Shown: in pieces, positions 1 to 36,398 of the stretch
How the letters are laid out: each line of letters begins with the position of its first letter
How positions within the stretch are numbered: the first letter of the stretch is position 1
Source of the DNA: a virus
Taxonomy: Duplodnaviria > Heunggongvirae > Uroviricota > Caudoviricetes
Virus record (IMG/VR): IMGVR_UViG_2869965101_000006
Length of the DNA: 36,398 nt
Strand: one strand, 5' to 3'
The notes under the pieces: generated by a model
The model's input: the letters and a program-made list of their open reading frames with translations, nothing else
Databases searched by the model: none
What the model was told of the DNA's origin: nothing
Program-made: the position numbers and the translations under genes

Positions 1-61
1 GGTATCCGTTCTGCTGAAGTGTCATGGCGTTGATTTTACGGTGACTCTTCGACAGTGAAAA

Positions 62-83
62 GAAAAAAGGCCGCAGAGCGGCC
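62..83 (-). terminator. putative rho-independent terminator ending the int-orf120-orf146 unit
   Basis: GC stem ggccgc/gcggcc (69..83) preceded on the plus strand by an A-run (62..68), i.e. a U-tract after the stem on the minus strand; lies downstream of the 209..649 ORF. Confidence 0.45.
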
Positions 84-208
84 ATAAACACAAGTAAAAA
101 TCAACAAGTTAGATAATTATCAAAGACTTACAGACACACAAAAACACAGCCAACCACAACAAATAACAGGGATGTGGTCACTTTGTGGATCATATCGCCG
201 CCATAAAT

Positions 209-649
209 TTACTTAATAACAGTAACCACAGCCACAAGCACGGCCATCGCAGACAGGACAATACCTGTGAGTAACCAAGTCTGATTTGCAAATGATTTCT
301 GAAGTTCAGTACGATGCTCAGCCATCTCAACTTTCAGAGACTGGCGTAAATCAGCCATCTCAGACTTCAGGGATTGGCGCGATTCTGCCATCTCAAGCCT
401 CAACCCTTCGCGAATCTCCAGTACATCAGATTTGGTAGCAAAGGATTCGCTTCTTGTAGTGAGAGTAATCAGGTTGTTTTTGATTTCAGTCACATCACTT
501 TCCAGGCAACTGACCCGCCGTTCAAGGTCGTCATTCATGCCATCACCTCCATCATTACCACTTCCTGTTACTTGGTTGTTGGATACATTATAGGCATTCT
601 CTTTCTTTTTTCTGAACCGCGAAATATGTGCAACATTCTCTGCCATCAC
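209..649 (-). CDS. hypothetical membrane-anchored coiled-coil protein (146 aa)
   Basis: ORF start overlaps the stop of the upstream ORF; polar Gly/Asp-rich N-terminus, three 11-residue repeats (SLKSEMADLRQ-like) and a C-terminal hydrophobic helix (LLTGIVLSAMAVLVAVVTVI). Confidence 0.5.
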   Translation of the reverse strand: MMAENVAHISRFRKKKENAYNVSNNQVTGSGNDGGDGMNDDLERRVSCLESDVTEIKNNLITLTTRSESFATKSDVLEIREGLRLEMAESRQSLKSEMADLRQSLKVEMAEHRTELQKSFANQTWLLTGIVLSAMAVLVAVVTVIK

Positions 650-1008
650 TTCTCATCACCCTGCTTGCCTACCCAGTTCATAAAGGCCCGGGCCGAGTAA
701 CGATGAACAAACCCACATCTGTTACAGGTAAGTCGGAATTCATAGTTATGGATATTTTCCCGATCATGTCCCTCATATCCCGGATACCCAGTAAATGGAC
801 CGATGTAATCAAGCATAACAAAAGTGCCTAAATCACACTCCTCAGCAGTTTTCGGCTCAGGCCCCACCTCAACAATATTCGTCAAATACATGTACATATC
901 CGTATCGCCACACGACAAACATTTTTCATTCGTAGACGACTCATTGAGAAAACGCGCAAAATTATCGAGCGTTGCCATTCTTTTAAGTTCATCTAAATGA
1001 AACTTCAC
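646..1008 (-). CDS. hypothetical protein with two Cys pairs (CLSCG...CNRCG), possible zinc ribbon (120 aa)
   Basis: ORF with GTG start 2 nt after the int stop and stop overlapping the next ORF start; no family recognised. Confidence 0.45.
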   Translation of the reverse strand: MKFHLDELKRMATLDNFARFLNESSTNEKCLSCGDTDMYMYLTNIVEVGPEPKTAEECDLGTFVMLDYIGPFTGYPGYEGHDRENIHNYEFRLTCNRCGFVHRYSARAFMNWVGKQGDEK

Positions 1009-1010
1009 TC

Positions 1011-1988
1011 TTAAGCACCTCCTAGTGGATTAAACCTCACCGCATCCTGCAGGTAATCCGGCGCAAGATGGGCATAAATCATCGTTGTCTGAATCTTTGC
1101 GTGCCCCAGAATTTTCTGGAGCGTCAGAATATTGCCGCCGTTCATCATGAAATGACTGGCGAAGGTGTGGTGCAGCGCATGAACAGCCTGGCCGTCAGGA
1201 ACATCAGGTGCGACCGTTTTGATGACATCGCGAACCAATGAATAATCCAGCGTCGGAAACACCAGTTTCCCGCCCCGTTTTTTGATCTTTTCAAACAGGC
1301 TTTCAGAAATAGGAACGGTACGGTTTTTGCTGTTCTTCGTTTTTGAAAAAGTGATTCGACAATGAAGAACACGGCGCTGCTCCAGTGCCGCTACCTCGCC
1401 CCATCGCGCCCCGGTCGACAGAAGGATTTCGACAGCCAGTCGTTCATCGGGATTTTCAGCCAGTGCATCCAGCAACTGAACACATTCAGACTTACTCAGA
1501 TATCCCATTTCGCGCTCCTTAACCTTCATTCCTTTAAGGCCTTGAACGGGGTTATCGTTAAGAAAATGGCCGGATGAGATGAGTGCGGTAAACATCGCGC
1601 TTAACGCCCCAATCTCTCGATTTATGGTGCTGGGCTGTATCCCCTGCTCTATCCTGGACACACGTAGCTCGGTGAGCATCGTTGTATTAAGTTTATGCAC
1701 GCACGGGTCATCCATTGCTTCACTCAAGCGCAGCAATTTAAGGCGCGTGTTATGCCCTGACTTCATTAGCTGGCCGTGGTATTTCCACCACAAGTCAATA
1801 AGCACTGACAGAGGACGGCGATCAATAGAGTTTCCTTTCCACTCATTGTTATGCTGTTGCGCCAGCACCCACCGCTCATATAAAACTGCATCCGATTTCG
1901 TTTTAAATTTTTTGCGAATGCGTTTGCCTTTACGCCCCTCAGGGCACATGTCAAGAAGATACCCTCCCAGAATTGATTTTATGCTCAT
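1011..1988 (-). CDS. int: P2-type tyrosine integrase
   Basis: Start taken at internal Met (MSIKSILGG...) so as not to overlap the repressor; recalled similarity to P2 Int along the whole length, including the C-terminal HALHHTFAS...GHAKIQTTMIYAHL catalytic region. Confidence 0.9.
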   Translation of the reverse strand: MSIKSILGGYLLDMCPEGRKGKRIRKKFKTKSDAVLYERWVLAQQHNNEWKGNSIDRRPLSVLIDLWWKYHGQLMKSGHNTRLKLLRLSEAMDDPCVHKLNTTMLTELRVSRIEQGIQPSTINREIGALSAMFTALISSGHFLNDNPVQGLKGMKVKEREMGYLSKSECVQLLDALAENPDERLAVEILLSTGARWGEVAALEQRRVLHCRITFSKTKNSKNRTVPISESLFEKIKKRGGKLVFPTLDYSLVRDVIKTVAPDVPDGQAVHALHHTFASHFMMNGGNILTLQKILGHAKIQTTMIYAHLAPDYLQDAVRFNPLGGA

Positions 1989-2037
1989 TCGTGAAACCCC
2001 AGCGTTACAAGACCACCATGCCCCCAGCGTTCTATGA

Positions 2038-2346
2038 TTAGCCGGGCTGTGTACCAGTCTTGCGGGATTTTTGAGAAGACGATGTGTTTTCTGGCCCATC
2101 AGGGGAGAGAGAGGGACTGATCTGCCCAGCAGCCTCATTTGTTTTTCCCGTCATAAGCCAATTCATGTACTTAAAAAAGCGAGGGTGATTAACAATCTTG
2201 ATAAGCACTTCGCCCCCTATGTTTTCAATCCGCCCCGTTTCATAACGACGCAAAGTGCCGATAGGCACATCAATCAGGCCGCAAAATTCTTCGCGCGTTA
2301 AATCCTCTGATTCACGAATCACTCTAATTTTTTCACCGATAAGCAT
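2038..2346 (-). CDS. C: P2 C-type immunity repressor
   Basis: About 100 aa, divergent from cox; HTH-like N-terminus and a C-terminus (SSSQKSRKTG) resembling P2 C; start chosen at internal Met. Confidence 0.7.
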   Translation of the reverse strand: MLIGEKIRVIRESEDLTREEFCGLIDVPIGTLRRYETGRIENIGGEVLIKIVNHPRFFKYMNWLMTGKTNEAAGQISPSLSPDGPENTSSSQKSRKTGTQPG

Positions 2347-2442
2347 TGACAGTGTCCCTATAAGTACACTAAGCTTGCGCACAAGGTGTACTTATAAGCA
2401 CACCAAGTCACAAACAACCACAGATAGCGCAGGTTATCACAC
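2347..2442. promoter_or_regulatory. immunity switch region (divergent early/repressor promoters with operator repeats)
   Basis: Intergenic between divergent C and cox; direct repeats ctataagtacac (2358..2369) and cttataagcacac (2391..2403); TTGACA at 2346..2351. Confidence 0.5.
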
Positions 2443-2721
2443 ATGGCAAAAGTCCTGAACACACACGAACAGGCAGACTTTGAGCGTTTAGCAGCGTTCT
2501 ATCCCTACCGCGATGAGCATGGGTTACCAGTACTTGAAGAAAGCCTGAAAGATTACGCAAAGCGTACCAACCAAGCTGTTAACACAGTGAAAAGACAGGC
2601 TGACAGAGGTTCAATTCCCATCAACCAAGATGAAAAGAACTCAAGACGCACAGTAAATCTCTTCGCTCTTTTCCTGAAAACAATCAGGAGCGCAGAAAAA
2701 TACGTGCAGATGACAAAATAA
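2443..2721 (+). CDS. cox: Cox-like small early protein (92 aa)
   Basis: Position immediately rightward of the C/Pe switch and size match P2 cox; sequence identity not verified. Confidence 0.55.
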   Translation: MAKVLNTHEQADFERLAAFYPYRDEHGLPVLEESLKDYAKRTNQAVNTVKRQADRGSIPINQDEKNSRRTVNLFALFLKTIRSAEKYVQMTK

Positions 2722-2735
2722 CGAGGTGTCATTTT

Positions 2736-3074
2736 ATGCTGAAGCAACGCCGTAATTTTCGTACCGGAACAGAACGCCACGCTAACCGTTTCACTACCAG
2801 TGCATCACGCAGCAACATCCGCTACAGCCTGAGTGATACACACGCAACGCAGGATGGCTACCCAGTAAAACAAATCGGCGAGCACACCTGGCTGATTGAG
2901 AAAGCTGGAATCGTGATCCACAAATGCCCACGCAATCCGTTTACCGGAAACCGCATTTTTGCATTGAGCTGTGGCGACAATCAGTTCGGGCAGGATTTCA
3001 CATTATACGAAGCACTTCGCACGATTGATCGTCTGCTTCGCGGGCAAAGTTTTATTAAACAGACTGATTTATAA
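2736..3074 (+). CDS. hypothetical early-region protein (112 aa)
   Basis: ORF with upstream GAGG-like RBS, in the early operon. Confidence 0.45.
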   Translation: MLKQRRNFRTGTERHANRFTTSASRSNIRYSLSDTHATQDGYPVKQIGEHTWLIEKAGIVIHKCPRNPFTGNRIFALSCGDNQFGQDFTLYEALRTIDRLLRGQSFIKQTDL

Positions 3075-3084
3075 CAGGTGCTTT

Positions 3085-3372
3085 ATGACCAAAGACCATG
3101 CACAAGGTGTATTTATCCGTTTTATTGATTTTCGCGGTGAACTGTTATTACGTGCATCCGCTATTGACGGAGTGACTCCGGCGGGTAAAAACGGAGCCGA
3201 CGAAGCCACTTACGTTTATCTGAACGGCACGCGACTGCTTGTGGAACTTCCGTACCAGACCGTACGAGAAATCATTAGCGAAGCTGAAAAGGCACGCCAG
3301 GTTAATGGCGATGAACCCTATATCGAAATTATTTGTATGGATTCAGAAGCTGAAATACAGAAAGCAGATTAA
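3085..3372 (+). CDS. hypothetical early-region protein (95 aa)
   Basis: ATG at 3085 inside a longer six-frame ORF; co-directional with the early operon. Confidence 0.45.
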   Translation: MTKDHAQGVFIRFIDFRGELLLRASAIDGVTPAGKNGADEATYVYLNGTRLLVELPYQTVREIISEAEKARQVNGDEPYIEIICMDSEAEIQKAD

Positions 3373-3383
3373 AGGGCGTTGTG

Positions 3384-3620
3384 ATGGGCAAAGAATATAA
3401 AACTCTCATTAACAAAGCACTTGAGCGTTTTTATTTTCGCTTAAGTGCATCAGGCGCTCATGCTGAACGTGCGGCCCGTGACTCATTGACCAGAGCAATC
3501 CGAAGTCTGTATGACGTGGCTTTTTACGCTGATGATCTGGATGCACTTAACGAACTTTCCGAGCTGATCTGTGCCGCAGTGGATTTGCCCCTATATTTCC
3601 AGACATCTGTTATCACTTAA
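3384..3620 (+). pseudogene. early-region ORF truncated by IS2; C-terminus now encoded by IS2 end sequence
   Basis: ORF runs into the IS2 terminal sequence at 3580; its last residues ([11 protein letters not shown]) are identical to the IS2-derived tail that also replaces the ogr C-terminus. Confidence 0.5.
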
Positions 3621-3844
3621 CCCATTACAAGCCCGCTGCCGCAGATATTCCCGTGGCGAGCGATAACCCAGCGCACTATGCGGATGCCATTCGTTATAAT
3701 GCTCGAACGCCTCTGCAAGGTTCTTTGCTGCCGTTAACCCGTCTGGTTTGGGCATGATACTGATGTAGTCACGCTTTATCGTTTTCACGAAGCTCTCTGC
3801 TATTCCGTTACTCTCCGGACTCCGCACCGCCGTGTTCTTCGGTT
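3580..3844 (-). mobile_element. IS2 remnant (one terminus plus 3' end of insD), about 265 bp
   Basis: 3580..3844 is identical to 33056..33320 of the full IS2 copy; the element is cut off by IS911 at 3845. Confidence 0.8.
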
Positions 3845-3916
3845 TGAAGTGGCACACTGAATTTGGCCACCTGAACAGAGGTGATATGCTCACCTCAGAA
3901 CAACACAGGTGCTCCA

Positions 3917-4338
<422 letters not shown>

Positions 4339-4609
4339 TTACGCAGTCAGGTACTTGAGCTACATGGCATCAGCCATGGTTCGGCCGGAGCAAGAAGCAT
4401 CGCCACAATGGCAACCCGGAGAGGCTACCAGATGGGACGCTGGCTTGCTGGCAGGCTCATGAAAGAGCTGGGGCTGGTCAGCTGTCAGCAGCCGACTCAC
4501 CGGTATAAACGTGGTGGTCATGAACATGTTGCTATCCCTAACTACCTTGAAAGGCTGAACCGCCCCGGGAATCCTGGAGACTAAACTCCCTGAGAAAGAG
4601 GTAAACAGG

Positions 4610-4932
4610 ATGACTAAAAATACTCGTTTTTCCCCCGAAGTCCGTCAGAGGGCGATTCGTATGGTTCTGGAAAGTCAGGGCGAATATGACTCACAGTGGG
4701 CGGCAATTTGTTCCATTGCCCCAAAGATTGGCTGTACACCGGAGACTCTGCGTGTCTGGGTACGCCAGCATGAGCGGGATACCGGAGGCGGTGATGGCGG
4801 GCTCACCACCGCTGAACGTCAGCGTCTGAAAGAGCTGGAACGTGAAAATCGTGAACTGCGCCGCAGTAACGATATCCTTCGCCAGGCTTCCGCTTATTTT
4901 GCGAAGGCGGAGTTCGACCGCCTCTGGAAAAA

Positions 4933-4936
<4 letters not shown>
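4610..4936 (+). CDS. IS629 OrfA
   Basis: 108-aa [24 protein letters not shown]..., IS3-family OrfA. Confidence 0.9.
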
Positions 4937-6395
<1,459 letters not shown>

Positions 6396-6406
6396 TGACC
6401 ACTTCA

Positions 6407-7012
6407 AACCGCAAAAAAGCGAACGTCATGCGCCCGGTGGAGTACCAGAACGGCGAAGCATTCACTATCCGTAACGTACGGGTTATGCCTGAATCCATTC
6501 CGGCTGGCTTTAAGGCACTGGCTGACATGAGTCCGTTTGAATCCCTGCTGATTGTGGATTTGGGCGGAACCACGCTGGATGTGGCAAAGGTTCAGGGGCA
6601 ACTGGCAGGTATCAGCCAGGTGTTTTGCGATCCACACGTGGGCGTTTCTCTGATGGCCGATGCCGTACTGTCGGTGATGGCCACTAACGGTATGCGCACC
6701 AGTCACCACATCGCCAATACCATTATCGAACATCGCCATGATGAAGCCTGGCTGCGCCAGCACATCCACAATGACGCGCATTACGCCAGCCTGATGGCGG
6801 TAATTCGTGAAAAGGAAGAAACACTGAAACAACGCGTGATCCGCGCGCTGGCGGGTTTTTCGGGTTACGGGCGGGTGATGGTTGTCGGTGGAGGGGCGGA
6901 GATTGTGGCACCCGCTATCCGCGAAGCCTGCGGAGTTAATGCGACTTTCATCGCGGACGGGGTGCCACAGTTTGCTCTGGTTAATGGGCTGTACGCAATG
7001 GACAAGGAGTAA
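6407..7012 (+). pseudogene. parM/stbA-like actin-type segregation ATPase, 5'-truncated by the IS911 boundary
   Basis: Reading frame begins exactly at the IS911 end; translation (…TFTIRNVRVMPESIPAGF…LLIVDLGGTTLDV…) matches the C-terminal ~200 aa of plasmid R1 ParM as recalled. Confidence 0.7.
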
Positions 7013-7016
7013 ACCA

Positions 7017-7328
7017 ATGACGACTCCAACCAGACGGATAAGTTTCTATCTGAAGCCCACCGCCGTCAAGAACGAAGGAGAAGCATGCGCCTGGCTGGAC
7101 AGCCTTACACCAGAAGCCCGCAAAAGCGGCCAACGCGTGGCTTTTCTGGCCGGGCTGGCACTTCTGAAAATGAATCCGGCAGAGGCTTATCGACTGGCTG
7201 CATGGGCTGGTGATGAAGCGTTATCAGTGACACAAACCAGGACAGAACGCCCCACATCACAGCCAGTATCAACCGCACAGATAACCAGTCAGATGGCCGG
7301 AAATATCCGGGCGTTATTTCCTGAATAA
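7017..7328 (+). CDS. parR/stbB-like centromere-binding protein
   Basis: ATG at 7017 just after the parM stop; N-terminus (RISFYLKP…AWLDSLTPEARKSGQRVAFLAGLALL) resembles R1 ParR. Confidence 0.65.
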   Translation: MTTPTRRISFYLKPTAVKNEGEACAWLDSLTPEARKSGQRVAFLAGLALLKMNPAEAYRLAAWAGDEALSVTQTRTERPTSQPVSTAQITSQMAGNIRALFPE

Positions 7329-7391
7329 CACAACATCAGGGCGAGTTCGCCCTGCTCTCCACCTCAGAACATAAACAAGGAGAACGACTTA

Positions 7392-7982
7392 ATGAGCGAA
7401 ATCAACTATCAGGCATTACGTGAACGTTATTCACCTGTGCCAGTACCGAAATGCCCTATTTGCGGCGAGGAAATGTCAATTCAGCGAATATCTGGAGCAC
7501 AGGTTGTTTATGCCTGCTCCGGTTATGGTGATGATGGAGATTTCAAAATTGGCCGAACTCTTGCTGACGAACATTATGAAAAATCACGCGTAACAGTGTT
7601 GGATGTCGGGGATCCTGAAGTATTGGCGCTACTTGATTGGCTGGAAACCAAAGACAACCGAATCGCTGAACTGGAAAAAATCGCCACTGACTATGCACTT
7701 AAATTCCAGAAAGCACAGGACGCATTAAAGCATGCCGCTTTGCTGCATAGCAGGACGGCGCAACAAACAAATAATTTTGCAGTATCGCTTCCGGACATAA
7801 GCGAATATTTCATTAATGACGTATTTCAGCCCTTGCGATACGAGCGGGATGTTGAAAGAGCCATCATAAAGGCTGGCGGAAAAGCATTGTGGCAGGAGAA
7901 ACACGAGGACAGAACGCATCAGTCATGCGATGTAAATTGTGGATGGTTTAGCCCACTGACGACAGATAAAAATAACACCTGA
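7392..7982 (+). CDS. Ea22/Ead-like prophage protein with Cys-pair motif (196 aa)
   Basis: N-terminus MSEINYQALRE… recalls the lambda Ea22 family; CPICGEE and CDVNCGW motifs; AAGGAG RBS. Confidence 0.45.
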   Translation: MSEINYQALRERYSPVPVPKCPICGEEMSIQRISGAQVVYACSGYGDDGDFKIGRTLADEHYEKSRVTVLDVGDPEVLALLDWLETKDNRIAELEKIATDYALKFQKAQDALKHAALLHSRTAQQTNNFAVSLPDISEYFINDVFQPLRYERDVERAIIKAGGKALWQEKHEDRTHQSCDVNCGWFSPLTTDKNNT

Positions 7983-8472
7983 TCCCCCTCAAACTAGGGC
8001 GATAATCGCACATCGCCCTGCTGCACAATAGTGCACAAATTTGCACAATTTTTTTGAACGAATTTTTGCCCTTCCAGCCCGCGTGGCGGCTGGATCCGTC
8101 AAGGATCCGTGCGTGCACAAAAAAACGCGCTTTTTCTGCGCGCAGGTGACGGGGGAACAGCCCGCGTTTCAGGGGGTAAATAGCGTTCCCTTAACGATGT
8201 CGCAGCGACACGACAGAATGGCCGTATTTCTCACGCTGAGCGTGAAAAATACGTGAGGGATTCTGATTTGATGGGGTGAAAGGTAAGGCCGTCAAAATCG
8301 CACTGAGGCGGCGAGAACATGCAGTCAACGCGGTGGGATTGCGTAAGAGTCTGACCGTCGATGGTGGCGATAAACTGGAAGGCGTCGTGAAATTATCTGA
8401 CTGATACAGGAGCTGGAGAGTCGGGGCATAAATTTTTTATGCCCCGGCGAAGCAGCAGACAAGCGAAGCGCG

Positions 8473-9525
8473 TCAGGATGTGGGCTGGATGTCTAACAGT
8501 GCGTAAGGGTTAAAGCGGATCACCTCTTCGCCAAGCCAGTCATTGATGTGCTTCATGGCCTCCATGACGGGCATCAGCTCGTTAATTGCGTAAACCCGCG
8601 CGGCCTTCTCCACATCACCAAACGCACTTTTTTCACCCGGCATCGCCCCCATCAGTTGCGGCGGAACGCGGTGCGCAGCCAGCACATCATCACGGGATGC
8701 CGCCTTAACATTCATGAACTCATCCTTTGCGGTGATCTGCTGGAACGGCAAAATTTGCACCCCCTCTTTGCCCCCGTTGGGCGCATGAATGAGCACGTTT
8801 TTAAACGCACCACCACCACGCGCACCCTGTAGCGTTTCTTTCAGGGAGTCCATGCTTTCGCGGTTTACCTGCGCGGCACCGATGTAGATGATGCACCCGG
8901 CGTGGGATCCGTTGTCGTAATACAGTTTTCTGAACATGTCCGCCGAATGAGACAGGCTGGCCGAGAGTAATGCGCCGAGATATTCCGGCATGCCGTAGAT
9001 TTCCTGGTTAATGTCAGGATTCATCAGGTGACACACTTTGCCTGGGCGAAACTGAAACGCATCCTTGCCATCCTGCACATACCACCATGATTCAAGATCG
9101 CTTCCGCGTCGCATGTATTTCGCCAGGGCGTGCCGTAATTTAAGCGGTTCGCCGAGCATATTGCTTCGAAGCTCAAGGAATGCGTTACCGAACACAAACC
9201 AGTCCAGCGCCAGCGCCAGCGCCGAGAAATCCTACCGGGAAAGCAGCGGGTGCGGGATGTAGCAACCGAGCAATACATTGCGCTTAAAGTAAAGCGCAGA
9301 CTGATGCCAAGACGTTTGCCGGGCAGCTCTTGCCAGACCGTACCAGTCCACCGGGGGTTCATACCACCGCCCGTTATCAGCACAGTACATATTGTCCAGC
9401 AGGTCATGCCCGGTCAGGCGATAAGGACCATCAAATGTGAATGCACTGAGCGATGATTCTTTCCTGAGCGCATCAGCGAGATCAATGCGTGAACTCATGC
9501 GCACTTTTTTATTTTTTCTGCTCAT
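8473..9525 (-). pseudogene. portal protein (P2 Q-like) with in-frame TAG
   Basis: Two six-frame ORFs (9232..9525 and 8473..9195) are in the same frame, separated by a TAG at 9232..9234 on the minus strand. Confidence 0.8.
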
Positions 9526-11275
9526 CAGAACTCCATAACCGTGAAACGCTCGTTTTCTCCTTCGCCGCCAATCGGTTCGTTAATGACAGCAAGCATGGTT
9601 ACCCACGCAAGGTCGCCGTGGCTGATCCCCCTCGCTCGGTCCGTTTCGTAAGTGATAAAGCCGCCCGGTGTTTTCACCTTACGCACGGCGTTAAAGGCCG
9701 CGACCAGCTCGCGTTCGGCGCGATCGTATTCCCACCGCCCGGCACGCATTATTTGCAGCATTTTCAGTACCAGCGACCGTTTTGATGACAGCGTGAAGGT
9801 GTACGGAATAGCGGCAGGGAAAAACCGTTTCACTATCTGATAAACAGCCTCCCCGTTCCCGCCCGTCACATCAATGCCGATGTGTTCCACGTTGTAGCGA
9901 CACGTGAACTCTTCAATGACTCTGGCCTGTTCTTCAAACTCCAGCCCCTGAACGCGTCGCGTCTCCACCGTTCGAAAACGGCCACCAGGAACAGACGGAG
10001 GAACCACCACGGACACAGCGCCGCTGTCGCCGTTGCCACTGCTGCCGTTTGCGTCATACCCAATCCATACCGGACGATTCCCCATCGGGCGGGGAGCAAA
10101 AGGTTTCCAGTCTTTCCAGTCGTCGTATCCGTCAACGCCGCAGCCAATCAGGATATTCAGGTTAAATGCCGATTCCCCTTCGCGGACAAACTCGCACATA
10201 TAGAGATTGAGGAACTCGTCTTCGGTGTTTTCATCACGAATTTCGTCGATATCGGTGTGTTTCCAGCCGTGATTAACCACATCTTCCAGCGTGACAATTT
10301 GCCGCCACGTCCGGTCAGGGCAGATAAGCCCGTTATGCAGCGTTTTCCAGTCCACAGAAAAACGCTGGCGTTTATGCGAGGCCTTTTTCTCGTTCCAGCG
10401 GTCGCCGTTCCAGTAGGCGTATGCCTCGTGCGTTTCGGTGGATGGCGTGGAGAAGTAGGTGCGCCGCAGTCCGCTGAGGGTTGCCATAGCGCCAGCCACC
10501 TTGCGCAGTTCAGCAAAGCGACTGACCCAGAAAAATTCATCAAAATAAAAATTGCCCGTATAGGACTGTGCCGACGCAGCAGAAGTGCCGAGAAAATGCA
10601 GCTCTGCGCCGTTGGAGAGGATGATTTTATCGCCCCCTTTCAGCTCCACATCAACTTCAGCCGCGCCTTCTGAATAATGCTTTTAAACTGGAACGCCTGA
10701 CGACGCGACGCAGACAAAAAAATCTGGTTACGCTGGTAAGGTTGCGCCACATCGTCACGCAGCGCCATCAGCAGTGCTTCCTGTGCAAAATACCAGGTCG
10801 CCCCAATCTGTCGGGATTTCAGGATCATCCTGTTACGTATCCCGGCTTCCCTGCAAAGGGTCAGGGAGTCAAACCAGCCCCGCTGATGCCACTCCAGCCT
10901 GCTGATGATTTTTTCCCGCAGTGCGGCAATCTGTTCCGGCGTGAAATGATTTTTGAGTTTTTTCGCCCGGCCTTTCTTTCCTGCGGCCATCACATCCGGC
11001 TGGCCATCATGCAGCTTTTTAAGCTGCCGGGTCAGCAGGTCTATTTCCTTAAAGTCACCGCCTGTTTTATTCTGTTTTTCAGTAAGCTGGATGAGGCGCG
11101 CATCGATGGACTGCGTGACACGCTGCCCGGGTGGCGTTTCATCCCACTGGTCACGTTTTTTCCACGCATAAATCGTGTTCGGGTTTATTCCCATCAGACG
11201 TGATATTTCTGCGGGCGGATAACCCTGCCAGTAAAGTTGCCGCGCACGCTGGCGCACAAAAGCGTCCTGAATCAT
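9525..11275 (-). pseudogene. terminase large subunit (P2 P-like), frameshifted
   Basis: N-terminal ORF (10640..11275) and C-terminal ORF (9525..10649) are in different frames. Confidence 0.8.
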
Positions 11276-11429
11276 TGCTCCCCCTGAGTAATTACAGGAA
11301 GATTACCCGCGCGCGAAACTGTTCTCCTTAACCCTCTGTTCTGGCCGTTTTCTTACAACAAAAGCCCTTTGTATCAGCCTGTTACGCTTTGCCATCATGA
11401 CTGAAGAACCAGTCAGAGGGGCAAAAACT

Positions 11430-11885
11430 ATGGCTAATGAAAAAAAGACATCCCGCAAAAAGTTTCGCGTGGCTGTCTCCGGATCAACTGTTGATGGCCG
11501 TGAAATCAGTCCGGTGCATCTGCGTGAAGCCGCCGAGAACTTCAACCCGGATGTTTACGCTGCCCGCGTGAACGTTGAGCACTATCTCTCGCCATGCCCG
11601 TCAAGCGAATTTTCCGCAATGGGCGATGTCACCGCACTGAGTACGGAAGACATTACGGAAGGTCCGCTGGCCGGACGTACTGCGCTGTATGCAGAAATCG
11701 AACCGACCGAGCGCATGAAGCAGCTTGTTGCGGACGGCAAGAAAATCTATTCCAGTATCGAACTGCACCCGCAGTTCTCCGTTAACGGGCGCGCCTATCT
11801 GGTCGGGCTGGCGATGACCGACACCCCGGCAAGCCTGGGCACTGAGCGCCTGAAATTCACGGCACAGCAACGTCAGGCGGTGATG
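11430..11885 (+). pseudogene. capsid scaffold (P2 O-like) N-terminal fragment
   Basis: KKFRVAVSGSTVDGREISPVHLREAAENFNPDVY… resembles the P2 gpO N-terminus; similarity ends near LGTERLKF and the frame runs on into the endolysin. Confidence 0.7.
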
Positions 11886-11921
11886 ACGTTTAACAGTATC
11901 CAGGGTGAAGGAGAAGGACGA

Positions 11922-12314
11922 ATGAGCAACACATTTAAATTCAGCAGCCGGAGCGAAAAGAATTTGCAGGGTGTAAATCCTGATCTGGTGAAAGTGACCC
12001 GACGGGCACTGGAAATCTCGGAAGTGGATTTTGGTATCACCGAAGGGTTGCGCAGCCGTTACCGCCAGAAGCAACTGGTGGCCACGGGTAAGAGCCAGAC
12101 CATGAACAGCCGCCACCTTACGGGGCATGCCGTGGATGTTGTGGCTTATATCGGCAGCCAGGTGTCATGGGAATGGCCGCTGTACGAAAAAATCGCAGCA
12201 GCATTCAGACAGGCCAGCCGGGAACTGAATATTCCGGTGGAATGGGGCGGCGACTGGAAGACCCTGAAAGACGGACCGCATTTTCAGTTACCACACGGAG
12301 CCTATCCGGCATGA
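11922..12314 (+). CDS. endolysin, peptidase M15-like
   Basis: Internal ATG with AGGAGAAGG RBS; 130-aa product with M15-type motifs (HLTGHAVDV…WGGDW). Confidence 0.65.
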   Translation: MSNTFKFSSRSEKNLQGVNPDLVKVTRRALEISEVDFGITEGLRSRYRQKQLVATGKSQTMNSRHLTGHAVDVVAYIGSQVSWEWPLYEKIAAAFRQASRELNIPVEWGGDWKTLKDGPHFQLPHGAYPA

Positions 12315-12718
12315 AGCTCTGGCCCACGCTTGGCGTCGCTTTCCTTCTGACTGCCGGATGGGGAACATCCATGCGTCTGTCGTGGTCGCTGGGCCGGGAG
12401 AACGCCAGAAACGAAGCGCAGGCCAGCACCCTGAAAAGTACCGCCGACACCCTGAATATCATCAGCGCCGGGGTACAGGATATGCAGCAGGTGCTGGCGC
12501 AACTCCGCGTGGAAAATCAGCAACGCAATCAGGACGGAGAGGTAAGACGTGAACAGCTACGCAACGATATTGCAAAAGATGAATGCGCCCACGCTTTGCC
12601 TGACGCTCGTTTTACTGACAGGCTGCGCAGGCACGCAGAACGCGCCACTGCCAGCGCCGTCAGTCCGGCTTATACCGCAGACGCTGACCATACCGGTAAC
12701 GCCTCCCCCCTTCCCTGA
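12311..12718 (+). CDS. LysB/Rz-like inner-membrane spanin
   Basis: ATG overlaps the endolysin stop; N-terminal transmembrane helix then coiled-coil region. Confidence 0.6.
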   Translation: MKLWPTLGVAFLLTAGWGTSMRLSWSLGRENARNEAQASTLKSTADTLNIISAGVQDMQQVLAQLRVENQQRNQDGEVRREQLRNDIAKDECAHALPDARFTDRLRRHAERATASAVSPAYTADADHTGNASPLP

Positions 12719-12869
12719 CACTCCCACATGGGGAAATCTCGGTATATGGGGCGACCGCCTTCTGGATGCACTGGAAACCTGTAACGCGGATAAACGGGCC
12801 ATTGAATTACTGGAACAGCGCAGGCTGCAACGACTGAACAACGAGGATAACAACCATGCTGAAAACTGA
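12579..12869 (+). CDS. LysC/Rz1-like outer-membrane lipoprotein spanin
   Basis: Starts in the +1 frame inside lysB; lipobox LLTGC; proline-rich. Confidence 0.6.
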   Translation: MNAPTLCLTLVLLTGCAGTQNAPLPAPSVRLIPQTLTIPVTPPPFPDTPTWGNLGIWGDRLLDALETCNADKRAIELLEQRRLQRLNNEDNNHAEN

Positions 12870-13323
12870 TTCCCTGCGTGAAGCCATGACCCGTTCATGC
12901 CGATGGTGTCAGGCTAACCCGGAAAAATTCACCATTTTCGTGGAGAGCGGCAACATTGAAACGACCGGAGAAACCCCATCGTTTGTTTACCGCTATCAGA
13001 TGGTGATGTTTGTCATGGATTACGCCGGGGAGCTGGACGACCTCACGCTGCCGCTGCTGGCGTGGTTATCCGAAAATCAGCCACAGTTGTTGCTCAACCC
13101 TGAGCGTAATCAGGACATCAAATTCTCCGCCGTTATCAATGACGATGACAGCGCCGATCTCCTGTTTACGCTCCCCCTGCGGGAACGCGTTCGCATCACG
13201 CGCAGCAGTCAGGGCACACCGCAGGCAGAACACCTGCTGGAGCCAAAACCCCGCCTGCCATCTTCCGAAGGCGACTGGTCGCATGTATTCCAGGATGTGA
13301 CGTGGGGTGAAAGCGATGGATAA
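12856..13323 (+). CDS. tail completion protein (P2 R-like)
   Basis: 155-aa ORF at the conserved position after the lysis genes. Confidence 0.65.
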   Translation: MLKTDSLREAMTRSCRWCQANPEKFTIFVESGNIETTGETPSFVYRYQMVMFVMDYAGELDDLTLPLLAWLSENQPQLLLNPERNQDIKFSAVINDDDSADLLFTLPLRERVRITRSSQGTPQAEHLLEPKPRLPSSEGDWSHVFQDVTWGESDG

Positions 13324-13951
13324 GGCATTCACTCGCGTGGATGAAACCTTTGAAGCCATCCGCGACAGCCTGAATCAGCAGGCCATCAATAACATCGCCA
13401 GAAAGCTGGCACAGGATTTACGCCGCGCCCAGCAGGCACGTATCCGGTCACAGAAAGCGCCGGACGGGACCGCATGGACACCACGCAGACGCCACGTAAC
13501 CCGGATACAGGAGCGCATTCGCTTTATCTGGAATAACGAAGCACGCACGCTGAAAAACTGGCATCACGACACGGGGAAATACGGGCGAACCATCACCGGG
13601 TGGGATGAGGATAAAAACAGCATCCGCACGTTTTACCGGGATGACATCGACCGCTTTCTGGAAATACGCACCCGGCGCATCAACCAGGACAGCACAAAGC
13701 GCGTCCCCATGTTCGTAAAACTGCGCACCGCCCGCTACCTGAAAGCCCGTGCAGATGCTTCCGGTGTGACGGTGGGTTACAGCGGCGTGGCCGCACGTAT
13801 TGCACGCGTTCATCAGTTCGGTGAGCGCGATCAGGTTGCGCCGGGCATTTTCACCGATTACCCGGTACGTGAGCTGCTGGGTATCAGCCAGGCAGATGAG
13901 CGCCCGATTTATAACACGGTGCTGGGCCGGATTGCAGAGGCTGTACGGTGA
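13316..13951 (+). CDS. virion morphogenesis/tail completion protein (P2 S-like)
   Basis: Overlaps R stop and V start; position in the conserved R-S-V-W-J-I order. Confidence 0.55.
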   Translation: MDKAFTRVDETFEAIRDSLNQQAINNIARKLAQDLRRAQQARIRSQKAPDGTAWTPRRRHVTRIQERIRFIWNNEARTLKNWHHDTGKYGRTITGWDEDKNSIRTFYRDDIDRFLEIRTRRINQDSTKRVPMFVKLRTARYLKARADASGVTVGYSGVAARIARVHQFGERDQVAPGIFTDYPVRELLGISQADERPIYNTVLGRIAEAVR

Positions 13952-14529
13952 GCGCAGAACTCATGCGGCTACTGAGCAATATCATCCGCACCGGGATCAT
14001 CTCTGAAGTTGATGAGAAGTCCTGGCGCGTGCGCGTTCGCAGCGGCGAACTGGAAACAGGTTGGCTGCGCTGGAACACCACTCGCGCGGGAGCCTTCAAT
14101 GTGTGGCTGCCGCCATCACCAGGCGAACAGGTGGTAATTGCCTGCATTGGCGGCAACCCGGAAACCGCCATGATAATTGGCAGCCTGTGGAGTGATGCCA
14201 TTCCGGCCCCCGGCAAAAGCCTGAAAGAAATCGTGGTCAGCGCGCCGGATGGCGCGGTGTTCCGCTACGACGCGGACGCAGGCGCACTGAGCGCCAGCGG
14301 CATGAAAACAGCCACCCTGCAGGCATCCGTCAGCGTGACACTGGATACGCCCGTCGTGGAATGCACAGACCTTCTGAGAACGGCGACGCTTGACGTCACA
14401 AAAGGGGGAAAGATGAGCGGCAATATCACGCACAGCGGCGGCAATTTCACCTCAAACGGCATCACAGTGCATACGCATAAACACGGTGGCGTTAAAGGTG
14501 GCAGCGATTCGACAGGAGGCCCGCAGTGA
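13948..14529 (+). CDS. baseplate spike/assembly protein (P2 V-like)
   Basis: 193-aa ORF, translationally coupled, in the conserved order. Confidence 0.75.
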   Translation: MSAELMRLLSNIIRTGIISEVDEKSWRVRVRSGELETGWLRWNTTRAGAFNVWLPPSPGEQVVIACIGGNPETAMIIGSLWSDAIPAPGKSLKEIVVSAPDGAVFRYDADAGALSASGMKTATLQASVSVTLDTPVVECTDLLRTATLDVTKGGKMSGNITHSGGNFTSNGITVHTHKHGGVKGGSDSTGGPQ

Positions 14530-14876
14530 CAACCCGCTACACAGGAATGAACCCGGACGGAACGGGAAACCTGAACGATATGGAGCACCTGAAACAGTCA
14601 GTCAGGGACATCCTGACCACCCCGCTGGCAAGCCGGGTTATGCGACGGGAATATGGCAGCCTTGTGCCTGATTTGATTGACGAACCCATGAATAACACCA
14701 CGCGTCTGCAATGCATGAGTGCTGCCGTGATTGCGCTGACACGATGGGAACCCCGCATTGCCCTGGACGCTATCGACGTTGTCTGGAAGGCAGGAGGCCG
14801 CGCCGGGGTGACGCTGTCGGGCACTGTCATGCAGACCATGCAGAATGTTGAATTAACCATCACGCTGAGGGAGTAA
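14526..14876 (+). CDS. baseplate protein (P2 W-like)
   Basis: 116-aa ORF coupled to V, in the conserved order. Confidence 0.75.
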   Translation: MTTRYTGMNPDGTGNLNDMEHLKQSVRDILTTPLASRVMRREYGSLVPDLIDEPMNNTTRLQCMSAAVIALTRWEPRIALDAIDVVWKAGGRAGVTLSGTVMQTMQNVELTITLRE

Positions 14877-14879
14877 ATC

Positions 14880-15776
14880 ATGCCTGCCGTTGACCTTTCA
14901 CAGTTACCGGAACCCGCCATCATCGCGGAGCCTGACTTTGAGGCAATTCTGGCTGACACAAAGGCCATGATGATTGCGTCCTATCCCGCCGAACAGCGTG
15001 AAGCCGTTTCCGCCGCGCTGGAGCTGGAATCGGAACCCCTTAACGTTATCGCTCAAACCATGTCGTTTCGTGAAATGCTGTTACGCCAGCGGGTCAATGA
15101 GGGTGCACGCGCCTGCATGCTAAGCCACAGCGCCGGGACAGACCTGGACAACCTCGCGGGCAATATGAACACAAAGCGCCTGGTTATCACTCCGGCAACG
15201 GATACCACCGATGCAGTGATGGAAAGTGACACCTCGCTGAGACTACGGGCGCAACGGGCATATGACGGTCTGAGTGTTGCTGGCCCGTCAGGTGCATACG
15301 AGTATTTTGCACGCAGCGCCAGCGGTCTGGTACGCGATGCGCGGGCCATCAGCCCGTCTCCGGCCAACGTGACGGTTTCCATCCTGTCCACTGAGGGCGA
15401 CGGCACAGCAACGGAGGCGTTGCTTAATACCGTTCGCGCCGTTCTGAATGCAGAGGATACCCGCCCGGTGGCCGACCGCCTGACCGTACAGAGTGCCAGA
15501 ATCGTGACATGGCGGCTGAATGCAAAACTGTACTTTTACCCCGGCCCGGAATCCGAACCTATTCTGGCCGCGGCTGAATCGTCGTTCAGGAAGTGGCTGG
15601 CTGAGCAGGGGCTTATCGGTCAGGACGTGGCGTTGTCCGCCATTGCTGCCGCACTGCATGTGCACGGTGTGCAACGCGTGGAGATAATCGAACCCACACA
15701 GAATATGGCCATCAGCGACATACAGGCGGCGCGCTGTGAGTCATTCACCATCAGCGAAGGTGGACGCAATGAGTAA
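14880..15776 (+). CDS. baseplate protein (P2 J-like)
   Basis: 298-aa ORF in the conserved order. Confidence 0.8.
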   Translation: MPAVDLSQLPEPAIIAEPDFEAILADTKAMMIASYPAEQREAVSAALELESEPLNVIAQTMSFREMLLRQRVNEGARACMLSHSAGTDLDNLAGNMNTKRLVITPATDTTDAVMESDTSLRLRAQRAYDGLSVAGPSGAYEYFARSASGLVRDARAISPSPANVTVSILSTEGDGTATEALLNTVRAVLNAEDTRPVADRLTVQSARIVTWRLNAKLYFYPGPESEPILAAAESSFRKWLAEQGLIGQDVALSAIAAALHVHGVQRVEIIEPTQNMAISDIQAARCESFTISEGGRNE

Positions 15777-16299
15777 TTCGTTGTTACCACCATCAGCCAG
15801 CAATTTCATGCGTTGTGCCGAAGCCGTCGGAACACGCATTACAGACATTCCGGTAGACCTCAACACGCTGTGGTCGCCGGACACCTGCCCGGTGCATCTG
15901 CTGCCTTATCTCGCCTGGGCGTTTTCCGTTGACCGCTGGGATCGCAACTGGCCGGAAGAGACAAAGCGACAGGTTATTCGTGATGCATGGCTGATACACC
16001 GACACAAAGGGACCATCAGCGCACTGCGCCGGGCCATTGAGCCGCTGGGATACCTCATTCGCGTGTCTGAGTGGTGGGAGTTCGGCGGAGAACCGGGAAC
16101 ATTTACCGTTGAAGTCGGCACGCTGGACAGTGGCGTGACGGAGGAAATGTATCTGGAAATGGAGCGGTTGATTGCTGATGCCCGCCCGGTCAGCCGCCAC
16201 ATGACAGGGCTGAATATCATTCAGGAAATTCCGGGGGATATTTTCGCAGCGGCGGCAACTTATGACGGTGAAGTTATTACCATTTATCCAGGCGATTAA
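15769..16299 (+). CDS. baseplate/tail protein (P2 I-like)
   Basis: ATG at 15769 overlapping the J stop. Confidence 0.75.
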   Translation: MSNSLLPPSASNFMRCAEAVGTRITDIPVDLNTLWSPDTCPVHLLPYLAWAFSVDRWDRNWPEETKRQVIRDAWLIHRHKGTISALRRAIEPLGYLIRVSEWWEFGGEPGTFTVEVGTLDSGVTEEMYLEMERLIADARPVSRHMTGLNIIQEIPGDIFAAAATYDGEVITIYPGD

Positions 16300-16832
16300 G
16301 CATGAGTACCACAACACGAAAATTTAAAACCATTATCACCAATACGGGTGCAAAAAAATTAGCTCAGGTAGCCGCGCCAGATGGTAAGCCTGTCCGCCTG
16401 ACTCATATGGCCGTGGGCGACGGTGGCGGCACGTTGCCCACACCAGACAGTAAGCAGACCCGTCTGGTGCATGAGGTGTGGCGACATACTGTTAATCGCG
16501 TCATCCTGGACGCAACACATCAGAACCGCATTATTGCGGAGCTGGTTATTCCTCCTGAAACGGGCGGATTCTGGATCCGGGAAATTGGTGTATTTGATGA
16601 GCACGGCGATTTAATCGCGGTGGGAAATACTGCCGAAAGTTACAAGCCAGCCGTTGCCGAAGGGTCCGGTCGTGCACAAACATTTCGCACCATTCTGACC
16701 GTATCCAGCACTGCCACCGTGGCGCTTACCGTGGACAACACCATGGTGATGGCCACAGTGGATTACGTGGATGACAAACTGAAAGAGCATGAACAGTCAC
16801 GACGTCACCCGGACGCCTCGCTGACCGCAAAA

Positions 16833-17228
16833 GGCTTTGTTCAACTCAGTAGCGCCACTAACAGCGTGTCTGAAACGCAGGCTGCAACGCCGAAAGCAGT
16901 AAAGGCCGCGTATGATCTTGCTAACGGTAAATATACTGCGCAGGATGCCAGCACGACGCGAAAAGGCCTTGTCCAGCTCAGTAGCGCCACCAACAGCACG
17001 TCTGAAACGCAGGCTGCAACGCCGAAAGCAGTAAAGGCCGCGTATGACCTTGCTAACGCAAAATATACCGCTCAGGACGCCACGACGGCACAAAAAGGGA
17101 TAGTCCAGCTCAGTAGTGCCACCAACAGCACGTCTGAAACACTGGCCGCGACATCGAAAGCGGTTAAGGCGGTAATGGATGAAACGAACAAGAAAGCGCC
17201 CTTAAACAGTCCTGCGCTGACCGGAACG
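16833..17228 (+). repeat. about three tandem 132-bp coding repeats in the tail fibre gene
   Basis: Near-identical DNA units starting near 16833, 16965 and 17097, encoding …VQLSSATNS.SET.AATPKAVKAAYDLAN.KYTAQDA…. Confidence 0.8.
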
Positions 17229-17565
17229 CCAACAACGCCAACTGCGCGACAGGGAACGAATAATACCCAAATCGCAAGCACGGCTTTCGTTATGGCTGCG
17301 ATTGCCGCCCTTGTAGATTCGTCACCTGACGCACTGAATACGCTGAACGAGTTAGCGGCGGCGCTGGGAAACGACCCGAATTTTGCGACCACCATGACTA
17401 ACGCGCTTGCGGGTAAGCAACCGAAAGATGCCACCCTGACGGCGCTGGCCGGGCTTGCTACTGCGGCAGACAGGTTTCCGTATTTTACGGGGAATGATGT
17501 CGCCAGCCTGGCAACCCTGACAAAAGTCGGGCGGGATATTCTTGCGAAATCGACCGTTGCTGCCG

Positions 17566-17591
17566 TTATCGAATACCTCGGTTTACGAGAA
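17566..17591. other. gix/hix-type inversion crossover site, left copy inside the fibre gene
   Basis: TTATCGAATACCTCGGTTTACGAGAA matches the reverse complement of 21021..21046 at 21 of 26 positions, with an identical ACCTCGGTTTAC core. Confidence 0.6.
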
Positions 17592-18009
17592 CTCGGCACA
17601 AGCGGGGAGAAAATACCGTTACTCAGTACAGCGAATACCTGGACCAATCGACAAACATTCAGCGGTGGCCTTTCTGGGGAACTGTCCGGCAATGCCGCTA
17701 CTGCAACAAAGCTGAAAACAGCACGAAAAATTGCTGGAGTTGGTTTTGATGGTTCTAGCGATATTTCAATTAGTGCCAAAAATGTCAATGCATTTGCACT
17801 CCGACAAACAGGTAATACTGTTAATGGTGATACATCCATTGGATGGAATTGGGATAGTAGTGCATATAACGCCCTGATTGGTGGTGCATCTGCATTAATT
17901 CTTCACTTTAATATAAATGCTGGTAGCTGTCCTGCCGTACAATTCCGTGTGAATTATAAAAATGGTGGCATTTCCTACAGGTCGGCTCGTGATGGTTATG
18001 GGGTTGAAT

Positions 18010-18777
18010 GGTGATGCTGCCAACTTACTGATTTAGTGTATGATGGTGTTTTTGAGGTGCTCCAGTGGCTTCTGTTTCTATCAGCTGTCCCTCCTGTTCA
18101 GCTACTGACGGGGTGGTGCGTAACGGCAAAAGCACTGCCGGACATCAGCGCTATCTCTGCTCTCACTGCCGTAAAACATGGCAACTGCAGTTCACTTACA
18201 CCGCTTCTCAACCCGGTACGCACCAGAAAATTATTGATATGGCCATGAATGGCGTTGGATGCCGGGCAACTGCACGCATTATGGGCGTTAGCCTCAACAC
18301 GATTTTACGTCACTTAAAAAACTCAGGCCGCAGTCGGTAACCTCGCGCATACAGCCGGGCAGTGACGTCATCGTCTGCGCGGAAATGGACGAACAGTGGG
18401 GATACGTCGGGGCTAAATCGCGCCAGCGCTGGCTGTTTTACGCGTATGACAGGCTCCGGAAGACGGTTGTTGCGCACGTATTCGGTGAACGCACTATGGC
18501 GACGCTGGGGCGTCTTATGAGCTTGCTGTCACCCTTTGACGTGGTGATATGGATGACGGATGGCTGGCCACTGTATGAATCCCGCCTGAAGGGAAAGCTG
18601 CACGTAATCAGCAAGCGATATACGCAGCGAATTGAGCGGCATAACCTGAATCTGAGGCAGCACCTGGCACGGCTGGGACGGAAGTCGCTGTCGTTCTCAA
18701 AATCGGTGGAGCTGCATGACAAAGTCATCGGGCATTATCTGAACATAAAACACTATCAATAAGTTGGAGTCATTACC
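18010..18777 (+). mobile_element. IS1, 768 bp, with 9-bp target duplication GGGTTGAAT
   Basis: Ends GGTGATGCTGCCAACTTACTGAT… and …ATCAATAAGTTGGAGTCATTACC; insA 18065..18340 and insB frame 18385..18762; duplication at 18001..18009 and 18778..18786. Confidence 0.9.
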
Positions 18778-19066
18778 GGGTTGAATTAGGTTGGTCAGAT
18801 TTCTATACCACGACACGAAAACCTTCAGCGGGAGATGTTGGTGCATATACGCGGGCAGAATGTAACTCAAGGTTTATTACAGGTATTCGCCTTGGCGGTC
18901 TGTCATCTGTTCAGACATGGAATGGTCCCGGCTGGTCTGACAGGTCAGGTTATGTCGTTACGGGTTCAGTTAACGGAAACCGTGATGAATTAATTGATAC
19001 AACACAGGCAAGGCCAATTCAGTATTGCATTAATGGGACGTGGTATAACGCGGGGAGTATTTAACG

Positions 19067-19600
19067 ATGATGCACTTAAAAAACATTACTGCTGGCAACC
19101 CTAAAACAAAAGAGCAATACCAGCTAACAAAGCAATTTAACATCAAATGGCTTTATTCAGATGATGGAAAAAACTGGTATGAGGAGCAAAAGAATTTCCA
19201 GCCAGACACTTTGAAAATGGTCTATGACCATAACGGCGTTATTATTTGTATTGAAAAGGATGTTTCAGCAATTAATCCGGAAGGCGCAAGCGTCGTTGAA
19301 TTACCTGATATTACAGCAAATCGCCGGGCTGATATTTCGGGGAAATGGTTGTTCAAAGATGGCGTAGTGATAAAGCGAACTTATACCGAGGAAGAGCAGA
19401 GGCAACAAGCGGAAAATGAAAAGCAAAGCCTGTTGCAACTTGTCAGGGATAAAACCCAGCTATGGGACTCACAGCTACGGCTGGGCATCATTTCCGACGA
19501 GAATAAACAAAAATTAACCGAGTGGATGCTCTATGCGCAGAAAGTCGAATCTACAGACACCTCCAGCCTGCCAGTAACGTTTCCCGAACAACCAGAATGA
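19067..19600 (+). CDS. tail fibre assembly protein (P2 G-like)
   Basis: 177-aa ORF directly after the fibre gene; paralogue of the inverted copy at 19629..20156. Confidence 0.75.
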   Translation: MMHLKNITAGNPKTKEQYQLTKQFNIKWLYSDDGKNWYEEQKNFQPDTLKMVYDHNGVIICIEKDVSAINPEGASVVELPDITANRRADISGKWLFKDGVVIKRTYTEEEQRQQAENEKQSLLQLVRDKTQLWDSQLRLGIISDENKQKLTEWMLYAQKVESTDTSSLPVTFPEQPE

Positions 19601-19628
19601 GAGAAGGCCCGATATTGGGCCTTAATTT

Positions 19629-20156
19629 TTACTCAGGCTTTTGTGGCCATTCGGGATTTGCTGTATCCACACGGCTGACCAGAACGCTGTAGCGTTCCCA
19701 TGACTCCAGTCGTGTGCGTTCCTCATCCATCGCCATATTCAGCCTGACAGCGCGTTCCAGTGGCTGAATAACGCTTTCAGCTTCAGAAAGCAACGCGACC
19801 TTTTGTGATTCGGCCTGTTGTTGCTGTTCGTCTGCTGTATAAATCCGCTTAACCACAGTTCCGTCCTTAAACATCCACTTCCCTGAATCATCGGCGCGAC
19901 GATTGGCTGTTATATCTGGAATCTCAACGACACTAAAGCCTTCGGGATTAAGCGTTGAGGCATCTTTGGTTATGGCAACAATAATATTATTTTCGTCGTA
20001 TACAATCTTTATGGTGTCGTCCTGAAAGTTATTTACTTCCTCATACCAGTTTTTACCGTCTTCGGACCATAACCAGATAACATCAAAATTCTTTGTTAGC
20101 TGATATTGTTCTTTTGTTTTTGGATTTCCGGACTTAATATTTTTTAAATGCTGCAT
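19629..20156 (-). CDS. alternative tail fibre assembly protein of the invertible segment
   Basis: 175-aa ORF; N-terminal ~45 residues nearly identical to the 19067..19600 product, then divergent. Confidence 0.75.
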
Positions 20157-20159
20157 AAT

Positions 20160-21020
20160 TTACACCTGTGCGACGTTATACCATGTGCCATTGATGTATT
20201 TTTGTATTGGTCTGAAGATGGCTTCATCATCGCCATCTACTTCACCAATGATTCTTAATCCGGTAATTGCGTGTCCGGCTTTTTCATAACGACCACCACG
20301 CGCCATCAATTGAACAACACGCGTACCCAGGCGAACATCTTTTACATAGCGTGAATCAAAATTCCCCCAGTTGCTGGGCTGTATCTGACCGTTAACAGAA
20401 AATATTACCGAGTTATCTGTATTTCGCTGGCTATAGAAATGCCATCCTGCCTCATCGCCTAACTCTGCAACTACTGGACGGGTTGAAGCACCCCATAAAT
20501 TAAACGTTGCATTCTTTGTGAAGTTGTTGGAGCTGGATAGCGTGAATTTTTTACCATCCCCGGCCTGAATATTTTTAAAAGCAATAGCCACTCCATTCTG
20601 AAAGCGGAATACACGCTGACTATTAGCATAAACATCCAGAATACCGTCTCCATTCTGTTTAAATCCGGTGTCATTATCACCAAGAACAATAGAGCTACCA
20701 CCTAACGCATTCGTCGAACCAACTCCAAGACTGCCATTAATGACAGCATTAACAAGAATATTTAGTGCATCCCATTTCAGCGTCATCAGGTCTTTTGTTG
20801 TGGTGCTCTGGCGGCTTCTCCATTTGAAATATTCATTGCCGTTGTCGCCTGTTTCAAACCACATGTATGAATCAGTGTCACCATCGGCATCATTTTTAAA
20901 TCCAATCTTCGCCCAGTCAGTATTTCGAATCCAGGCAAGGATTGAGTCATTTTCAAAAGTAAGCCCACCGGACAAGGTATCGCCATTTTTTTGCACGGCG
21001 TTACCAGCCCTGTTTACCGT
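20160..21020 (-). CDS. alternative tail fibre C-terminal segment, promoterless and start-less; expressed only after inversion
   Basis: Frame stays open on the minus strand from 20160 up to the gix site at 21021..21046; no ATG of its own. Confidence 0.65.
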   Translation of the reverse strand, partial: TVNRAGNAVQKNGDTLSGGLTFENDSILAWIRNTDWAKIGFKNDADGDTDSYMWFETGDNGNEYFKWRSRQSTTTKDLMTLKWDALNILVNAVINGSLGVGSTNALGGSSIVLGDNDTGFKQNGDGILDVYANSQRVFRFQNGVAIAFKNIQAGDGKKFTLSSSNNFTKNATFNLWGASTRPVVAELGDEAGWHFYSQRNTDNSVIFSVNGQIQPSNWGNFDSRYVKDVRLGTRVVQLMARGGRYEKAGHAITGLRIIGEVDGDDEAIFRPIQKYINGTWYNVAQV

Positions 21021-21046
21021 TTCCTGTAAACCGAGGTTTTAAATAA
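21021..21046. other. gix/hix-type inversion crossover site, right copy
   Basis: TTCCTGTAAACCGAGGTTTTAAATAA, closely resembling the Mu gix sequence as recalled; inverted partner at 17566..17591. Confidence 0.6.
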
Positions 21047-21100
21047 TGGCCGTTTCTGGCCTGCATGGCATGATTTGCGCTTTTGGACGGGAGATTCAGT

Positions 21101-21700
21101 GTGCTGATTGGCTATGTAAGGGTATCAACAAATGACCAGAATACAGACCTGCAACGAAACGCTCTTGTTTGTGCAGGATGTGAACAAATATTTGAAGATA
21201 AATTAAGCGGGACAAAGACAGACCGACCGGGATTAAAACGCGCTTTAAAGCGCCTTCAAAAAGGTGACACGCTGGTTGTCTGGAAACTGGATCGCCTCGG
21301 GCGAAGCATGAAACATCTGATTTCTCTCGTCGGGGAACTACGGGAGCGAGGGATTAATTTTCGCAGTCTGACCGACAGCATAGACACATCTTCTCCAATG
21401 GGGCGTTTTTTCTTCCACGTGATGGGTGCCCTGGCTGAAATGGAACGTGAATTAATTGTTGAACGTACACTGGCCGGGCTGGCGGCAGCGCGCGCAAGGG
21501 GGCGCACAGGCGGACGTCGACCGAAGCTGACAAAAGAACAGCATGAGCAAATAGCAAGGCTAATCAAAAACGGGCACGACAGAAAACAACTGGCAATAAT
21601 TTACGGCATTGGCACATCGACGATTTATCGTTATCACCCTGTAGGCGATATACAGACTGAAGAAACAACCGGGCAGACTCAGGAAAATGAAAACCGCTAA
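21101..21700 (+). CDS. Gin/Pin/Cin/Hin-family serine DNA invertase
   Basis: GTG start giving MLIGYVRVSTNDQ… with catalytic-serine motif and C-terminal HTH; near-identical to Mu Gin as recalled. Confidence 0.85.
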   Translation: MLIGYVRVSTNDQNTDLQRNALVCAGCEQIFEDKLSGTKTDRPGLKRALKRLQKGDTLVVWKLDRLGRSMKHLISLVGELRERGINFRSLTDSIDTSSPMGRFFFHVMGALAEMERELIVERTLAGLAAARARGRTGGRRPKLTKEQHEQIARLIKNGHDRKQLAIIYGIGTSTIYRYHPVGDIQTEETTGQTQENENR

Positions 21701-21718
21701 TCTGACCATTAGCGGTTT
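21689..21718. terminator. bidirectional stem-loop terminator between the convergent invertase and U genes
   Basis: AAAACCGCTAAT-ctgacc-ATTAGCGGTTTT with a T-run on the plus strand and an A-run on the other side. Confidence 0.6.
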
Positions 21719-21728
21719 TTGTGTTAAA

Positions 21729-22223
21729 TCAGAACAGCCCTTTAACTGAACTGGCCGCGCTGTTAAGAGATGATGTCACCTTATCTTTGAAGCCGGACAG
21801 CATATCACTGAACGATGAGGATTGCAGGCGCTCCCGCAAATCCTCATCACAGCGTTCAAGAGTCAGTGAAAATTCTATCTTTTTCGCCTTACCGTAGCGA
21901 TCAAACTCGGAGCGGGTCGTATTCGTTTCAGTCAGGACATACATGCCGTAAATCTGCCCGACGCCATCAATCAAAGGCCAGGGTCGTCCTGTATACGCCT
22001 GCGTGGTCAGCAGCGACAGCGACACTTCGCCACCTGTAATTTCAGGATAAAGCACACCAGAAAGAACGATGCGATCATCACCTGCACCGATATACTGCCA
22101 GCTTGCTGAACGGTTAACGCGTTCATTTTTCACATGCCGCCAGCTTTTGTTTTGCTGTAACTGCTGATGCGGCAGCGTGCGCAGCTCAAAAACAAACATG
22201 CCGTAGATCATCATCATGGCCAT
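21729..22223 (-). CDS. tail protein (P2 U-like)
   Basis: 164-aa ORF with recalled similarity to P2 gpU (…GMFVFELRTLPHQ…). Confidence 0.75.
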   Translation of the reverse strand: MAMMMIYGMFVFELRTLPHQQLQQNKSWRHVKNERVNRSASWQYIGAGDDRIVLSGVLYPEITGGEVSLSLLTTQAYTGRPWPLIDGVGQIYGMYVLTETNTTRSEFDRYGKAKKIEFSLTLERCDEDLRERLQSSSFSDMLSGFKDKVTSSLNSAASSVKGLF

Positions 22224-22229
22224 GACTCC

Positions 22230-25046
22230 TCAATCTTTATCGTAAAAACAGCCACGCCCGGCACGGGCGCGCCGTTCCATTTCTGCCCTGACCATTTCAC
22301 CGACCAGTTTCGCCAGTTCGCGGGGATTCTGCGTAACAACGTTATGCAGATGAACATGAATTTCACCACCAAATCCGGAGGCAACAGGCTCCCGGTTACG
22401 GGAAGTTACAGGAACTGATGCCACTGGAGATCGTATAGCCTCCGCCACCGGGCGGGAGCTGGCCGCAACAACAGGGACCAGCGCCGGAGGCAGCGGAGCC
22501 GGAACCACGGGTGTGATATTAATTGCGGGGGCAGGCTTACTGACCTGCGCAATCTTCCGCTCCTGCCACTCCCCACGAACAGCAAGTGCTCGGGGCAGGT
22601 TTTTAAAGACAATATCGCCGGGGCCAATGCGTTTTTTCGTCTCCTCAACCAGCTTACCTGTGTTATCAGCAATTTTGCTGAGTCTGCGCAGCGTACCGGT
22701 ATTGCTGTCTGTGAGCGGTTTATTGTCTTTGGGGTTATCACCTCCGGTGCCATTGCCATTTTCCACAGGCTTCGGCGGATTGATTTTCGCCAGGTCCCCC
22801 TGAAGCAAGGCAACCTTGTCCTGAAGAATGGCCGCACGCTGTGCGTCTTCGATTTTCTTGCGCGCCCTTTCCGCTTCATCCGGAAGCACACCAAGCTTTT
22901 CAAGTATCCACGCCAGCGTATCCAGCAACATTTTTGCAGGTGTCAGAACAAGTTGTAACGCACCGCCAAGAACGTTACCGAATATCTCGCCAGCACTGGT
23001 ACATTTATCCAGAGTTTCCTTGCTGGACTCCATCGGTGACAGCAGCGATTTAAACCAGTTAAACACCTGGCTGATCCCACTCCCGATTGCGTCAAAAACA
23101 GGACCAAACCGTTCAAATGTTTCGCGCAACGGGGTCAGCCTTTCCATAATCCCGCTGAACACCCCGGCAAAAAATGCCCTGATGGGATCCCAGTATTTCC
23201 AGATAAGAACGGCAGCTCCGGCAAGCGCAGCCACGATAAGACCAACCGGACTGAACAACGCCCCGATAGCGCCTCCCAGTAAAGAAACGGAACCCGTCAC
23301 CATTCCCCATAGTGCTGGCAGAACCCTGACAGCATTCATTGATCCGGTCAGGAGGGAAAAACCAAGACGCAGTTTTGCCAGCGGGCCAGCAAGCACACCA
23401 ATAGCCAGCGACAACGAGCCAACCGTTGCAGTCATTGCCAGCAATGCACCGCCTGCAATCAGTAGCTGGCGCGTCAGTGCGGGATGGGCCTGCGCCAGCG
23501 CCGTCACCTTTGATACCACACGCGTGAGCCACTGCGTGACAGAACGCAGCGGACCGTCAATCAGATCTGCAATGCGGATGCGCAACCCTTCCCATGCACT
23601 GCTGAGTGATTTCAGATCGCCGTCAAGGTTGTTGGCCATAACCTTTGCCGTGCGTTCAGCCTCACCGCGCGCGCCTTCAAGTTCTTTTCTCAGTTTGGGT
23701 AAGGAGCCGTCACCTGCCGCATCAACGAGGGCCATAAATGATGTGAAAGCCTCTTCTCCGGCAATGTCCTTAAAGAACGATACCCGGTCAACTTCCCCGT
23801 ATTTGCGGGTAGCTTTATAAAGGTCAGCCAGCACATCCTCCATCGGGCGCATTTTGCCCCCGGCATCCGAGACAGACACGCCAAGCTCTTTCAGCGCCTC
23901 TGCTGCCGCCTTTGGCGGTGATGCCAGACGAGCCAGGCTGGCACGCATTGCCGTACCAGCATCACTCCCCCTGATACCCATATTCGCCAGCACGCCCGCC
24001 ATCGCTGCGGCCTGCTCCAGAGATATTCCCAGCTTACCCGCCACCGGACCTGCATATTTCATGGTTTCACCCAGTGCGCGAAGGTCAGTGTTGGTACGGG
24101 TAAACGCTGCGGTGAGTGTGTCGCCGACCCGGTCCATCTGGTCAGCAGAAAGACCGAACTGCGTCAGAATATTTGAGCCAATATCCGCCGTCTCACCGAG
24201 GTCCATACCGCCAGCCGTTGCCATGCTCAGTACGCCAGGGAGCGCAGCCTGAATGGCCTGTGGTGTAAAGCCAGCCATTGCAAGAAATGCCTGTCCACTG
24301 GCGGCATCGCCTGCGGTGAACTGCGTTTCAGAGCAAAGTTTTAACGCCTGCTCACGCAGCGCCTTAAACTGCGGGCTGTTCTGGTCGATTCGCGTCAGTG
24401 CCTGAACGCGGAACATCTCTTTGCCGAACCCGATCGCAGGCTGCAAAAAACGCCCGGCAGCATAGCCGCCCGCCGCTGCCGCACCAATTGCCAGCGCACC
24501 ACCTGTTTTCAGTTTTCCCGCTGTTTCCTGCGCGCGCGAATACCGCTCACGCGCCCGTGTTACACGCGCAAGCGCCTGCCGTTCGCGTTCAAGCTGGTTG
24601 TTGTACTGTTCGGTGCGTCTGATGGCCTGCTGGATGGTGTTATCGCTGCCTGTCAGGGAAATGCCGTGGCGTTTCAGCTCTCCGCCAAGCTCCCGCATTT
24701 TCTGAATTTCCCGTGTGCGCGATTCATTCAGGCGTTCAAGCCGGGTGCTTAACTGCTGCATCAGCTTTTGTTGTTTTTCGCTGAGCACTGTACCCGTGCG
24801 TTGTAACTGATTAAGGGCGTTAAGCTGGCGTCGTGCTTTCACGATGCCCGCATCCGCTTTACTGACAGCGTCACGGGCGCGCTCAAATGATCGCGCCTGA
24901 CGCTCGAGATTTTTGATCGCCCCCTGCGTTCGCTGGATGGAGTCACCAAACTGCCCCATCAGGCGGCGGGCGTTTTCGGCAGGCCGGGTCAGCCTGTCAA
25001 CGGCGCTGAAAGCGACCCGGATATCAAGAGTCTTCATTGTCTGCAT
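22230..25046 (-). CDS. tail tape measure protein (P2 T-like)
   Basis: About 940 aa, Ala/Gly-rich with coiled-coil and hydrophobic stretches; intact ORF; start approximate. Confidence 0.85.
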   Translation of the reverse strand: MQTMKTLDIRVAFSAVDRLTRPAENARRLMGQFGDSIQRTQGAIKNLERQARSFERARDAVSKADAGIVKARRQLNALNQLQRTGTVLSEKQQKLMQQLSTRLERLNESRTREIQKMRELGGELKRHGISLTGSDNTIQQAIRRTEQYNNQLERERQALARVTRARERYSRAQETAGKLKTGGALAIGAAAAGGYAAGRFLQPAIGFGKEMFRVQALTRIDQNSPQFKALREQALKLCSETQFTAGDAASGQAFLAMAGFTPQAIQAALPGVLSMATAGGMDLGETADIGSNILTQFGLSADQMDRVGDTLTAAFTRTNTDLRALGETMKYAGPVAGKLGISLEQAAAMAGVLANMGIRGSDAGTAMRASLARLASPPKAAAEALKELGVSVSDAGGKMRPMEDVLADLYKATRKYGEVDRVSFFKDIAGEEAFTSFMALVDAAGDGSLPKLRKELEGARGEAERTAKVMANNLDGDLKSLSSAWEGLRIRIADLIDGPLRSVTQWLTRVVSKVTALAQAHPALTRQLLIAGGALLAMTATVGSLSLAIGVLAGPLAKLRLGFSLLTGSMNAVRVLPALWGMVTGSVSLLGGAIGALFSPVGLIVAALAGAAVLIWKYWDPIRAFFAGVFSGIMERLTPLRETFERFGPVFDAIGSGISQVFNWFKSLLSPMESSKETLDKCTSAGEIFGNVLGGALQLVLTPAKMLLDTLAWILEKLGVLPDEAERARKKIEDAQRAAILQDKVALLQGDLAKINPPKPVENGNGTGGDNPKDNKPLTDSNTGTLRRLSKIADNTGKLVEETKKRIGPGDIVFKNLPRALAVRGEWQERKIAQVSKPAPAINITPVVPAPLPPALVPVVAASSRPVAEAIRSPVASVPVTSRNREPVASGFGGEIHVHLHNVVTQNPRELAKLVGEMVRAEMERRARAGRGCFYDKD

Positions 25047-25187
25047 TCCCGCTACGAAGTGCCGCTCGCTCACGCCAGCTAACCACTTCGCAGGGCGTCA
25101 TCATGAAGATTTCGGCGGGCGACCAGTTAAAAATGGCGGCAATATCCGCCACCAGATCTTCGATGTGCTCAAAGCACACCAGGGTGA

Positions 25188-25562
25188 TTACGCTGCCGTC
25201 TCCTGCACGCTCTTCGCGCCAGAGTCTGGCTCGCTCATAAAATTTACAGCCACAGCGCACAACTGAATAAAATCGCGTGACGACATTTTTTTAATCATCA
25301 CTTCATCCAGTCGTGGCGAGGTCACGCGAGGCAACAGCGTGAACATGGTATCCGCTTTCAGATTCAGCACATCAGACAGCGACAGACCACGCAGGGATCC
25401 AGCCTGCTCAATAGCCCCGGTGATCTCCACATACGTGATTTTTTCGCCACCACGCTCAATTGGTCGGGTCAGTTTTACGCCACGTTCGACAGCCATATCC
25501 TCAACTGCCGTCACATTATCCGCCACGGTGTTATTCCGGGTTTCAGTATCGATGTCTTTCAT
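25188..25562 (-). CDS. tail assembly chaperone E, with a -1 frame extension (E') to 25024
   Basis: Overlapping ORFs 25188..25562 and 25024..25260 in 0 and -1 frames directly upstream of T; slippery candidates at 25239..25245 and 25286..25292. Confidence 0.65.
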   Translation of the reverse strand: MKDIDTETRNNTVADNVTAVEDMAVERGVKLTRPIERGGEKITYVEITGAIEQAGSLRGLSLSDVLNLKADTMFTLLPRVTSPRLDEVMIKKMSSRDFIQLCAVAVNFMSEPDSGAKSVQETAA

Positions 25563-25620
25563 CTGTTGTCTCCTTTTCAGTCAGAGGCGACGCACTGCGC
25601 CGCCAGCATATTACTTATCA

Positions 25621-26905
25621 GCCAAGCCCAAGCGCGGAACGGATGCGATCGGGCACAATGTCCTTGCCGTCCTTCGGTGATGCTGCCAACTTACTGATTT
25701 AGTGTATGATGGTGTTTTTGAGGTGCTCCAGTGGCTTCTGTTTCTATCAGCTGTCCCTCCTGTTCAGCTACTGACGGGGTGGTGCGTAACGGCAAAAGCA
25801 CTGCCGGACATCAGCGCTATCTCTGCTCTCACTGCCGTAAAACATGGCAACTGCAGTTCACTTACACCGCTTCTCAACCCGGTACGCACCAGAAAATTAT
25901 TGATATGGCCATGAATGGCGTTGGATGCCGGGCAACTGCACGCATTATGGGCGTTAGCCTCAACACGATTTTACGTCACTTAAAAAACTCAGGCCGCAGT
26001 CGGTAACCTCGCGCATACAGCCGGGCAGTGACGTCATCGTCTGCGCGGAAATGGACGAACAGTGGGGATACGTCGGGGCTAAATCGCGCCAGCGCTGGCT
26101 GTTTTACGCGTATGACAGGCTCCGGAAGACGGTTGTTGCGCACGTATTCGGTGAACGCACTATGGCGACGCTGGGGCGTCTTATGAGCTTGCTGTCACCC
26201 TTTGACGTGGTGATATGGATGACGGATGGCTGGCCACTGTATGAATCCCGCCTGAAGGGAAAGCTGCACGTAATCAGCAAGCGATATACGCAGCGAATTG
26301 AGCGGCATAACCTGAATCTGAGGCAGCACCTGGCACGGCTGGGACGGAAGTCGCTGTCGTTCTCAAAATCGGTGGAGCTGCATGACAAAGTCATCGGGCA
26401 TTATCTGAACATAAAACACTATCAATAAGTTGGAGTCATTACCCCGTCCTTCCGGTAAATGAAGTTCAGCAGGTCAATCTCCCACAACGGGCGATCGTTA
26501 ACACTCAGCTTGTAGTAGGTGTTTTAATGGCGTAAGTGTGTGATGTGGCTTCGCCCTGTTTGGCTTCCCCCATATCAATTTCCGTCACACGTCCGCGCAT
26601 TTCGACTTCATACAGGTCGCTTTCTGCATCGGTGTAGTATTCACCCGCAAAACGCAGCAGCGTGCCGTCAATCGTGCCGCCATACTTAAGGAACAGCTCA
26701 CGAACTGCGCCCCCATGACAAAGCTCGCATCAAGCGCGGAGTCGTCCAGACCGAGATCAATACTTACCGCACCCATCATGCCACCACCCCGGTAGCTGTC
26801 GGTTTTGCGCGTCAGCTTAGGCAGAGTGACGGACGTCACATTACCCACTTCGTTTTCACCATCCACAAACAGCGTAAAAAAGCGAAGATGTTTTGGCACA
26901 GCCAT
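25621..26905 (-). pseudogene. tail tube (P2 FII-like) destroyed by IS1 and frameshifts
   Basis: N-terminus (…SVTLPKLTRK…DLGLDD…) matches FII; homology then changes frame at least twice (around 26500 and 26700) and is split by IS1. Confidence 0.75.
25676..26443 (+). mobile_element. IS1, second copy, 768 bp, with 9-bp target duplication CCGTCCTTC
   Basis: Identical to the copy at 18010..18777, same orientation; duplication at 25667..25675 and 26444..26452. Confidence 0.9.
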
Positions 26906-28089
26906 CAGGCACCTCCCAGCACCGCAAATGCGGGTTCAAAGTATTCATCAGTAAACGTCTGGTAAAGCTCCATGTCTTCCAGTGGCGGAACGGGCGTATA
27001 TTTGTAGCGAATACGCACACGTCCCTGACGTAAATCCGTGGTGCTGTTATCCACCACGTCATACCAGCACTCCGCGCCAATCAGTTTCCCGGCAGTCACC
27101 AGTGAATCCAGTTTTGCCCTGATGGCACTGATAACATCCTTCACATTCGCAGGCGTCAGTGGACTGTCGATGGTTTCAAACTGCGCTTCCGCAATTGAAT
27201 CAGCCAGCACCTGTGCGGTTCGGGTATACACCTCAAAGATGTAGGCGTTCGTTTCCGGTGTGCGGTTACCCCAGAAGCGGACCCCGTTGCGACGAATAAT
27301 GGTCGTGATTTCTTTGTTGTTGAGGCTGTTGGCATCGCTGTCTTCGGCCTGCAACGACCAGAACACATGCCTCGACATCCCCAGCACATTTTTAACCGGA
27401 ACGTTGGACAGCGATTTGTGCCATCCCTGTTCATGGTCAATGTACGCACGAAGGCCGCACGCATAGGCAGGCGCGGGGAACGTTTCGTTTTTGCCATTTT
27501 TCGGGTTGTAGGCGATGAAGTCCGGCCATAAGAGCATCACCTCACGTTCGTTGAATTTCTGGCGGTAGGTAATTGCCTCGGCCATCGTGTTACAGCCATG
27601 ACATGAGGCATACACAAACGCGCGCAGTTTATCTGCAATCACGCACAGGGATTTTGTTACCGCCTCCGTGTCCAGCTCCGGCGCGGCCAGAATACGCGGA
27701 CGGTATCCGATGCTTTCATCCTGCTCTGCAACAAGCAGCGCATACATCCCCGTATAGCTGCCGTCATCCTCAGAACCACCGATAACCAGTTGATCCTGCG
27801 TCTTTCCGTCTTCTTCTTTGTGTTCAGCCACGCGAACGACGATCACCTTTGTGCTCACCTGGTCTGCGATGGCCTTAAGCGCACGATAAAGCGTCCCCGT
27901 TGTCCCGCATTTTCCCAGCACGTCATTGACGCGGGTCAGCAGTGTGGGCTTGTTCAGCGGGAACAGCTTCGCGTCCGCATCATCCGCCGTTGCCACGATA
28001 CCGATAACGCTGGAATCAACATCGTTAATCGCTGTTACCAGGTCGGTATTCTCCGTAACACGGGCACCATGAAAACGAGTTTCACTCAT
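26905..28089 (-). CDS. tail sheath protein (P2 FI-like)
   Basis: 394-aa intact ORF with sheath-like sequence. Confidence 0.85.
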   Translation of the reverse strand: MSETRFHGARVTENTDLVTAINDVDSSVIGIVATADDADAKLFPLNKPTLLTRVNDVLGKCGTTGTLYRALKAIADQVSTKVIVVRVAEHKEEDGKTQDQLVIGGSEDDGSYTGMYALLVAEQDESIGYRPRILAAPELDTEAVTKSLCVIADKLRAFVYASCHGCNTMAEAITYRQKFNEREVMLLWPDFIAYNPKNGKNETFPAPAYACGLRAYIDHEQGWHKSLSNVPVKNVLGMSRHVFWSLQAEDSDANSLNNKEITTIIRRNGVRFWGNRTPETNAYIFEVYTRTAQVLADSIAEAQFETIDSPLTPANVKDVISAIRAKLDSLVTAGKLIGAECWYDVVDNSTTDLRQGRVRIRYKYTPVPPLEDMELYQTFTDEYFEPAFAVLGGA

Positions 28090-28246
28090 AGCTTCAGCCC
28101 CTTGTATCCGTTAAATGATTCAGCAACAATCATCACCCACCACGCGCGTAATCTCACCCCTGCGCCGTTCTCCCGCCACGGCGACAACAAAAAGCAGTAA
28201 CCCCCTCCGCACGCACATGCGACCATGCCGCACAGGGAGGGAGTAG

Positions 28247-29356
28247 ATGACCGACACCACCATGCAATTGCTCAGTCAGGGCACGGCCCCCGTGAAAATG
28301 CCGGATTTTGATATTCTCTCGGAGGGTAAAACGCTGTCAGGCGTGGCGGAGCGCCTGATGAGCCTGTAACTGACCGACAACCGGGGATTTGAGGCGGACC
28401 AGCTCACCATCACGCTGGATGATGCGGATGGTCAGTTGCAGCTACCGCCACGGGGCGCGCGTCTGACGGTTCTCATTGGCTGGAAAGGGGAACCGCTGAC
28501 AGAAAAAGGCACTTACATTGTTGATGAAATCGCTCACGAAGGACCGCCGGACAGGCTGACTGTTTCAGCCAGAAGCGCAGATTTTCGGGATGAATTTAAC
28601 GTTAAACGTGAGGTGTCCTGGCATGATGTGACCGTTGAGCGTGTGGTATCCGCCATCGCTCATCGATACGGTCTGAAACCGCAAATCAGCGAAATGCTGA
28701 TGGATATCGAAATCGACCACGCCGACCAGACCGAAGAAAGCGACATGTCCTTTCTTACGCGCATGGCGGAAATGCTGGGAGCAATCGCCACGGTAAAAAG
28801 CGGCAATCTGTTATTCATCATGCCAGGTGGTGGCGTGAACGCACAGGGGCAGCCGTTGCCCTCGTTCGCCATTACACGCAGCAGCGGCGATCGCCATCAG
28901 TTCCGCATTGCTGACCGCGAGGCGTATACGGGGGTACGCGCCTACTGGCTTGATCTTAATTACGGGAAAAAGAAAAAAGTCAGCGTGAAACGCCGCAAAC
29001 CGCCAAAACCCAAAAAGGAGAAAAGCAGCAGTCGGGAAGGCGACTATATGGAAGGTGCGGAAGGCAACGTGTTTGTGTTACGCAAGACTTATCAGAACGA
29101 GCAGGCAGCAAGACGCGCAGCGGCGGCAAAGTGGCAGCAGCTACAACGCGGAGCCGCATCATTCTCCATCACGCTGGCGCGTGGTCGTGCAGAACTCTAT
29201 CCCGAAATGCATGGCACAGTGACAGGCTTTAAAAGCGAGATTGATTATCAGGACTGGATTATTGCAAAAGCCGAGCACACCATTGATAACAGCGGCTTTA
29301 CCACGCAGCTTGAACTTGAAGCAAAAATCCCGGAATGGATAGCAGAAACAGAATAA
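28247..29356 (+). pseudogene. tail protein D (P2 D-like) with in-frame TAA
   Basis: ATG at 28247 after a GGGAGGGAG RBS; in-frame TAA at 28367..28369 inside the conserved …LTDNRGFEADQL… motif; the rest (28436..29356) is open. Confidence 0.75.
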
Positions 29357-29508
29357 ATCTCTTAAAAATATTATTTTTGAGATGTGCTTCTACACTGACA
29401 GTAAGAACAAAAGATAATGTATCAGCCCACTAGATGTCAGAGGTTGGGGCATCAACCAGATGCTAACAATAATACGGATGTTTTTCCCACATGACAGAGG
29501 AAGTCAAG

Positions 29509-29514
29509 TATAAT
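29509..29514 (+). promoter_or_regulatory. candidate -10 element (TATAAT) for the cargo ORF
   Basis: Perfect TATAAT about 90 nt upstream of the 29605 start in an AT-rich intergenic region; no convincing -35. Confidence 0.3.
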
Positions 29515-29604
29515 CTTCACAGTCCATCCCGTCCAAGGGAATATGACTCAATAGTAAAAGTTCCAGTTTAGTTAGTAGACCCACACTTTATAGAAGAGTA
29601 ATTC

Positions 29605-32600
29605 ATGATTGGACAATTTTTAAGTGCAACAGAGATTTTAGCAAAGAACTATGTTCGTAATAAAATGGTTAAAAATCCATTTTATTCGAATTTAAAATGG
29701 AATTTTATTGAAAAAAACATCATAAGATTAACATCCTCACCGGTTAAATCAGTACTTTGCATATCAGCTTTTTCATTTGTACTACTTTATGTTGGATATT
29801 TAAACGAATTATTTATAAAAAATAATCTTTTACATTATTTCCCGTTTAGGCATTCATTAACCGAATGGCAAACAACCATTTTAAGTGGCCAATTGACAAT
29901 TATTGGTATTGTATACCCCCTTGTTATAGGTTTAGTAAGTATCTTATTCCAAAAAAAGGCAGATAGAAAAATAGCCCAAACTGCTTATCAGCGTTACTCA
30001 GGATTCATGCTTGCTGGACTCAGCGGGCTTTTCTTATCAGGATTTATACTTCTCAGTGTACTAATTAAAACTGTCTTTGGAAGTTATCTTTATGGTATAG
30101 CTTGTCTAATCAGCATATTATGGCTTTTGATAAACATAGTTCTTTCTATTTGGTTCTTTATCGTGAGTCTTGAAATTCTTGATGATGTAAAACGGCAAAT
30201 AATTATAAAGCGATACATTGCCTTCGAAATAGTAATGCCCCATATTTGTAACAAAATCTCAGCCAAGCTTAGGTTATACCCTATCTATCAAAAACATAAC
30301 TATTCAAATTTAGAAATCAAGCAAGCCGATTACAAAGGAGAATACATATCTGTGGCTAGCAGTTATTCTAAGGAAGATGAGTTAAGTTTATATCACCGTC
30401 CTTTTCAACTTACTCTTAATCTTATTAATTACCAACTAAAAAAGAAGAATCATTTTGCGTCATTTGTCATTGGTGATAATCGTACAAAAGAAACAGAATC
30501 CACGGGTAAGATACTTTTTAGCGTTAAAAATATCAAACCAGACAGCTTATTAATAAAAATACTTAAGCAATGTTTTTATAGGGCTCCGATTAAAGGAGGA
30601 GATTTTTCCGTAAGTCTTACAATGCAGGCTATAACAGCAGATACGTATATGTATCTGCGGGATTCTGATCTCATTAGTTTTGACAATGCTATCTCTGCAT
30701 TAATTAATAACTTTAATAATCTCTGCGATTTGTATTTTTTTCAAGATGATAATACCAACAATAACTTCTTACTGATCACTACAGAATTATTTGAACGGAG
30801 TTTTCAATATGAGTTTTCAGATGAAGTTTATAAAATATCAAATAATTCCATGGATAAAATTAATCTTTCTGAAAGATTTTTTGAATTATGTCTTTGGAGC
30901 GGAGTGCGTATTATCAATAATAGAAAACATCTTATCAGCAATGAACTTTGTATCTATATGGGAATTACTCGTTCACAATGGTCAATATTAACAGAATGGT
31001 TCCGAAACAACCAATCACTCTTAAATGCCTCGCTTCGTTCACGTTATAATCGTATATTAAGAACCTATACCACTGTTTGGGAGCAATATCAAGAAAGCAT
31101 AAACTTTCGTTTCTGCAATACAGAGAATTCAGATTTATTTGAATTATTTTGCAAAACGCAACTACAAGAACTTCCATCGATGATTATTGATGCAACACAG
31201 ACTCGCGATCCTTCTACTATTGATACAGCCGTCGATCTTATTAACCGATGGCAGCACTCAATGAATATTGACAGCCATTCGGTAGAAAAATACAGTTACA
31301 AAGGCCAGCTTTTTAACCCGGGTTTTTTCATATCCAAAAAACTAAACTTCAATTCAGACAGAGAGTGGTTCAATATTGCCATCATAAATGCGTTGACTGA
31401 CATGCGTATATGCACATGTCTTTATCTGACATCAAGAATCAATACTTCTGACAAACTAATGACACATTACATTAAACTTATTTTAGAGGGTAAACTTATT
31501 GACCAAACCGGTGGATATGAAACTCCCACTGAAGAAATTGATAATGCAAGCCAACTAATCAAGATATTAATTAGAATCTGCCTGTGGACATGGTCTGAAA
31601 ATATGGAACACAATGGGTGGATGAATAGTTTAGCAAGGCGTTTACGTGACTATGATAAAACAGACATGGTGATGGGCAGAGTTTACAGTAATGTTTTTGA
31701 CTGTGGATTTATTGATATGGAACAATCATGGGTTCAGCTATTATTAATTTTTTCTAACAAGAACGATAGCGTATCAAAAGAAATAAAAGAAGCAATAGAA
31801 AACAACTATATAACATATCGTGAGAAGCAACGACTCATTGGAGTATTATCAAAAATTTGTAACTCCATCGAATACACTAAAATCAAGCTGACTTTAACAT
31901 TGGACGATCTCCAAACAAAAAAAGAAAACTTAAGAAAGTTGCTTCAAGAGCATATTAACATGCTAAAGAAAGATCTTGATATGAGACTTCAGGATGCTGC
32001 CATAGATGTACATCGACTAGATAGCACTGCACGTAAAACATCAGAACATCTTCGTAAACGCATCAAGAAAACGCTCCCTCTTTCACTTTTTAAATCTATT
32101 GATTTTAAGCAGGCTAGCGATTGTTTCACAAAACATAAGATATCTATTAAGATAGATAAAGAACCGTATGCCGAAGGAATAGAATCCATCCCTTATATCA
32201 ATGAAGGTGATATTCAAGCAGACTTAATTCTCAAGGACATCCAGAGAATAATACTTTCAAATTTATTTAGCACTGGCTGTTCGCAACATACCGTAATAGA
32301 AGATTTCAATATGTTGATTGATCACATAAAATCATCTGCTGACTTGGCTGGCAAACTGGTTCTTGTGATGAGTAAAGAGATCTTTCAGCAATATAATCGT
32401 ATGCTTTTCGATAATCCCAACCTCAGAGAACTAATGAGAAAAAATGATGATGGCTCTATGAACATAACTACTGAATCCGGTACCCGTAAGGTTTACTTCT
32501 TACCATTTGTTAATCAACCATTTTCTCTTGTGGTAAAGGATAACTACTTCACTAAATTAATTATTAGAGAATATGATAATAATAAGTTAGTAAATGTCAC

Positions 32601-32724
32601 TTCAGAGAATATCAAAAGTGACTCAGATAAATTCAAGCTAACTCTTAACTATGAGTTGAATGTAGTATTTGAAGGAAACGCTGATTTAAAAATAGCTCAC
32701 TCGCAAAGAGTGACATCAGAATAA
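29605..32724 (+). CDS. large hypothetical membrane-anchored protein (1039 aa), AT-rich cargo gene
   Basis: Uninterrupted ORF; four hydrophobic helices in the first ~190 aa then ~850 aa of Asn/Lys/Ile-rich soluble sequence; no Walker A, HxH or other obvious catalytic motif by eye. Confidence 0.75.
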   Translation: MIGQFLSATEILAKNYVRNKMVKNPFYSNLKWNFIEKNIIRLTSSPVKSVLCISAFSFVLLYVGYLNELFIKNNLLHYFPFRHSLTEWQTTILSGQLTIIGIVYPLVIGLVSILFQKKADRKIAQTAYQRYSGFMLAGLSGLFLSGFILLSVLIKTVFGSYLYGIACLISILWLLINIVLSIWFFIVSLEILDDVKRQIIIKRYIAFEIVMPHICNKISAKLRLYPIYQKHNYSNLEIKQADYKGEYISVASSYSKEDELSLYHRPFQLTLNLINYQLKKKNHFASFVIGDNRTKETESTGKILFSVKNIKPDSLLIKILKQCFYRAPIKGGDFSVSLTMQAITADTYMYLRDSDLISFDNAISALINNFNNLCDLYFFQDDNTNNNFLLITTELFERSFQYEFSDEVYKISNNSMDKINLSERFFELCLWSGVRIINNRKHLISNELCIYMGITRSQWSILTEWFRNNQSLLNASLRSRYNRILRTYTTVWEQYQESINFRFCNTENSDLFELFCKTQLQELPSMIIDATQTRDPSTIDTAVDLINRWQHSMNIDSHSVEKYSYKGQLFNPGFFISKKLNFNSDREWFNIAIINALTDMRICTCLYLTSRINTSDKLMTHYIKLILEGKLIDQTGGYETPTEEIDNASQLIKILIRICLWTWSENMEHNGWMNSLARRLRDYDKTDMVMGRVYSNVFDCGFIDMEQSWVQLLLIFSNKNDSVSKEIKEAIENNYITYREKQRLIGVLSKICNSIEYTKIKLTLTLDDLQTKKENLRKLLQEHINMLKKDLDMRLQDAAIDVHRLDSTARKTSEHLRKRIKKTLPLSLFKSIDFKQASDCFTKHKISIKIDKEPYAEGIESIPYINEGDIQADLILKDIQRIILSNLFSTGCSQHTVIEDFNMLIDHIKSSADLAGKLVLVMSKEIFQQYNRMLFDNPNLRELMRKNDDGSMNITTESGTRKVYFLPFVNQPFSLVVKDNYFTKLIIREYDNNKLVNVTSENIKSDSDKFKLTLNYELNVVFEGNADLKIAHSQRVTSE

Positions 32725-32732
32725 TATCTTTG

Positions 32733-32763
32733 ACGGCGCTCCTTAGAGTGCCGTTCGTTTATT
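32733..32763 (+). terminator. rho-independent terminator after the cargo ORF
   Basis: Stem ACGGCGCTC / GAGTGCCGT (one G-U pair), 4-nt loop, then TCGTTTATT. Confidence 0.5.
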
Positions 32764-32859
32764 AACTAATGCTAAAAATCATTATATAGAGAAAGTCATG
32801 TTTAAATCTTAGAGAATACAACCTAGAATAGTGCAAGCACTACAATAAGAGAGGTCGCT

Positions 32860-33096
32860 ATGTTCCGTTGTCCGCTTTGTGGCGCATCTGCCCGTATCCG
32901 CACCAGTCGTCCGGAAAATGATTCAAACACCGTGAGACAAAAGTATTATCAGTGTAACAATCTAGAATGCGGCGTATGTTTCTCAACACTGGAAGCCTTC
33001 CACAAATTCACTTCAAAGCACGCCTCCCCCATTCACTCATCAGAGGGCATCCCGTTGGATTTGCCCCTATATTTCCAGACATCTGTTATCACTTAA
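32860..33096 (+). pseudogene. ogr: late-gene activator ogr, 3' end replaced by the IS2 insertion
   Basis: MFRCPLCGASARIRTSR…YYQCNNLECGVCFS zinc-finger N-terminus like P2 Ogr; from codon 66 the frame is IS2 sequence; original 3' end at 34388..34452. Confidence 0.8.
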
Positions 33097-33972
33097 CCCA
33101 TTACAAGCCCGCTGCCGCAGATATTCCCGTGGCGAGCGATAACCCAGCGCACTATGCGGATGCCATTCGTTATAATGCTCGAACGCCTCTGCAAGGTTCT
33201 TTGCTGCCGTTAACCCGTCTGGTTTGGGCATGATACTGATGTAGTCACGCTTTATCGTTTTCACGAAGCTCTCTGCTATTCCGTTACTCTCCGGACTCCG
33301 CACCGCCGTGTTCTTCGGTTCAAGTCCCAACATCCGGGCGAACTGGCGTGTTTCATTAGCCCGGTAGCATGAACCATTATCCGTCAGCCACTCCACTGGA
33401 GACGACGGAAGATCGTTGCCGAAGCGGCGTTCCACCGCTCCCAGCATGACGTCCTGTACTGTTTCACTGTTGAAGCCGCCGGTAGTCACCGCCCAGTGCA
33501 GTGCCTCACGATCACAGCAGTCCAGCGCGAACGTGACACGCAGTCTCTCTCCGTTATCACAGCAGAACTCGAACCCGTCAGAGCACCATCGCTGATTGCT
33601 TTCTTTCACGGCCACTCTGCCTGTATGTGCCCGTTTCGATGGCGGTACAGCAGGTTTTCGCTCAAGCAACAGGGCATTCTGGCGCATGATCCGGTAAACA
33701 CGTTTGGCATTGATCGCAGGCATACCATCAAGTTCTGCCTGTCTGCGAAGCAGCGCCCATACCCGACGATAACCATACGTGGGCAGCTCTCCGATAACAT
33801 GGTGTATACGGAGAAGCACATCCGTATCATCAGTGTGACGACTGCGGCGGCCATCCATCCAGTCATCGGTTCGTCTGAGAATGACGTGCAACTGCGCACG
33901 CGACACCCGGAGACAACGGCTGACTAAGCTTACTCCCCATCCCCGGGCAATAAGGGCGCGTGCGCTATCCAC
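33067..33972 (-). CDS. insD: IS2 InsD (OrfB, DDE transposase)
   Basis: 301-aa ORF; its 3' end is the sequence duplicated in the remnant at 3580..3844. Confidence 0.85.
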
Positions 33973-34336
33973 TTTTTTGCCCGTCCATATTCAACGGCTT
34001 CTTTGAGGAGTTCATTTTCCATCGTTTTCTTGCCGAGCAGGCGCTGGAGTTCTTTAATCTGCTTCATGGCGGCAGCAAGTTCAGAGGCAGGAACAACCTG
34101 TTCTCCGGCGGCCACAGCAGTAAGACTTCCTTCCTGGTATTGCTTACGCCAGAGAAATAACTGGCTGCTACACCATGTTGCCGGGCAACGAGGGAGACCG
34201 TCATCCCCGGTTCAAAGCTCTGCTGAACAATTGCGATCTTTTCCTGTGTGGTACGCCGTCTGCGTTTCTCCGGCCCTAAGACATCAATCATCTGTACTCC
34301 AATGACTAGTCTAAAAACTAGTATTAAGACTATCAC
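33930..34336 (-). pseudogene. insC: IS2 insC (orfA) with internal frameshift
   Basis: orfA is split into two overlapping ORFs (34064..34336 and 33930..34115) in different frames. Confidence 0.6.
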
Positions 34337-34642
34337 TTATTTAAGTGATACTGGTTGTCTGGAGATTCAGGGGGCCAGTCTACCCGTGGCATGAACTGCC
34401 AACTTCACACAGAGGAAACAATCAGATGAGTTTGCCCTTACCTCAGAATTAACGAGCAGAATTGCCGGAGTAACAAAAAAGCGATAGATTACGCGCGGGT
34501 GCCTTTCGGCTGATGGTCGGAGGGAATACCTGAAGGCCAGATGTGGAAAGGCCCCGGAAAACATTTTTGTTTAACCGAGGCCCTAACCGTCTACCCTAAG
34601 CAAGTGATAGGTTAGCGCCTCCCCGAAAAAGGAGCAAGCGCT

Positions 34643-34783
34643 ATGTCGCAAAAATCGCTTACGGCCATCACGTTCTGCGTGACGGCAATCCTCATCATCT
34701 GGATGCTGCACGGTTCGCTGTGCGAAATACGGATGAGCTTCTGGGGAGCGGAGTTTGCGGCGTTCTTACAGTGTAAGCAGTAA
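34643..34783 (+). CDS. Hok/Gef-family type I toxin (46 aa)
   Basis: AAAAAGGAG RBS; small hydrophobic peptide with the family signature …SLCEIR…EFAAFLQCK. Confidence 0.6.
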   Translation: MSQKSLTAITFCVTAILIIWMLHGSLCEIRMSFWGAEFAAFLQCKQ

Positions 34784-34870
34784 GGAAACCGCGACGGGGG
34801 AGCAATCCCCCGTCAATCGGTTGCCAGGGTAAGGTCGATAAGGCACCCTATCTCACAGACATGAACAACA

Positions 34871-34905
34871 AACCCGCAGCGTAAAAACTGCGGGGTTTCT
34901 TTTTG
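34871..34905 (+). terminator. rho-independent terminator downstream of the hok-like gene
   Basis: Stem CCCGCAG / CTGCGGG with 8-nt loop, followed by GTTTCTTTTT. Confidence 0.6.
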
Positions 34906-35201
34906 GTGTCCTCACCGACTTGAAACAGTGATCAGACTATAAGACAAAGCCCACAATGTAGCGGGCTTACTCCCGTTACTTTATTCGTACCCCTTATAAT
35001 GGGGTGTTAGCCAGCCAGACCCGGCATGATTACTGCCCCCAGTCGTCCATGATCCGGGGGGTGATGTCACCGGGTCTGGTGGGGCGCTGGTAACCGCTAA
35101 TAGGGGTCAGGTCAGGCATTTTTGCCGGGACCGTCTGTAACGTGGATGCCGGTACCTGCTCCCCGTGGTTATCTGGTTAACCCATATACAAGGGAGACAG
35201 A
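34906..35201 (+). ncRNA. candidate left-end non-coding region of an IS110-family element (possible bridge/guide RNA)
   Basis: About 300 bp without an ORF immediately upstream of an IS110-family recombinase gene; boundaries not determined. Confidence 0.3.
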
Positions 35202-36398
35202 ATGACCGAATCCAGCGATTACGAATCCGTCCAGGTCTTTATCGGCGTTGATGTCGGTAAAGATACGCATCACGCTGTTGCCATTAATCGTTCAGGTAAA
35301 CGCCTGTTCGATAAAGCATTACCCAACGACGAAAACAAACTCAGGTCGCTAATATCTGACCTGAAACAACATGGTCAGATACTGCTGGTTGTTGATCAGC
35401 CAGCTACCATCGGTGCGTTACCTGTCGCCGTTGCCCGCTCAGAAGGAGTCCTTGTCGGATACCTCCCTGGACTGGCCATGCGCCGCATAGCCGACTTACA
35501 CGCCGGTGAAGCTAAAACTGATGCTCGTGACGCTGCCATCATTGCCGAAGCTGCCCGTACCCTGCCTCACGCGCTACGCACGCTGAAACTGGCTGACGAG
35601 CAAATCGCCGAACTCTCCATGCTCTGCGGCTTCGATGATGATCTTGCCGCACAGACAACGCAGGCCAGCAACCGTATCCGCGGCCTTCTGACCCAGATAC
35701 ATCCGGCACTGGAGCGCGTTCTCGGTCCGAGACTTGAGCACCCGGCGGTACTCGATCTTCTCCAGCGATATCCCTCACCAGAAAAACTCGCTTCGCTGGG
35801 TGAGAAGAAGCTGGCAGCCCAGCTCTGCAAACTTGCGCCTCGTCTGGGTAAACGCCTTGCAGCAGACATAGCTCAGGCACTGGCCGAACAAACCGTCGTC
35901 GTTCCCGGCACGAATGCCGCTGCCGTAGTACTGCCACGTCTGGCACTCCAGCTCATCACGCTGCGTAAGCAAAGAGACGAGGTGGCGCTTGAGGTAGAAC
36001 AGCGAGTTCTTGCTCACCCTCTTTACCCGGTCCTGACCAGTATGCCCGGAGTCGGTGTCAGGACCGCAGCCAGACTCCTCACCGAGGTCGCCTGCCGCGC
36101 CTTCGCCTCTGCCGCACATCTCGCTGCTTATGCTGGCCTTGCGCCGGTAACTCGGCGATCCGGCTCGTCAATACGCGGTGAGCATCCCTCGCGACGGGGT
36201 AATAAAGCTCTCAAACGGGCGTTGTTCCTGTCGGCCTTCGCCGCGCTCAGGGATCCGCTCTCCAGGGCTTACTACACCCGCAAAATGAGTCAGGGAAAAC
36301 GACACAATCAGGCGCTTATCGCCCTGGCGAGACGACGCTGCGACGTTCTGTTCGCCATGATGCGCGACGGGACTTTTTATACCCCGCAGGGGTCATAA
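35202..36398 (+). CDS. IS110-family (DEDD) transposase/recombinase
   Basis: 398-aa ORF; N-terminal FIGVDVGKDTHH RuvC-like motif and C-terminal …SMPGVGVRTAARLL… region; GGAGACAG RBS; stop coincides with the window end. Confidence 0.8.
   Translation: MTESSDYESVQVFIGVDVGKDTHHAVAINRSGKRLFDKALPNDENKLRSLISDLKQHGQILLVVDQPATIGALPVAVARSEGVLVGYLPGLAMRRIADLHAGEAKTDARDAAIIAEAARTLPHALRTLKLADEQIAELSMLCGFDDDLAAQTTQASNRIRGLLTQIHPALERVLGPRLEHPAVLDLLQRYPSPEKLASLGEKKLAAQLCKLAPRLGKRLAADIAQALAEQTVVVPGTNAAAVVLPRLALQLITLRKQRDEVALEVEQRVLAHPLYPVLTSMPGVGVRTAARLLTEVACRAFASAAHLAAYAGLAPVTRRSGSSIRGEHPSRRGNKALKRALFLSAFAALRDPLSRAYYTRKMSQGKRHNQALIALARRRCDVLFAMMRDGTFYTPQGS

Follow-up and report, generated by a model that had tools for sequence, protein, structure and literature searches.

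The left end of the window, which is the whole analysed stretch of 36,398 nucleotides of viral DNA (IMGVR_UViG_2869965101_000006), carries four genes on the minus strand in the order C-int-orfA-orfB (Table 1). The C-type repressor gene is the first gene of this lysogenic operon. It is followed by int, whose start is placed by the RefSeq annotation of E. coli SE11 at window position 1988, which results in an integrase of 325 residues. orfA lies directly downstream of int: 2 nt separate the TAA stop codon of int (1013-1011) from the GTG start codon of orfA, which is preceded by the sequence GGAGGTG. The TGA stop codon of orfA (648-646) is embedded in GTGATG and overlaps the start of orfB. With this arrangement, orfA and orfB are evidently translationally coupled. 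The positions and the coupling of the two same-strand ORFs after int agree in all respects with an earlier note on this DNA, and the terminator that it had placed behind both was located at 83-62.

Table 1. Features at the left end of the window
Feature	Position	Strand	Details
att core, 25-bp direct repeat AAAGAAAAAAGGCCGCAGAGCGGCC	59-83		also the intrinsic terminator of ihfA
Terminator GGCCGCTCTGCGGCC plus T-run	83-62	minus	terminator scan
Phage att arm, left flank of the cassette	84-193		common to all prophages at the site
Exchangeable promoterless cassette, orfA + orfB	194-1017	minus	flank of ≤15 nt on each side
orfB, GTG start	649-209	minus	146 aa
orfB, ATG start	646-209	minus	145 aa
Tandem repeat of 33 nt that codes for the hendecads (11 residues each) of OrfB	318-383	minus	repeat scan
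GGAGGTGATGGCATG within orfB, SD-like element plus in-frame ATG (M38)	552-536	minus	
orfA	1008-646	minus	120 aa; GTG start 1008-1006
int, P2-type tyrosine integrase	1011-2138	minus	Pfam Int_N 2e-28, Phage_integrase 8e-18
C-type HTH repressor gene	2038-2382	minus	Pfam HTH_3; phrog_147 1e-31; annotation
Cox/Apl-type gene	2443-2721		

The junction between host and phage DNA was mapped to 83/84. Among 5426 complete E. coli genomes, ~5100 match the window only as far as position 83, where ihfA follows; this corresponds to the empty site. In SE11, the coding sequence of btuC ends at the base directly before window position 1, and the SE11 prophage, which is intact, has a second copy of 59-83 beside ihfA at its opposite end. 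The att arm was found at 92-100% identity in 300 of the 5426 genomes. Furthermore, a circular, excised 32-kb P2-like genome from Klebsiella (CP052639) contains a homologous pair directly after int. Both genes belong to the P2-like prophage at the btuC/ihfA site of E. coli, where they lie within the att boundaries in the interval from int to the att arm, and the junction, the repeated core and the excised Klebsiella genome together identify them as phage cargo. An attachment site between int and the two ORFs, which the earlier note had considered as counter-evidence, is ruled out by the junction at 83/84 and by the 25-bp core repeated at the far end. An assignment of the ORFs to the host was likewise rejected; both are inside the prophage boundary. 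The prophage in the window is riddled with IS elements and defective; the pair itself is intact.

A terminator scan of positions 1-2600 detected a single strong terminator on the minus strand. Its stem (83-69) contains 6 GC pairs and is followed by a T-run; it is the terminator of the host gene ihfA. A promoter scan of the minus strand upstream of orfA did not yield a convincing promoter. The DNA that belongs to the cassette and precedes the orfA start comprises only ~10-17 nt. With at most 17 nt of its own upstream DNA, the pair has to rely on the C-int transcript. We infer that the transcript of the lysogenic C-int operon is the only one that covers orfA and orfB, at its 3' end, and that it stops at the terminator in the att core.

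In comparisons with relatives at a dS of ~1, dN/dS amounted to 0.22 for orfA and to 0.15-0.17 for orfB. When the comparison was restricted to codons 1-37 of orfB, values of 0.17-0.24 were obtained, again at a dS of ~1. Gene order and start/stop coupling are retained in 11 divergent versions of the pair. The junctions of these variants consist either of an overlap of 1-17 nt or of TAAGTG, which holds once the long orfB frame is read. These data indicate that orfA and orfB are real genes under purifying selection. Chance open frames were rejected on the basis of the dN/dS values of 0.15-0.24 and of the coupling kept in 11 variants. Many gene callers open orfB at the internal M38 and thus predict a protein of 109 residues. 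The long form is favoured, because its N-terminal codons are under purifying selection and the frame is open in every variant. The same data bear on the idea that the pair is selfish or neutral hitch-hiking DNA that serves neither phage nor host. We regard this as very improbable: both genes are under purifying selection, four cysteines of OrfA are invariant in sequences that share ~20% identity, order and coupling of the pair are conserved across genera, and none of the 300 genomes has an empty int-att interval. Compatible with such a neutral element are the narrow taxonomic range of the family and the fact that no function has been shown.

Sister prophages at the same btuC/ihfA site were compared with the window by means of blastn. 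Their flanks are ~98% identical up to positions 193-198 and again from 1018-1027 onwards. Between 194 and 1017/1026, nothing was alignable in any of the five comparisons (L002, L004, L005, L006, L007). Since the flanks are ~98% identical and the interior is unalignable, the segment 194-1017 is an exchangeable cassette. It is sharply bounded and varies among near-identical prophages. Besides the two genes, it contains the Shine-Dalgarno sequence upstream of orfA and ~15 nt after orfB.

The earlier note had proposed to compare the occupancy of the int-att interval among related prophages. This comparison was carried out for the 300 E. coli genomes with the att arm. The interval was filled in each of the 300 and four classes of cargo were found, which account for all occupied sites. 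Class A, the pair of the window, occurs in 82-86 complete E. coli genomes. The class B-like cargo consists of a zinc-ribbon protein of 161-166 residues and a "DUF1640" protein (39 genomes), class D of a pair of 127 and 99 residues (17 genomes). Class C is one unrelated gene coding for 131 residues (158 genomes). Thus, ~142 of the 300 sites contain some version of the orfA-orfB pair and 158 contain the unrelated single gene. The finding of a swappable, promoterless cassette between int and att supports the view of the earlier note that the two genes are morons.

According to a survey from 2026, which covered thousands of P2-like prophages, the int-att location is atypical (PMC13586616). It was described as a minor defence hotspot that holds 3% of the recognisable defence systems of P2 (PMC13586616). 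Other accessory hotspots of P2-like phages are old/tin, located between gpA and Q, and Z/fun (Rousset et al. 2022, PMC9122126). The site of the cassette resembles these hotspots: variable cargo with sharp boundaries lies between conserved core genes. In contrast to the known systems at P2 hotspots, the pair matches no PADLOC 2.0 family, is promoterless, and would depend on the C-int operon for its transcription.

The cargo of classes A, B and D is homologous, with identities of ~20-30%. Exhaustive and profile searches for OrfA yielded only ~50 clusters, all of which are annotated as "hypothetical" and none of which contains a Pfam domain. All clusters stem from Escherichia, Salmonella, Klebsiella, Raoultella, Serratia, Providencia or Aeromonas. 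The genomic context of the pair differs between these genera. The order is C-int-A-B-att in Klebsiella and C-(267 aa)-A-B-int in Aeromonas, where the pair is situated between the repressor gene and int. In Providencia, the pair adjoins ogr. In the Klebsiella siphophage ST101-KPC2phi6.1, the pair and an HNH/Bro-N gene belong to a moron island that precedes the tape-measure region. In one rearranged locus (L011), the pair is kept beside att in the absence of int. Judging from these homologues, the pair of the window represents one allele within a two-gene family that diverges fast and occurs in P2-like prophages of Enterobacterales and Aeromonas and, as a moron, in one Klebsiella siphophage. The locus is of a known kind; the family that occupies it appears to be uncharacterised. 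Homology to core genes of the P2 family or to host housekeeping genes, which according to the earlier note would contradict its interpretation, was found for neither ORF in Pfam, PHROG, NCBIfam, PADLOC and sequence searches. Literature searches by accession, for DUF1640 and XhlA, and for the themes of tail anchors and exclusion retrieved no study of these proteins.

OrfA belongs to phrog_4293, a PHROG family of unknown function. The protein contains two CxxC pairs, C30/C33 and C95/C98. These four cysteines are invariant in a set of 18 and in a set of 42 sequences, the identity of which decreases to ~15-20%. Further invariant residues are G99, W112, F20 and L21. The resulting family pattern comprises F/L at positions 20/21, a first CxxCG motif, a variable insert, a second motif CxxCG(F/Y), and a C-terminal helix with the invariant Trp. 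The OrfA family thereby displays the two-knuckle conservation of zinc-ribbon proteins. The AF2 model of OrfA (pLDDT 67, pTM 0.65) consists of two N-terminal helices, a three-stranded sheet bearing the knuckles, and a C-terminal helix. OrfA is predicted to be a zinc ribbon. Matches to named zinc-ribbon families in Pfam and NCBIfam all had E-values >0.01 and were below the cut-offs, and neither a Pfam domain nor a PADLOC match was assigned to OrfA. Structure and profile searches of PDB and BFVD retrieved no fold or sequence match, and a tblastn search of plasmids with OrfA of the window gave no match. The OrfA family appears to be new and undescribed.

Matches to HTH, RHH or AbrB domains were not found in OrfA. 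The protein is acidic with a pI of 5.1, which makes DNA binding unlikely. An Ogr-type activator was considered and rejected on three grounds: a different spacing of the cysteines, the acidity of OrfA, and the presence of a separate ogr gene at 32861.

OrfB belongs to phrog_9415, likewise a family without assigned function in PHROG. It consists of an N-terminal extension (residues 1-37), a G/D-rich linker, the internal M38, a helix made of hendecad repeats, and a C-terminal transmembrane segment. In the AF2 model, residues 1-37 have low confidence and one helix spans residues 38-145. The hydrophobic segment comprises residues 127-145, has a 19-residue Kyte-Doolittle mean of 2.65, and is followed by a single Lys. 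OrfB is most plausibly a tail-anchored protein of the inner membrane, the bulk of which would reside in the cytoplasm. The number of hendecads varies from 2 to 5 between alleles (P0043, P0045, the window allele and P0041). Common to the family are a type-specific N-terminal extension, the G/D-rich linker, a conserved start-capable codon, a coiled coil of the LERRVERLE type, and the C-terminal anchor. A tblastn search of phage records with OrfB of the window yielded no match, and a profile search of PDB sequences retrieved generic coiled coils only.

Three groups of proteins resemble OrfB or its relatives. XhlA (PF10779) is part of the lysis cassette of PBSX (xhlA-xhlB-xlyA), where it is combined with a holin and an amidase. 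OrfB possesses the XhlA architecture, in which a short coiled coil precedes a single transmembrane anchor at the C-terminus. In three OrfB relatives, the alignment covers positions 3-66 of the XhlA profile (67 positions), with 29.6, 21.6 and 18.6 bits; these scores are below the gathering score of 34.7 bits, and OrfB of the window did not match XhlA at all. OrfB differs from XhlA by its N-terminal extension, the G/D linker and the hendecads, and its partner is a zinc-ribbon gene. Single members of the OrfB family match holin and hemolysin families of PHROG. Genes with an XhlA domain have also been found beside cI in lambdoid prophages of Mannheimia (PMC4553209). The second group are the CCDC90-like/DUF1640 proteins (PF07798, gathering score 33.5 bits). 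Type-B OrfB reached 26.5 bits and is thus below this threshold, although RefSeq names this allele DUF1640; the score of OrfB of the window was 10.9 bits (E 0.43). In light of these results, the statement of the earlier note that neither protein is recognised needs a small qualification. It stands with respect to function, but both proteins belong to PHROG families, and relatives of OrfB show a likeness to XhlA, DUF1640 and Bdr that is below the thresholds.

The third group are the Bdr proteins of Borrelia, which were matched by type-B OrfB in tblastn with E-values of 1e-6 to 1e-5. Bdr proteins have a C-terminal hydrophobic anchor and central 11-residue repeats in variable copy number, and no zinc-ribbon partner of Bdr is known. 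Their genes reside on cp32 prophages, the proteins associate with the inner membrane, and their function is unknown (PMC10016077). The likeness of OrfB to Bdr is mostly confined to the repeats and the coiled coil. XhlA, DUF1640 and Bdr are best taken as architectural leads for OrfB and not as memberships.

A role of the pair in lysogenic conversion or host physiology would follow the latter two leads. In this case, OrfB would be an inner-membrane scaffold of the Bdr or DUF1640/MCUR1 type that tethers OrfA as a zinc-ribbon adaptor, and the pair would change a process of the host instead of targeting phages. Apart from the matches of type-B OrfB to Bdr and DUF1640 proteins, the prophage origin and membrane association of Bdr, the variable number of its 11-residue repeats, and the predicted expression of the operon in the lysogen are in line with this role. 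It is nevertheless distinctly unlikely, as the likeness does not extend to the allele of the window, and as extreme allelic divergence and the swapping of cassettes between near-identical prophages are more in keeping with an arms race than with a housekeeping-type function. Moreover, Bdr itself is a protein of unknown function, so that little would be explained.

Even less probable is an accessory role in integration, excision or lysis, with OrfA as a directionality or regulatory zinc finger or with OrfB as an XhlA-type partner of a holin. The position directly beside int and att and the XhlA-like matches of OrfB relatives suggest such a role. However, int and att arms that are ~98% identical occur together with an unrelated gene, which argues that Int does not need the pair, and a Cox/Apl-type gene is already present. 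For lysis, the SE11 relative, which is intact, encodes a complete holin/endolysin/spanin cassette at a different place, and the pair is on the lysogenic strand and distant from the late genes.

Pairwise comparisons of alleles revealed contrasting identities along the pair. The window and L021 share 27% identity in orfA and 33% in the N-terminal extension of OrfB, which is at floor level, whereas the body of OrfB is 82% identical. In contrast, the corresponding values for the window and L019 are 68%, 57% and 36%. L019 and L020 are 32% identical in orfA, 31% in the N-terminal extension and 63% in the body. These contrasts imply that orfA plus the N-terminal extension on the one hand and the coiled coil plus the transmembrane segment on the other hand are separate units of exchange, which are joined at the G/D linker. 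The co-segregation suggests that OrfA docks on the N-terminal extension of OrfB. Alternatively, the linkage of orfA with the extension could result from mere physical proximity during recombination. The Spearman correlation between the identities of orfA and of the N-terminal extension was not significant (36 pairs, rho 0.25, p 0.15), in a data set in which short global alignments have a floor of ~30% and locus L004 is mis-segmented; for this reason, the mosaic argument is based on single pairs with contrasting values.

The junction between the two units may contain a second translation start. In 11 of 11 variants, an SD-like element is located 5-9 nt upstream of an in-frame ATG or GTG at this junction, which is M38 in the window. 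SD-plus-start sites arise by chance in int and C too. It is possible that initiation at M38 gives rise to a 109-residue OrfB that lacks the N-terminal extension.

The scan for defence systems that the earlier note had recommended did not assign the pair to a known system, as no model of PADLOC matched either protein or their relatives. For the window proteins, the best matches in PADLOC-DB 2.0 were only Cas12a (E 0.03) and LmuB (E 0.007). With the relatives, only the coiled-coil regions of ZorA and LmuB were hit, which is coiled-coil noise. Pfam and NCBIfam scans of both proteins and of divergent relatives likewise yielded only zinc-ribbon or coiled-coil matches below threshold.

Small coupled genes with the soluble partner in first position are also reminiscent of an addiction module of the toxin-antitoxin type. 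OrfB would then be a small membrane toxin and OrfA its co-translated antidote, and the cell would be killed or arrested if the prophage were lost or the operon shut off. We consider this unlikely. Type II toxin-antitoxin systems have their own promoter and a DNA-binding antitoxin, whereas the ~10-17 nt upstream of orfA contain no promoter-like site, the cassette is devoid of an operator, and OrfA is acidic without a DNA-binding signature, unlike autoregulated type II antitoxins. The long structured coiled coil of OrfB is unlike the known short membrane toxins, although OrfB is a predicted membrane protein whose relatives have sub-threshold holin/XhlA-like matches. The maintenance of the pair in a defective, IS-riddled prophage and, beside att but without int, in L011 would be expected of a stabilising element, and a Hok/Gef gene is located at the other end of the prophage. 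Yet 53% of the sister prophages contain an unrelated single soluble protein instead.

The interpretation that we prefer, with a probability of about 0.4, is that the pair is a superinfection-exclusion or abortive-infection module, which would be expressed in the lysogen and serve in conflicts between phages. In this module, OrfB would be the membrane effector and OrfA would contribute recognition or regulation. OrfB would be tail-anchored in the inner membrane and would expose a cytoplasmic hendecad stalk of variable length, with the flexible G/D linker at its tip and the short N-terminal peptide beyond it. The acidic zinc ribbon OrfA, as the variable recognition or regulatory subunit, would dock on this peptide. 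Initiation at the internal start may in addition produce a short OrfB that is unable to bind OrfA. OrfB, if it is XhlA- or holin-like, might be inactive until OrfA is displaced or titrated. With a tail anchor and its bulk in the cytoplasm, OrfB would, however, not be placed to block the entry of phages from the periplasm. As the model of OrfA is only moderately confident (pLDDT 67) and no fold match was obtained, the role assigned to OrfA is a guess.

A more specific version of the exclusion or abortive-infection module is put forward tentatively, and is on the doubtful side. According to this version, the pair would constitute an undescribed, modular, membrane-tethered anti-phage system, in which recombination would combine a swappable recognition unit (OrfA and the matching docking peptide) with a swappable effector unit (stalk of variable length and anchor). 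The ratio of long to short OrfB and the binding of OrfA would gate permeabilisation in the manner of a holin and its antiholin.

In P2-like prophages, int-att has been noted only recently as a minor hotspot for cargo, and nearly half of the filled sites studied here hold one uncharacterised two-gene family that is absent from PADLOC. This family offers a clear, testable architecture, and its natural alleles form a series in prophages that are nearly isogenic. Should the pair mediate exclusion or abortive infection, it would represent a new type of membrane effector, and it would imply that cargo can ride without a promoter on the repressor-integrase transcript. If it does not, the family still provides a handle on the enigmatic tail-anchored prophage proteins of the XhlA, DUF1640 and Bdr-like kind.

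The logic envisaged for the exclusion or abortive-infection module would be similar to that of two known systems. Lambda RexA and RexB are a soluble and a membrane partner that are co-transcribed with the repressor in the lysogen. RIII of T4 is a small cytoplasmic protein that binds to the cytoplasmic N-terminus of the holin T; OrfA might act on OrfB like such a cytoplasmic antiholin. The likeness to Rex and to RIII/T is limited to the operon or regulatory logic and does not include any relation in sequence or fold; RexB, for example, is polytopic, unlike OrfB. A precedent for a membrane-anchored abortive-infection protein encoded by a prophage is PdpSau from S. aureus, which causes an infection-dependent loss of membrane polarity (PMC10127798). 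Like orfB, its gene is a prophage accessory gene with a membrane-anchored product. Unlike the pair, PdpSau is encoded by a single gene linked to lysis genes, has its membrane helix at the N-terminus, and is unrelated in sequence.

The window prophage is defective. Its large terminase subunit is truncated relative to that of SE11, an E. coli strain with an intact relative of this prophage, and no replication endonuclease gene was seen in the window prophage. The N-terminus of the GPO scaffold is fused to an endolysin domain. This fusion implies that the capsid-to-holin genes have been lost by deletion. Despite these defects, int and the two cargo genes orfA and orfB are intact, with 99.7% identity to SE11.

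Multiple IS insertions were found (see table). Several are copies of the IS3 family, one of which splits the ogr-like zinc-finger ORF at ~33056. The same IS end is present twice, at 18010 and 25676. The right prophage end is cut at ~34975 by an IS110-family transposase; attR, the prophage end opposite orfA-orfB, is therefore absent from the window. A gene for a small membrane toxin is placed between ogr and attR, with orfA-orfB at the other prophage end. Its counterpart in SE11 is annotated as Hok/Gef.

Features of the window prophage and of related prophages
Feature	Coordinates	Strand	Remark
IS insertions	window 3580-5823, 18010-18309, 25676-25975, 33056-34385, 35202-36398
Ead/Ea22-like protein	window 7392-7982	+	early region; Pfam 2e-32
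Terminase large subunit	window 9525-10649	-	only 374 aa (583 aa in SE11)
GPO scaffold N-terminus fused to Peptidase_M15_4 endolysin domain	window 11397-12314	+
gpD	window 28436-29356
1039-aa ORF	window 29605-32724	+	between gpD and ogr-like gene
ogr-like gene	window 32861
Hok/Gef-family small membrane toxin gene	window 34644-34784	+	SE11 L023:28105-28245
Single 131-aa soluble protein (WP_000416308/304)	L002:4190-4585, L005:3107-3502		int-att position, replacing orfA-orfB
267-aa gene (Aeromonas)	L013:4188-4991		between repressor and orfA/orfB pair

The protein that takes the place of orfA-orfB in L002 and L005, two sister prophages at the same btuC/ihfA site, had no match in Pfam or PADLOC. Its gene is carried by 158 complete E. 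coli genomes, among them those of O104:H4 and O111 strains.

The large ORF between gpD and the ogr-like gene likewise had neither a Pfam match at 1e-5 nor a PADLOC match. Since the SE11 relative contains a different gene at this position (384 aa, opposite strand), the D-ogr interval looks like a further variable cargo site. The early region encodes a protein with an Ead/Ea22 domain, which is characteristic of lambdoid phages and not of P2.

In L013, an Aeromonas P2-like prophage with a divergent orfA/orfB pair, the additional 267-aa gene has only a weak precomputed match to Flk_N; a separate Pfam scan at 0.001 gave no match. Flk is a tail-anchored regulator. In SE11, the classical P2 defence hotspot in the gpA-Q interval is occupied by three hypothetical genes (263, 114 and 458 aa), which lie between gpA and portal (L023:406-2913).

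Follow-up and report, generated by a model that had tools for sequence, protein, structure and literature searches.

What is an actin-type partition cassette of the kind known from plasmids doing in an integrated P2-type prophage, and why is its ATPase gene broken when its adaptor gene is whole? The question was raised by a stretch of viral DNA of 36,398 nucleotides (IMG/VR record IMGVR_UViG_2869965101_000006; the whole stretch is called 'the window' hereafter). An earlier note, made from the sequence alone, had described there the end of an IS911 element followed by the C-terminal part of a ParM-like gene, a ParR-like gene and an Ea22-like open reading frame; it regarded such a cassette as unexpected in a prophage of this type and proposed either mosaicism with a plasmid or phage-plasmid or accessory cargo at the variable site between genes A and Q.

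Identity and gene order of the prophage

Nucleotide matches to phage records identified the window as a P88-like prophage (genus Xuanwuvirus, family Peduoviridae, the P2 family). The best phage match was Xuanwuvirus P884B11, with 99.9% identity across 98% of the query; phage P88 was 96.8% identical over the parMR part, further matches included Citrobacter phage phiSM, and the matching phage records were Xuanwuvirus or P88-like. The cassette was also found in the isolated phages P88, P884B11, Chuche and phiSM. Nucleotide identity of the locus to P88-type phages and prophages ranged from 94 to 99.9%, with the neighbouring genes shared.

An intact prophage of E. coli M19 (locus L001) has the order integrase, C, Cox, small early genes, gene A (replication endonuclease), parM (319 aa), parR (103 aa), ead/Ea22-like gene (196 aa), portal, terminase and capsid genes. 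The intact parMR-ea22 arrangement, which the earlier note had suggested looking for in other genomes, is therefore present in the M19 prophage; phage P88 has the same A-parM-parR order and different genes 3′ of parR. The features of the window that bear on the question are as follows.

3580..3845, minus strand: terminal fragment of an insertion sequence, cut by IS911; left edge of a 5.2-kb deletion, synteny with the M19 prophage ending at window position 3579 (L001 3766)
3591-3917, minus strand: C-terminal transposase ORF associated with this IS fragment
3846..6406, plus strand: IS911, with a second IS inserted in it; the right end of IS911 borders directly on parM codon 119
4556..5865, plus strand: IS3-family element of 1310 bp within IS911 orfB, with 26-nt terminal inverted repeats at 4555-4580 and 5841-5866
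6407..7012, plus strand: 3′ remnant of parM, codons 119-319 and stop, lacking the N-terminal 118 residues, the native start codon and the native upstream region
7017..7328, plus strand: parR, stbB-type centromere-binding adaptor of 103 aa by Pfam, PHROG and ParR profile, intact ORF
7392..7982, plus strand: Ead/Ea22-family gene (PF13935), 196 aa, intact; one among alternative cargo genes between parR and the portal gene
8473..9525, minus strand: portal gene (homologue of P2 Q) with an in-frame stop; right boundary of the A-Q interval

The order parM′-parR-ea22-portal is collinear with L001 9001-14499, gene A being missing from the window through deletion, and both the flanking early genes (window 2757-3579) and the late genes match the M19-type prophage. 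Decay is not limited to parM. The portal gene is split into ORFs 8473-9195 and 9232-9525, with tblastn aligning all 348 residues in one frame; the terminase gene is frameshifted; and a second gap relative to the M19 prophage (L001 14500-17874) has removed the scaffold, capsid, small terminase and head-completion genes, so that capsid genes are absent. A search for the P2 cos sequence gave no match. A Shigella boydii contig is 99.4-99.97% identical to the window, the IS911/parM junction included. We characterized the window prophage as a multiply defective, Shigella-type cryptic prophage.

The IS911 junction and the parM remnant

The observation that the reading frame opens directly after the IS911 end proved exact. 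The left end of IS911 (TGAAGTGG...) begins at 3846, and its right inverted repeat is found exactly at 6383-6406 (0 mismatches, 0 matches by chance); matching IS copies, annotated in RefSeq as 'IS3-like element IS911 family transposase', stop at 6406, and homology to intact prophages begins exactly at 6407. The junction reads TTGTTGACCACTTCA on its left side and AACCGCAAAAAAGCG on its right. Inside IS911, the inner IS3-family element, presumably IS629/IS1203-like, is flanked by a 3-bp duplication GGC (4553-4555 and 5866-5868) and contains an ALIL frameshift pseudoknot (4891-5007, 116 bits), which was the only Rfam match in the scan. The IS fragment to the left of IS911 we take to be IS2-like.

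IS911 itself is flanked by different triplets (GTT on the left, AAC on the right), thus without a target-site duplication, which argues that the junction 6406/6407 arose from a deletion or from recombination between insertion sequences rather than from a simple insertion. Alignment to the M19 prophage gave two blocks, window 2757-3579 corresponding to L001 2944-3766 and window 6407-11910 to L001 9001-14499. The 5,234 bp between them (L001 3767-9000) are missing, and 2.8 kb of insertion sequences stand in their place. With this segment went several early genes, gene A as a whole, all that lay upstream of parM and the first 118 parM codons.

The junction had 0 exact matches in the GTDB species-representative genomes and was present in no E. 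coli genome, complete E. coli genomes covering at most 83% of a query spanning both IS flanks; the one further record with an identical junction is the S. boydii contig. Window positions 6407-8100 are 99.9% identical to intact prophages. This identity of the surviving DNA fits a recent truncation, although it gives no date and is compatible with selection too.

What remains of ParM is, as had been proposed, its C-terminal ~200 aa. All 201 residues of the fragment are identical to the corresponding stretch, 119-319, of the full-length ParM of E. coli M19 (WP_000686499; 319 aa). In Pfam the C-terminal ParM domain (PF21523) was matched over its full length (1-159/159; E = 4.6e-69), and of the StbA_N domain only the last 39 positions (119-157/158) were matched (E = 8e-15); PHROG 691, 'partition protein', was matched from profile position 126 on (5e-52). 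The 206-aa ORF reported by the ORF finder (6392-7012) opens at a TTG at 6392, which lies within the IS911 inverted repeat.

The full-length phage ParM can be aligned from end to end with that of R1 (PDB 1MWK/1MWM; E = 1.2e-92, ~52% identity), and homology to R1 ParM holds for the window sequence as well. By this alignment the nucleotide-binding motifs DLGGTTLD and GGGAE are kept in the remnant, and the N-terminal motif IDDGSTNIK (residues 5-13 of intact ParM) falls within the deleted segment. A complete two-domain actin-fold ATPase is encoded by the intact relatives (M19 prophage, P88) and not by the window. Judged from its sequence, the fragment has lost the phosphate-1 motif along with one third of the fold and is almost certainly inactive as an ATPase.

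ParR and the region upstream of parM

The parR gene begins 5 bp past the parM stop and is intact, as the earlier note had it. Its product matches Plasmid_stab_B (PF10784; 3.2e-23) and, over its full length, PHROG 2515 (2e-57). It is identical at 102 of 103 positions to M19 ParR (WP_000211289), the sole change, A80T, lying in a hypervariable linker, and is ~28% identical to R1 ParR. The single sequence found nothing useful in the PDB, and a profile was needed to reach a structure: built from phage and plasmid ParR sequences, it matched pB171 ParR/StbB (2JD3) at 1.9e-9. Directly 3′ of parM there is thus a small adaptor, predicted by homology to have a ribbon-helix-helix fold. Taken together, the Pfam, PHROG and PDB profile matches uphold the ParM and ParR similarity on which the earlier note's proposal depended.

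In intact loci (M19 prophage) two 38-bp direct repeats, 73 bp apart, are located immediately upstream of parM. Each holds an 18-bp palindrome, CGGGATTnnnnAATCCCG, and the first repeat lies inside the 3′ end of gene A. The palindromes were present in 81 of 81 related loci examined. In a complete P88-like genome of 34.5 kb the palindrome occurs exactly twice, both times right upstream of parM, and none of 100 shuffles contained two or more. By analogy with R1, pB171, srpMRC of SXT/R391 and alpAC of CGP3 we infer that the two palindromes are a candidate ParR operator/centromere; just as well, they could serve as minus-strand terminator hairpins or belong to the gene A origin region. The R1 parC, by contrast, has visible short iterons flanking a TTGACA box.

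Both the palindromes and the N-terminal strand of ParR are conserved across the 81 loci, and as both are conserved they give no covariation signal. A ParM-based locus search of the GTDB species-representative genomes returned only three loci, all at least 98% identical, with no divergent ParM-linked relatives among them.

The window has 0 matches to the palindrome, and repeated ParR sites upstream of parM, as in parC, are absent from it, the upstream region being deleted. A simple consensus scan found no sigma-70-like promoter in 6250-8500; given the simplicity of the scan, parR and ea22 could still be expressed, be it from weak promoters or by read-through out of IS911.

The Ea22-like gene

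The assignment of the third gene to the Ea22 family stood: its product matches Ead_Ea22 (PF13935) over residues 2-140 (2.1e-32; 113 bits against a cutoff of 27), is identical at 196 of 196 positions to WP_001289966 of M19, and has 515 homologues, all with PF13935. The Cys pairs pointed out in the earlier note fared less uniformly. Alignment of the homologues showed a modular family with three interchangeable modules. The N-terminal module is Cys-rich here, and C21, C24 and C42 are conserved only among homologues that share this module; the central helix (RIAELEKIATDYALKFQKAQDALK) is conserved; the C-terminal module is variable, and its C179/C183 pair gives way to S or R in close homologues.

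Downstream of parR, a tblastn match to the Ea22-like protein was found in ~24 of 80 related viral loci; the rest carry different cargo. The true variable site therefore lies between parR and the portal gene.

An AlphaFold2 model of the protein (28-sequence alignment) was of low confidence (pLDDT 61.5, pTM 0.34), which confines fold inference to the layout of secondary structure: a small beta unit, one long helix (75-123) and, at the C-terminus, a small part of alpha/beta type. Foldseek found no PDB match to the model at E ≤0.001, and a sequence search of the PDB at E up to 10 gave two chance-level matches only. That search did not detect a lambda-type C-terminal domain, the fold of which has been solved by NMR, in a protein whose C-terminal module is variable.

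Lambda Ea22 is reported to favour lysogeny and to consist of an N-terminal domain, a coiled coil and a C-terminal domain (PMC7093339, PMC10834534). The Pfam Ead/Ea22 region, i.e. the N-terminal part and the coiled coil, is common to both proteins, and the predicted helix 75-123 of the window protein fits the published layout of domains and coiled coil. The window variant differs in its N-terminal module, which is Cys-rich and resembles a zinc ribbon, and in its C-terminal module, which is unrelated; also, lambda Ea22 is a protein of the exo-xis region, whereas the window homologue sits in the A-Q interval of a P2-type phage.

Origin and state of the locus

We conclude, with a probability of roughly 90%, that the locus is the IS-truncated right-hand remnant of a P88-type ParMRC module (type II, actin-type) together with Ea22 cargo, and that it is a non-functional relic. 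In the intact module, by analogy with R1 and pB171, ParR dimers would occupy a centromere/operator 5′ of parM; ParM filaments in the ATP-bound state, with ParR-DNA complexes as caps, would then push sister excised circular genomes apart, and the parMR operon would probably be autoregulated at the same site. From the 52% identity to R1 ParM and from position we infer such segregation by the P88-type module and binding of ParR to the palindromes. An IS-associated deletion, bounded by the IS fragment and IS911, took the 5.2 kb with the phosphate-binding motif and the palindromes. Left behind were a ParM fragment that is almost certainly inactive, an orphan ParR for which the window holds no detectable cognate site, and an Ea22-like gene with no recognisable promoter. 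With the phosphate-1 motif and the candidate centromere gone and no sigma-70-like promoter in sight, the cassette should be non-functional as a partition system. In the simplest reading ParR and Ea22 are intact because the deletion ended upstream of both; an intact ParR next to a truncated ParM, correctly recorded in the earlier note, needs no special explanation beyond this end point.

Could the surviving genes have been kept because they are useful? The orphan ParR, with or without the Ea22-like protein, would in this case still be expressed; ParR might, for example, repress or titrate the parMR operator of an incoming P88-like phage, and Ea22 might bias infecting phages to lysogeny, as the pro-lysogeny effect reported for lambda Ea22 (PMC7093339, PMC10834534) would suggest. 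It speaks for such domestication that parR and ea22 are intact and 99-100% identical to their counterparts in functional phages, in a neighbourhood where portal, terminase and capsid genes have been disrupted or lost. The intactness of the two genes is compatible with selection, and also with a recent truncation: at 99.9% identity to intact prophages over 6407-8100 there has been too little time for neutral decay, so that intactness says little. Against domestication stand the promoter scan of 6250-8500, which found no promoter-like site, the lack of a ParR target palindrome in the window and the presence of the junction in just one other record, the S. boydii contig, and in no E. coli genome. 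We consider domestication unlikely.

A more specific version, which we hold to be very unlikely, is that the remnant is not inert and that ParR, possibly with Ea22, is expressed by IS911 read-through and acts in trans on incoming P88-like phages. If true, ParR would bind the palindromes upstream of the incoming parM, at the 3′ end of gene A, and so disturb partition, expression or replication; a superinfection interference based on a centromere-binding protein would have been retained by a Shigella lineage.

Prevalence of the cassette and comparison with plasmids

The locus reads differently from an IS-truncated P88-type module if the cassette was captured recently from a conjugative plasmid or a phage-plasmid, making the prophage a phage/plasmid hybrid. 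This mosaic origin, suggested in the earlier note, draws on the fact that the ParM and ParR families were first defined on the plasmids R1/NR1 and pB171. Prevalence data speak against it. The segment from the 3′ end of gene A through parR was found in 1308 of 5426 complete E. coli genomes (24%), with coverage of at least 80% in 1278 of the 1308. It occupied 1454 chromosomal places and 2 plasmid places, and among the matches listed gene A was annotated beside it. The cassette follows the normal P88 gene order, and the view that it is unexpected in an integrated P2-type prophage has to be given up.

For comparison with plasmids, ParM was used in a tblastn search of 72,556 plasmid records, of which the best 5000 were evaluated. 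Six of these encode a ParM at least 95% identical; the 4994 others are <60% identical, the best listed being 52%, and no identities fall between 60% and 95%. Two of the six records were inspected: one is P88-like DNA (L004), the other a 1.4-Mb 'plasmid' record taken to be misassigned DNA. Among the best 5000 listed in the plasmid searches we saw no parMR of at least 80% nucleotide identity on a plasmid or phage-plasmid outside a P88-like genome.

One complete P88-like genome (L004) has been deposited as a 34.5-kb circular 'plasmid'.

This deposition could be read in favour of a phage/plasmid hybrid. With the nearest true plasmid ParMs at most 52% identical among the best 5000 records, a recent plasmid mosaic is not supported; the cassette is also present in isolated phages and is an already published backbone feature of the lineage. 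We regard a mosaic origin as highly improbable.

The other suggestion of the earlier note, accessory cargo at the A-Q variable site, agrees with the literature. In their study of the interval between gpA and gpQ in P2-like prophages, Rousset et al. 2022 (PMC9122126) described it as a defence hotspot and found a partition system, in their words a 'putative plasmid partitioning system', in this hotspot of about a quarter of P2-like phages; their table lists the trio ParM, Ea22 and ParR under the same accessions as the M19 prophage proteins. Literature searches for experimental work on the partition genes of P88/Xuanwuvirus gave annotations only. The parMR cassette of P88-type prophages of the P2 family is an ordinary, already published backbone feature.

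That the genes after gene A form an anti-phage defence system, like P2 old/tin or other systems of the A-Q hotspot, is suggested by the position in a published P2-like defence hotspot (PMC9122126) and by the highly variable cargo 3′ of parR, but has a negligible chance of being right, as ParM and ParR clearly belong to partition families and none of the papers found reports a defence activity for the Ea22 family. We dropped this reading after a PADLOC scan of the ParM fragment, ParR and the Ea22-like protein remained without a match (0 PADLOC-DB families for all three at E up to 1). NCBIfam gave matches below threshold only.

Comparison with known partition systems

The window cassette and the P88/Xuanwuvirus parMR module are the same thing, except that the window copy has lost gene A and has its parM broken off at codon 119 by IS911. 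The module shares with R1/NR1 (stbA/stbB) and pB171 par2 the order parM then parR and a regulatory region upstream, and the nucleotide-binding motifs of R1 ParM are conserved in the intact phage ParM. It differs from the R1 and pB171 systems in residing in an integrating phage of the P2 family and not on a plasmid; where R1 has arrays of short direct iterons around the promoter, the phage has two 18-bp palindromes in 38-bp repeats. The window copy lacks, in addition, the N-terminal third of ParM and the whole upstream region of a ParMRC system.

Two systems are known from elements that share an integrated life style or a prophage setting. The type II partition system srpMRC of the SXT/R391 ICEs stabilises the transient excised circle, its adaptor binding to repeats that precede the gene of the ATPase (Carraro et al. 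2015, PMC4489591). As a partition system on a normally integrated element it is the best functional precedent for a phage ParMRC, although an ICE is not a phage and SrpM/SrpR are only distantly related to R1 ParM/ParR. In the Corynebacterium prophage CGP3, the actin-like filament protein AlpC and the adaptor AlpA, which binds the upstream region of their operon, are induced on excision and needed for efficient replication of circular phage DNA (Donovan et al. 2015, PMC4446434). Here the likeness is one of role and not of family: AlpC belongs to a distant actin-like family, the host is Gram-positive and the gene order is alpA, alpC.

Significance

The window adds one more IS-mediated lesion in a cryptic Shigella-type prophage, which by itself matters little. 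The comparison does set right the notion that there is anything exotic about ParMR in a P2-type prophage. What is mildly interesting lies with the intact phages: their ParM hardly varies, the linker of their ParR is hypervariable, and their candidate centromere of two palindromes extends into gene A. The P88-type lineage was integrated in nearly all finished assemblies examined, yet its ParM is 98-100% conserved beside the replication gene. Why an integrated lineage keeps ParM is a question already raised in print, and one that a broken copy cannot address. In the intact relatives ParMRC might segregate the excised circles, as has been shown for the SXT/R391 ICEs and suggested by AlpAC of CGP3.

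Lesions in the prophage

The portal gene contains an in-frame stop, which splits it into two open reading frames (8473-9195 and 9232-9525 in the window), and within the region 8473-11275 the gene for the terminase large subunit carries a frameshift near residue 202-217. At window position ∼11901-11910, a 3.4-kb deletion corresponds to the loss of positions 14500-17874 of the intact E. coli M19 prophage (L001), a stretch with the genes for scaffold, major capsid, small terminase and head-completion proteins; the deletion junction shows an overlap of ∼10 bp. We conclude that the prophage in the window is unable to form particles.

Left of the parM remnant, the window positions 3580-6406 are occupied by insertion sequences nested in three layers:

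3580-3845, minus strand, end fragment of an insertion sequence (which we take to be IS2-like), interrupted by IS911
3846-6406, IS911, cutting the end fragment and holding an inner IS3-family element
4556-5865, IS3-family element of 1310 bp inside IS911, with a GGC target duplication
4891-5007, ALIL pseudoknot within the 1310-bp IS3-family element

IS911 (3846-6406) itself lacks a target duplication.

In GenBank, Xuanwuvirus P884B11 is a linear record whose last position is equivalent to window position 8066, and beyond ∼8066/8067 the match picks up at the start of the record. This arrangement of the record suggests that the end of the packaged genome (cos) may be situated at ∼8066/8067. A P2 cos sequence used as query gave no match in the whole window.

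Repeats and variation at the partition locus

In the M19 prophage two 38-bp repeats, 73 bp apart, are located upstream of parM:

8504-8541 and 8577-8614 (L001), 38-bp repeats, each with the 18-bp palindrome CGGGATTnnnnAATCCCG

One of them is situated within the 3′-end of gene A and the other in the spacer between A and parM; both are absent from the window. The repeats are candidates for a ParR operator or centromere. Each repeat can also be read, on the minus strand, as a hairpin with a run rich in T behind it, and therefore a role as terminator is an alternative.

We compared ParR among 80 viral contigs (L005-L084; parR at ∼4965-5276 in each locus) in which ParM is at least 99% identical. 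The identity of ParR in these loci falls from 100% to ∼50%; the differences cluster in the linker, residues ∼66-92. Conservation is retained in the strand RRISFYLKP at the N-terminus and in the motif NIxAxFPE at the C-terminus. There seems to be a mosaic boundary inside parR.

P88-like DNA in plasmid and foreign records

Only 2 of the 1456 parMR places in the E. coli collection are held by plasmid records. A circular plasmid deposit from a cat E. coli isolate (NZ_CP148288.1) is a complete 34.5-kb P88-like genome that extends from integrase to ogr and also has a Hok/Gef gene and a Com/methyltransferase pair. The record is explained either by an excised replicative form that was caught in the assembly or by a rare lysogen in the plasmid state. 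The Shigella boydii 600657 contig (L003) has the appearance of prophage DNA from a chromosome, but its 26.8-kb linear record is labelled 'plasmid unnamed'. A 226-kb contig assigned to the Firmicutes ('Vagococcus sp. WN89Y', NZ_JBQPOM010000071.1) carries an E. coli-type P88-like parM locus (98% protein identity), most likely enterobacterial DNA contaminating the Vagococcus assembly.

Mosaic left arm and putative invertible tail-fibre segment

The integrase/immunity end of the window (1-2756) is unlike the M19 and P88 prophages, with a match of just 188 nt at 78% identity, although from position 2757 onward, in the early genes, the identity is 97.6%. This makes the left arm a mosaic, with integrase and repressor of a different type.

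Window positions 17562-21050 have the opposite orientation to positions 12730-16218 of the S. boydii contig, the remainder being 99.4-99.97% identical. This region contains opposed tail-fibre assembly genes and an IS1 copy, with a 'recombinase family protein' gene in the neighbourhood. Its features resemble those of an invertible host-range segment of the Gin/Cin type, captured in both orientations by the two sequences.

Follow-up and report, generated by a model that had tools for sequence, protein, structure and literature searches.

A nonsense codon in the portal gene of a decayed P88-like prophage of Shigella boydii

Results

One stop codon interrupts an otherwise full-length portal gene

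The stretch of DNA analysed here, 36,398 nucleotides long and referred to throughout as the window, carries a badly decayed P2/P88-like (Xuanwuvirus) prophage of Shigella boydii that lies beside btuC. Three features define its portal region:

8473..9525, minus strand: portal (gpQ-type) pseudogene of 350 codons, full length except for one nonsense codon
9232..9234, minus strand: amber TAG, codon 98 of the portal gene; the ancestral codon is CAG (Gln), changed by a C>T transition at plus-strand coordinate 9234
9204..9223, minus strand: hexamer repeat (GGCGCT)3, encoding Ala-Leu repeats, in frame, 8 nt downstream of the TAG and polymorphic in copy number

The plus strand of the window reads CTA at 9232..9234, which is TAG on the minus strand in the portal gene. 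Translation of the minus strand from 9525 to 8473 gives 350 codons with a normal terminal stop and an internal stop only at codon 98. The two open reading frames on either side (9232..9525, 97 aa, and 8473..9195) share one frame (9234 - 9195 = 39). In a tblastn alignment with the 348-aa portal protein of phage P88, residues 1-348 correspond to 9525..8476 in a single frame with 98.6% identity. Translation and alignment thus agree with the initial annotation, which had described the portal gene as split by a single in-frame TAG and not by a frameshift. The sole indel relative to related portal genes is the in-frame hexamer repeat. By simple arithmetic (3/64 per codon), about 16 stops are expected in a random frame of 350 codons; only one is observed, so 9525..8473 is clearly a single gene that carries a single nonsense codon.

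The identity of the gene is also evident from the part that follows the stop. The 252 residues encoded after the TAG match the Phage_portal profile PF04860 (E=1.8e-17; 64 bits, with a cut-off of 39.1 bits for this profile) over profile positions 58-292 of 321, and the homologous gene is annotated as portal in P88, in phage 520873 and in E. coli. The P2-type gene order, as annotated in P88 and 520873, is kept: the portal gene follows the large terminase gene directly on the same strand and diverges from the scaffold and capsid genes. The reading frame needed for a full-length portal subunit ends at codon 98, and on sequence grounds 9525..8473 is a portal pseudogene and not a functional member of the family.

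The stop replaces a glutamine codon

Alignment to intact portal genes, which the initial annotation had suggested for finding the ancestral codon, gives a uniform answer: codon 98 is CAG (Gln) in P88, in phage 520873 and in the prophage of E. coli GF31. The mutation is CAG>TAG, and its likeness to classical amber mutations, pointed out in the same annotation, is borne out. The 1.2 kb flanking the TAG is 97-98% identical to P88-like phages (Xuanwuvirus, Peduoviridae). The closest intact portal allele is that of E. coli GF31, with a DNA identity of 99.2%. Four substitutions separate the two genes, namely T57P, a synonymous change in codon 72, Q98* and a synonymous change in codon 217, and the window's gene has one more in-frame copy of the hexamer.

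Classical amber hotspots result from deamination of 5-methylcytosine at CCWGG (Dcm) sites, and a Dcm hotspot was considered as the origin of the TAG. The ancestral context is CCCGGCAGGAT, which places the mutated C within GCAGG (GGCAGG). As GGCAGG is not a CCWGG site, the 5-methylcytosine hotspot does not apply to the portal TAG.

The hexamer repeat varies between relatives. By pattern count, intact portal genes have one copy of GGCGCT in phage 520873 and two in P88 and GF31, and the TAG-bearing Shigella loci have two, three or four. Among 1069 E. coli genomes, the two-copy form fits about 982 and the one-copy form 85, and no intact three-copy allele was confirmed. The expansion in the TAG-bearing pseudogenes is consistent with relaxed constraint or with simple slippage.

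A second site of local variation is codon 57. Here the lineage-specific T57P change (ACC>CCC) has produced a run of five C at 9355-9359 on the minus strand. At one related locus (L037; CP026867.1, complete genome, ~4920), this run has only four C, so that the frame already shifts before the TAG is reached. The missing base reflects either one more step of decay or a sequencing error in the homopolymer.

The TAG allele recurs in assemblies of Shigella boydii

Public assemblies contain the exact 97-aa truncated portal product in 154 blocks and on 123 contigs. Its named entries read 'capsid portal protein [Shigella boydii]' (SPZ86348.1; UniRef A0A2X2IWL7_SHIBO), and the organism, where a name is given, is Shigella boydii. 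CP026762.1 is identical (100%) to positions 1-19525 of the window. The TAG is present in all 23 of the related Shigella loci whose DNA was checked, and these span complete genomes, drafts and assemblies of the SRA runs ERR6005775, SRR4180840, SRR9432729 and SRR35816832. At a 24th locus (L031) the 97-aa gene was called, and the DNA search pattern found no match there. The calls at L037 (168 and 183 aa) looked deviant; the TAG is still present there, together with the additional 1-bp loss in the run of five C.

This distribution bears on whether the TAG could be a sequencing or assembly error in a portal gene that is really intact. Nothing beyond prior possibility favours this reading, although the 1-bp loss at L037 may be a homopolymer error. 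The TAG is a substitution and not a homopolymer indel, and the same substitution is found in 23 of 23 loci from different assemblies and technologies, four SRA-run assemblies among them. Because it recurs in independent assemblies, the TAG is not a sequencing error, and the one finding that the initial annotation had named as fatal to its claim did not materialize. We consider an error in an intact gene extremely improbable.

Outside Shigella, the TAG is found in none of the 765 complete E. coli genomes that hold the surrounding 55-base segment: relative to the 55-base query with the TAG, 764 differ by one base and one by more. An exact-pattern scan for the TAG context in a species-representative genome collection gave no match, probably because Shigella is not represented separately in that collection. 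Judged from these sequences, the TAG is a genuine allele that is specific, among everything surveyed, to the S. boydii-type lineage.

The same comparison speaks to the idea that programmed stop-codon readthrough or recoding might yield a full-length portal protein from this gene. Apart from the frame staying open beyond the stop, nothing points to readthrough. Codon 98 encodes Gln in more than 760 E. coli copies and in three phage genomes, and the portal stop is therefore derived and lineage-specific. The inducible phage P88 has CAG at this position, and the prophage around the window's portal gene is non-functional. The probability that the stop is part of a recoding signal is, in our estimation, negligible.

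The surrounding prophage carries many other lesions

Lesions were catalogued by comparing the entire window with P88 at the nucleotide and protein levels. The P2 gene order is retained, and the prophage has about 10 inactivating lesions relative to P88. The features involved, beyond the portal gene, are:

3579..6406: block of IS3-family transposase reading frames, replacing the P88 segment that runs from mid-DUF4754 across gpA as far as codon 118 of ParM
9525..11275, minus strand: large terminase (gpP-type) pseudogene, present as 211-aa and 374-aa reading frames through a 1-bp deletion
11397..12314, plus strand: gpO-endolysin fusion, in which amino acids 1-161 of the scaffold/protease gpO are joined in frame to an M15 endolysin
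18010..18777, plus strand: IS1 copy 1, 768 bp, in the region of tail-fibre gene H and the invertible segment, with InsA and DDE_Tnp_IS1 domains
25621..26905, minus strand: tail tube (FII) pseudogene with two frame changes and an IS1; tblastn pieces in frames -2, -1, -3 and -3
25676..26443, plus strand: IS1 copy 2, 768 bp, inside the tail tube gene FII and 100% identical to copy 1
28247..29356, plus strand: gene D (tail/late control D) pseudogene with an ochre TAA at 28367..28369
33054..34382, minus strand: IS3-family element with a 301-aa rve reading frame, inserted at the 3' end of ogr and interrupting it

In the terminase gene, the 1-bp deletion changes GGCCGCGG to GGCGCGG at about 10665/10666. 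The gpO-endolysin fusion marks a deletion of about 3.4 kb (P88 14786-18161) that took the 3' part of gene O, capsid gene N, small terminase gene M, genes L and X and the holin gene. Its junction at 11901-11910 falls in a 10-bp microhomology, CAGGGTGAAG, that is present as two copies. The reading frames of the 3579..6406 block have rve and HTH_21 domains and include one truncated rve frame; a pair of 108 and 296 aa would fit IS629 by size. No match to the replication endonuclease gpA was found in the window, and ParM aligns only from amino acid 119.

Gene D has the in-frame TAA that the initial annotation had also reported; at 28367..28369, P88 has TCA (Ser41). The 40-aa N-terminal fragment that results is found in 927 blocks, of which 41 have contigs longer than 1 Mb, including CP000036.1, which we take to be S. 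boydii Sb227. The gene D TAA loci in our set are L016-L023.

With two nonsense codons in one prophage, the amber could be conditional, either as a laboratory phage mutant or in a prophage kept functional by a nonsense suppressor of its host, and both a suppressor background and a laboratory origin had been raised in the initial annotation. CAG>TAG is the textbook amber change, and the classical laboratory mutants in phage morphogenesis genes show the same kind of transition, from Gln CAG to UAG. Ochre suppressors recognize UAG as well as UAA, and one of them could in principle serve the stops of the portal gene and of gene D alike. Against this, ARAGORN found no tRNA genes in the 36.4-kb window, and hence no suppressor with a CUA or UUA anticodon within the element. 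Capsid gene N, small terminase gene M, genes L and X, the holin gene and gene A are missing; the terminase gene is frameshifted, the tube gene is frameshifted and interrupted by IS1, and the fibre gene is interrupted by IS1. Missing genes, frameshifts and IS1 insertions are not suppressible, so suppression could not rescue the phage. Unlike the laboratory ambers, the window's TAG is found in natural Shigella genomes, next to non-suppressible lesions and with no suppressor encoded by the element. The allele is spread across about 150 blocks of public S. boydii-type assemblies (154 by exact count of the truncated product), and the different distributions of the D and portal lesions (927 and 154 blocks) point to separate origins. 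A suppressor background or a laboratory origin is not supported by these observations, and we find a conditional amber hardly credible.

An intact, AT-rich reading frame of 1039 aa with a hydrophobic N-terminal region lies at 29605..32724 on the plus strand, between D and ogr, within a stretch (29352-32820) that P88 lacks. Searches of Pfam, PADLOC, NCBIfam and PDB sequences, and of phage genomes by tblastn, gave no match. Of 5426 complete E. coli genomes, only 5 have it at this position, and PGAP annotates it there as 'MFS transporter' or as hypothetical. In two of eight related Shigella loci (L016 and L022), it is broken into two reading frames. It may be prophage cargo.

The portal and terminase lesions precede the head-block deletion and the IS1 insertions

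The 211-aa terminase fragment is found in 152 blocks, compared with 154 for the 97-aa portal fragment. Wherever genes were called, the terminase frameshift and the portal TAG occur together, and no locus with the terminase frameshift and an intact portal gene, or the reverse, was found among the related loci. The head block missing from the window is retained in L011, L024, L026, L031, L036 and L037. In the five of these whose DNA was checked (L011, L024, L026, L036 and L037), the TAG and the terminase frameshift are still present. Capsid gene N is itself disrupted near codon 35-42 in the head-block loci, and is called there as 41 and 290 aa. A TGA in the capsid N gene of L011, which could be taken for a simple in-frame substitution, is actually part of a short out-of-frame stretch. 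L008 has a fibre gene free of IS1 (655 aa), and again both the TAG and the terminase frameshift. Because loci that lack the 3.4-kb deletion and the IS1 insertions still carry the TAG, the TAG predates both.

In the window, the two IS1 copies are directly oriented and flank about 6.9 kb of tail genes. This interval is missing in L007, L009 and L010, as expected from IS1-IS1 recombination. The btuC (FecCD) flank is common to L004-L008. Decay of the element is thus nested: among the loci that share the TAG, only some have lost the head block, gained the IS1 copies or lost the interval between those copies. A fixed chromosomal site and nested, lineage-specific decay are what vertical inheritance of a cryptic prophage leaves behind.

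Over 19.5 kb, identity among the sampled S. boydii copies is 99.8-99.9%, and the portal TAG is older than their diversification. This qualifies the description of the inactivation as recent. The term is fair in that only four substitutions separate the portal gene from its nearest intact allele. It applies only relative to E. coli diversity, since the S. boydii copies sampled here separated after the TAG had arisen. The lesion in gene D has a history of its own, as the differing distributions of the two fragments (927 and 154 blocks) indicate that the D and portal lesions arose separately. The gene D TAA, about six times more widespread, is either older or persists in lineages that lack the head region.

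The order of events also provides the main argument for selection. According to this alternative, the TAG was fixed by selection and not by drift: it would have 'grounded' the prophage, stopping lytic killing while useful cargo (for example hok, ParM/StbB or the 1039-aa reading frame) was retained. Head genes were hit repeatedly and early, by the portal TAG, the terminase -1 frameshift, the break in capsid N and the head-block deletion, and grounded prophages are a phenomenon under discussion in the literature (PMC6379469). However, the tail genes D, FII and H, replication gene A and ParM are damaged too, and the 1039-aa reading frame, as putative cargo, is itself split at two of eight related loci. 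The pattern of lesions looks like indiscriminate decay, and four substitutions are too few for a selection test. We regard selective fixation of the TAG as improbable. It is likewise unlikely that the hits in the head genes as a group were positively selected in an S. boydii ancestor while hok, ParM/StbB and the 1039-aa protein, which would be membrane-anchored, were kept. If grounding did take place, the expansion of the hexamer to three or four copies, found here only in pseudogenes, would mark the release of the portal gene from constraint.

Discussion

The portal TAG is very probably a C>T nonsense mutation that was fixed and inherited as part of the ordinary decay of a P88-like prophage of S. 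boydii. A spontaneous C>T transition would have turned Gln98 (CAG) of the portal gene into an amber stop, and translation would end after 97 of 350 residues, ahead of almost all of the Phage_portal domain. With the stop preceding nearly the whole domain, no portal ring should be able to form, and this by itself would be enough to prevent procapsid assembly and DNA packaging. The role of portals in P2-type phages is established, and we infer the packaging block from it. The gene has accordingly been described here as a pseudogene, although its loss of function is predicted from the position of the stop.

The TAG would then have been fixed and passed on vertically as one decay step in a prophage unable to make virions. 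The 1-bp deletion in the terminase gene has the same distribution as the TAG and may belong to the same early stage. Later, a 3.4-kb deletion mediated by microhomology would have removed head genes, IS1 would have entered the fibre and tube genes, and in some strains IS1-IS1 deletions would have followed. The TAG itself was probably neutral, carried to fixation by drift in a Shigella genome rich in insertion sequences and pseudogenes. Pseudogenes are the rule in such elements: 98% of P2-like prophages have at least one (PMC13586616). Features like a portal TAG in a decayed prophage are already known, and nothing we have found contradicts its reading as decay.

The closest functional system for comparison is P88. 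Its portal protein (YP_009113066.1, gpQ-type) is collinear with the window's gene over 348 residues, belongs to PF04860 and is encoded at the same position and in the same orientation, with a portal start that overlaps the end of the large terminase gene as it does in the window. The two differ in that P88 has CAG at codon 98 and the window has TAG and one extra Ala-Leu hexamer repeat. P88 is also an inducible, plaque-forming phage, whereas the window's copy lies within a defective prophage.

The lesions as a set are those of Shigella-type genome decay. The window matches it with two IS1 copies, IS3-family elements and an IS110-family transposase, and shares its nonsense, frameshift and deletion lesions, with IS1-IS1 deletions in related strains. 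It is a typical instance of this process.

For annotation, the locus is correctly described as a portal pseudogene of Shigella boydii, situated in a P88-like prophage that is defective, and it matters little beyond that. Neither reassignment of the stop codon nor suppression nor a laboratory construct should be read into it. The nested lesions, from the TAG and terminase frameshift through the head-block deletion and the IS1 insertions to the IS1-IS1 deletions, could mark sub-clades of S. boydii, and they make a small worked example of the order of decay in a P2-type prophage.

The nearest relative of the window's element in E. coli is the prophage at the btuC-ihfA locus of strain GF31 (NZ_CP172152.1), which has the same btuC-side flank, small reading frames and integrase. 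The GF31 prophage is also defective, through an independent deletion of its own that spans gpO to the tail-fibre assembly genes, but its portal and terminase reading frames and gene A are intact. The small reading frames (146 and 120 aa, 209..1008, minus strand) lie between btuC and the integrase gene; no family assignment was found for them, and their position is conserved in the GF31 prophage and in the Shigella loci. At the other end, an IS110-family transposase reading frame with DEDD_Tnp_IS110 and Transposase_20 domains (35202..36398, plus strand) follows the hok region and runs past the right end of the window, at the place occupied by ihfA in E. coli and in other Shigella copies.

Follow-up and report, generated by a model that had tools for sequence, protein, structure and literature searches.

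The continuous open reading frame at positions 11430..12314 (+) of the DNA analysed here (a stretch of 36,398 nucleotides, hereafter the window) joins the N-terminal part of a gpO protein to a complete M15-type endolysin. We are highly confident that this fusion is an accidental chimera: one repeat-to-repeat deletion produced it in a cryptic P88-like prophage carried by a clonal lineage of Shigella boydii. The element as a whole is a decaying P2-like, P88-type (Xuanwuvirus) prophage of S. boydii, and the fusion deletion is one of at least seven inactivating lesions in it.

The ORF encodes 294 amino acids. Its longest version in the ORF list starts at 11397; we use the start at 11430 (MANEKK...), which corresponds to the annotated start of the homologous P88 gene. 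The chimeric product consists of gpO residues 1–160, four joining residues (GEGR) and the complete 130-residue endolysin. Pfam places Phage_GPO (PF05929) at ORF residues 10–153, equivalent to positions 2–145 of the 268-position profile (E = 1.3e-63), and Peptidase_M15_4 (PF13539) at residues 222–287 (E = 3.6e-11, 43.9 bits against a cut-off of 25). PHROGs assigns the same two halves to head maturation protease/scaffold and then to endolysin. An earlier note, made from the letters of this DNA, had described a single frame running from an O-like part into an M15 endolysin, and the ORF list and both domain databases confirm this. Base-level alignment to P88 gives the reading frame across the junction as ...NSIQGE-GEGR-MSNTFKF..., the joining residues GEGR being the 3′ end of the holin gene and the endolysin ribosome-binding region, read in the endolysin frame. 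The short linker of the earlier note is thus real (4 aa), but its estimate of about 150 residues for the O part is to be corrected to 160.

The O part (11430..11909, +) is 98.8% identical to residues 1–161 of P88 gpO and comprises the N-terminal serine-protease domain followed by 17 residues of the middle region. In P2, gpO residues 1–141 are the protease that cuts gpN and gpO itself, with S107 as a catalytic residue, and residues 195–284 are the scaffolding domain, which is needed for procapsid assembly (PMC7552001). The N-terminal protease domain of the fusion is homologous to that of P2 gpO (65 of 141 residues identical) and has the conserved Asp/His/Ser of PF05929: D22, H51 and S109 align with P2 D19, H48 and S107. 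The LGTExLxF motif that stands before the P2 self-cleavage site at 141|142 is also conserved, and F143|T144 of the fusion aligns with that site. The roles of D19 and H48 in P2 gpO were reportedly addressed by Chang et al. in 2009. The earlier note had named genuine scaffold sequence beyond LGTERLKF as a finding that would speak against a fusion. The alignment to P88 shows that the 17 residues past this motif (TAQQRQAVMTFNSIQGE) are indeed gpO sequence, but the frame then switches to sequence that lies upstream of the endolysin, and the fusion reading stands.

Judged by alignment to the P2 gpO domain map, the retained O fragment is the protease domain (the equivalent of P2 residues 1–141, plus 17 aa) and the scaffolding domain is among the losses. 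Neither Pfam nor the alignments to P88 and P2 gpO detected a C-terminal scaffolding domain in the fusion, all sequence past residue 160 having been replaced; where P2 gpO carries residues 195–284, the endolysin stands instead. What had been called a scaffold N-terminus is therefore the N-terminal part of gpO, but not its scaffolding part. Downstream, no major capsid gene N adjoins the gpO sequence, and P88 N had no tblastn match anywhere in the window. Because it lacks both the scaffolding domain and an adjacent capsid gene, the fusion ORF is not a functional gpO scaffolding protein.

The endolysin half, in contrast to the truncated gpO, is intact. The coding sequence (11922..12314, +; 130 aa plus stop) specifies a protein identical to the P88 endolysin at 130 of 130 positions. 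Its M15 domain scores above the Pfam gathering score, and the match is full length against the endolysin of P88, a plaque-forming phage. Peptidoglycan activity is predicted from the identity to the P88 product. The ATG at 11922 is preceded by GGAGAAGGACGA, so that the ribosome-binding site and start codon that the earlier note had proposed are both in place. The last nucleotides of the deleted holin gene (11911..11921, +; GAGAAGGACGA) align to P88 18171–18181 and constitute the native ribosome-binding region of the endolysin; in P88 the holin ends at 18185, overlapping the endolysin ATG.

Downstream of the endolysin, lysB, lysC, R and S follow in the order found in P88. LysB (12311..12718, +) is an Rz-like spanin, 98.5% identical to P88 LysB and assigned to phrog_214 and DUF2570. 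The gene for the Rz1-like spanin LysC (12549..12869, +; Pfam PF23793, E = 1e-12) overlaps lysB, and its start is called at 12672 in other assemblies. All that is left of the holin gene is its final ∼ 25 nt, and tblastn with the P88 holin gave no match in the window. A hydropathy scan of all small ORFs yielded no holin-like candidate either, the only credible membrane proteins being Hok and LysB. Since it has no holin, the canonical holin–endolysin–spanin lysis cassette is incomplete, as the earlier note had claimed.

The origin of the fusion is evident from comparison with intact relatives. When positions 11300–12500 were compared by megablast with phage records and with 5,426 complete genomes of E. 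coli, the query split in two: bases 1–611 of the query matched GPO scaffold genes at ∼ 99% identity and bases 599–1201 matched endolysin regions at ∼ 98%. No record in this set covered both halves of the ORF. The overlap of the two matches (query 599–611) suggested a microhomology of 13 bp, which we rejected as an effect of gapped extension, since the repeat measures 10 bp on base-level inspection. Among annotated records, the best reference is Escherichia phage P88 (Xuanwuvirus P88, Peduoviridae), a P2-like phage that forms plaques and can be induced with mitomycin (PMC5285337); relatives of it have been noted in S. boydii. The closest intact relative that the searches turned up is the P88-like prophage of E. 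coli ETEC4088 (NZ_CP122629.1). In whole-window blastn, positions 8022–11910 correspond to P88 10903–14786 (97.7% identity) and positions 11901–17586 to P88 18161–23846 (98.2% identity). The ETEC4088 prophage matches the two flanks of the junction at 99.5% and 99.7% identity.

Comparison with P88 and the ETEC4088 prophage places the deletion junction at 11901..11910 (+), which is the sole surviving copy of a 10-bp direct repeat, CAGGGTGAAG. In P88 this sequence occurs at 14777 (O codons ∼ 158–161) and again 3,384 bp further on at 18161, inside the 3′ end of the holin gene, 21 nt before the endolysin ATG. In the ETEC4088 prophage, the distance between the two copies is 3,387 bp, and N, M, L, X and the holin gene lie in the interval. 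CAGGGTGAAG is one of only two 10-mers common to the P88 O gene and the holin–endolysin segment. Because one copy of the repeat has been kept and the intervening DNA is missing in its entirety, we interpret the junction as a deletion between short direct repeats, and no observation speaks against this deletion. The size of 3–4 kb suggested by the earlier note agrees with the distances measured in both relatives, whereas its breakpoint (about 11860..11890) has to be moved to the microhomology at 11901–11910, to which the alignment with P88 maps it.

The interval of P88 that is deleted here comprises the last 118 codons of O, N (major capsid), M (small terminase), L (head completion), X (tail X) and the holin gene except for its last ∼ 25 nt. 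When all 52 P88 proteins were compared with the 36.4-kb window by tblastn, there was no trace of N, M, L, X or holin. Those ORFs that are explained neither by P88 homology nor by IS elements contained no capsid or holin gene according to Pfam, PHROGs and PADLOC; apart from Hok and LysB, these checks and the hydropathy scan turned up only function-unknown proteins. The genes reported as absent from between the two halves of the ORF are thus not found elsewhere in the window. Since capsid, scaffolding domain, small terminase, head completion, tail X and holin are all missing, neither heads nor holin-dependent lysis are possible, and the earlier statement that the prophage cannot build capsids is borne out.

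The late O operon of the intact ancestor had the order O-N-M-L-X-holin-endolysin-lysB/C-R-S. Recombination or replication slippage between the two copies of CAGGGTGAAG would then have left one copy and removed ∼ 3.4 kb, as the anatomy of the junction suggests; slippage and illegitimate recombination are not distinguishable from sequence. The O start now reads into the endolysin because the two genes share a frame, the deleted length is a multiple of three and there is no stop codon in the 11 nt before the ATG. That the deletion happens to be in frame is a matter of chance. The predicted product is a gpO protease domain without a scaffolding domain, joined to a wild-type endolysin.

Beyond the junction, P88 and the ETEC4088 prophage share the gene order of the window and 97.7–99.7% nucleotide identity with it on both sides. 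The window differs from both in the absence of the 3,384–3,387 bp, in additional pseudogenising lesions, in IS insertions and in a different integrase/repressor module. The integrase is 43% and the repressor 37% identical to the P88 proteins, compared with ∼ 98% for the late genes, and the Cox-like gene is also divergent (window 1011–2721); the immunity and integration module is mosaic. The invertible tail-fibre segment (17587–21650) has the opposite orientation to that of P88, such that the alternative C-terminus of the fibre, together with the assembly gene, faces the constant part of H; a DNA invertase gene lies at 21101–21649.

Several further genes deserve mention. A 1039-aa ORF with N-terminal hydrophobic helices (29605–32724, +) lies in a low-GC insert (31–36%) between tail gene D and ogr. 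It had no match in Pfam, PHROG or PADLOC; of the 5,426 complete E. coli genomes, only 5 carry it, labelled 'MFS transporter' or hypothetical. The ETEC4088 prophage also carries this rare cargo gene, which is possibly a defence candidate. A Hok/MokW-like toxin gene is located near the prophage end (34643–34783, +), and an IS110-family transposase gene (35202–36398, +) runs off the right edge of the window. Just outside the integrase, two small ORFs at 209–1008 (−) encode a 146-aa protein with a C-terminal TM helix and a 120-aa protein, which belong to the function-unknown families phrog_9415 and phrog_4293; they may be part of a neighbouring phage remnant.

The remaining lesions show how far the decay has gone. 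The P2-like head module Q, P, O, N, M, L is incomplete: Q is interrupted by a nonsense codon and P by a frameshift, O survives only in truncated, fused form, and N, M and L are missing. Translation of the portal gene (8473..9525, −) against P88 revealed a nonsense codon (CAG to TAG) at codon 98, and indel mapping a 6-nt tandem duplication (CGCCAG) near 9208. The large terminase gene (9525..11275, −) carries a −1 frameshift at 10664, a single-base deletion that turns GCCGCGGCC into GCCGCGCC; it appears as two ORFs and as two tblastn HSPs in different frames. Both the portal and the terminase lesions are common to all sampled assemblies. Two identical 768-bp copies of IS1 interrupt the variable region of the tail fibre (18010–18777) and the tail tube gene FII (25676–26443). 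The copy in FII is flanked by a 9-bp target duplication, and FII has suffered two 1-nt deletions as well (∼ 26526 and ∼ 26715).

A nested IS3-family block (3579–6406; an IS inside an IS) has taken the place of the P88 early region, with loss of the replication endonuclease gene and the 5′ part of parM; the P88 replication endonuclease had no tblastn match in the window. The gene for the Ogr/Delta-type late activator (32860..33096, +) retains an intact zinc finger (Pfam PF04606, E = 4e-14). Compared with the 86-aa P88 ORF, its last ∼ 21 codons are replaced by a 1,330-bp IS2-like element (33054–34383), of which a 265-bp partial copy is found at 3580–3844. With replication gene A absent and Ogr no longer intact, the element is not an intact P2-like (Peduoviridae) prophage. 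Deletional and IS-mediated decay of prophages is typical of Shigella genomes, and what we observe is an ordinary cryptic prophage decaying by deletion and IS insertion. It shares with other cryptic, IS-ridden prophages of Shigella and E. coli the many independent lesions, the IS1, IS2-like and IS3-family insertions, the loss of replication and head genes, and clonal fixation. There is no difference in kind; only the in-frame deletion that gives a two-domain ORF is unusual.

The divergent P/O intergenic region (11276..11429, +) is where the late promoter of the O operon would be expected. This region is almost unaltered, with 2 differences from P88 over 166 aligned nucleotides (11270–11435), and the P2 record shows pO and an activator site at the equivalent position, driving O-N-M-L-X-Y-K-lysA-lysB-R-S. 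A sigma-70 promoter scan of 11200–14100 found no sites, and hence no candidate for an internal endolysin promoter, within the range of such a scan, which does not cover activator-dependent late promoters of the P2 type. If the late promoter fires, one mRNA could give rise to both the 294-aa chimera and the native 130-aa endolysin. Expression of the fusion is probably low, because the late promoter needs Ogr, whose gene is truncated at its 3′ end by an IS element, and because the replication and early region has been replaced by IS elements. The cascade by which the prophage would activate itself is thus probably broken. P2 Ogr, however, reportedly tolerates truncation at its C-terminus, and the truncated Ogr may still be active. 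Alternatively, the late promoter could be trans-activated from elsewhere in the genome, by a second P2-like prophage or a satellite of the P4 type. The fusion ORF contains no hydrophobic segment, and neither does the endolysin (maximum 19-aa hydropathy 0.54). With no membrane or signal segment and no holin, either product, if made, would be expected to stay in the cytoplasm and be harmless.

The exact 294-aa protein occurs on 92 public contigs. We fetched 10 loci, among them some on complete ∼ 4.5-Mb chromosomes (CP026762, CP026797, CP041513) and some in Logan assemblies of separate SRA runs, and all have the same gene context and an identical 48-nt junction. The locus in CP026762.1 matches the window without a single difference across 12,885 bp, and the loci differ by 0–8 mismatches per ∼ 12.9 kb. 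In a search of 5.8 billion proteins, only nine variants, all of 294 aa, combined both domains among 2,543 homologues at E ≤ 1e-10; the other matches listed cover 55% of the query. Each of the nine differs by a single residue, and those with a name are from S. boydii, including strain CDC 3083-94, whose product is annotated as 'phage capsid scaffolding protein (GpO)'. The junction 48-mer had no exact match among the GTDB species representatives, to which the S. boydii assemblies with the junction do not belong. The near-identity of the loci, together with the small set of variants whose named members are all S. boydii, indicates one event that became fixed in one clonal lineage.

Could the fusion have been selected as a domesticated gene, either as a self-cleaving protease-lysin or as part of a head-less, tailocin-like element with tail and lysis genes? 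In favour of this, none of the sampled strains has a broken frame, the fusion keeps the protease triad and the counterpart of the gpO self-cleavage site, and its endolysin shows 100% identity to the one of a viable phage. Seven of the eight observed substitutions fall in the O part, a bias that is not significant (p ∼ 0.07, binomial estimate). The loci are clonal, however, with the 0–8 mismatches given above, and the open frame therefore carries no signal of selection; the architecture is moreover confined to one lineage. As to a tailocin, the loss of head genes with retention of many P2-type tail genes and some of the lysis genes gives the element a superficial likeness to R-type pyocins, which combine a P2-like tail with a lysis cassette and have no head genes. 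In contrast to R-type tailocins, with their intact sheath, tube, baseplate and fibre genes and working lysis cassette, the window has a tube gene broken by IS1 and two frameshifts, a fibre gene with another IS1, no holin, and portal and terminase genes that persist as pseudogenes. The element cannot work as a tailocin, and we consider selection of the fusion very unlikely. A similarly low probability attaches to the idea that the chimera is made and active, with the protease cutting at the F143|T144 equivalent to free an endolysin with an N-terminal extension of ∼ 21 residues, or with S. boydii using the protein as a cytoplasmic protease–peptidoglycan hydrolase, for instance for autolysis or when a further P2- or P4-like element trans-activates it.

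The two other explanations have next to no probability. An artefact of sequencing or assembly, with two prophage regions collapsed across a short repeat, might be suspected from the position of the junction within a 10-bp repeat and from the lack of any complete E. coli genome or phage record that spans it, but the identical 48-nt junction and context in 10 independently assembled records and the exact protein on 92 contigs exclude this, and 10 bp is far too short a repeat for assembly collapse. P2-like phages are mosaic, and the integrase/repressor module described above differs strongly from that of P88, but modular exchange with a phage whose lysis cassette naturally follows O is just as implausible: the same relatives match both sides of the junction at 98–99.7% identity, the join coincides exactly with the repeat that is found at both positions in those relatives, and the megablast search revealed the order O–endolysin in no phage record.

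Accidental deletion between the two copies of CAGGGTGAAG thus accounts for the fusion as an undescribed instance of a well-known kind of prophage decay, of small scientific value, that introduces no new mechanism or biological question. It does set a trap for annotation, since the GpO label hides the endolysin half of the product, or the ORF may be miscounted as a novel domain architecture. For the lineage, the junction 48-mer is a specific marker, and for P2-like prophages the locus is a cleanly resolved example of how short direct repeats delete prophage modules and create chimeric ORFs.

Follow-up and report, generated by a model that had tools for sequence, protein, structure and literature searches.

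A probable Gin-type inversion switch for the tail fibre of a decayed P2-family prophage

The window, i.e., the whole 36,398-nt stretch of DNA that was analysed, contains a tail fibre gene, two pairs of alternative fibre ends and assembly genes on opposite strands, a serine DNA invertase gene and two 26-bp inverted sites that bracket the alternative pairs (Table 1). As judged from its sequence, the element that carries this locus is a Peduoviridae prophage of the Xuanwuvirus/P88-like genus, and its bacterial host is probably Shigella boydii. The closest classified phage is a Xuanwuvirus (Peduoviridae), and P2-type late genes were recognised by the Pfam domains P2_Phage_GpR, Phage_tail_S, GPW_gp25, Baseplate_J, Tail_P2_I, Phage_P2_GpU, Phage_GPD and Phage_GPO; an intact relative carries late genes that PGAP names as P2-type. 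The late gene set of P2-type phages comprises Q, P, O, N, M, L, X, the lysis genes, R, S, V, W, J, I, H, G, FI, FII, E, T, U, D and ogr. Deletions have removed the holin gene and the capsid genes N, M, L, X and part of O from the window prophage, other DNA stands in place of its gpA region, and insertion sequences are present as two IS1, one IS2 and one IS3-family element. The second IS1 (25676-26443) is identical to the one in the segment and sits in the tail tube gene (FII).

An earlier note, made from the letters of the DNA, had spoken of a P2-type prophage, which holds at the level of the family Peduoviridae; the FI-FII-E-T-U operon, however, is convergent with the fibre operon, and decay is far more advanced than that note described. 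On the P2 map this operon is collinear with the fibre operon. That the FI-U block was turned by the invertase is ruled out by the lack of further gix-like sites in the window and by the same arrangement in classified Xuanwuvirus phages. We also discarded a tailocin, with capsid genes deleted and tail genes kept, because IS1 interrupts both the tail tube and the fibre gene.

Table 1. Features of the fibre and invertase region (positions in the window)
Feature	Position	Strand	Remarks
Constant N-terminal fibre part Sc, P2 gpH-type	16302-17577	+	up to the crossover point; ORF 16302..18014
Left 26-bp recombination site	17566-17591	+	TTATCGAATACCTCGGTTTACGAGAA; inside the fibre gene
Variable fibre C-terminus Sv, proximal piece	17592-18009	+	joined to Sc at present; cut off by IS1
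IS1, 768 bp, within Sv	18010-18777	+	ends, terminal repeats, target duplication; Pfam InsA and DDE_Tnp_IS1
Variable fibre C-terminus Sv, distal piece	18787-19064	+	orphaned by IS1; Mu S'-type (G(-)) receptor-binding tip
Tail fibre assembly/chaperone gene, Mu U'-type	19067-19600	+	177 aa; pairs with Sv; Pfam Caudo_TAP
Alternative assembly gene, Mu U-type	19629-20156	-	175 aa; own ATG; Pfam Caudo_TAP; silent in the present orientation
Alternative start-less fibre C-terminus Sv'	20160-21038	-	292 codons and stop; intact (frame analysis)
Right 26-bp recombination site	21021-21046	+	TTCCTGTAAACCGAGGTTTTAAATAA
Serine DNA invertase, Gin/Din family	21101-21700	+	199 aa; GTG start; intact ORF; just outside the segment
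Presumed Fis-dependent recombinational enhancer	21119-21190		5' end of the invertase gene, nt 19-90
Terminator-like hairpin, 12-bp stem	21690-21719		separates the convergent genes for invertase and gpU

The constant fibre part Sc has an N-terminal Phage_tail_fib collar and three Phage_fiber_2 repeats (Pfam), and its tandem fibre repeats, three of 132 nt each, lie at 16829-17224 (tandem repeat family D1). Its ORF terminates at 18014, within IS1. The proximal piece of Sv matches fibres of Xuanwuvirus and Citrobacter phages and not that of Mu, and the last 165 aa of the IS1-free fibre are 87% identical to the Mu S' C-terminus. The chaperone encoded behind it is 97% identical to Mu U', 95% identical to P1 U' and the same as the UTI89 protein. 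On the opposite strand, the second chaperone is 96.6% identical to Mu U and differs by one substitution from the expressed NU14 protein, and Sv' shares 55% identity with P1 S and 47% with the variable part of Mu S. The DNA of the segment shares 90-95% identity with G, C and related segments in phages of the Mu and P1 types, and the segment has the G/C-type layout of a constant 5' fibre part outside and two opposed start-less 3' parts inside, each followed by its own chaperone gene.

The minus-strand genes had been described as a start-less pair (19629..21020), which is correct for the fibre C-terminus, whereas the assembly gene has an ATG of its own. Similarly, the minus-strand frame was said to stay open across the right site. 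It is open over the crossover point but runs into a TAA (plus-strand 21039-21041) in the outer half-site, which is harmless because inversion replaces that half.

The proposal of a Gin-family invertase just outside the segment is upheld by concordant evidence from domains (Resolvase PF00239, 1.4e-50, and HTH_7 PF02796, 4e-13, in Pfam), from protein identity (80% to Gin, 77% to PinE, 72% to Cin) and from the top solved-structure match, which is Gin (4m6f/3uj3, E=3e-100). The context of Ser9, MLIGYVRVS, is unchanged across the window invertase, Gin, Cin and PinE. The UTI89 and NU14 invertases are 100% identical to the window protein, and this exact sequence occurs on at least 1000 contigs. The first 240 nt of the gene are 97.5% identical to Mu gin, and the 3' third has diverged from Mu gin and codes for a longer C-terminal tail. 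The presumed enhancer lies at the gene position annotated as enhancer in P1 cin (nt 19-90) and is identical to Mu gin at 72/72 and to P1 cin at 55/72 nucleotides. By this likeness, the 72-nt region would be Fis-dependent, and the inversion reaction would depend on Fis. PADLOC, run on the invertase and its neighbours, returned zero matches.

The coordinates given earlier for two inverted, gix-like 26-bp sites proved accurate almost to the base. The left site consists of the halves TTATCGAATACC and GGTTTACGAGAA around TC (crossover dinucleotide 17578-17579) and the right site of TTCCTGTAAACC and GGTTTTAAATAA around GA (21033-21034); they are in inverted orientation, and both have a GA core when read in one sense. 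The arms of the inverted repeat (17562-17591 and 21021-21050) span 30 nt and are 80% complementary. Their common core, AAWACCTCGGTTTAC, is present in 2 copies in the window, one per strand, as compared to 0.01 expected by chance. Aligned to the reference gix and bix sites from Table 3 of PMC3241671, the left site agrees with Mu gix at 22/26 positions and the right site at 24/26; for the published S. boydii sites, the agreement is 24/26 with bixL and 25/26 with bixR. Alignment to known recombination sites, on which the earlier note had made its reading depend, thus succeeded for both gix and bix, with the GA core kept. This dinucleotide is common to gix and bix, whereas cix and pix have AA, and both window sites fit the dix consensus (Table 3, PMC3241671). 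A relaxed pattern scan found no credible third crossover site in the window, the sole extra match within the segment (19452-19463) being at chance level. A shufflon or multi-site cluster (R64 Rci, p15B Min, the EPEC P2-like three-site locus), with at least three sites, is ruled out by the presence of two sites only. Inverted repeats are listed in the window as 21 pairs.

When the segment is inverted in silico about the site centres, the result is an in-frame fibre of 716 aa, collinear with the one annotated in NU14, in line with the view that the alternative pair is intact. The same system has been flipped in nature. Across 12.4 kb, the sole difference between UTI89 and NU14 is a 2662-bp stretch that lies between the site cores and is the exact reverse complement (0 mismatches), with breakpoints in the two 26-bp sites. 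Among complete E. coli genomes, 329 have the Sc-Sv junction and 358 have the Sc-Sv' junction. Sequencing and PCR have also revealed inversion in prophages of the P2-like and P88-like kinds (PMC4272514; bioRxiv 10.1101/2022.05.07.487787). The window segment measures 3455 bp, or 2678 bp minus IS1 and its duplication; G and C segments, at 3-4.2 kb, invert in nature, and the window segment is lengthened by the 768-bp IS1.

On either side of this IS1 lies the 9-bp target duplication GGGTTGAAT (18001-18009 and 18778-18786). Excision of the element in silico restores a fibre ORF of 661 aa, which is collinear with that of UTI89 and departs from it by 8 substitutions and zero indels. The orientation now joined to the constant part is indeed the one destroyed by IS1, as had been read from the split Sv. 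IS1 is absent from this Sv position in 23/23 full-length E. coli relatives, and the IS1-bearing allele is on record in a single assembly and one orientation. In a contig collection limited to one genome per species, and hence uninformative on this point, the left IS1/fibre junction had 0 hits.

With both sites, the invertase and both in-frame fusions found, and the same system flipped between UTI89 and NU14, the earlier interpretation as a Gin-type invertible host-range segment stands, and we consider it highly probable (roughly 0.93) that the region forms a two-site inversion switch of the Gin/Din family, set in a P2-family (Xuanwuvirus/P88-like) prophage and directed at its tail fibre. Briefly, invertase dimers would bind the two inverted 26-bp sites and, aided by an enhancer that binds Fis and lies within the 5' end of the invertase's own gene, cut both at the central GA/TC dinucleotide, rotate the half-sites and religate them, which would invert the 3455-bp segment. 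In the window orientation, the constant part (~426 codons) would be joined to the Mu S'-type tip, followed by the U'-type chaperone; in the opposite orientation, it would be in frame with the Mu S/P1 S-type tip, giving the 716-aa fibre, followed by the U-type chaperone. We infer that the invertase is expressed and that the segment still flips in the IS1-bearing strain. The switch looks mechanically competent yet without a virion whose host range could change, because the capsid genes are lost and the second IS1 interrupts the tail tube gene. Since the prophage cannot make particles, "host-range switch" describes the ancestry of the locus and not a present phenotype.

An alternative with some, though clearly lower, plausibility is that the architecture is a relic that no longer inverts in this strain, its orientation having become fixed by an unexpressed invertase or by IS1 or the host background blocking synapsis. 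The strong decay of the prophage by deletions and insertion sequences would fit such a relic, as would the single assembly with its single orientation. A simple consensus scan also found no sigma-70-like promoter 5' of the invertase, which we do not count as a sign of silence. Against a relic, the stretch from the right site to the start codon resembles that of Mu, and Mu gin is expressed. Furthermore, the invertase ORF is intact and encodes the very protein of UTI89 and NU14, where the segment was flipped, the GA cores match in both sites, and the enhancer stretch is the same as Mu's.

Very improbable in our judgement is that the invertase has stayed intact in a dead prophage because it serves the host, e.g., in trans on other Din-type chromosomal sites. 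Din invertases reportedly cross-react on each other's sites, as Kutsukake in 2006 and Tominaga in 1991 are said to have found, and the Fin enzyme of Fels-2 can drive Salmonella flagellar phase variation. Such a role could account for the undamaged state of the invertase, both sites and the enhancer next to structural genes that are deleted or hit by insertion sequences. However, there is no sign of any other target, the window having just the two sites, chance readily explains why a gene of 600 bp should survive while the prophage decays, and the same intact gene is common in functional prophages. It is an equally slim prospect that host use preserves invertase, sites and enhancer in a prophage without capsid, replication and tail-tube functions, either through action in trans or through flipping of the IS1 in the segment relative to the identical copy at 25676-26443, as a means of switching the outcome of homologous recombination between the two. 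If so, IS1 copies in direct orientation would lead to deletion of the 7.7-kb block of invertase and tail genes, and inverted copies to its inversion. That the repeats lie by chance beside a resolvase-family gene to which they have no relation, there being no invertible segment, draws on the general frequency of short inverted repeats (the 21 pairs) and is already refuted by the core frequency, the near-identity of the sites to published gix and bix, the exact natural inversion at these sites, and the in-frame fusion.

The reading as a fibre inversion switch makes the locus a textbook Gin-type host-range switch of an already known kind, the same invertase and segment being common in E. coli and Shigella prophages, and its value lies mostly in correct annotation. 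The exact inversion between UTI89 and NU14 also provides a worked example of how public genomes alone suffice to verify a switch of this kind, and the window copy illustrates the decay of a Shigella prophage in which the recombination machinery outlasts the structural genes.

The closest counterparts are P88-like prophages (UTI89/NU14, Escherichia phage 503458), which have the same gene order V-W-J-I-H, chaperone, chaperone', H', invertase and convergent U-T-E-FII-FI. The UTI89 recombination sites are identical to those in the window, and 23 full-length E. coli matches have 93.0-99.7% DNA identity over the aligned 86% of the query, the remainder being IS1. The window copy differs from these relatives in the IS1 in the fused tip, the second IS1 in FII, the capsid-gene deletion and the other insertion sequences.

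The Mu G segment has the same layout (Sc, gix, Sv-U / U'-Sv', gix, invertase), and its U and U' are 96-97% identical to those of the window. In contrast to Mu, a transposable phage, the window element is a P2-family prophage, and its constant part is P2 gpH-type, matching Mu S in short repeats only. The Mu reference record is G(+), whereas in the window the S'/U'-type module occupies the expressed position. A segment that is itself part of a Mu prophage is ruled out by the gpH collar in Sc and by gpU and the tape measure gene, not com/mom, 3' of the invertase. The P1/P7 C segment (cin) and the e14 P segment (pinE) share the invertase family and the 26-bp site architecture. The P1 chaperones U and U' are 95% identical to those of the window, but cin lies on the other side of a 4.2-kb segment; the e14 fibre genes are unrelated to the window's at the BLAST level.

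The S. boydii B segment with pinB (GenBank D00660) was compared by its sites and interval length. According to Tominaga et al. in 1991, it is reportedly G-like but set on a constant region unlike Mu's. Of 26 positions, bixL has 2 and bixR has 1 that deviate from the corresponding window site, and the flipped left site as found in NU14 equals bixL at 26/26. The D00660 interval with both bix sites spans ~3.1-3.2 kb (PMC3241671), as compared to 2678 bp in the window minus IS1, and the contents of the B segment and the window segment are therefore not identical. The presence of near-bix sites inside a P88-like, P2-family prophage suggests that the classical pinB/B segment resides in a similar prophage.

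The earlier note had proposed a Gin-type invertible host-range segment, and this reading is supported by the sequence components, by compatible reading frames and by an exact inversion of the same system between the near-identical Escherichia coli strains UTI89 and NU14. The constant N-terminal fibre part (Sc) is at present fused to a variable C-terminus (Sv) on the plus strand, an alternative C-terminus (Sv') lies on the minus strand, and each tip has its own tail fibre assembly (chaperone) gene. A standard Gin/Din invertasome switch is the best explanation for this arrangement. Briefly, invertase dimers would bind the two sites, and Fis an enhancer within the 5' part of the invertase gene. 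The strands would be cut at the GA/TC core, the subunits would rotate, and religation would exchange fibre tip and chaperone. We infer that the invertase is expressed and active in the window's strain and that the reaction depends on Fis.

Features of the invertible segment and insertion elements in the window
Feature	Position	Strand	Details
Fibre ORF	16302-18014		570 aa
Left 26-bp site	17566-17591		TTATCGAATACC-TC-GGTTTACGAGAA
IS1 in fibre gene	18010-18777		768 bp; target duplication GGGTTGAAT (9 bp) at 18001-18009 and 18778-18786
Assembly gene	19067-19600	+	
Assembly gene	19629-20156	-	
Start-less fibre C-terminus	ends at 20160	-	
Right 26-bp site	21021-21046		TTCCTGTAAACC-GA-GGTTTTAAATAA
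Resolvase-family gene (invertase)	21101-21700		GTG start, 199 aa
Second IS1	25676-26443		target duplication CCGTCCTTC (9 bp); interrupts tail tube (FII) gene
Full IS2	33056-34383		before ogr
ISEc20 (IS110 family)	34975-36398		right end of window

This system inverts in nature. UTI89 and NU14 carry this prophage at the same chromosomal location; the flanking proteins are identical in both, and their invertase is 100% identical to that of the window. Over 12.4 kb compared, every base is identical between the two strains except for the 2662 bp between the site cores. This stretch is reverse-complemented exactly, without a single mismatch, and the inner half-sites have been swapped precisely as predicted by crossover at the core. 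Searches of complete E. coli genomes with 401-nt junction queries (at least 80% coverage) recovered the Sc-Sv junction of the window in 329 genomes and the Sc-Sv' junction, obtained by in-silico inversion, in 358. Coexisting orientations have been detected by sequencing and PCR in P2-like prophages of EPEC E2348/69 (PMC4272514), and likewise in a P88-like ST131 prophage (bioRxiv 10.1101/2022.05.07.487787).

The claimed inverted pair of 26-bp gix-like sites proved to be real. A repeat search of the window recovered 30-nt arms (17562-17591 and 21021-21050) with 80% complementarity, and the left and right sites match the gix sites of phage Mu at 22/26 and 24/26 positions and the published Shigella boydii bixL/bixR sites at 24/26 and 25/26, with a common GA core (Table 3, PMC3241671). 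Both sites contain the 15-nt core AAWACCTCGGTTTAC, which occurs in two exact copies in the 36.4-kb window, one per strand, compared to 0.01 copies expected from dinucleotide-preserving shuffles. No credible third crossover site was found in the window by a relaxed half-palindrome scan. In-silico inversion with crossover at the central dinucleotides (17578/79 and 21033/34) yields an in-frame Sc-Sv' fusion of 716 aa, which is collinear with the annotated 716-aa fibre of NU14 and differs from it by nine substitutions. The statement that the minus-strand frame stays open across the right site holds at the crossover point and is functionally right, but is slightly overstated, as a TAA (plus-strand 21039-21041) closes the frame in the outer half of the site. 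Likewise, the description of the minus-strand genes as a start-less pair is correct for Sv', but not for the chaperone gene, which has its own ATG.

Assignment of the neighbouring gene to the Gin-family invertases is borne out by its Resolvase (1.4e-50) and HTH_7 (4e-13) Pfam domains, by 80% identity to Mu Gin (77% to e14 PinE, 72% to P1 Cin) and by Gin entries 4m6f and 3uj3 as the best matches among solved structures (E=3e-100). The motif MLIGYVRVS, including Ser9, is invariant among the four proteins. The gene itself is a mosaic: its first 240 nt match Mu gin at 234/240 positions (97.5%), as compared to only 62/120 at nt 421-540, and the HTH-coding part is ~52% identical at the DNA level. 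The glutamate/threonine-rich C-terminal tail is a few residues longer than that of Gin and is missing from Cin and PinE. Nucleotides 19-90, the counterpart of a stretch annotated as inversion enhancer in P1 cin, are 72/72 identical to Mu gin and represent a putative enhancer. The exact invertase sequence is recorded on at least 1000 contigs, with ST131 among the sources.

As the earlier note had recognized, IS1 breaks the tip that is now joined to the constant part. When the element and one duplication copy are removed in silico, a 661-aa fibre is recovered, which is collinear with the UTI89 fibre (8 substitutions, no indel). All 23 complete E. coli genomes with end-to-end matches to the region lack this IS1, their 86% coverage corresponding to the query minus the 768-bp IS1, and the truncated fibre is recorded only in CP026762.1 (GCA_002949175.1), which includes the window. 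The second IS1 is 100% identical and in the same orientation; the two direct copies flank distal Sv, both chaperone genes, Sv', the right site, the invertase, gpU, the tape measure gene and the gpE region.

The label 'P2-type prophage' is right at the family level: E. coli GDSC2BY4G carries an intact relative that is a full P2-family prophage, and among classified phages the closest, Escherichia phage 503458 (Xuanwuvirus, Peduoviridae), shares its layout. The relative is ordered integrase, gpA, Q, P, O, N, M, L, X, lysis genes, R, S, V, W, J, I, H, chaperone, invertible module and invertase, followed by a convergent U-T-E-FII-FI block, D, a cargo gene and ogr. In the window, the minus-strand FI-FII-E-T-U operon (21729-28089) is convergent with the fibre operon and divergent from gpD (28436-29356, plus strand), unlike the collinear arrangement of P2 itself. 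A local rearrangement is ruled out, because phage 503458 and all E. coli relatives examined have the same layout.

Judged against the GDSC2BY4G copy, the window's prophage is badly decayed. A 3.4-kb deletion (joint at 11898-11910) takes part of O as well as N, M, L, X and the holin gene and leaves an O::M15-peptidase fusion ORF, and the place of the gpA region (3580-6407) is taken by an IS3-family element together with a partial IS2 (265 bp). A prophage in this state cannot form a virion, which leaves the switch without a phenotype to control in this genome. The gpD ORF (late control D/baseplate hub) has a TTG start and encodes 306 aa, compared to 369 aa in the intact relative; its 5' end may be damaged or its start miscalled. 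Between gpD and ogr, a 1039-aa ORF (29605-32724, plus strand) has 30-36% GC, compared to 52-59% in the prophage, and its N-terminal ~200 aa resemble several transmembrane helices. Searches of Pfam, PADLOC, NCBIfam and PHROGs gave no match for it, nor did tblastn against 50,697 phage records, and the PGAP name of its orthologues, 'MFS transporter', looks unfounded. It may encode a cargo or defence function at a P2-family hotspot. Its 90% cluster has 692 members from Shigella and E. coli, and the exact sequence is also present in Shigella boydii CDC 3083-94, an identity that makes S. boydii the probable host.

The kind of system is already known. The plus-strand chaperone shares 97% identity with Mu U', and the C-terminal 165 aa of the fibre, once IS1 is removed, share 87% with Mu S' of the G(-) type. 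On the minus strand, the chaperone shares 96.6% identity with Mu U, and Sv' is 55% and 47% identical to the variable parts of P1 S and Mu S, respectively. Three tandem 132-nt units in the constant fibre part (16829-17224) code for Phage_fiber_2 repeats and are 100%, 87% and 61% identical to the reference unit; fibre lengths of 661 aa vs 700 aa, differing within this region, suggest that repeat number varies among relatives. Unlike that of Mu, the constant part carries a P2 gpH-type N-terminal collar domain. At the DNA level, window positions 18792 to ~21050 share 90-95% identity with the invertible segments of Mu-type (SfMu, D108) and P1-type (P1, P7, D6) phages and with the matching region of P88.

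Follow-up and report, generated by a model that had tools for sequence, protein, structure and literature searches.

Insertion of IS1 into a P2 gpH-like tail-fibre gene within a putative Gin-type invertible segment of a prophage remnant

In the G/Gin system of Mu, the C-cin system of P1 and the P-pin system of e14, a serine invertase gene lies beside a segment that is bounded by inverted 26-bp sites and carries two opposed sets of fibre-tip and assembly genes. The insertion sequence IS1, in turn, is defined by a length of 768 bp, the insA and insB' frames, an A6C motif, whose role in the element has been described, a 232-aa transposase and a target duplication of 8-9 bp (PMC12428005). In Shigella and enteroinvasive E. 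coli, the expansion of resident IS1 copies, together with the interruption of genes by insertion sequences, constitutes the main route of gene loss (PMC7373316). Here, we examined an IS1 copy within a 36,398-nucleotide stretch of DNA from an IMG/VR virus record (IMGVR_UViG_2869965101_000006; hereafter, the window). Our analyses make it very probable that this copy arose by an ordinary IS1 transposition, which truncated one of two switchable fibre tips in a P2-family prophage that is defunct on account of many other lesions, and none of the evidence contradicts the transposition event itself. The host chromosome is that of an IS-rich E. coli or Shigella, and the source (GCA_002949175.1 / CP026762.1) is presumably Shigella, judging from its IS load.

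The element occupies positions 18010..18777 on the plus strand, is 768 bp long and is intact, as established from its terminal repeats, Pfam domains and comparison with the IS1A element of E. coli K-12. The imperfect terminal inverted repeats, located at 18010..18032 (IRL, GGTGATGCTGCCAACTTACTGAT) and 18755..18777 (IRR, GGTAATGACTCCAACTTATTGAT), match at 18 of 23 positions. The insA gene (18065..18340, plus strand) encodes a 91-aa product with zinc-ribbon and HTH domains (Pfam PF03811, E = 3e-21, and PF12759, E = 1e-29), and the A6C programmed -1 frameshift motif (AAAAAAC) is found at 18316..18322 on the same strand. A -1 shift at this motif is predicted to generate the InsAB' transposase of 232 aa (18065..18762); the insB' frame, the ATG-bounded part of which (18385..18762, plus strand) contains the DDE_Tnp_IS1 domain (PF03400, E = 3e-74), would be entered from upstream via frameshifting. 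Compared with IS1A of E. coli K-12 MG1655, 758 of 768 nucleotides are identical (98.7%, 10 mismatches), and InsAB' differs by two amino acids, G76S, which is the sole difference within InsA, and S129R. Judged from these features, the element looks autonomous and undamaged.

IS1 is flanked by a 9-bp target-site duplication, GGGTTGAAT, the left copy of which lies at 18001..18009 and the right copy at 18778..18786. The two copies agree perfectly (9/9), and an earlier reading of the sequence only, which had described a 768-bp IS1 flanked by a 9-bp duplication at 18001-18786, located them exactly to the base. The 9-mer occurs just these two times in the 36.4-kb window when both strands are searched, and a chance match of nine nucleotides at one fixed pair of positions has a probability of ~4^-9 = 4e-6. 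The target corresponds to codons 567-570 of the tail-fibre gene and lies in an AT-richer region, with a GC content of 0.40-0.44 at 17700..18000 compared with 0.53-0.57 for the gene's constant part; AT-rich targets are favoured by IS1.

The duplication also records the allele into which the element transposed. One of the substitutions that distinguish the fibre gene of this lineage, F568V (T>G), sits within the 9-bp duplication and is found in both copies, while all five aligned intact homologs have T at this position and all 283 empty sites detected in E. coli deviate by at least one base from the 80-nt probe. Being present in both repeat copies and missing from the E. coli empty sites, F568V must therefore be older than the insertion, and its occurrence in both copies indicates that the target duplicated by IS1 was the lineage's own allele. 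The G-allele version of the empty site (GATGGTTATGGGGTTGAATTAGG) had no match in the GTDB species representatives.

The interrupted gene is, on the basis of its tested domains and its position, a P2 gpH-type tail-fibre gene. Its 5' part (16302..18009, plus strand; assigned from Pfam and gene order) runs from codon 1 through codon 569 and includes one further base, the first of codon 570, and the N-terminal part of its product contains a Phage_tail_fib domain (PF12571) followed by three Phage_fiber_2 repeats (PF03406) according to Pfam. It stands after the baseplate genes V-W-J-I and before an assembly-protein gene, in the order V-W-J-I-H-G. The reading frame as found (16302..18014) encodes 570 aa ending in ...GYGVEW*, with a TGA five bases into IS1, so that the truncated fibre consists of 569 residues of its own plus one IS-encoded Trp. 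The severed distal tip, that is, the last 92 codons and the TAA stop codon, remains on the other side of the element (18787..19064, plus strand). When 16302..18009 is joined to 18787..19064, a frame of 1986 nt emerges, comprising 661 codons and TAA at 19062..19064, without an internal stop. This bears out the earlier proposal that excision of IS1 and one copy of the duplication reopens the fibre frame through to that TAA. Comparison with the closest intact gene (NZ_CP136025.1, 'tail fiber protein', also 1986 nt) revealed seven mismatches and no gaps, and the additional frameshifts that would have spoken against the proposal are thus absent from the restored frame.

Over its final 165 residues, the restored fibre is 86-87% identical to S' of Mu (G-), S' of D108, Sv' of P1 and Sv of P7. 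The cognate assembly protein of the interrupted tip, of the gpG / Mu U' type, is encoded immediately downstream (19067..19600, plus strand; Caudo_TAP in Pfam), and its gene is now located downstream of IS1. In the mechanism that we propose, IS1 would have transposed into the P2 gpH homolog, duplicated the 9-bp target and removed the distal 92 residues of the Mu-S'/P1-Sv'-type tip; through polarity, the assembly-protein gene may at the same time have been cut off from upstream transcription.

The same reading had called IS1 the only lesion in this gene. This holds insofar as no other frame-disrupting lesion is present, but not with regard to substitutions, since the gene carries seven that are specific to the lineage, six of them nonsynonymous. 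The six (V11I, D14N, A23V, V513I, G520S and F568V), along with the synonymous seventh, are all absent from the five intact homologs. Six of the seven, covered by three probes of 80-100 nt, found no perfect match in the complete E. coli genomes (the best matches had 1-2 mismatches), the substitutions being 'private' with respect to the complete E. coli genomes only. The ratio of six nonsynonymous to one synonymous change in the window lineage differs from the 12:40 found when the five intact homologs are compared with one another (Fisher p = 0.002) and is compatible with the neutral expectation, given 75% nonsynonymous sites. In pattern, the lineage-specific changes therefore look neutral and suggest relaxed selection. 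The gene would have drifted neutrally both before and after the arrival of IS1, probably since the prophage was already defective. Moreover, the fibre may have been impaired by these six missense changes before IS1 arrived, and the insertion may then not have been the inactivating event.

Uninterrupted versions of the site, with a single copy of the 9-mer, were recovered with the 80-nt probe from 283 of 5426 complete E. coli genomes, the closest of these strains being GDSC2BY4G; none of the 5426 contains this IS1 insertion. The junction between IS1 and the fibre gene likewise had no match in the GTDB species representatives or the JGI metagenomes. By exact look-up in a collection of 15 billion proteins, the truncated 570-aa product is a singleton, because the copies of its relatives differ and the look-up demands an exact sequence. 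The restored 661-aa protein is absent from the same collection, also by exact look-up, so that the lineage's allele was not encountered in uninterrupted form.

IS1 lies inside a switch of the Gin/Cin/Pin/Hin type (Din) that is, by its anatomy, structurally complete. A 30-nt inverted repeat occurs at 17562..17591 and 21021..21050, and the putative crossover sites, each of 26 bp, are TTATCGAATACCTCGGTTTACGAGAA on the left (17566..17591; central TC) and TTCCTGTAAACCGAGGTTTTAAATAA on the right (21021..21046; central GA); of their 26 bases, the left site shares 22 and the right site 24 with the boundary sequence of the Mu G segment. The two sites are in inverted orientation and share the same central dinucleotide (TC/GA), and the left one falls within the fibre gene at the boundary of its constant and variable parts. 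The segment measures 3,455 bp (2,678 bp before IS1); its plus strand carries the interrupted variable part and the assembly gene belonging to it, its minus strand a second assembly gene and another variable part. The latter two are a 175-aa Caudo_TAP protein gene (19629..20156), which would serve the flipped orientation, and an alternative variable fibre part (Sv', P2-H type) at 20160..21033, recognized through Pfam and in-silico inversion.

Next to the right site, a Gin-type serine DNA invertase of 199 aa is encoded on the plus strand (21101..21700; Resolvase and HTH_7 domains in Pfam). It is intact and, apart from one residue, identical to its counterpart in an undamaged E. coli prophage; it matches the Mu Gin structures 3UJ3 and 4M6F with E = 1e-99 to 3e-100 and is identical to Mu Gin at 154 of 183 amino acids. 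The first 180 nt of its gene are identical to those of Mu gin at 177 positions; the Fis-dependent recombinational enhancer of gin is situated in the 5' part of the gene. When the segment was inverted in silico, the second variable part came to continue the reading frame of the constant part, which resulted in an open 716-aa fibre frame followed by the 175-aa assembly protein, with IS1 downstream of both genes. Because IS1 is inside the invertible segment, only one of the two alternative tips, the Mu-S'-like one, is affected. If the segment is able to invert, as its anatomy suggests, the flipped orientation would bypass the lesion and encode an intact P2-H-type fibre. This context of the insertion was not part of the sequence-only reading.

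The prophage itself, situated at the btuC-ihfA locus, is assigned by its sequence to the P88/Xuanwuvirus-like members of the P2 family. Its lesions were scored against the intact prophage lying between btuC and ihfA in GDSC2BY4G, with which the retained blocks are collinear and 96.7-99.7% identical. The region of the replication endonuclease is lost, with IS911-like and other IS3-family sequences in its place, and a second deleted block extends from the C-terminal half of the scaffold gpO through the capsid, small terminase, head completion, X and holin genes; this capsid-block deletion left behind a gpO-endolysin fusion ORF. A 1-nt deletion has shifted the frame of the large terminase gene, a stop codon lies within the portal gene, and gpD is broken off by a nonsense codon at position 41. 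A second IS1, 100% identical to the first and in the same orientation, resides at 25676..26443 in the tail tube gene FII, which is encoded on the minus strand, and is flanked by a duplication of its own, CCGTCCTTC (25667..25675 and 26444..26452). Since FII also suffered two 1-nt deletions, it is not restored by excision of this second IS1. Together with an IS3-family element (33056..34382) and an ISEc20-like element of the IS110 family at the right end, the window accommodates at least five IS copies in 36 kb, and the fibre gene ranks among the better preserved genes of the remnant. The heavy decay of the rest of the prophage had not been remarked upon in the first description of the insertion. 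As the prophage cannot make particles, having lost its capsid and replication genes and bearing the other lesions, the hit in the fibre gene has no plausible consequence for phage production, and its effect is probably nil.

The insertion is shared by other assemblies. Its exact left junction is present in two IMG/VR proviral contigs, L013 (IMG genome 2751185958) and L014 (IMG genome 2630968712), and a further contig of the latter genome, L015, contains the right junction along with the left junction of the second IS1. The fibre genes of both genomes lack D14N and carry T378I and R563H, for which the window retains the E. coli state, and in L013 one 132-nt repeat unit is missing. With three nonsynonymous differences between the carriers (D14N on one side, T378I and R563H on the other), the insertion must be inherited and not unique to one strain. 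A comparison of ~22 kb of the window with genome 2630968712 revealed seven differing sites. At the rates of 6-9e-7 per site per year reported for Shigella (PMC7373316), and presuming that the source evolves in a Shigella-like manner, this would translate, as a very rough estimate, into a divergence of a few centuries. In L014 there is one IS1, bordered on the left by the fibre sequence and on the right by the right flank of the second IS1, as a 7.67-kb deletion between the two IS1 copies would produce. We rejected such a deletion: L015, from the same genome, is exactly the 'missing' segment and reaches 30 and 26 bp into the IS1 ends, which makes an assembly collapse the most likely origin of the join in L014.

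These data bear on how the insertion arose and how old it is. The earlier reading considered it recent, and a more pointed version of this view would hold that a very recent, strain-specific insertion is the sole lesion inactivating an otherwise functional prophage fibre. The perfect duplication does fit with recency, as do the complete identity of the two IS1 copies in the window, the restoration of the frame without any indel, the exact look-ups, in which the truncated product stood alone and the restored protein was missing, and the lack of the insertion in the complete E. coli genomes. However, both junctions occur in two further assemblies that have since acquired SNPs, three of them nonsynonymous and within the fibre gene itself, while the singleton status is accounted for by sequence differences under an exact look-up. 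Furthermore, the substitutions of the lineage are neutral in pattern and at least one of them was in place before IS1 arrived, and the prophage is disabled by numerous further lesions. We thus regard a strain-specific, solely inactivating event as improbable; of the recency claim, the perfect duplication stands, and the sharing of both junctions with two other assemblies, followed by three later nonsynonymous changes, speaks against the rest. The two identical, equally oriented IS1 copies 6.9 kb apart would also be expected if 18010..18777 and 25676..26443 were the arms of a composite transposon that brought in the intervening 6.9 kb (the fibre 3' end, the assembly genes, the invertase, and U, T and E). 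Such a transposon should have a single duplication at its outer ends, but here each IS1 has its own (GGGTTGAAT/GGGTTGAAT and CCGTCCTTC/CCGTCCTTC), and the DNA in between is collinear with, and 99.7% identical to, an intact prophage free of IS1. The duplication pattern and the collinearity refute the composite structure, to which we assign virtually no probability.

We give equally little credence to the view that the position of IS1 is an assembly artefact caused by a misplaced repeat. IS1 is a high-copy repeat, and the draft assembly L014 does collapse two copies into one; nevertheless, the source record is a single 4.58-Mb contig, both junctions with their matching duplications were recovered independently in other assemblies, and a misplaced repeat does not make a precise 9-bp target duplication. 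Ordinary transposition may still be combined with a different fate of the gene. On the one hand, the excess of nonsynonymous changes in the truncated fibre might reflect selection on the shortened protein rather than drift: eight of the nine lineage-specific fibre changes are nonsynonymous, and the 1.7 kb of this gene contain three of the seven differences between two close assemblies. On the other hand, the lesion might be phase-dependent, IS1 having turned a two-way host-range switch into an on/off one or having been tolerated through bypass by inversion. All three assemblies with the insertion have the segment in one and the same orientation, an observation that speaks neither for nor against bypass by flipping. 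Even taken together, these two proposals strike us as very improbable, and ordinary IS1 transposition into the fibre gene of a prophage that was probably already defective is the reading that we retain.

The insertion is real and represents routine prophage decay of a kind that is already known. A parallel case is provided by a related prophage of E. coli Ec-U4, where an independent insertion of a different IS1 isoform (92.8% identical, with the duplication GAAGGGCAC) disrupts the alternative, P2-H-type tip and where excision of IS1 likewise restores the frame of the fibre gene. Beyond the annotation of the locus as part of a P2-family prophage remnant, the case is of little importance; the fibre gene should be annotated as an IS1-disrupted pseudogene (16302..18009 joined to 18787..19064) within a Gin-type invertible segment. 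As the event is clean and datable, with a perfect duplication, an allele-specific target and a presence in at least three assemblies, it might serve as a lineage marker. It also calls for caution, in that an intact duplication and a restorable frame alone prove neither that an insertion is recent nor that selection was acting on the gene at the time of the hit.

In comparison with known systems, the element resembles IS1A in its 768-bp length, imperfect 23-bp inverted repeats, insA/insB' organization, A6C motif, 232-aa InsAB' and 9-bp target duplication, and deviates from it by ten nucleotide differences and by G76S and S129R in InsAB'. The IS-rich window is reminiscent of Shigella and enteroinvasive E. 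coli, in which insertion sequences drive the formation of pseudogenes; the source is presumably a Shigella. The prophage is similar to the Xuanwuvirus (P88-like) prophages, the nearest named phages as far as the fibre tip is concerned, such as Escherichia phages 503458, 520873 and P884B11, the fibres of which are 98-99% identical to the interrupted tip at the protein level, and the btuC-ihfA prophages of UTI89, EC958 and GDSC2BY4G are further examples of the Xuanwuvirus type, with GDSC2BY4G having the gene order and integration site of the window. Unlike intact Xuanwuvirus prophages, however, the copy in the window contains two IS1 elements and other insertion sequences, has lost two large blocks and bears several mutations of the frameshift or nonsense type. 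The switch shares with those of Mu, P1 and e14 the serine invertase beside a segment with inverted 26-bp sites and two opposed tip and assembly sets, and, in view of a note in the P1 record, it is presumably also related to the B-pinB segment of Shigella boydii, the subject of Tominaga et al. 1991. It differs from the switches of Mu and P1 in that the constant part of its fibre and the rest of the prophage belong to the P2 family, its alternative tip is of the P2-H type, and the segment has been lengthened by IS1.

The window carries a second IS1, which together with its duplications occupies 25667..26452 and interrupts the minus-strand tail tube gene FII (about 25617..26905). This copy is 100% identical to the first, fibre-borne IS1 and has the same orientation, and it is flanked by a 9-bp duplication of its own, CCGTCCTTC. 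Two 1-nt deletions, near 26522 and near 26710, also lie in FII, so that removal of the second IS1 does not restore the reading frame.

In L014, a contig of IMG genome 2630968712, a single IS1 (locus 5314..6081) joins the fibre flank directly to the FII flank, a junction that mimics a 7.67-kb deletion. A real deletion was considered and rejected, because the seemingly lost segment is present in the same IMG genome as a separate contig, L015, which ends inside the IS1 ends. The join seen in this public proviral contig is thus most probably a product of collapsed assembly.

Among related prophages, an independent IS1 was identified in E. coli Ec-U4 (NZ_CM192147.1; 5959..6726 of the extracted locus), where a different isoform, 92.8% identical and flanked by the 9-bp duplication GAAGGGCAC, interrupts a P2-H-type fibre tip; a frame of 740 aa reopens once the element is excised. 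For two further E. coli genomes, the features listed at the matched site or close to it include IS5- and IS3-family transposases.

The prophage bears numerous further lesions. Relative to the intact btuC-ihfA prophage of E. coli GDSC2BY4G (NZ_CP136025.1), two large deletions are evident, one of which has produced a scaffold/endolysin fusion at 11397..12314, where the N-terminal half of gpO is joined to an M15 endolysin and the capsid, small terminase, head completion, X and holin genes are lost. The other affects the replication region (3580..6406), where the replication endonuclease gene and a portion of parM have given way to IS911-like and other IS3-family sequences; a 265-bp fragment at 3580..3844 has exactly the sequence with which the IS at 33056 begins. 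In addition, the portal gene is interrupted by a stop at about 9200 and, compared with the reference, contains an insertion of 6 nt (9204..9209), a 1-nt deletion near 10665 splits the large terminase gene into 211- and 374-aa ORFs, and gpD has a nonsense codon at codon position 41 (28367..28369).

Within the fibre gene, three tandem 132-nt repeat units (16829..17224; Pfam Phage_fiber_2) were found; identity to the first unit is 87% for the second and 61% for the third. The fibre gene of L013, the proviral contig of IMG genome 2751185958, has one unit fewer, which reflects either real repeat contraction or assembly collapse. Over about 22 kb, the window and IMG genome 2630968712 differ at seven positions, three of which, all nonsynonymous, fall inside the 1.7-kb truncated fibre gene (16302..18009) against about 0.5 expected by length, although these are small numbers.

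The Gin-type invertible tail-fibre switch (17566..21046 and 21101..21700) is complete, comprising two gix-like sites, two opposed sets of tip plus assembly protein and an intact invertase, the first 180 nt of whose gene match Mu gin at 177 positions. The segment has the same orientation in all three assemblies bearing the fibre IS1.

Between gpD and ogr lies a 1039-aa ORF (29605..32724), which is possibly a cargo (moron) gene of the prophage. In the E. coli reference, the annotation of the near-identical gene reads 'MFS transporter', a label that looks doubtful given that a Pfam search of the 1039-aa product returned no match.

The FI-FII-E-T-U tail operon (21729..28089) lies on the strand opposite to the baseplate/fibre genes and to gpD (28247..29356). 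Because intact E. coli prophages also have this opposite-strand operon, it represents a lineage feature rather than a rearrangement in this genome. The arrangement is unlike that of phage P2.

Follow-up and report, generated by a model that had tools for sequence, protein, structure and literature searches.

The tail gene block FI-FII-E-E'-T-U in the stretch of viral DNA analyzed here (36,398 nucleotides; hereafter, the window) is reversed relative to the gene order of P2, and this reversed layout is the inherited and normal one of P88-like phages and of the wider Enterobacterales P2-like clade. The window is a decayed P88-like prophage (Peduoviridae, genus Xuanwuvirus), and its arrangement very probably goes back to one ancient inversion of FI-U, in which the late promoter pF would have been carried along and in which neither the adjacent invertase nor IS1 was involved. 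The layout is ordinary among P88-like prophages, and the main value of the analysis is a caution for interpreting P2-like gene order. Not all P2-like phages follow the P2 order, and a reversed FI-U block, which normally marks a prophage lineage that is very common, is not to be called a rearrangement or a misassembly. A secondary and modest point is that a late operon split by inversion may stay regulated, its dyad-symmetric activator site seemingly being reused in both directions.

Gene layout and decay of the window copy

Pfam, PHROG, and tblastn comparison with P2 agreed on a minus-strand gene order FI-FII-E-E'-T-U (Table 1). The coordinates given in the first-pass annotation were confirmed for U, T, E/E', FII, and FI, all of them minus-strand genes flanked by the invertase gene and D, which are both on the plus strand, and the two intervals that it had named, 28 bp between the invertase gene and U (21701–21728) and 157 bp between FI and D (28090–28246), are the real boundaries of the module. 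Its reading of the orientation as opposite to that of P2 was also borne out, as annotated P2 carries V-W-J-I-H-G and FI-FII-E-E'-T-U-D-ogr on one strand. The window shares with the F late operon of P2, which runs pF-FI-FII-E-E'-T-U-D with ogr following, the FI-to-U genes, their internal order, the overlapping E/E' frame, and, at the level of sequence, an Ogr-type dyad upstream of FI with a predicted −10 element 32–33 nt away. Unlike in P2, FI-U is reversed relative to the baseplate and fiber genes and to D-ogr, and D, which does not overlap U, is preceded by an upstream region of its own. In P2, U (22312–22791) and D (22791–23954) both lie on the plus strand, whereas in the window U ends at 21729 (minus) and D starts at 28247 (plus).

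Table 1. Features at and around the reversed block, by position in the window.
Feature	Position	Strand	Basis or remark
Left gix-like crossover site of the tail-fiber invertible segment	17565–17590		Inverted repeat with 21022–21047; outside the 6.5-kb block
IS1, other copy	18010–18777		Own 9-bp duplication GGGTTGAAT
Right gix-like crossover site	21022–21047		TCCTGTAAACCGAGGTTTTAAATAAT; closely precedes the invertase gene
Gin/Pin-type serine DNA invertase	21101/21083–21700	+	Pfam Resolvase 1.5e-50, HTH_7
Hairpin	21690–21719		Perfect 12-bp stem; A-run on one side, T-run on the other
U, gpU tail protein	21729–22223	−	Ends the leftward F operon; Pfam Phage_P2_GpU 5.5e-39
T, gpT tape measure	22230–25037/25073	−	Pfam PhageMin_Tail 3.4e-57
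E' frame (open)	25024–25260	−	PHROG 1756 tail protein 1.3e-41
E, gpE tail assembly chaperone	25188–25562	−	PHROG 103 7.9e-37; weak Pfam Phage_TAC_7
FII, 3' remnant	25618–25675	−	On the far side of IS1
IS1 near the FII 3' end	25676–26443	+	Own 9-bp target duplication CCGTCCTTC
FII tail tube, 5' part	26444–26905	−	Pfam Phage_tube, residues 4–66 only
FI tail sheath	26905–28089	−	First gene of the leftward F operon; Pfam sheath domains
Predicted −10 hexamer GATGAT, leftward pF	28129–28134	−	32 nt from the dyad; conserved island
Predicted Ogr-type activator dyad GTTCT-N12-ACAAC	28167–28188		Mid FI/D interval; sequence conservation
Predicted rightward D(-ogr) late promoter	28207–28226	+	CGCGCG-like element and extended −10 TGcGACCAT; conservation
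D, gpD baseplate hub	28247–29356	+	Pfam Phage_GPD

Most proteins of the region closely match intact homologues. U and gpE are each 100% identical to the intact homologue; FI matches over 394/394 aa (99.7% identity) and gpT over 935/935 aa (99.5%), while gpD (369/369 aa) and the invertase (199/199 aa) are collinear throughout. The E' homologue is named "GpE family phage tail protein" in RefSeq, and E' could be reached from E by a −1 frameshift, for which A AAT TTT at 25239–25245 is the candidate slippery heptamer.

The window copy is a dead prophage that carries IS insertions, frameshifts, a premature stop within D, and a deletion of ∼3.4 kb that took out capsid genes. Besides IS1, FII contains two frameshifts (its tblastn pieces fall in three frames), D is inactivated by an in-frame TAA at codon 41 (28367–28369), and ogr is split by an IS3-family element. 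The FII frameshifts, the D stop, and the ogr split had been overlooked in the first-pass annotation. Further defects include an IS1 in H, frameshifts in the terminase, and a nonsense codon in the portal gene. Between D and ogr lies a 3.5-kb cargo insertion, absent from P88, with a 1039-aa ORF that had no match in Pfam, PADLOC, NCBIfam, or PHROGs.

The hairpin noticed earlier at the invertase/U interval is present. It folds at −17.1 kcal/mol on the plus strand and −15.7 kcal/mol on the minus strand (z about −6), was listed as terminator-like, and is predicted to act as an intrinsic terminator in both directions where the convergent invertase and U genes meet. Terminators were found at the convergent junction in both genera, that of the window and that of its Klebsiella relative. 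In E. coli prophages without the invertase, homology begins at 21723, just beyond the hairpin, and the left junction is a hotspot of variable cargo.

The invertase serves the neighboring 3.5-kb tail-fiber segment (17565–21047) and not the FI-U block. Similar to the Mu G segment with Gin, and to Cin of P1 and Pin of e14, this segment has gix-like inverted sites, alternative fiber C-termini with assembly genes, and an adjoining invertase gene. It also occurs in both orientations among relatives, the stretch 17562–21050 being flipped relative to P88_4B11 and in the same orientation as in E. coli GDSC2BY4G. The 6.5-kb FI-U block differs from the Mu G segment in showing a single orientation in the population and in lacking inverted 26-bp crossover sites at its ends, as judged by similarity to the window's own gix sites.

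The reversed layout in relatives

The first-pass annotation had regarded the block as a local inversion or a possible misassembly. The comparison with related phages and prophages overturned this view, as the same collinear arrangement was recovered and no rearrangement is peculiar to the window. Escherichia phages P88 and P88_4B11 and Citrobacter phage PhiSM (Xuanwuvirus) natively share the gene order, strands, and junctions. Their DNA is 94–99.5% identical to the window and collinear from the invertase through U-FI, D, ogr, and hok, most of the rest of the window is also collinear, and the FI/D interval shows 3 differences in 157 nt. Nearly all segments shared with P88 and P88_4B11 are 94–99.9% identical, and the annotated records of both carry the invertase (+), U-T-E'-E-FII-FI (−), and D-ogr (+). 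A query of the block was covered to 88–89% at 96–98% identity by P88-like phages, the uncovered part being IS1. The window differs from the P88 group in that its copy is defective and has the 3.5-kb cargo between D and ogr. P88 and PhiSM are cultivable phages of the same layout; P88 is mitomycin-inducible and plaque-forming with a burst size of ∼65 (PMC5285337), and PhiSM forms plaques and lysogenizes K-12 (PMC6456863).

The layout extends well beyond these phages. An intact E. coli prophage 99.6–100% identical to the window carries it identically, and a query from the invertase to D found a collinear counterpart, interrupted by IS1 alone, in each of 686 complete E. coli genomes as well as in 13 phage records. 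The FI/D junction of this lineage is present in ∼25% of complete E. coli genomes, and among the 1380 matching it, 1358 have it intact. The Klebsiella Reginaelenavirus Kp4871-3 natively shares the layout at 45–76% amino acid identity, without the invertase. The 43 genome loci whose upstream sequence was long enough, drawn from ∼20 Enterobacterales genera and with D 65–99% identical, all read T−, E−, FII−, FI−, and then D+. The block was thus not seen in both orientations among close relatives. Sakai Sp13 is missing most of its morphogenesis genes and is uninformative. No explicit description of the reversed-block arrangement was found in the literature searched on P88-like and P2-like phages.

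Origin of the reversed orientation

By parsimony, one old, clade-defining inversion appears most likely, because P2 and distant relatives keep U and D adjacent. A tblastn search with a U+D fusion found the two adjacent in 396 of 531 phage records, and the adjacency is kept in phiCTX, RSA1, phiE202, and phages of Mannheimia, Stenotrophomonas, and Wolbachia; the sampled records with U and D split all have a D at least 60% identical to that of the window. As U-D adjacency is retained in remote outgroups (Burkholderia, Ralstonia, Pseudomonas, Mannheimia, and Wolbachia), it is taken to be the ancestral state, which stands against a variant in which the minus-strand layout is ancestral and the P2 order derived. 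This variant belongs to a view without any inversion, otherwise explained by a foreign contractile-tail FI-U cassette having entered in reverse. Phage genomes are mosaic and the left junction is a cargo hotspot, in keeping with such an entry. However, the block proteins FI, FII, E, T, and U (33–47% amino acid identity) resemble P2 as closely as the flanking V, J, and D do (45–54%) and are not foreign on this count; the two sets are equally diverged from P2, although the N-terminal part of H is closer (70%). The pF dyad, its spacing, and the −10 element are also all of the P2 type, and we consider an explanation without inversion improbable.

An event confined to this genome is far less probable still. 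The invertase gene adjoins the left junction, and one 26-bp stretch overlapping the start of D (28226–28251) matches gix at 16 of 26 positions, so that a recent inversion by a Gin/Pin-type enzyme acting on quasi-gix sites in the FI/D interval and beside its own gene might be imagined; inversions at quasi-sites are known for Cin of P1. The similarities are nonetheless in the range of chance: the 16/26 match is 1 of 11 positions scoring at least 16, and the left junction, where a weak, partial resemblance to a gix half-site had been noted, reaches 13/26, a score attained at 662 window positions. A search for short inverted repeats linking the two block junctions, proposed in the first-pass annotation, found none. 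The Klebsiella relative and O157:H7 relatives have the identical layout without an invertase, and the block keeps one orientation across the population. The invertase module is a recent mobile addition, sharing 95% DNA identity with its counterpart in a Mu-like Yersinia phage. Involvement of the invertase in the orientation of the block can hence be practically dismissed. We give equally little credence to misassembly or to a rearrangement that IS1 would have mediated in this strain. Of the two IS1 copies, identical over 768/768 nt, one lies inside the block and the other near it, and assemblers can be misled by identical repeats. Both, however, are simple insertions. No block junction falls at an IS1, each copy retains its own matching 9-bp duplication, with no exchange between them, so that neither has recombined, and the alignments to P88_4B11 overlap by 9 bp at the FII copy. 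The copies are in direct orientation, which would yield a deletion and not an inversion, as the earlier annotation had rightly held, and the IS-free sequence is collinear with, and 99.6–100% identical to, an independent complete genome.

In the single-inversion history that we favor, a segment consisting of the pF promoter and FI-FII-E/E'-T-U would have inverted once in the ancestor of the clade, breaking the U/D overlap of the P2 type and taking its own Ogr-dependent late promoter along. The activator site would then have come to lie mid-way in the 157-bp FI/D interval, where it may serve a divergent pair of late promoters, with pF reading leftward into FI-U and a second one reading rightward into D, ogr, and any cargo gene between them. 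The leftward operon would stop at the bidirectional terminator common to U and the adjoining cargo, here the invertase module. The invertase would flip the adjacent tail-fiber segment only, and the orientation of the block would owe nothing to it or to the two IS1 insertions.

Predicted late promoters in the FI/D interval

It had been proposed that the inversion separates FI-U from its late promoter context. This was contradicted by a pF-type dyad and −10 element at P2 spacing directly upstream of FI, from which the block appears to have kept its late promoter. TGT-N12-ACA, the strict late-promoter consensus, gave 10 matches against 9.7 expected and 0 in the relevant intervals, and was set aside. 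The pattern that replaced it, GTTNT-N12-ANAAC, was taken from a pair of divergent intervals and afterwards tested against other genera. The second of these intervals lies between the terminase and scaffold genes and has identical dyad half-sites (11338–11359). The pattern has 6 matches in the window against 0.56 expected, a figure that is biased because the pattern was defined after viewing the window's own two sites; independent support for the dyad comes from other genera. The Klebsiella relative has only two dyad matches in 22.9 kb, in those same two intervals, and the canonical phage L006 has a dyad upstream of FI. The P2 pF carries GTTGT-N12-CCAAC inside its annotated activator site, which is matched when one mismatch is allowed, although in P2 the pattern is then at chance level (17 matches against 15.2 expected). 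The strict dyad pattern occurs in 17 of 47 genome loci, the left half-site elsewhere being degenerate with G.T.T conserved; in the alignment, which took all 43 of the 47 with FI upstream, the right half-site shows at least 90% conservation and the spacer is variable. A third dyad match at 7313–7334 is also conserved in P88; with a hairpin after it and neither a CGCGCG nor a −10 element, it is probably not a late promoter.

On the leftward side, the GATGAT hexamer forms a conserved island across the 43 aligned intervals, and its distance from the dyad compares with 33 nt for the GAAAAT −10 of P2 pF, whose start site is annotated; transcription is predicted to start near 28120–28122. On the D side, the CGCGCG/−10 element is the most conserved island of the 43 intervals (mean of 1.3–1.4 bits vs. 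0.65–0.73 in the flanks). Its −10 hexamer (28221–28226) is separated from the dyad by 32 nt, the spacing also seen at pF and pP, and the predicted start near 28233–28235 gives D a very short predicted leader of ∼13 nt. A generic sigma-70 scan of the FI/D interval found no promoter-like match on either strand, which is what activator-dependent promoters would be expected to give.

Similar to P2 pP/pO, in which one site (3057–3087) serves starts at 3016 and 3127, 55–56 nt to either side, the window dyad is centered at 28177.5 with −10 elements 32 nt out each way and predicted starts at ∼55–57 nt. Unlike in P2, the genes on either side of the shared site are FI and D, which belong to one operon there, and the function of this layout here is suggested by conservation and spacing. 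Whether the old inversion turned a one-way pF into a bidirectional, Ogr-dependent promoter, with a single dyad driving FI-U to the left and D-(cargo)-ogr to the right, we regard as an evenly balanced question; no description of this idea was found in the literature searched. If true, ogr would be under its own late promoter, and a new cargo slot would have opened between D and ogr, here holding the unclassifiable 1039-aa membrane protein.

Orientation of the FI-U block in the window and in close relatives

The ORF map and family searches bore out the first-pass annotation in its description of genes, strands and junction sizes: the FI-U tail-gene unit lies on the minus strand between an invertase gene and D, both on the plus strand, from which it is separated by 28 bp (invertase/U) and 157 bp (FI/D). 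In the annotated record of P2, V-W-J-I-H-G and FI-FII-E-E'-T-U-D-ogr are all placed on a single strand, with a one-base overlap between U and D. The FI-U unit is hence reversed in comparison with P2.

Coordinates of features in the window (block genes, invertase and D from the ORF map and family searches)
Feature	Coordinates	Strand	Remarks
Dyad, third exact match	7313-7334		GTTATTTCCTGAATAACACAAC
ORF downstream of third dyad	7392-7982
Portal ORFs	8473-9195 and 9232-9525		stop codon
Large terminase pieces	11275-10625 and 10673-9528		frameshift
Dyad, terminase/scaffold interval	11338-11359
Deletion	~11898-11901		~3.4 kb
Tail-fibre invertible segment	17565-21047		gix-like ends, 17565-17590 and 21022-21047
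IS1 copy 1	18010-18777		within H; own matching 9-bp duplication GGGTTGAAT
Serine invertase gene	21083/21101-21700	+
Hairpin	21690-21719
gpU	21729-22223	-
Tape measure T	22230-25037	-
E' frame	25024-25260	-	open
E	25188-25562	-
IS1 copy 2	25676-26443		within FII; own matching 9-bp target duplication
FII	from 26905 downward	-
Sheath FI	26905-28089	-
Dyad, FI/D interval	28167-28188		GTTCT-N12-ACAAC
gpD	start 28247	+
Inserted segment, D-ogr	29353-32818
1039-aa ORF	29605-32724	+
ogr pieces	32860-33055 and 34383-34449
IS3-family element	33056-34382		OrfB, rve domains
IS110-family transposase gene	35202-36398		runs off right end of window

Of 5426 complete E. coli genomes, 686 gave one collinear match, broken only at IS1, to an 8.6-kb query from invertase to D, as did 13 phage records; the FI/D junction alone was intact in nearly every E. 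coli genome with any match to it (1358 of 1380). The annotated genomes of P88 and P88_4B11 (Peduoviridae, Xuanwuvirus) showed the identical layout, i.e., invertase (+), U, T, E', E, FII and FI (-), and D and ogr (+). P88 is mitomycin C-inducible and plaque-forming, with a burst size of ~65 (PMC5285337). PhiSM of Citrobacter rodentium, which shares 97% identity over the block, formed plaques and lysogenised K-12 (PMC6456863). The intact prophage of E. coli GDSC2BY4G was collinear with the window at 99.6-100% identity after three IS elements were taken out, and all its block genes are annotated as intact by RefSeq. The block thus lies as is usual in a very common prophage lineage, whose gene order has already been deposited.

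The first-pass annotation had read the block as a local rearrangement. Since these intact relatives natively share the layout, that reading was rejected, as were an invertase product and an artefact. The two IS1 copies are identical, in direct orientation and with their own duplications, and neither lies at a block junction, which upholds the earlier view that they do not explain the inversion. The true gix-like sites bound the 3.5-kb tail-fibre segment; at the block junctions, gix similarity was not above chance in a gix-similarity comparison, and the half-site likeness formerly noted at 21711-21725 proved to be only GGTTTT from the terminator stem and tail. An inverted-repeat search of both junctions, proposed at the same time, found no repeat joining them.

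PhiSM virions have been described with long, non-contractile, siphovirus-like tails (PMC6456863), a mismatch with the deposited PhiSM genome and its sheath-tube-tape measure block. The images of the two phages may have been swapped.

Wider distribution and origin of the arrangement

The Klebsiella phage Kp4871-3 (Reginaelenavirus), whose proteins show 45-76% identity to those of the window, carries V, J and H (+), U, T, E, FII and FI (-), and D and an ogr-like gene (+), without an invertase. A scan with P88 gpD, using one genome per bacterial species, returned 47 loci, and T, E, FII and FI (-) followed by D (+) were found in all 43 with enough upstream sequence. These belonged to ~20 genera, including Salmonella, Serratia, Edwardsiella, Erwinia, Pantoea, Pectobacterium, Brenneria, Kosakonia, Enterobacter, Klebsiella, Raoultella and Symbiopectobacterium. 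Among 531 phage records (tblastn, U+D fusion query), U lay next to D in the same direction in 396, including P2, 186, phiCTX, RSA1, phiE202 and Mannheimia, Stenotrophomonas and Wolbachia phages; in the sampled records with U and D split, D always shared 60% identity or more with the window's copy (tblastn). The block proteins share 33-47% identity with P2 and the flanking V, J and D 45-54%; the block being as diverged from P2 as its flanks, a foreign cassette is disfavoured. By parsimony, the arrangement would go back to a single old inversion at the base of an Enterobacterales clade rather than to an imported cassette.

Contigs assigned to a Vagococcus sp. (L007) and a Planococcaceae MAG (L049) bear a gpD with 97-99% identity to its E. 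coli phage counterpart, the former additionally bearing the FI-T block. In these assemblies, assigned to Gram-positive taxa, such sequences are probably contamination.

Predicted promoters and terminators at the block junctions

The FI/D interval contains a dyad of the Ogr-type activator pattern (GTTNT-N12-ANAAC), and the same half-sites recur halfway along the interval that separates the divergently oriented terminase and scaffold genes. Across 22.9 kb of Kp4871-3, the pattern has just two matches, which fall in the two corresponding intervals; their half-sites are perfect (GTTGT/ACAAC) and their spacers unrelated. A Klebsiella phage of canonical gene order has the dyad upstream of FI, and the P2 counterpart, GTTGT-N12-CCAAC, lies inside the annotated activator site of pF, the late promoter ahead of FI. 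At 32-33 nt from the dyad stands a hexamer resembling a -10 element: GATGAT towards FI, GACCAT towards D (preceded by TG and a CGCGCG-like element) and TAATCT, following CGCGCGCGGG, towards terminase. This matches the 33 nt to GAAAAT in P2 pF, the start of which is annotated. Alignment of 43 distinct FI/D intervals revealed conserved islands exactly at the dyad and -10 elements (mean information 1.2-1.7 bits), with variable spacer and flanks (0.6-0.7 bits). The geometry mirrors that of P2 pP/pO, divergent promoters with a single common activator site and starts 55-56 nt to each side.

The dyad, the -10 spacing, the conservation and the pP/pO-like geometry suggest that FI-U retains its predicted late promoter, the pF elements being kept within the FI/D interval and not cut off from the genes as had been supposed in the first-pass annotation. 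D(-ogr) seems to have acquired a predicted rightward late promoter on the same activator site, so that one dyad-symmetric site would serve FI-U leftward and D(-ogr) rightward. The late transcripts are predicted to begin ~55-57 nt to each side of the dyad, near 28120-28122 (-) and 28233-28235 (+), with termination at the hairpin beyond U. Such use of the pF activator site in both directions, as read from the sequence, would be an only mildly new element; no description of it was found in the literature searched.

A third exact dyad match is kept in P88 and P88_4B11, upstream of an ORF. A hairpin follows this dyad, which has neither the CGCGCG nor the -10 element seen at the late promoters.

At the convergent invertase/U junction, a hairpin bordered by A- and T-runs has folding energies of -17.1 kcal/mol on one strand and -15.7 kcal/mol on the other, and an equivalent GC-rich hairpin is present in Kp4871-3. 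Both look like bidirectional terminators.

Variable slots and decay of the prophage copy

The left junction varies among E. coli: the invertase adjoins U in 621 genomes, and many other matching genomes are homologous to the window only from 21723 onwards and bear different cargo, such as a serine O-acetyltransferase gene in O157:H7 F3113. This slot is equivalent to the Z/fun cargo position of P2. The invertase module, 95% identical in DNA to that of a Mu-like Yersinia phage, is a later, mobile addition, as the variability of the slot indicates. The tail-fibre segment, which holds alternative fibre C-termini and assembly genes, is inverted relative to P88_4B11 and oriented as in E. coli GDSC2BY4G.

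The D-ogr gap likewise acts as a cargo hotspot in view of its differing contents: the 1039-aa ORF in the window, a YecA-family gene in an O157:H7 relative and nothing in P88_4B11. The ORF has a G+C content of 0.31-0.39 compared with ~0.55 around it, and several predicted N-terminal membrane helices. It found no match in Pfam, PADLOC, NCBIfam or PHROGs; RefSeq gives the identical gene of E. coli GDSC2BY4G the name 'MFS transporter'.

The prophage in the window is dead. Relative to P88 and GDSC2BY4G, a deletion has removed the 3' scaffold, major capsid, small terminase, head completion, X and 5' holin sequences, and the large terminase and portal genes are broken. FII carries two frameshifts besides its IS1, the other IS1 breaks the expressed H gene within the invertible segment, codon 41 of D is TAA (Ser in P88), and ogr is split by the IS3-family element. 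An IS110-family transposase gene lies at the window's right end; this gene, the IS3-family element and the two IS1 copies suggest that the host was Shigella-like or otherwise IS-rich.

Follow-up and report, generated by a model that had tools for sequence, protein, structure and literature searches.

The stretch of DNA that was analyzed (the window) comprises the 36,398 nucleotides of the IMG/VR virus record IMGVR_UViG_2869965101_000006. Its minus strand carries, in this order, genes for a tail sheath, a tail tube (a pseudogene), E, E', a tape-measure protein, and gpU, which together make up a contractile-tail module of the P2 type (Table 1). This region was 97 to 99.7% identical to Xuanwuvirus phages (P88-like, Peduoviridae), as well as to prophages of approximately one-quarter of complete E. 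coli genomes.

Table 1. Features of the E/E' region, with positions given as those of the window
Feature	Position	Strand	Basis or remark
Sheath gene	28089..26905	minus	
Tube gene (pseudogene)	25676-26905, starting at 26905	minus	
IS1 insertion in tube gene	25676..26443		Approximately 50 nt before the tube stop; 9-bp target duplication CCGTCCTTC
Gene E, tail assembly chaperone, 124 aa, normal translation	25562..25188	minus	ORF list; PHROG 103; alignment
TAA stop of the -1 frame	25293..25291	minus	Upstream limit for a productive shift
A7 run	25292..25286	minus	Phase AAA_AAA_A: Lys91, Lys92, first base of Met93
E' reading frame, -1 relative to E	25290..25024	minus	Pfam Phage_P2_GpE on residues 47-82
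Proposed slip site A_AAT_TTT	25245..25239	minus	Canonical phase GT[A AAT TTT] ATG = Val106, Asn107, Phe108
ATG (Met109)	25238..25236	minus	TTG or TTA (Leu) in relatives
Predicted hairpin	25230..25195	minus	8 nt downstream of the heptamer; -16.7 kcal/mol, z = -1.6
E stop codon	25190..25188	minus	
GTG, PGAP start of a separate 51-aa 'GpE family phage tail protein'	25179..25177	minus	Near-identical E. coli prophages (L001 2001..2156)
Tape-measure gene, client of the chaperones	25037..22230	minus	ATG at 25037; Pfam PhageMin_Tail, E = 3e-57
E' stop, overlapping the tape-measure start	25026..25024	minus	
gpU	22223..21729	minus	

The product of gene E matched PHROG 103 ('tail protein'; E = 8e-37) and scored 20.7 bits against Pfam Phage_TAC_7, which is under the cutoff of 25. 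A search of NCBIfam gave no match for E or for the predicted fusion of E with E'. E could be aligned with the E proteins of P2, 186, Fels-2, and other phages, and 12 columns of the alignment were invariant. The open reading frame in the -1 frame scored 46.2 bits against Pfam Phage_P2_GpE (PF06528; cutoff, 23). Its overlap is 103 nt with E and 14 nt with the tape-measure gene, whose start was adopted from the PGAP annotation of the L001 prophage locus. A tblastn search with the predicted fusion matched 403 phage records, and in nearly all of those listed the match was split into two pieces that lie in different frames; the same search reached P2 (E = 2e-15), as well as 186 and Fels-2. These results confirm the original prediction that E and an E' in the -1 frame overlap upstream of the tape-measure gene on the minus strand. 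However, the -1 frame, which had been described as open from 25292, opens at 25290. The earlier value was two bases off because the TAA stop upstream overlaps the first two A residues of the A7 run.

The original prediction had named the A7 run and the A_AAT_TTT heptamer as candidate slip sites, and both are present in the overlap. The A7 run is read in the phase AAA_AAA_A and thus does not fit the canonical X_XXY_YYZ pattern; all that it offers in phase is an A_AAA tetramer. A_AAT_TTT lies in the E frame in canonical phase (P-site codon, Asn107; A-site codon, Phe108) and is the only in-phase heptamer of the overlap, at an offset of -4 from the invariant Phe codon. It contains the tetramer T_TTT (25242..25239). 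A further T_TTT in the open -1 stretch, at GAT TTT (Asp97-Phe98; 25272..25269, minus strand), was rejected; it is unconserved, and P88 has GAC TTT and a TGA stop in the -1 frame. TTTTTTG, the P2 slip sequence (T6G), was not found in the overlap, as had been predicted; its closest minus-strand copy (24444..24450) is within the tape-measure gene, and the slip site appears to be displaced by one codon. In the window, AAAAAAA was observed 12 times (11.8 expected) and AAATTTT 7 times (10.1 expected), and the chance of finding an in-phase heptamer anywhere in the 34-codon overlap was estimated at approximately 0.13, assuming equal base frequencies. Because these counts are at chance level, the presence of a motif is by itself no proof, and the evidence lies in positional homology with relatives.

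In order to compare junctions, 175 loci representing 61 unique 210-nt contexts were collected from annotated phages and IMG/VR contigs. The annotated phages were P88, Chuche, P88_4B11, Shae_phiSM, Klebsiella ST16-OXA48phi5.4, Kp4845-1, Enterobacter phiT5282H, SEN5, Fels-2, 186, P2, Burkholderia Menos, and one Klebsiella element. Phe108 was invariant in the E protein alignment, and the residue that follows it was Leu in 9 of 10 proteins. At the nucleotide level the codons at this position were NNT TTT followed by TTG or TTA, which gives T_TTT_TTG/A, in all lineages but two; P2, 186, Fels-2, SEN5, Menos, and P88 are among the carriers. The two exceptions were the window lineage, with AAT TTT ATG, and the Klebsiella Reipivirus lineage, with CCT TTC TTG. 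Each of them keeps exactly one in-phase heptamer, A_AAT_TTT and C_CCT_TTC, respectively, at the offset of -4. In their sister groups both registers overlap, as A_AAT_TTT_TTG in P88 and C_CCT_TTT_TTG in the Enterobacter type.

A single T-to-A change in the window lineage, from AAT TTT TTG to AAT TTT ATG, destroys T_TTT_TTG, so that only A_AAT_TTT is left in phase, one codon upstream. The reading frames of other phages place the ancestral site at this very spot; in SEN5-like loci, the first T of the heptamer is where the -1 frame opens, and in P2 and 186 the opening lies 10 nt ahead of the Phe codon. Judged by the alignment, the window site and the T_TTT_TTG site of P2 are homologous, with the window site shifted one codon upstream after the change of TTG to ATG. 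The alignment with E/E' junctions of P2-like phages that the original prediction had suggested favors A_AAT_TTT, which occupies the codons that carry T_TTT_TTG in P2, 186, Fels-2, SEN5, and P88, over the A7 run.

The Klebsiella Reipivirus loci (L004, L007, and L295-L352) have CCT TTC TTG, rather than CCT TTT TTG, throughout the genus; the count was 59 of 60 among further contigs. This loss of T6G appears to be independent. One locus, L214 (IMGVR_UViG_2713896902_000002; minus strand, near 6864), has a P88-type E backbone with the same TTG-to-ATG change as the window, which arose either by recurrent mutation or through recombination over a short patch. In L214, a closed -1 frame at the position of the A7 run leaves A_AAT_TTT as the only route to E+E'. 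No E homologue that has the ATG change and a broken A_AAT_TTT was found, since all 98 IMG/VR matches to that pattern were unrelated, but this is a weak test in a shallow clade. For the same reason, little weight can be given to the invariance of the heptamer within the lineage (wobble diversity, approximately 0.14).

To find the frame under selection, nucleotide diversity was calculated position by position for 28 unique Klebsiella/Enterobacter-type sequences. Ahead of the site, it was 0.54 at the wobble position of the E frame versus 0.25 to 0.27 at the other two positions. Within the nonamer CCT TTT TTG, diversity was 0 at CCT, and the wobble positions of TTT and TTG had values of 0.14 and 0.30. 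The wobble T of CCT was invariant, whereas neighboring wobble positions had diversities of 0.4 to 0.7. From approximately 12 nt past the site, the variable position was the wobble position of the -1 frame, approximately 40 nt before the E stop and ahead of any candidate E' start. This switch indicates that the -1 frame is translated from the slip site onward and not from a later start codon. Comparisons of peptides were in agreement; stops interrupt the -1 frame before the site in 7 of 14 lineages, and past it the P88, Klebsiella, and Enterobacter groups share a conserved motif, W..ER.GDG. Between the A7 run and the heptamer, the P88/window group had a diversity of 0.137 at the E-frame wobble position compared to 0.015 to 0.02 elsewhere, which is the signature of constraint on the E frame only. 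The frame-switch signal was weaker within the P88/window group alone because divergence there is low.

Homology, positional conservation, and the switch in the selected frame therefore support the original prediction of a P2-type E/E' pair expressed by -1 slippage. The feature in the window is likely to be the E/E+E' pair of tail assembly chaperones of a P88-like (Xuanwuvirus, Peduoviridae) prophage, with a -1 slip on A_AAU_UUU. Such a frameshift is the ordinary and already well-known mechanism by which P2-like phages make their second, longer tail assembly chaperone. The anatomy of the locus and the conservation seen among relatives were observed directly, and from them we infer slippage on A_AAT_TTT in this lineage and its efficiency.

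The behavior of the heptamers in E. coli reporters bears on this reading. A systematic study by Sharma et al. found H_HHU_UUY to be among the most efficient motif classes (PMC4066793). In that study, -1 frameshifting on AAAUUUU was 0.070% with no stimulator, 0.355% with IS911 stimulators, and 11.4% with the IS3 pseudoknot; the corresponding values were 0.118%, 0.247%, and 0.765% for UUUUUUG, the P2 motif, and 0.193%, 1.39%, and 23.2% for CCCUUUC (PMC4066793 supplement). With a reporter background of 0.055%, the value for unstimulated AAAUUUU is close to background (PMC4066793), and all three heptamers were near background when no stimulator was present. These values suggest that the replacement heptamers are intrinsically at least as good as the P2 motif once any stimulation exists. 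AAATTTT, and not the lost TTTTTTG, most likely serves as the slip signal in this lineage.

Folding of the 44 to 89 nt past the site in the window, P88, P2, and the Klebsiella and Enterobacter relatives revealed no significant structure (z = -1.3 to -1.6 for the window), and no Shine-Dalgarno-like element was seen by reading the 30 nt before the heptamer. P2 and P2-like phages are reported to lack a stimulatory structure (PMC3091744). The hairpin predicted downstream of the window heptamer is unsupported as a stimulator, with its z score of only -1.6 and its absence from both P88 and the ATG-carrying L214. Fold energies were -12 to -18 kcal/mol in lineages without T6G versus -6 kcal/mol in P88, but a hairpin that compensates for the loss of T6G does not explain this difference. 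Other lineages that carry T6G reach -15 to -16 kcal/mol, L214 combines the ATG with a P88 backbone and no hairpin, and the comparison is also phylogenetically confounded.

If the shift instead took place at the A7 run, through tRNA-Lys slipping on A_AAA or through insertion of an extra A by RNA polymerase, E residues 1 to 92 would be joined to NVVTRFYSVVRCGCKFYERARLW..., with NVVTR or FYSVVR as marker peptides. The open -1 frame downstream of the run, in the window and in most close relatives, would permit this; A-runs are slippery for E. coli tRNA-Lys, the A_AAA tetramer gave a weak response in reporters, and AAAAAAA is underrepresented in E. coli genes, possibly through transcriptional slippage. 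However, the run is out of phase for a canonical heptamer, is unconserved outside the P88/window clade, and is absent in the Klebsiella, Enterobacter, and P2 lineages. P88, Chuche, L214, and the 98%-identical L025 and L028 have a stop in the -1 frame between the A7 run and the conserved site, and selection between the two acts on the E frame only. In this product, two invariant residues of the shared chaperone domain (Asp97 and Phe108) and a nearly invariant one (Leu101) would also be replaced. It is thus very improbable that the shift takes place here or yields this product. Of the prediction that placed a programmed slip site at the run, only the presence of the run itself holds, and the run is at most a minor source of by-product in this lineage rather than a conserved mechanism. 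Even less probable is that E' is a separate gene with its own GTG start and no frameshift, as might be concluded from PGAP and several phage records that annotate a 51-aa 'GpE family phage tail protein' from GTG 25179. Constraint on the -1 frame begins approximately 12 nt past the slip site, within E and far upstream of this GTG, and the GTG is not conserved, with GTT GCG in its place in Klebsiella and CTC CTG in Enterobacter. The closest GGAG, found by reading the sequence, is approximately 21 to 24 nt upstream and too distant for a ribosome-binding site. In 186, Fels-2, and Menos, E' is annotated as a frameshift product, and for P2 the published accounts describe an E' that has no ribosome-binding site and is made as E+E' (PMC3931495, PMC3091744). 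The GTG start is probably an annotation artifact.

The remaining alternative is that the T-to-A change inactivated or crippled the frameshift, so that E+E' is absent or too scarce and these prophages are tail defective or rely on something else. An otherwise universal T6G has been lost, no stimulator was found, unstimulated AAAUUUU is near background in reporters, and the window copy is plainly decayed. However, UUUUUUG was no better than AAAUUUU in the same reporter, and the E' frame is intact and conserved throughout the ATG clade. The ATG variant is also fixed in a large clade. It is about as frequent as the TTG variant in IMG/VR (of the first 120 pattern matches, 56 had A and 64 had T), occurs in several hundred complete E. 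coli genomes, judged by identity band, and is present on many contigs of full prophage length. The junction in the Shae_phiSM record (Citrobacter rodentium DBS100) is identical to that in the window. PhiSM has been described as a temperate, plaque-forming phage that is fully functional and akin to P88 (PMC6456863), and the name and host suggest that this record is the published PhiSM. Loss of frameshift function in the ATG lineage therefore seems unlikely, and we give it a low probability, if not as low as that of a shift at the A7 run.

If slippage occurs on A_AAU_UUU, most ribosomes would translate E and terminate at its stop codon, and a minority would move back one base on the heptamer. 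The slip could be a tandem one, of tRNA-Asn on AAU and tRNA-Phe on UUU, or one of a single tRNA-Phe on U_UUU; the product of both modes is identical, and they are indistinguishable from sequence. Shifted ribosomes would read TAT GAG CGA and onward in the -1 frame to 25024. The predicted product is a 179-aa fusion in which E residues 1 to 108 are followed by YERARLWREERAGDGS...NEDS; the sequence predicted after Phe108 is YERARLWREERAGDGSVITLVCFEHIEDLVADIAAIFNWSPAEIFMMTPCEVVSWRERAALRSGNADNEDS. A shift at A_AAT_TTT or at T_TTT is predicted to yield the tryptic junction peptide DFIQLCAVAVNFYER, whereas DFIQLCAVAVNFMSEPDSGAK is the predicted peptide that would mark E alone. Aligned with the corresponding fusions from nine other phages, the predicted fusion is colinear, and all of the junctions share a column. 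When the same prediction procedure was applied to P2 E+E', it gave 142 aa, which is the published length (PMC3091744). The C-terminal GpE domain would be expected to bring tail subunits to the complex of tape measure and chaperone, as P2 E+E' and lambda GT do.

The locus shares with the FETUD tail operon of P2 its gene order, homologous E and E' proteins, and the direction of the shift. Both have the junction in the alignment column that follows the invariant Phe and an E' that extends over the beginning of the tape-measure gene, and no downstream structure is evident in either. Unlike in P2, in which the heptamer is T_TTT_TTG, the window heptamer is A_AAT_TTT, one codon upstream in register; the residue at the junction is Tyr rather than Leu, E has 124 aa rather than 91, and the overlap extends 53 nt past the Phe codon rather than 26 nt. 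P88 and Chuche (Xuanwuvirus) form the sister group of the window lineage, with approximately 86% nucleotide identity and the same AAT TTT context, so that A_AAT_TTT is shared. Unlike the window, P88 retains TTG (A_AAT_TTT_TTG), its -1 frame is closed at the position of the A7 run, and it has no downstream hairpin. The Klebsiella Reipivirus loci (ST16-OXA48phi5.4 and 59 IMG/VR contigs) resemble the window in having lost T6G while retaining one canonical heptamer at the offset of -4. However, their heptamer, C_CCT_TTC, came about via TTT to TTC rather than TTG to ATG, and the protein sequence (VPFL) is consequently unchanged.

In phage lambda, the tail is noncontractile and the slip site is G_GGA_AAG. 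As in the lambda G/GT system (Xu, Hendrix and Duda 2004), the window is predicted to encode two chaperones with a common N terminus in overlapping reading frames between the major tail and tape-measure genes. The lambda-type chaperone pair depends on a low level of -1 slippage, and the ratio of its products matters for tail assembly (PMC5009743). P2 E/E' and the lambda pair are not reported to be similar in sequence (PMC3931495). In Smp131 and Xanthomonas P2-like prophages, the P2 slip sequence is found as T7G and T7C variants (PMC3931495). The T run is kept in these variants, unlike in the window, in which it is cut to four T residues and UUU is the A-site codon of the heptamer.

The prophage copy in the window is decayed. 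Besides carrying the IS1 insertion, the tube gene has lost a single nucleotide at each of two places (tube nt 192 and 381). The broken tube gene implies that tail assembly in this copy is defunct and that its E/E' genes are not currently under selection for tail assembly; the frameshift mechanism is probably no longer useful here. The frameshift signal in this copy is a relic, with a sequence identical to that of functional relatives. A tail-fiber ORF (16302..18014) is interrupted by a second IS1 (18010..18777), the window also contains two insertion sequence transposase genes of the rve type, and only a truncated large terminase is left. In a hybrid ORF, the N-terminal half of a GPO scaffold protease is fused to a Peptidase_M15_4 (endolysin-like) domain, and this suggests that head and lysis genes have been deleted. 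The intervals listed for further decay are 18010-18777, 4933-5823, 33067-33972, 9525-10649, and 11397-12314.

Several other observations were made in the window. This copy has a private substitution in E': the codon at 25092..25090 (minus strand) is TGC, which puts a Cys in MMTPCEVV. The codon is GGC (Gly) in all close relatives, and other residues occur in more distant relatives. An ORF of 1,039 aa (29605-32724, plus strand) adjoins the gpD-like gene and had no Pfam or PADLOC match. It was found in 5 of 5,426 complete E. coli genomes, annotated as 'MFS transporter' or hypothetical, and may be prophage cargo. A gene for a serine DNA invertase of the Gin/Cin type (21083-21700, plus strand) lies between gpU and the tail-fiber-like ORFs and appears to be native to this phage group. 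The phiSM paper mentions an invertase, ORF12 (PMC6456863).

In public records (L001 1618-2156 and its equivalents), E is called 'hypothetical protein' or 'tail protein' and E' is a separate 51-aa gene; E' is named 'tail fiber protein' in the P88 record, and none of the records examined for this clade has the frameshift annotated. The finding is of value for annotation because hundreds of E. coli, Citrobacter, and Klebsiella prophages have E called 'hypothetical protein' and E' entered as a separate 51-aa gene by automatic pipelines, and tools that are keyed to the T6G motif of P2 will overlook the frameshift in this clade.

The general picture of tail-chaperone frameshifting is unchanged by these results, and there is no functional consequence in this decayed prophage. 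A more speculative possibility, which we consider rather unlikely but worth stating, is that the slip site of P2-like phages is a double one of 10 nt, X_XXT_TTT_TTG, in which either of two overlapping registers can serve. Lineages could then lose T6G and shift one codon upstream onto X_XXU_UUY, with the ratio of E to E+E' being reset, perhaps with help from the hairpin in the window. On this reading, T6G was lost independently in the window clade, L214, and Klebsiella Reipivirus; the X_XXU_UUY class is much more stimulator dependent in E. coli. The locus provides a small natural experiment, which suggests that a single substitution can move a programmed slip site by one codon where two heptamers overlap.

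Follow-up and report, generated by a model that had tools for sequence, protein, structure and literature searches.

The question raised by this locus is how a single tail tube gene came to carry both an insertion sequence and more than one change of reading frame: whether all of these lesions are real, in which order they arose, and whether anything other than neutral decay is needed to account for them. A first-pass annotation, made from the letters alone, had read the gene as hit independently by IS1 and by at least two frame changes, had taken this IS1 and another copy in the same prophage as separate transpositions, and had named sequencing error in the frame changes as the finding that would overturn the reading. 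We followed up these claims in the window, by which we mean the whole 36,398-nucleotide stretch of DNA analysed here, by comparing it with intact and damaged relatives. The window matches CP026762.1 at 100.000% identity over 19,814 bp. It carries a defective, P2-like prophage, which occupies the stretch from the btuC side to the ihfA side of a chromosome of the Shigella boydii type.

Identity of the tail tube gene and its frame changes

On the minus strand, the late genes follow the order sheath, tube, E/E′ and tape measure, as in a P2-like late operon. Immediately upstream of the tube gene is an intact tail sheath gene of 394 aa (26905..28089, minus strand); the series is completed by a chaperone gene of the E type (25188..25562, minus strand) and the tape measure gene (22230..25073, minus strand). 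The tube start codon, at 26905, overlaps the sheath stop as ATGA. The gene itself is divided into a 5′ part (26453..26905, minus strand) and a 3′ part that includes the TGA stop (25618..25675, minus strand, with the stop at 25618..25620); the first-pass range of 25621-26905 was correct, and with the stop codon the FII-type (PF04985) pseudogene spans 25618..26905 on the minus strand, including the inserted IS1 (copy B).

For repair of the gene, the IS1 and one copy of its target duplication were excised and two bases were restored. The repaired product is 170 aa long, one residue (K22N) off WP_000290450.1, and it matches PF04985 (Phage_tube) at 159.4 bits against a cut-off of 22.4, over profile positions 1-165 of 165. 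Because the repaired product fits the family model over its full length, we take the gene to be a true FII-type tube gene that has become a pseudogene; this match and the ATGA overlap with the sheath gene bear out the FII assignment made on first reading. The likeness to the P2 tail tube FII extends to the same slot, directly behind the sheath gene and ahead of those for the E/E′ chaperone and the tape measure, whereas the two differ in that the gene here is disrupted and its product shares 43.6% identity with P2 FII. At that level of identity, the prophage is therefore a P2-like relative and not P2.

In locating the frame changes, the IS1 and one duplication copy were removed and the remaining 566 bases were translated in three frames, in which the tube protein follows a path from frame 0 to frame 2 and then to frame 1. 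Four intact references (E. coli 95-3192, UTI89, GDSC2BY4G and ETEC4088), all encoding the 170-aa WP_000290450.1, were then aligned. Against them, only three differences fall inside the tube gene, namely K22N and two 1-bp homopolymer deletions, all on the minus strand. The substitution, a G to T change on the coding strand at 26840..26840, serves as a lineage marker. In frameshift 1, the coding strand has G5 where the intact genes have G6 (26710..26714, read as C5 on the plus strand); it shifts the frame after codon 65-66 and creates a truncated ORF of 106 aa (26585..26905). Frameshift 2 turns A5 into A4, again on the coding strand (26522..26525, read as T4 on the plus strand), near codon 128. 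The count of at least two frame changes given on first reading thus becomes exactly two, both of them −1 deletions in homopolymers relative to the intact genes. Each deletion by itself destroys the reading frame, and their sum of −2 brings no compensation. With the two deletions and the IS1 insertion, the gene has no uninterrupted frame for the whole protein; its longest ORF is the one of 106 aa, of which only ~65 aa are in the native frame. Programmed frameshifting was ruled out as an explanation, as the deletions do not cancel and homologues with an intact gene read straight through. A programmed shift of P2 is known in E/E′, not in FII.

IS1 in the tube gene

IS1 copy B (768 bp, 25676..26443, plus strand) is inserted after tube codon 155 and is transcribed opposite to the tube gene. 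On its plus strand it carries insA (25731..26006; zinc ribbon plus HTH, PF03811 and PF12759), the A6C slippery or frameshift motif AAAAAAC (25982..25988) and the insB′ ORF in the −1 frame (26051..26428; DDE, PF03400), and 18 of the 23 positions of its terminal inverted repeats agree. These are the features of the IS1 family, which has a length of ~768 bp, imperfect terminal repeats of ~23 bp, insA/insB′ with A6C and a 9-bp duplication, and to judge by sequence the ORFs and ends of copy B look intact. The 9-bp duplication ascribed to this copy is indeed its own and perfect: CCGTCCTTC abuts the element on the left (25667..25675) and on the right (26444..26452), and occurs nowhere else in the window. 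Relatives with an empty site (six loci) have the target uninterrupted, with a single copy of the 9 bp (GAAGGACGG). In a search of 5,426 complete E. coli genomes, neither the IS1/tube junction nor the A4 of frameshift 2 was found.

In Shigella, IS1 is the most abundant IS, and both IS-mediated gene disruption and deletions between copies are established (PMC7373316). The tube gene resembles the IS1 insertions and IS-driven pseudogenes described there (Hawkey et al. 2020, PMC7373316) in element anatomy, 9-bp duplication, disrupted coding sequence and IS-rich genome, and also in that a relative shows a deletion between two homologous copies. The sole difference is that the target here was already a double-frameshift pseudogene; the mechanism is the same.

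Chance, slippage or selection

In total, ~10 lesions are found across the prophage, and three of them fall in this 513-bp tube gene, an accumulation with P ~3e-4 under a uniform model. Such a value could speak for selection to silence the tube gene, or for a G6 tract that works as an on/off switch, instead of neutral decay. The figure applies, however, to the tube gene picked in advance: under the same uniform model the chance that some prophage gene collects at least three of ~10 lesions is ~0.15, and for two of the three 1-bp indels to land in one gene, whichever it is, the chance is 0.17. Clustering in the tube gene is not significant when every gene is counted as a possible target.

The tract itself can be examined in a similar manner. 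In the 22.8 kb of alignable prophage, only one other G/C run has the length of the G6 run. Sporadic cases of the change from G6 to G5 are seen elsewhere in E. coli, with other alleles and other prophage integration sites, and this recurrence is the second point in favour of selection or switching. Against it, G5 is rare, being present in 3 of 1088 E. coli complete-genome records, and six bases make a short tract for a contingency locus. A contingency locus is recognised by frequent tract-length variation among close relatives, whereas the frequencies here are the 3/1088 just given for G5 and 0/895 for the A4 of frameshift 2, which was sought in the 895 matching complete E. coli records. In the Shigella loci inspected, G5 is present in 10 of 10. 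Furthermore, every relative has a broken ogr, the late activator gene, and the tube gene was therefore probably unexpressed anyway.

On these grounds we read the tube lesions as slippage at the most slippage-prone site together with neutral decay, and not as the outcome of selection; silencing or switching strikes us as very unlikely. The broader proposal, in which the G6 tract is a recurrent slippage hotspot that disarms tails in many E. coli and Shigella lineages and the three hits reflect selection for silencing, seems similarly improbable. As separate observations, the O145 strain RM12275-C1 (L002, 3001..3567) has a tube frameshift of the G6 to G5 type where its sister O145 strains have G6, and G6 to G5 is found on 98 contigs with E. 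coli alleles that lack K22N. The G tract change is recurrent, or possibly an error in single assemblies.

Order of the lesions

Ten related loci were compared for the presence of each lesion. IS1 occupies the identical tube site in four of them (L006, L007, L009 and L012), while the other six, Sb227 included, have both frameshifts and K22N with the IS1 site empty. These six loci agree with the view of IS1 and the frameshifts as independent lesions and go further than it: since they carry both frameshifts without the element, IS1 entered a tube gene that was already dead. Within the set of loci compared, the distribution shows the frameshifts to predate IS1 in this gene.

The reverse order, in which IS1 was the first inactivating hit and the frameshifts came later under relaxed selection, is the intuitive one for IS-rich genomes, and the 100% identity of the IS1 copies is uninformative on their age relative to the point lesions. 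It would nevertheless have to explain six assemblies in which the frameshifts and K22N accompany an uninterrupted target with a single GAAGGACGG, by supposing that in six genomes IS1 left precisely and took one duplication copy with it, which is far less parsimonious than one late insertion. We consider IS1 as the first hit to be extremely improbable. Among the genomes with the Shigella allele, we looked for one that carries a single member of the trio K22N, frameshift 1 and frameshift 2, and none was found.

Other lesions divide along the same line. The stop codon in gpD and the IS2-like element in ogr are common to 10 of 10 loci; the IS1-bearing sub-lineage adds a 3.4-kb deletion, a terminase gene frameshifted by −1, a portal gene with a stop codon and the second IS1, none of which occurs in the Sb227 lineage. 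We therefore think it very likely that the tube gene of this defective P2-like prophage decayed stepwise, with the frameshifts first and IS1 later. In a first step, in an ancestor common with S. boydii Sb227, slippage would have dropped one base each from G6 and A5, and K22N would have arisen. The same ancestor would already have had the gpD stop codon and an ogr split by the IS2-like element. In a second step, in a later sub-lineage, two simple IS1 transpositions would have taken place, into the dead tube gene and into gene H, and this sub-lineage would also have lost the capsid gene block and had its terminase gene frameshifted. Given that the tube gene was dead already, the IS1 insertion would have come without further functional cost.

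Origin of the IS1 pair and a recombinant relative

The second IS1, copy A (18010..18777, plus strand), lies in the C-terminal part of the tail-fibre gene H, between two copies of its own 9-bp duplication GGGTTGAAT (18001..18009 and 18778..18786). It is 100% identical to copy B over 768 bp, in direct orientation and 7.7 kb away, and the 6.9 kb between the copies are collinear with intact prophages at 99.7% identity. Relatives exist in which both IS1 sites are empty; a genome with only one of the two copies was looked for, and none was found. Carriers of copy A could not be counted through the 570-aa H::IS1 fusion ORF, which on exact look-up matched its own source genome only.

The two copies are separate simple insertions, since a perfect duplication of its own flanks each of them, the interval is native and collinear, and relatives are empty at both sites. 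Separate transpositions had been proposed from the distinct duplications (CCGTCCTTC and GGGTTGAAT), and the collinear interval and the empty sites now strengthen that proposal. A composite, Tn9-like transposon, or a single intramolecular replicative transposition, could be suspected from the identity, direct orientation and spacing of the copies, and from their co-occurrence in every genome seen, where they are both present, both absent or recombined. The locus does share with Tn9-type IS1 composite transposons a DNA segment bracketed by two direct IS1 repeats. It differs from them in that a perfect duplication belongs to each copy, that the outer flanks are not a common duplication but differ (GGGTTGAAT versus CCGTCCTTC), and that the bracketed DNA is the resident tail region, with its genes in the native order of intact prophages. 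Replicative transposition, for its part, would yield an inversion or a deletion with split duplications, neither of which is seen. A composite or replicative origin is contradicted by these observations and, in our estimation, exceedingly unlikely.

In CP001063.1 (L033), a single IS1 at 11156..11923 stands between GGGTTGAAT to the left and CCGTCCTTC to the right, the latter leading into the tube 5′ part and the sheath gene, and this tube and sheath sequence is 100% identical to the window. With one flank from each site, this IS1 is the recombination product of the two copies, with deletion of ~7.7 kb of tail genes. In coordinates of the window, the interval lost is equivalent to 18778..26443 (7,666 bp); it starts with the right-hand duplication of IS1-A, ends with IS1-B and contains the 3′ end of H, G, the alternative fibre cassette, the invertase gene, U, T, E/E′ and the 3′ end of FII. 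The main consequence of the IS1 insertion is structural, with identical direct repeats 7.7 kb apart serving as a substrate for homologous recombination.

Frameshifts as lineage mutations

The base calls of the window itself rest on agreement with other assemblies. Through exact look-up, the 106-aa truncated product, K22N included, was found on 953 public contigs, from assemblies of NCBI, ENA and Logan, and 1068 blocks of the sequence collection index it; it is named in S. boydii Sb227 and in S. boydii 3594-74. All 10 of the independent assemblies inspected, among them Sb227, have K22N and both deletions. Over the 22.8 kb of alignable prophage, 2 of 132 homopolymers of at least 5 bases differ from the intact reference, and the sole further 1-bp indel is in the terminase gene. 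Since the exact truncated product recurs on 953 contigs and both deletions are in 10 of 10 assemblies, we conclude from this agreement that the two frameshifts are fixed lineage mutations, and that in this assembly such homopolymer changes are genuine lineage markers and not errors. That both frame changes are instead homopolymer errors of sequencing or assembly, with IS1 alone real, has next to no probability: both do sit in runs that are a classic error context, the RM12275-C1 assembly has G5 where close relatives have G6, and some related assemblies have many other indels, but contigs from many projects with an identical frameshifted product, the ten concordant assemblies and the low number of deviating homopolymers exclude the one alternative by which the initial interpretation was to be overturned.

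The locus is a textbook case of IS expansion and pseudogene decay in Shigella, and public records already contain its sequences. Its importance hardly goes beyond bookkeeping, as a clean and dated example of decay that ran from frameshifts to IS1 and on to an IS1-by-IS1 deletion in a sister strain. Beyond the claims made on first reading, the comparison adds that the frameshifts are older than IS1 and that recombination within the IS1 pair has already led to a deletion in a sister genome. Candidate phylogenetic markers for S. boydii sub-lineages are both frameshifts, the junctions of IS1 and that of the recombinant.

Other features of the prophage

Several lesions lie outside the tube gene. 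The large terminase gene has a −1 deletion at 10664, the portal gene (8476..9525) has an in-frame stop, and an in-frame stop in gpD (28247..29353) leaves 306 aa versus 369. The junction of the 3.4-kb deletion, defined relative to intact prophages, is at 11898..11910 and leads from gpO into the holin gene. This deletion removes the 3′ part of gpO, the capsid, small terminase, head completion and X genes and most of the holin gene, and it fuses gpO to the M15 endolysin in a 294-aa ORF (11430..12314). The 294-aa ORF, used as a marker of the deletion, is on 92 contigs, versus 953 for the truncated tube ORF; a 305-aa ORF (11397..12314), whose called start differs from that of the 294-aa version, gave no match on exact look-up.

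Further mobile elements are present. Nested IS3-family elements at 3580..6406, one inside the transposase gene of the other, occupy the place where intact relatives have the replication endonuclease gene. The IS2-like (IS3-family) element that splits ogr is ~1.33 kb long (33056..34382), and at its junction the alignments of the two flanks to the intact reference share 5 reference bases. After hok, where relatives have ihfA, comes a transposase gene of the IS110 family (35202..36398, in the region 34975..36398). The invertible tail-fibre segment (17562..21050) has the invertase gene adjacent to it and IS1-A inside it. Its orientation in the window is that of GDSC2BY4G, and the opposite orientation is seen in ETEC4088, Sb227 and L007.

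The prophage described here resembles the cryptic or defective prophages known from E. coli K-12 and Shigella in that point lesions, insertions of IS elements and deletions have built up step by step while some cargo genes stayed intact, and we noted no difference of substance. Between gpD and ogr, an intact ORF of 1039 aa (29605..32724, plus strand) has a G+C content of 30-36%, versus 51-60% for the prophage, and it is intact in nearly all related loci despite the ~10 lesions elsewhere. A search of Pfam, PADLOC, NCBIfam and PDB sequences with this ORF gave no match; its RefSeq label is 'MFS transporter'. It may represent putative hotspot cargo, for example for defence.

Follow-up and report, generated by a model that had tools for sequence, protein, structure and literature searches.

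An inherited ochre codon in tail gene D of a decaying P88-like Shigella prophage

Introduction

How should we read an ochre codon that falls early in a phage tail gene, when the reading frame is otherwise open from its start to its end? The question is raised by gene D in the window, by which we mean the whole stretch of DNA analyzed here, 36,398 nucleotides long (IMG/VR record IMGVR_UViG_2869965101_000006). Such a codon could mark a dead gene. Alternatively, translation could restart downstream of it, the codon could be read through, the true start of the gene could lie after it, or the codon could be an error in the record.

These possibilities leave different traces in the homologs of the gene, in the sequence around the stop, and in the rest of the prophage. 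Taking them together, D has very probably become a pseudogene through a nonsense mutation, now fixed, in a decaying Shigella prophage of the P88-like kind (Xuanwuvirus, P2-related). The mutation is inherited rather than recent, and it is one of about ten lesions that the prophage carries. The features that enter the argument are collected in Table 1.

Table 1. Positions in the window of the parts of gene D, of its neighbors, and of lesions in the prophage.
Feature	Position	Strand	Evidence
Ribosome-binding site GGGAGGGAG (28235-28243) and ATG start (28247-28249) of D	28235..28249	+	Sequence; anti-SD energy; same start in P88 and RefSeq
Residual N-terminal ORF of D, 40 codons, ended by the ochre	28247..28369	+	ORF list; gene callers give a 40-aa ORF in Shigella-type loci
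Ochre codon 41, derived A at 28368, ancestral TCA (Ser)	28367..28369	+	Alignment; ETEC4088 difference list; 55-mer test
Rest of the D frame, codons 42-369 and stop, including the 306-codon ORF reported by gene callers from TTG 28436	28370..29356	+	ORF list; PF05954 on the 306-aa product
Tail sheath, intact, 394 aa, divergent neighbor of D	26905..28089	-	ORF list; tblastn; gene calls
Tail tube remnant, IS1-truncated, 1-bp deletions at ~26522 and ~26710	26444..26905	-	Three tblastn HSPs in different frames; a 106-aa ORF called
IS1, 768 bp, in the 3' part of the tube gene, ~9 bp target duplication	25676..26443	+	Self-BLAST 100% repeat; NCBIfam IS1; Pfam InsA/DDE_Tnp_IS1
Second identical IS1, in the currently expressed C-terminal tail-fiber segment	18010..18777	+	Self-BLAST; flank mapping
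IS2 (IS3 family, ~1.33 kb, 5-bp target duplication) splitting ogr	33056..34382	-	Matches annotated 'IS3-like element IS2 family transposase'
Junction of the 3.4-kb deletion	11898..11912		ETEC4088 block map; tblastn
Portal amber, codon 98, CAG>TAG	9232..9234	-	ETEC4088 differences
Large terminase frameshift, 1-bp deletion at 10665	10664..10666	-	tblastn; indel list

Gene D and its relatives

By ORF analysis, the D frame runs on the + strand from the ATG at 28247 to a TAA at 29354-29356, which makes 370 codons, and the TAA at codon 41 is the sole internal stop among them. The first-pass annotation had described D as open over 28247-29356 except for this one codon, and both its coordinates and its description are correct. 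The stop is found in the context ...RLMSL*LTDNRGFEADQL..., where close relatives read RLMSLSLTDNRGFEADQL. The first ORF after the stop begins at a TTG (28436) and would encode 306 amino acids.

What kind of gene is D? Both an intact relative and the 306-aa remnant match PF05954 (Phage_GPD) with 60.4-60.6 bits (60.6 for the remnant, for a cut-off of 30.1), and the D product matches PHROG 52, 'tail protein', with an E-value of 1e-164. Against P2 gpD, to which the P2 record assigns a part in tail formation, the D product has 52% identity end to end and is colinear, the N-terminal motif included. Among proteins of solved structure, the best match is R2 pyocin baseplate chain C (6u5h), with an E-value of 8.6e-41 over residues 18-356; since that alignment already begins at query residue 18, the N-terminus of D belongs to the folded hub. 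In the pyocin, the central complex PA0628-PA0616 is the counterpart of gp27-gp5 in T4, that is, of the hub and the spike (PMC10811340).

At the nucleotide level, D is 96% identical to the inducible coliphage P88 and to other Xuanwuvirus phages, and up to 99.7% identical to prophage copies in 1,384 of 5,426 complete E. coli genomes. D is by descent a member of the gpD/PF05954 family of baseplate hubs, and it is one in the form of a pseudogene, with the frame of the family interrupted at codon 41.

P88 gpD and the E. coli prophage relatives (ETEC4088, O104:H4) are similar to the window in most respects. They share with it 96-99.7% nucleotide identity in D, the same start, the sheath gene upstream on the opposite strand, and a variable cargo gene, ogr and hok downstream; the E. 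coli prophages adjoin ihfA-pheST. The window also has the gene order of the P88 group (tail fiber, invertase, U-T-E-tube-sheath on the opposite strand, D, hok), which together with the 96% identity over D is what makes this a P88-like prophage. Unlike the window, these relatives have an intact D with TCA (Ser) as codon 41, and the window prophage is without many other genes.

P2 and the R2 pyocin are more distant comparisons. In P2 gpD, an essential tail protein (the baseplate hub), the motif LTDNRGFEADQL is invariant and the Pfam match is above threshold, but the site of codon 41 holds a Thr. The order FI-FII-E-T-U-D-ogr is colinear in P2, whereas in the P88 group sheath-tube-E-T-U lie on the strand opposite to D (loci L013 and L014 serve for this comparison). 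The R2 pyocin hub (PA0628-type, gp27-like) is like D in sequence and in belonging to a hub-plus-spike architecture (PMC10811340), and it is unlike D in coming from a functional tailocin, in being distant in sequence, and in having no premature stop. In the window, as in the P88-like group, the block 21729-28089 (-) and D at 28247-29356 (+) diverge from an intergenic region of 157 bp.

Codon 41 in homologs of D

An alignment with D homologs, which the first-pass annotation had proposed as the check, places the stop at the site of a sense codon inside the conserved motif, and the statement of that annotation that homologs have a sense codon there is borne out. Four close E. coli relatives (ETEC4088, GDSC2BY4G, O104:H4 C227-11 and RIVM_C040348; loci L001-L004) have TCA at this position, and all 370 codons of their D frames are open. 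Codon 41 encodes Ser also in the gpD of phage P88, and the site is a Thr in both P2 gpD (RLMSMTLTDNRGFEADQL) and the R2 pyocin hub (RLLKLTLLDKPGMESDSL). Relative to intact genes that are 99-99.7% identical to D, the stop amounts to one base, C>A at 28368.

The two states of that base have very different frequencies. We searched the 5,426 complete E. coli genomes by megablast with a 55-nt query centered on 28368, in such a way that every 28-nt seed word must include that base. The C-centered 55-mer is found at 1,380 places in 1,266 genomes, and the A-centered 55-mer has 0 matches in the same 5,426 genomes. An exact scan for the TAA 50-mer in a one-genome-per-species collection, among whose species representatives the Shigella lineage is probably absent, has 0 matches and is uninformative on this point.

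Because A has no matches and C has 1,380, and because the relatives have Ser or Thr, the stop is, on the evidence of these alignments and searches, a derived state, best described as one C>A transversion at 28368. The base lies in the N-terminal motif that is best conserved across the family. A derived in-frame stop where orthologs have a sense codon is the mark of a nonsense pseudogene. A programmed recoding site, on the other hand, would keep its stop in functional homologs, and the intact relatives examined all have Ser or Thr instead.

Translation after the stop

Could a functional product still be made? Among the alternatives, the one that survives best, although we consider it very improbable, is that translation reinitiates at TTG 28436 or at another downstream codon, and produces a truncated gpD that is still partly functional, perhaps as a hub fragment that has been co-opted or acts as a dominant negative. 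The first-pass annotation had mentioned a restart at 28436 that would give an N-terminally truncated product. The ORF is indeed there: its 306 codons are open in every copy seen, its product keeps the PF05954 match, and the identical 306-aa product occurs in 444 blocks of the assembly collection. That the TTG is used as a start is the part of the suggestion that is unsupported. The anti-SD duplex energy there is weak, -6.3 kcal/mol, versus -11.6 kcal/mol at ATG 28247, which is the strongest among all in-frame candidates, and there is no in-frame ATG after the stop before codon 150 of D. The 63 residues that would be absent contain LTDNRGFEADQL, the motif best conserved in the family, and belong to the hub chain whose structure has been solved for the pyocin. 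The genes for the partners of such a fragment (tube, fiber, ogr, capsid) are destroyed.

Nor does an open ORF by itself speak for selection. The divergence among these sequences is 0.2-0.3%, at which only ~0.1 further stops are expected, and therefore an ORF that is still open after the stop is not evidence of selection or function; one of the loci (L016) has two amino-acid changes within it. A particular form of the same idea, and one to which we attach a still smaller probability, has the 306-codon ORF expressed from TTG 28436 as a truncated hub that would block the tail assembly of superinfecting P2-like phages. If that were true, what we call a pseudogene would be a domesticated anti-phage factor.

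No more probable than that anti-phage role is readthrough of the ochre at codon 41, by a suppressor tRNA or by programmed recoding, to give a full-length gpD. The D frame downstream is intact and in register, as readthrough would need it to be. But functional relatives have a sense codon at this place, which means that no recoding site is conserved there, and searches over the whole window find no tRNA gene and no Rfam recoding element at the stop (the only Rfam match is an IS3-type ALIL pseudoknot at 4891-5007). Of the three stop codons, TAA is the one that leaks least in enterobacteria.

Finally, the true start of D could lie downstream of the stop, with the upstream 40 codons non-coding, which the first-pass annotation had named as the finding that would overturn its reading. 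We give this practically no credence. What speaks for it is that PGAP/RefSeq, in many E. coli genomes (ETEC4088, O104:H4 and others), places there an 801-nt CDS that starts at the equivalent of 28556, a CTG at codon 104, under the name 'contractile injection system protein, VgrG/Pvc8 family'. However, the full 370-codon ORF is open in those same genomes, which makes the late PGAP start of gpD an annotation artefact; a downstream true start derived from that annotation is rejected, as the full ORF there is both open and conserved. The equivalent of the start at 28247, the one with the strong SD, is also used in P88 and in some RefSeq annotations of intact genes, where the gene appears at full length. 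Residues 1-63 of D, which hold the most conserved motif of the family, are conserved as protein sequence in P88 and as far away as P2 and the R2 pyocin hub. In the late-start records, PGAP also adds a spurious antisense partial pseudogene (the two annotations are at 3354-3446 and 3407-4207 in L001, and at the same positions in L003).

Inheritance of the stop

An error of sequencing or assembly in one record, which a single-base difference from the relatives might suggest, can be set aside as the origin of the TAA, since 19 loci from independent assemblies, with different flanks and private SNPs, carry the same codon. These are all of the 19 Shigella-type loci that we fetched, from NCBI complete and draft assemblies, two Logan assemblies (separate sequencing runs) and three IMG/VR contigs, and in all of them codon 41 is the sole internal stop in the D frame as compared. 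The lesion is real and heritable. The part of the window from 19605 to 36398 is 100% identical to CP026762.1, and CP001063.1, the chromosome of S. boydii CDC 3083-94 (PMC2974192), is 99.94% identical.

The 19 loci come in at least three structural forms. One form is like the window. A second, represented by L016, has the TAA, the same indels in the tube gene and the IS2 in ogr, and neither of the two IS1 copies. The third form is much reduced (L015, L018, L021 and L023-L027), and it contains only a stub of the tube gene, the sheath, D, an IS1-broken cargo gene and the ogr::IS2; in it the TAA occurs together with the ancestral G at 28666. The TAA and the IS2 in ogr are common to all structural variants seen. 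Decay of D has also continued after the stop: besides the two additional amino-acid changes of L016, there is a 1-bp indel in the first codons of D in L023.

As L016 has the TAA and neither IS1, the stop is older than the IS1 insertions. A later event can also be placed. In CP001063.1 and in one IMG/VR contig (L007 and L017), the 7,666 bp between direct IS1 copies are absent and a single IS1 is left. What CP001063.1 lacks is 18778-25675 of the window, a span that equals the spacing between the two IS1 copies, which indicates that recombination between them deleted the invertase, U, T and E genes in CDC 3083-94. The order of events is the stop, then the IS1 insertions, then the IS1-IS1 deletion in CDC 3083-94. 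As far as the comparison of these loci goes, the stop also predates the split of the structural lineages, and it has been inherited ever since.

Other lesions of the prophage

Is D an exception in an otherwise functional prophage? Mapped against the intact ETEC4088 prophage (by a block map, tblastn, an indel list and gene calls), the window prophage has at least nine disabling lesions besides the D stop. The insertions, the frameshifts and the second nonsense codon are given in Table 1. The IS2 leaves ogr, the late-gene activator, in two fragments at 32860-33055 and 34383-34449. The 3.4-kb deletion has taken with it the C-terminus of the scaffold, the major capsid, the small terminase (gpM), head completion, the tail gene X and the holin. 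In place of the early and replication region, from 3580 to ~6400, there are nested fragments of IS3-family elements, and an IS110-family transposase gene occupies 35202-36398.

This is not a complete phage. Deletion has removed its genes for capsid, gpM, head completion, X and holin; disruption affects portal, terminase, tube, fiber, D and ogr; and the replication region consists of IS fragments.

Over 18 genes, the window and ETEC4088 differ by 22 synonymous, 25 non-synonymous and 2 nonsense changes, counts that are small and to which both lineages contribute. Random substitution in those 18 genes would produce 3.9% nonsense changes, or 1.9 of 49 expected. That so large a part of the differences is non-synonymous, and that 2 are nonsense, fits relaxed constraint.

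The 3.4-kb deletion has also made a fusion ORF, gpO'-M15, at 11397-12314 (+), with matches to Phage_GPO_N and Peptidase_M15_4. In this chimera of 305 aa, the first 161 residues of the scaffold gpO are in frame with an M15 endolysin, and there is a short microhomology at the junction. In the replaced early region, a 265-bp piece (3580-3844) has exactly the sequence of one end of the ogr IS2 copy (33056-33320), and after the IS fragments come a truncated ParM gene and an Ead/Ea22-like gene (6392-7012).

The expansion of IS elements and the accumulation of pseudogenes in Shigella are well known. The window follows the same pattern of prophage and gene decay, with IS1, IS2, IS3-family and IS110-family elements, deletions, frameshifts and nonsense codons within a single 36-kb prophage. 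Its source is S. boydii-type chromosomes, and nothing sets it apart from the general pattern.

What the stop means for D and for the prophage

We propose the following history. In the D gene of a P88-like prophage, Ser-41 (TCA) became an ochre (TAA) by a single C>A transversion, so that translation from the native ATG, with its strong SD, would end after 40 residues. There would then be no gp27-like baseplate hub, which the contractile tail requires for its nucleation; going by the sequence, a functional gpD protein is probably absent. Fixation of the mutation very probably took place in a common ancestor of many Shigella chromosomes, that of S. boydii CDC 3083-94 among them, in a prophage presumably decaying without selection, where the D stop is one of at least ten disabling lesions. 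The C>A change itself was presumably neutral.

Even with a repaired D, no tail or virion would form, because the tube, fiber, capsid, portal, terminase, holin and Ogr are missing or broken. The prophage is defective as a whole, and the D stop is therefore one lesion among about ten. It lies within the known kinds of lesion, a textbook nonsense pseudogene, and an ordinary one.

In practice, D at 28247-29356 should be annotated as a pseudogene with an internal stop; the label 'tail protein', whether for 306 aa or for 266 aa, should not be used for it. The prophage itself is best regarded as a remnant that is not inducible. The TAA and the IS2 in ogr could together act as a minor marker of the clade, and they could time-stamp the order of decay events. 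Beyond correct annotation, the significance of the stop is small.

Neighboring features

The tail fiber of this prophage has an invertible segment at 17562-21050, with two alternative fiber C-termini, each accompanied by its own assembly protein, in the orientation opposite to that in ETEC4088. The Hin/Cin-type invertase (21101-21697) is intact and 100% identical to that of ETEC4088, and the fiber arm that is expressed is the one broken by IS1. We do not count an apparent stop in the alternative C-terminal segment as one more lesion, because it coincides with the inversion crossover and belongs to the orientation that is not expressed. The constant part of the fiber has three tandem repeats of 132 nt (44 codons) at 16829-17224 (+), which are 100%, 87% and 61% identical to the first copy.

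Between D and ogr there is a long ORF of 1039 aa (29605-32724, +), with a GC content of 31-39% and N-terminal hydrophobic stretches. It has no match in Pfam, NCBIfam, PADLOC or PHROGs, and RefSeq names it 'MFS transporter' or 'hypothetical'. It is present in 5 of the 5,426 complete E. coli genomes, always in the same prophage slot, which in the O104:H4 prophage holds a DUF3800 gene in its place; in the reduced Shigella-type remnants the ORF is broken by IS1. This looks like a cargo gene in a variable slot between D and ogr, possibly one with a role in defense.

The P2 late-promoter motif TGT-N12-ACA has 10 matches in the window versus 9.7 expected, that is, it occurs at chance level. The window-wide search for this motif finds none in the intergenic region between the sheath and D. 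Two of the motifs, at 29383-29400 and 29479-29496, are found in the AT-rich spacer of 248 bp upstream of the 1039-aa ORF.
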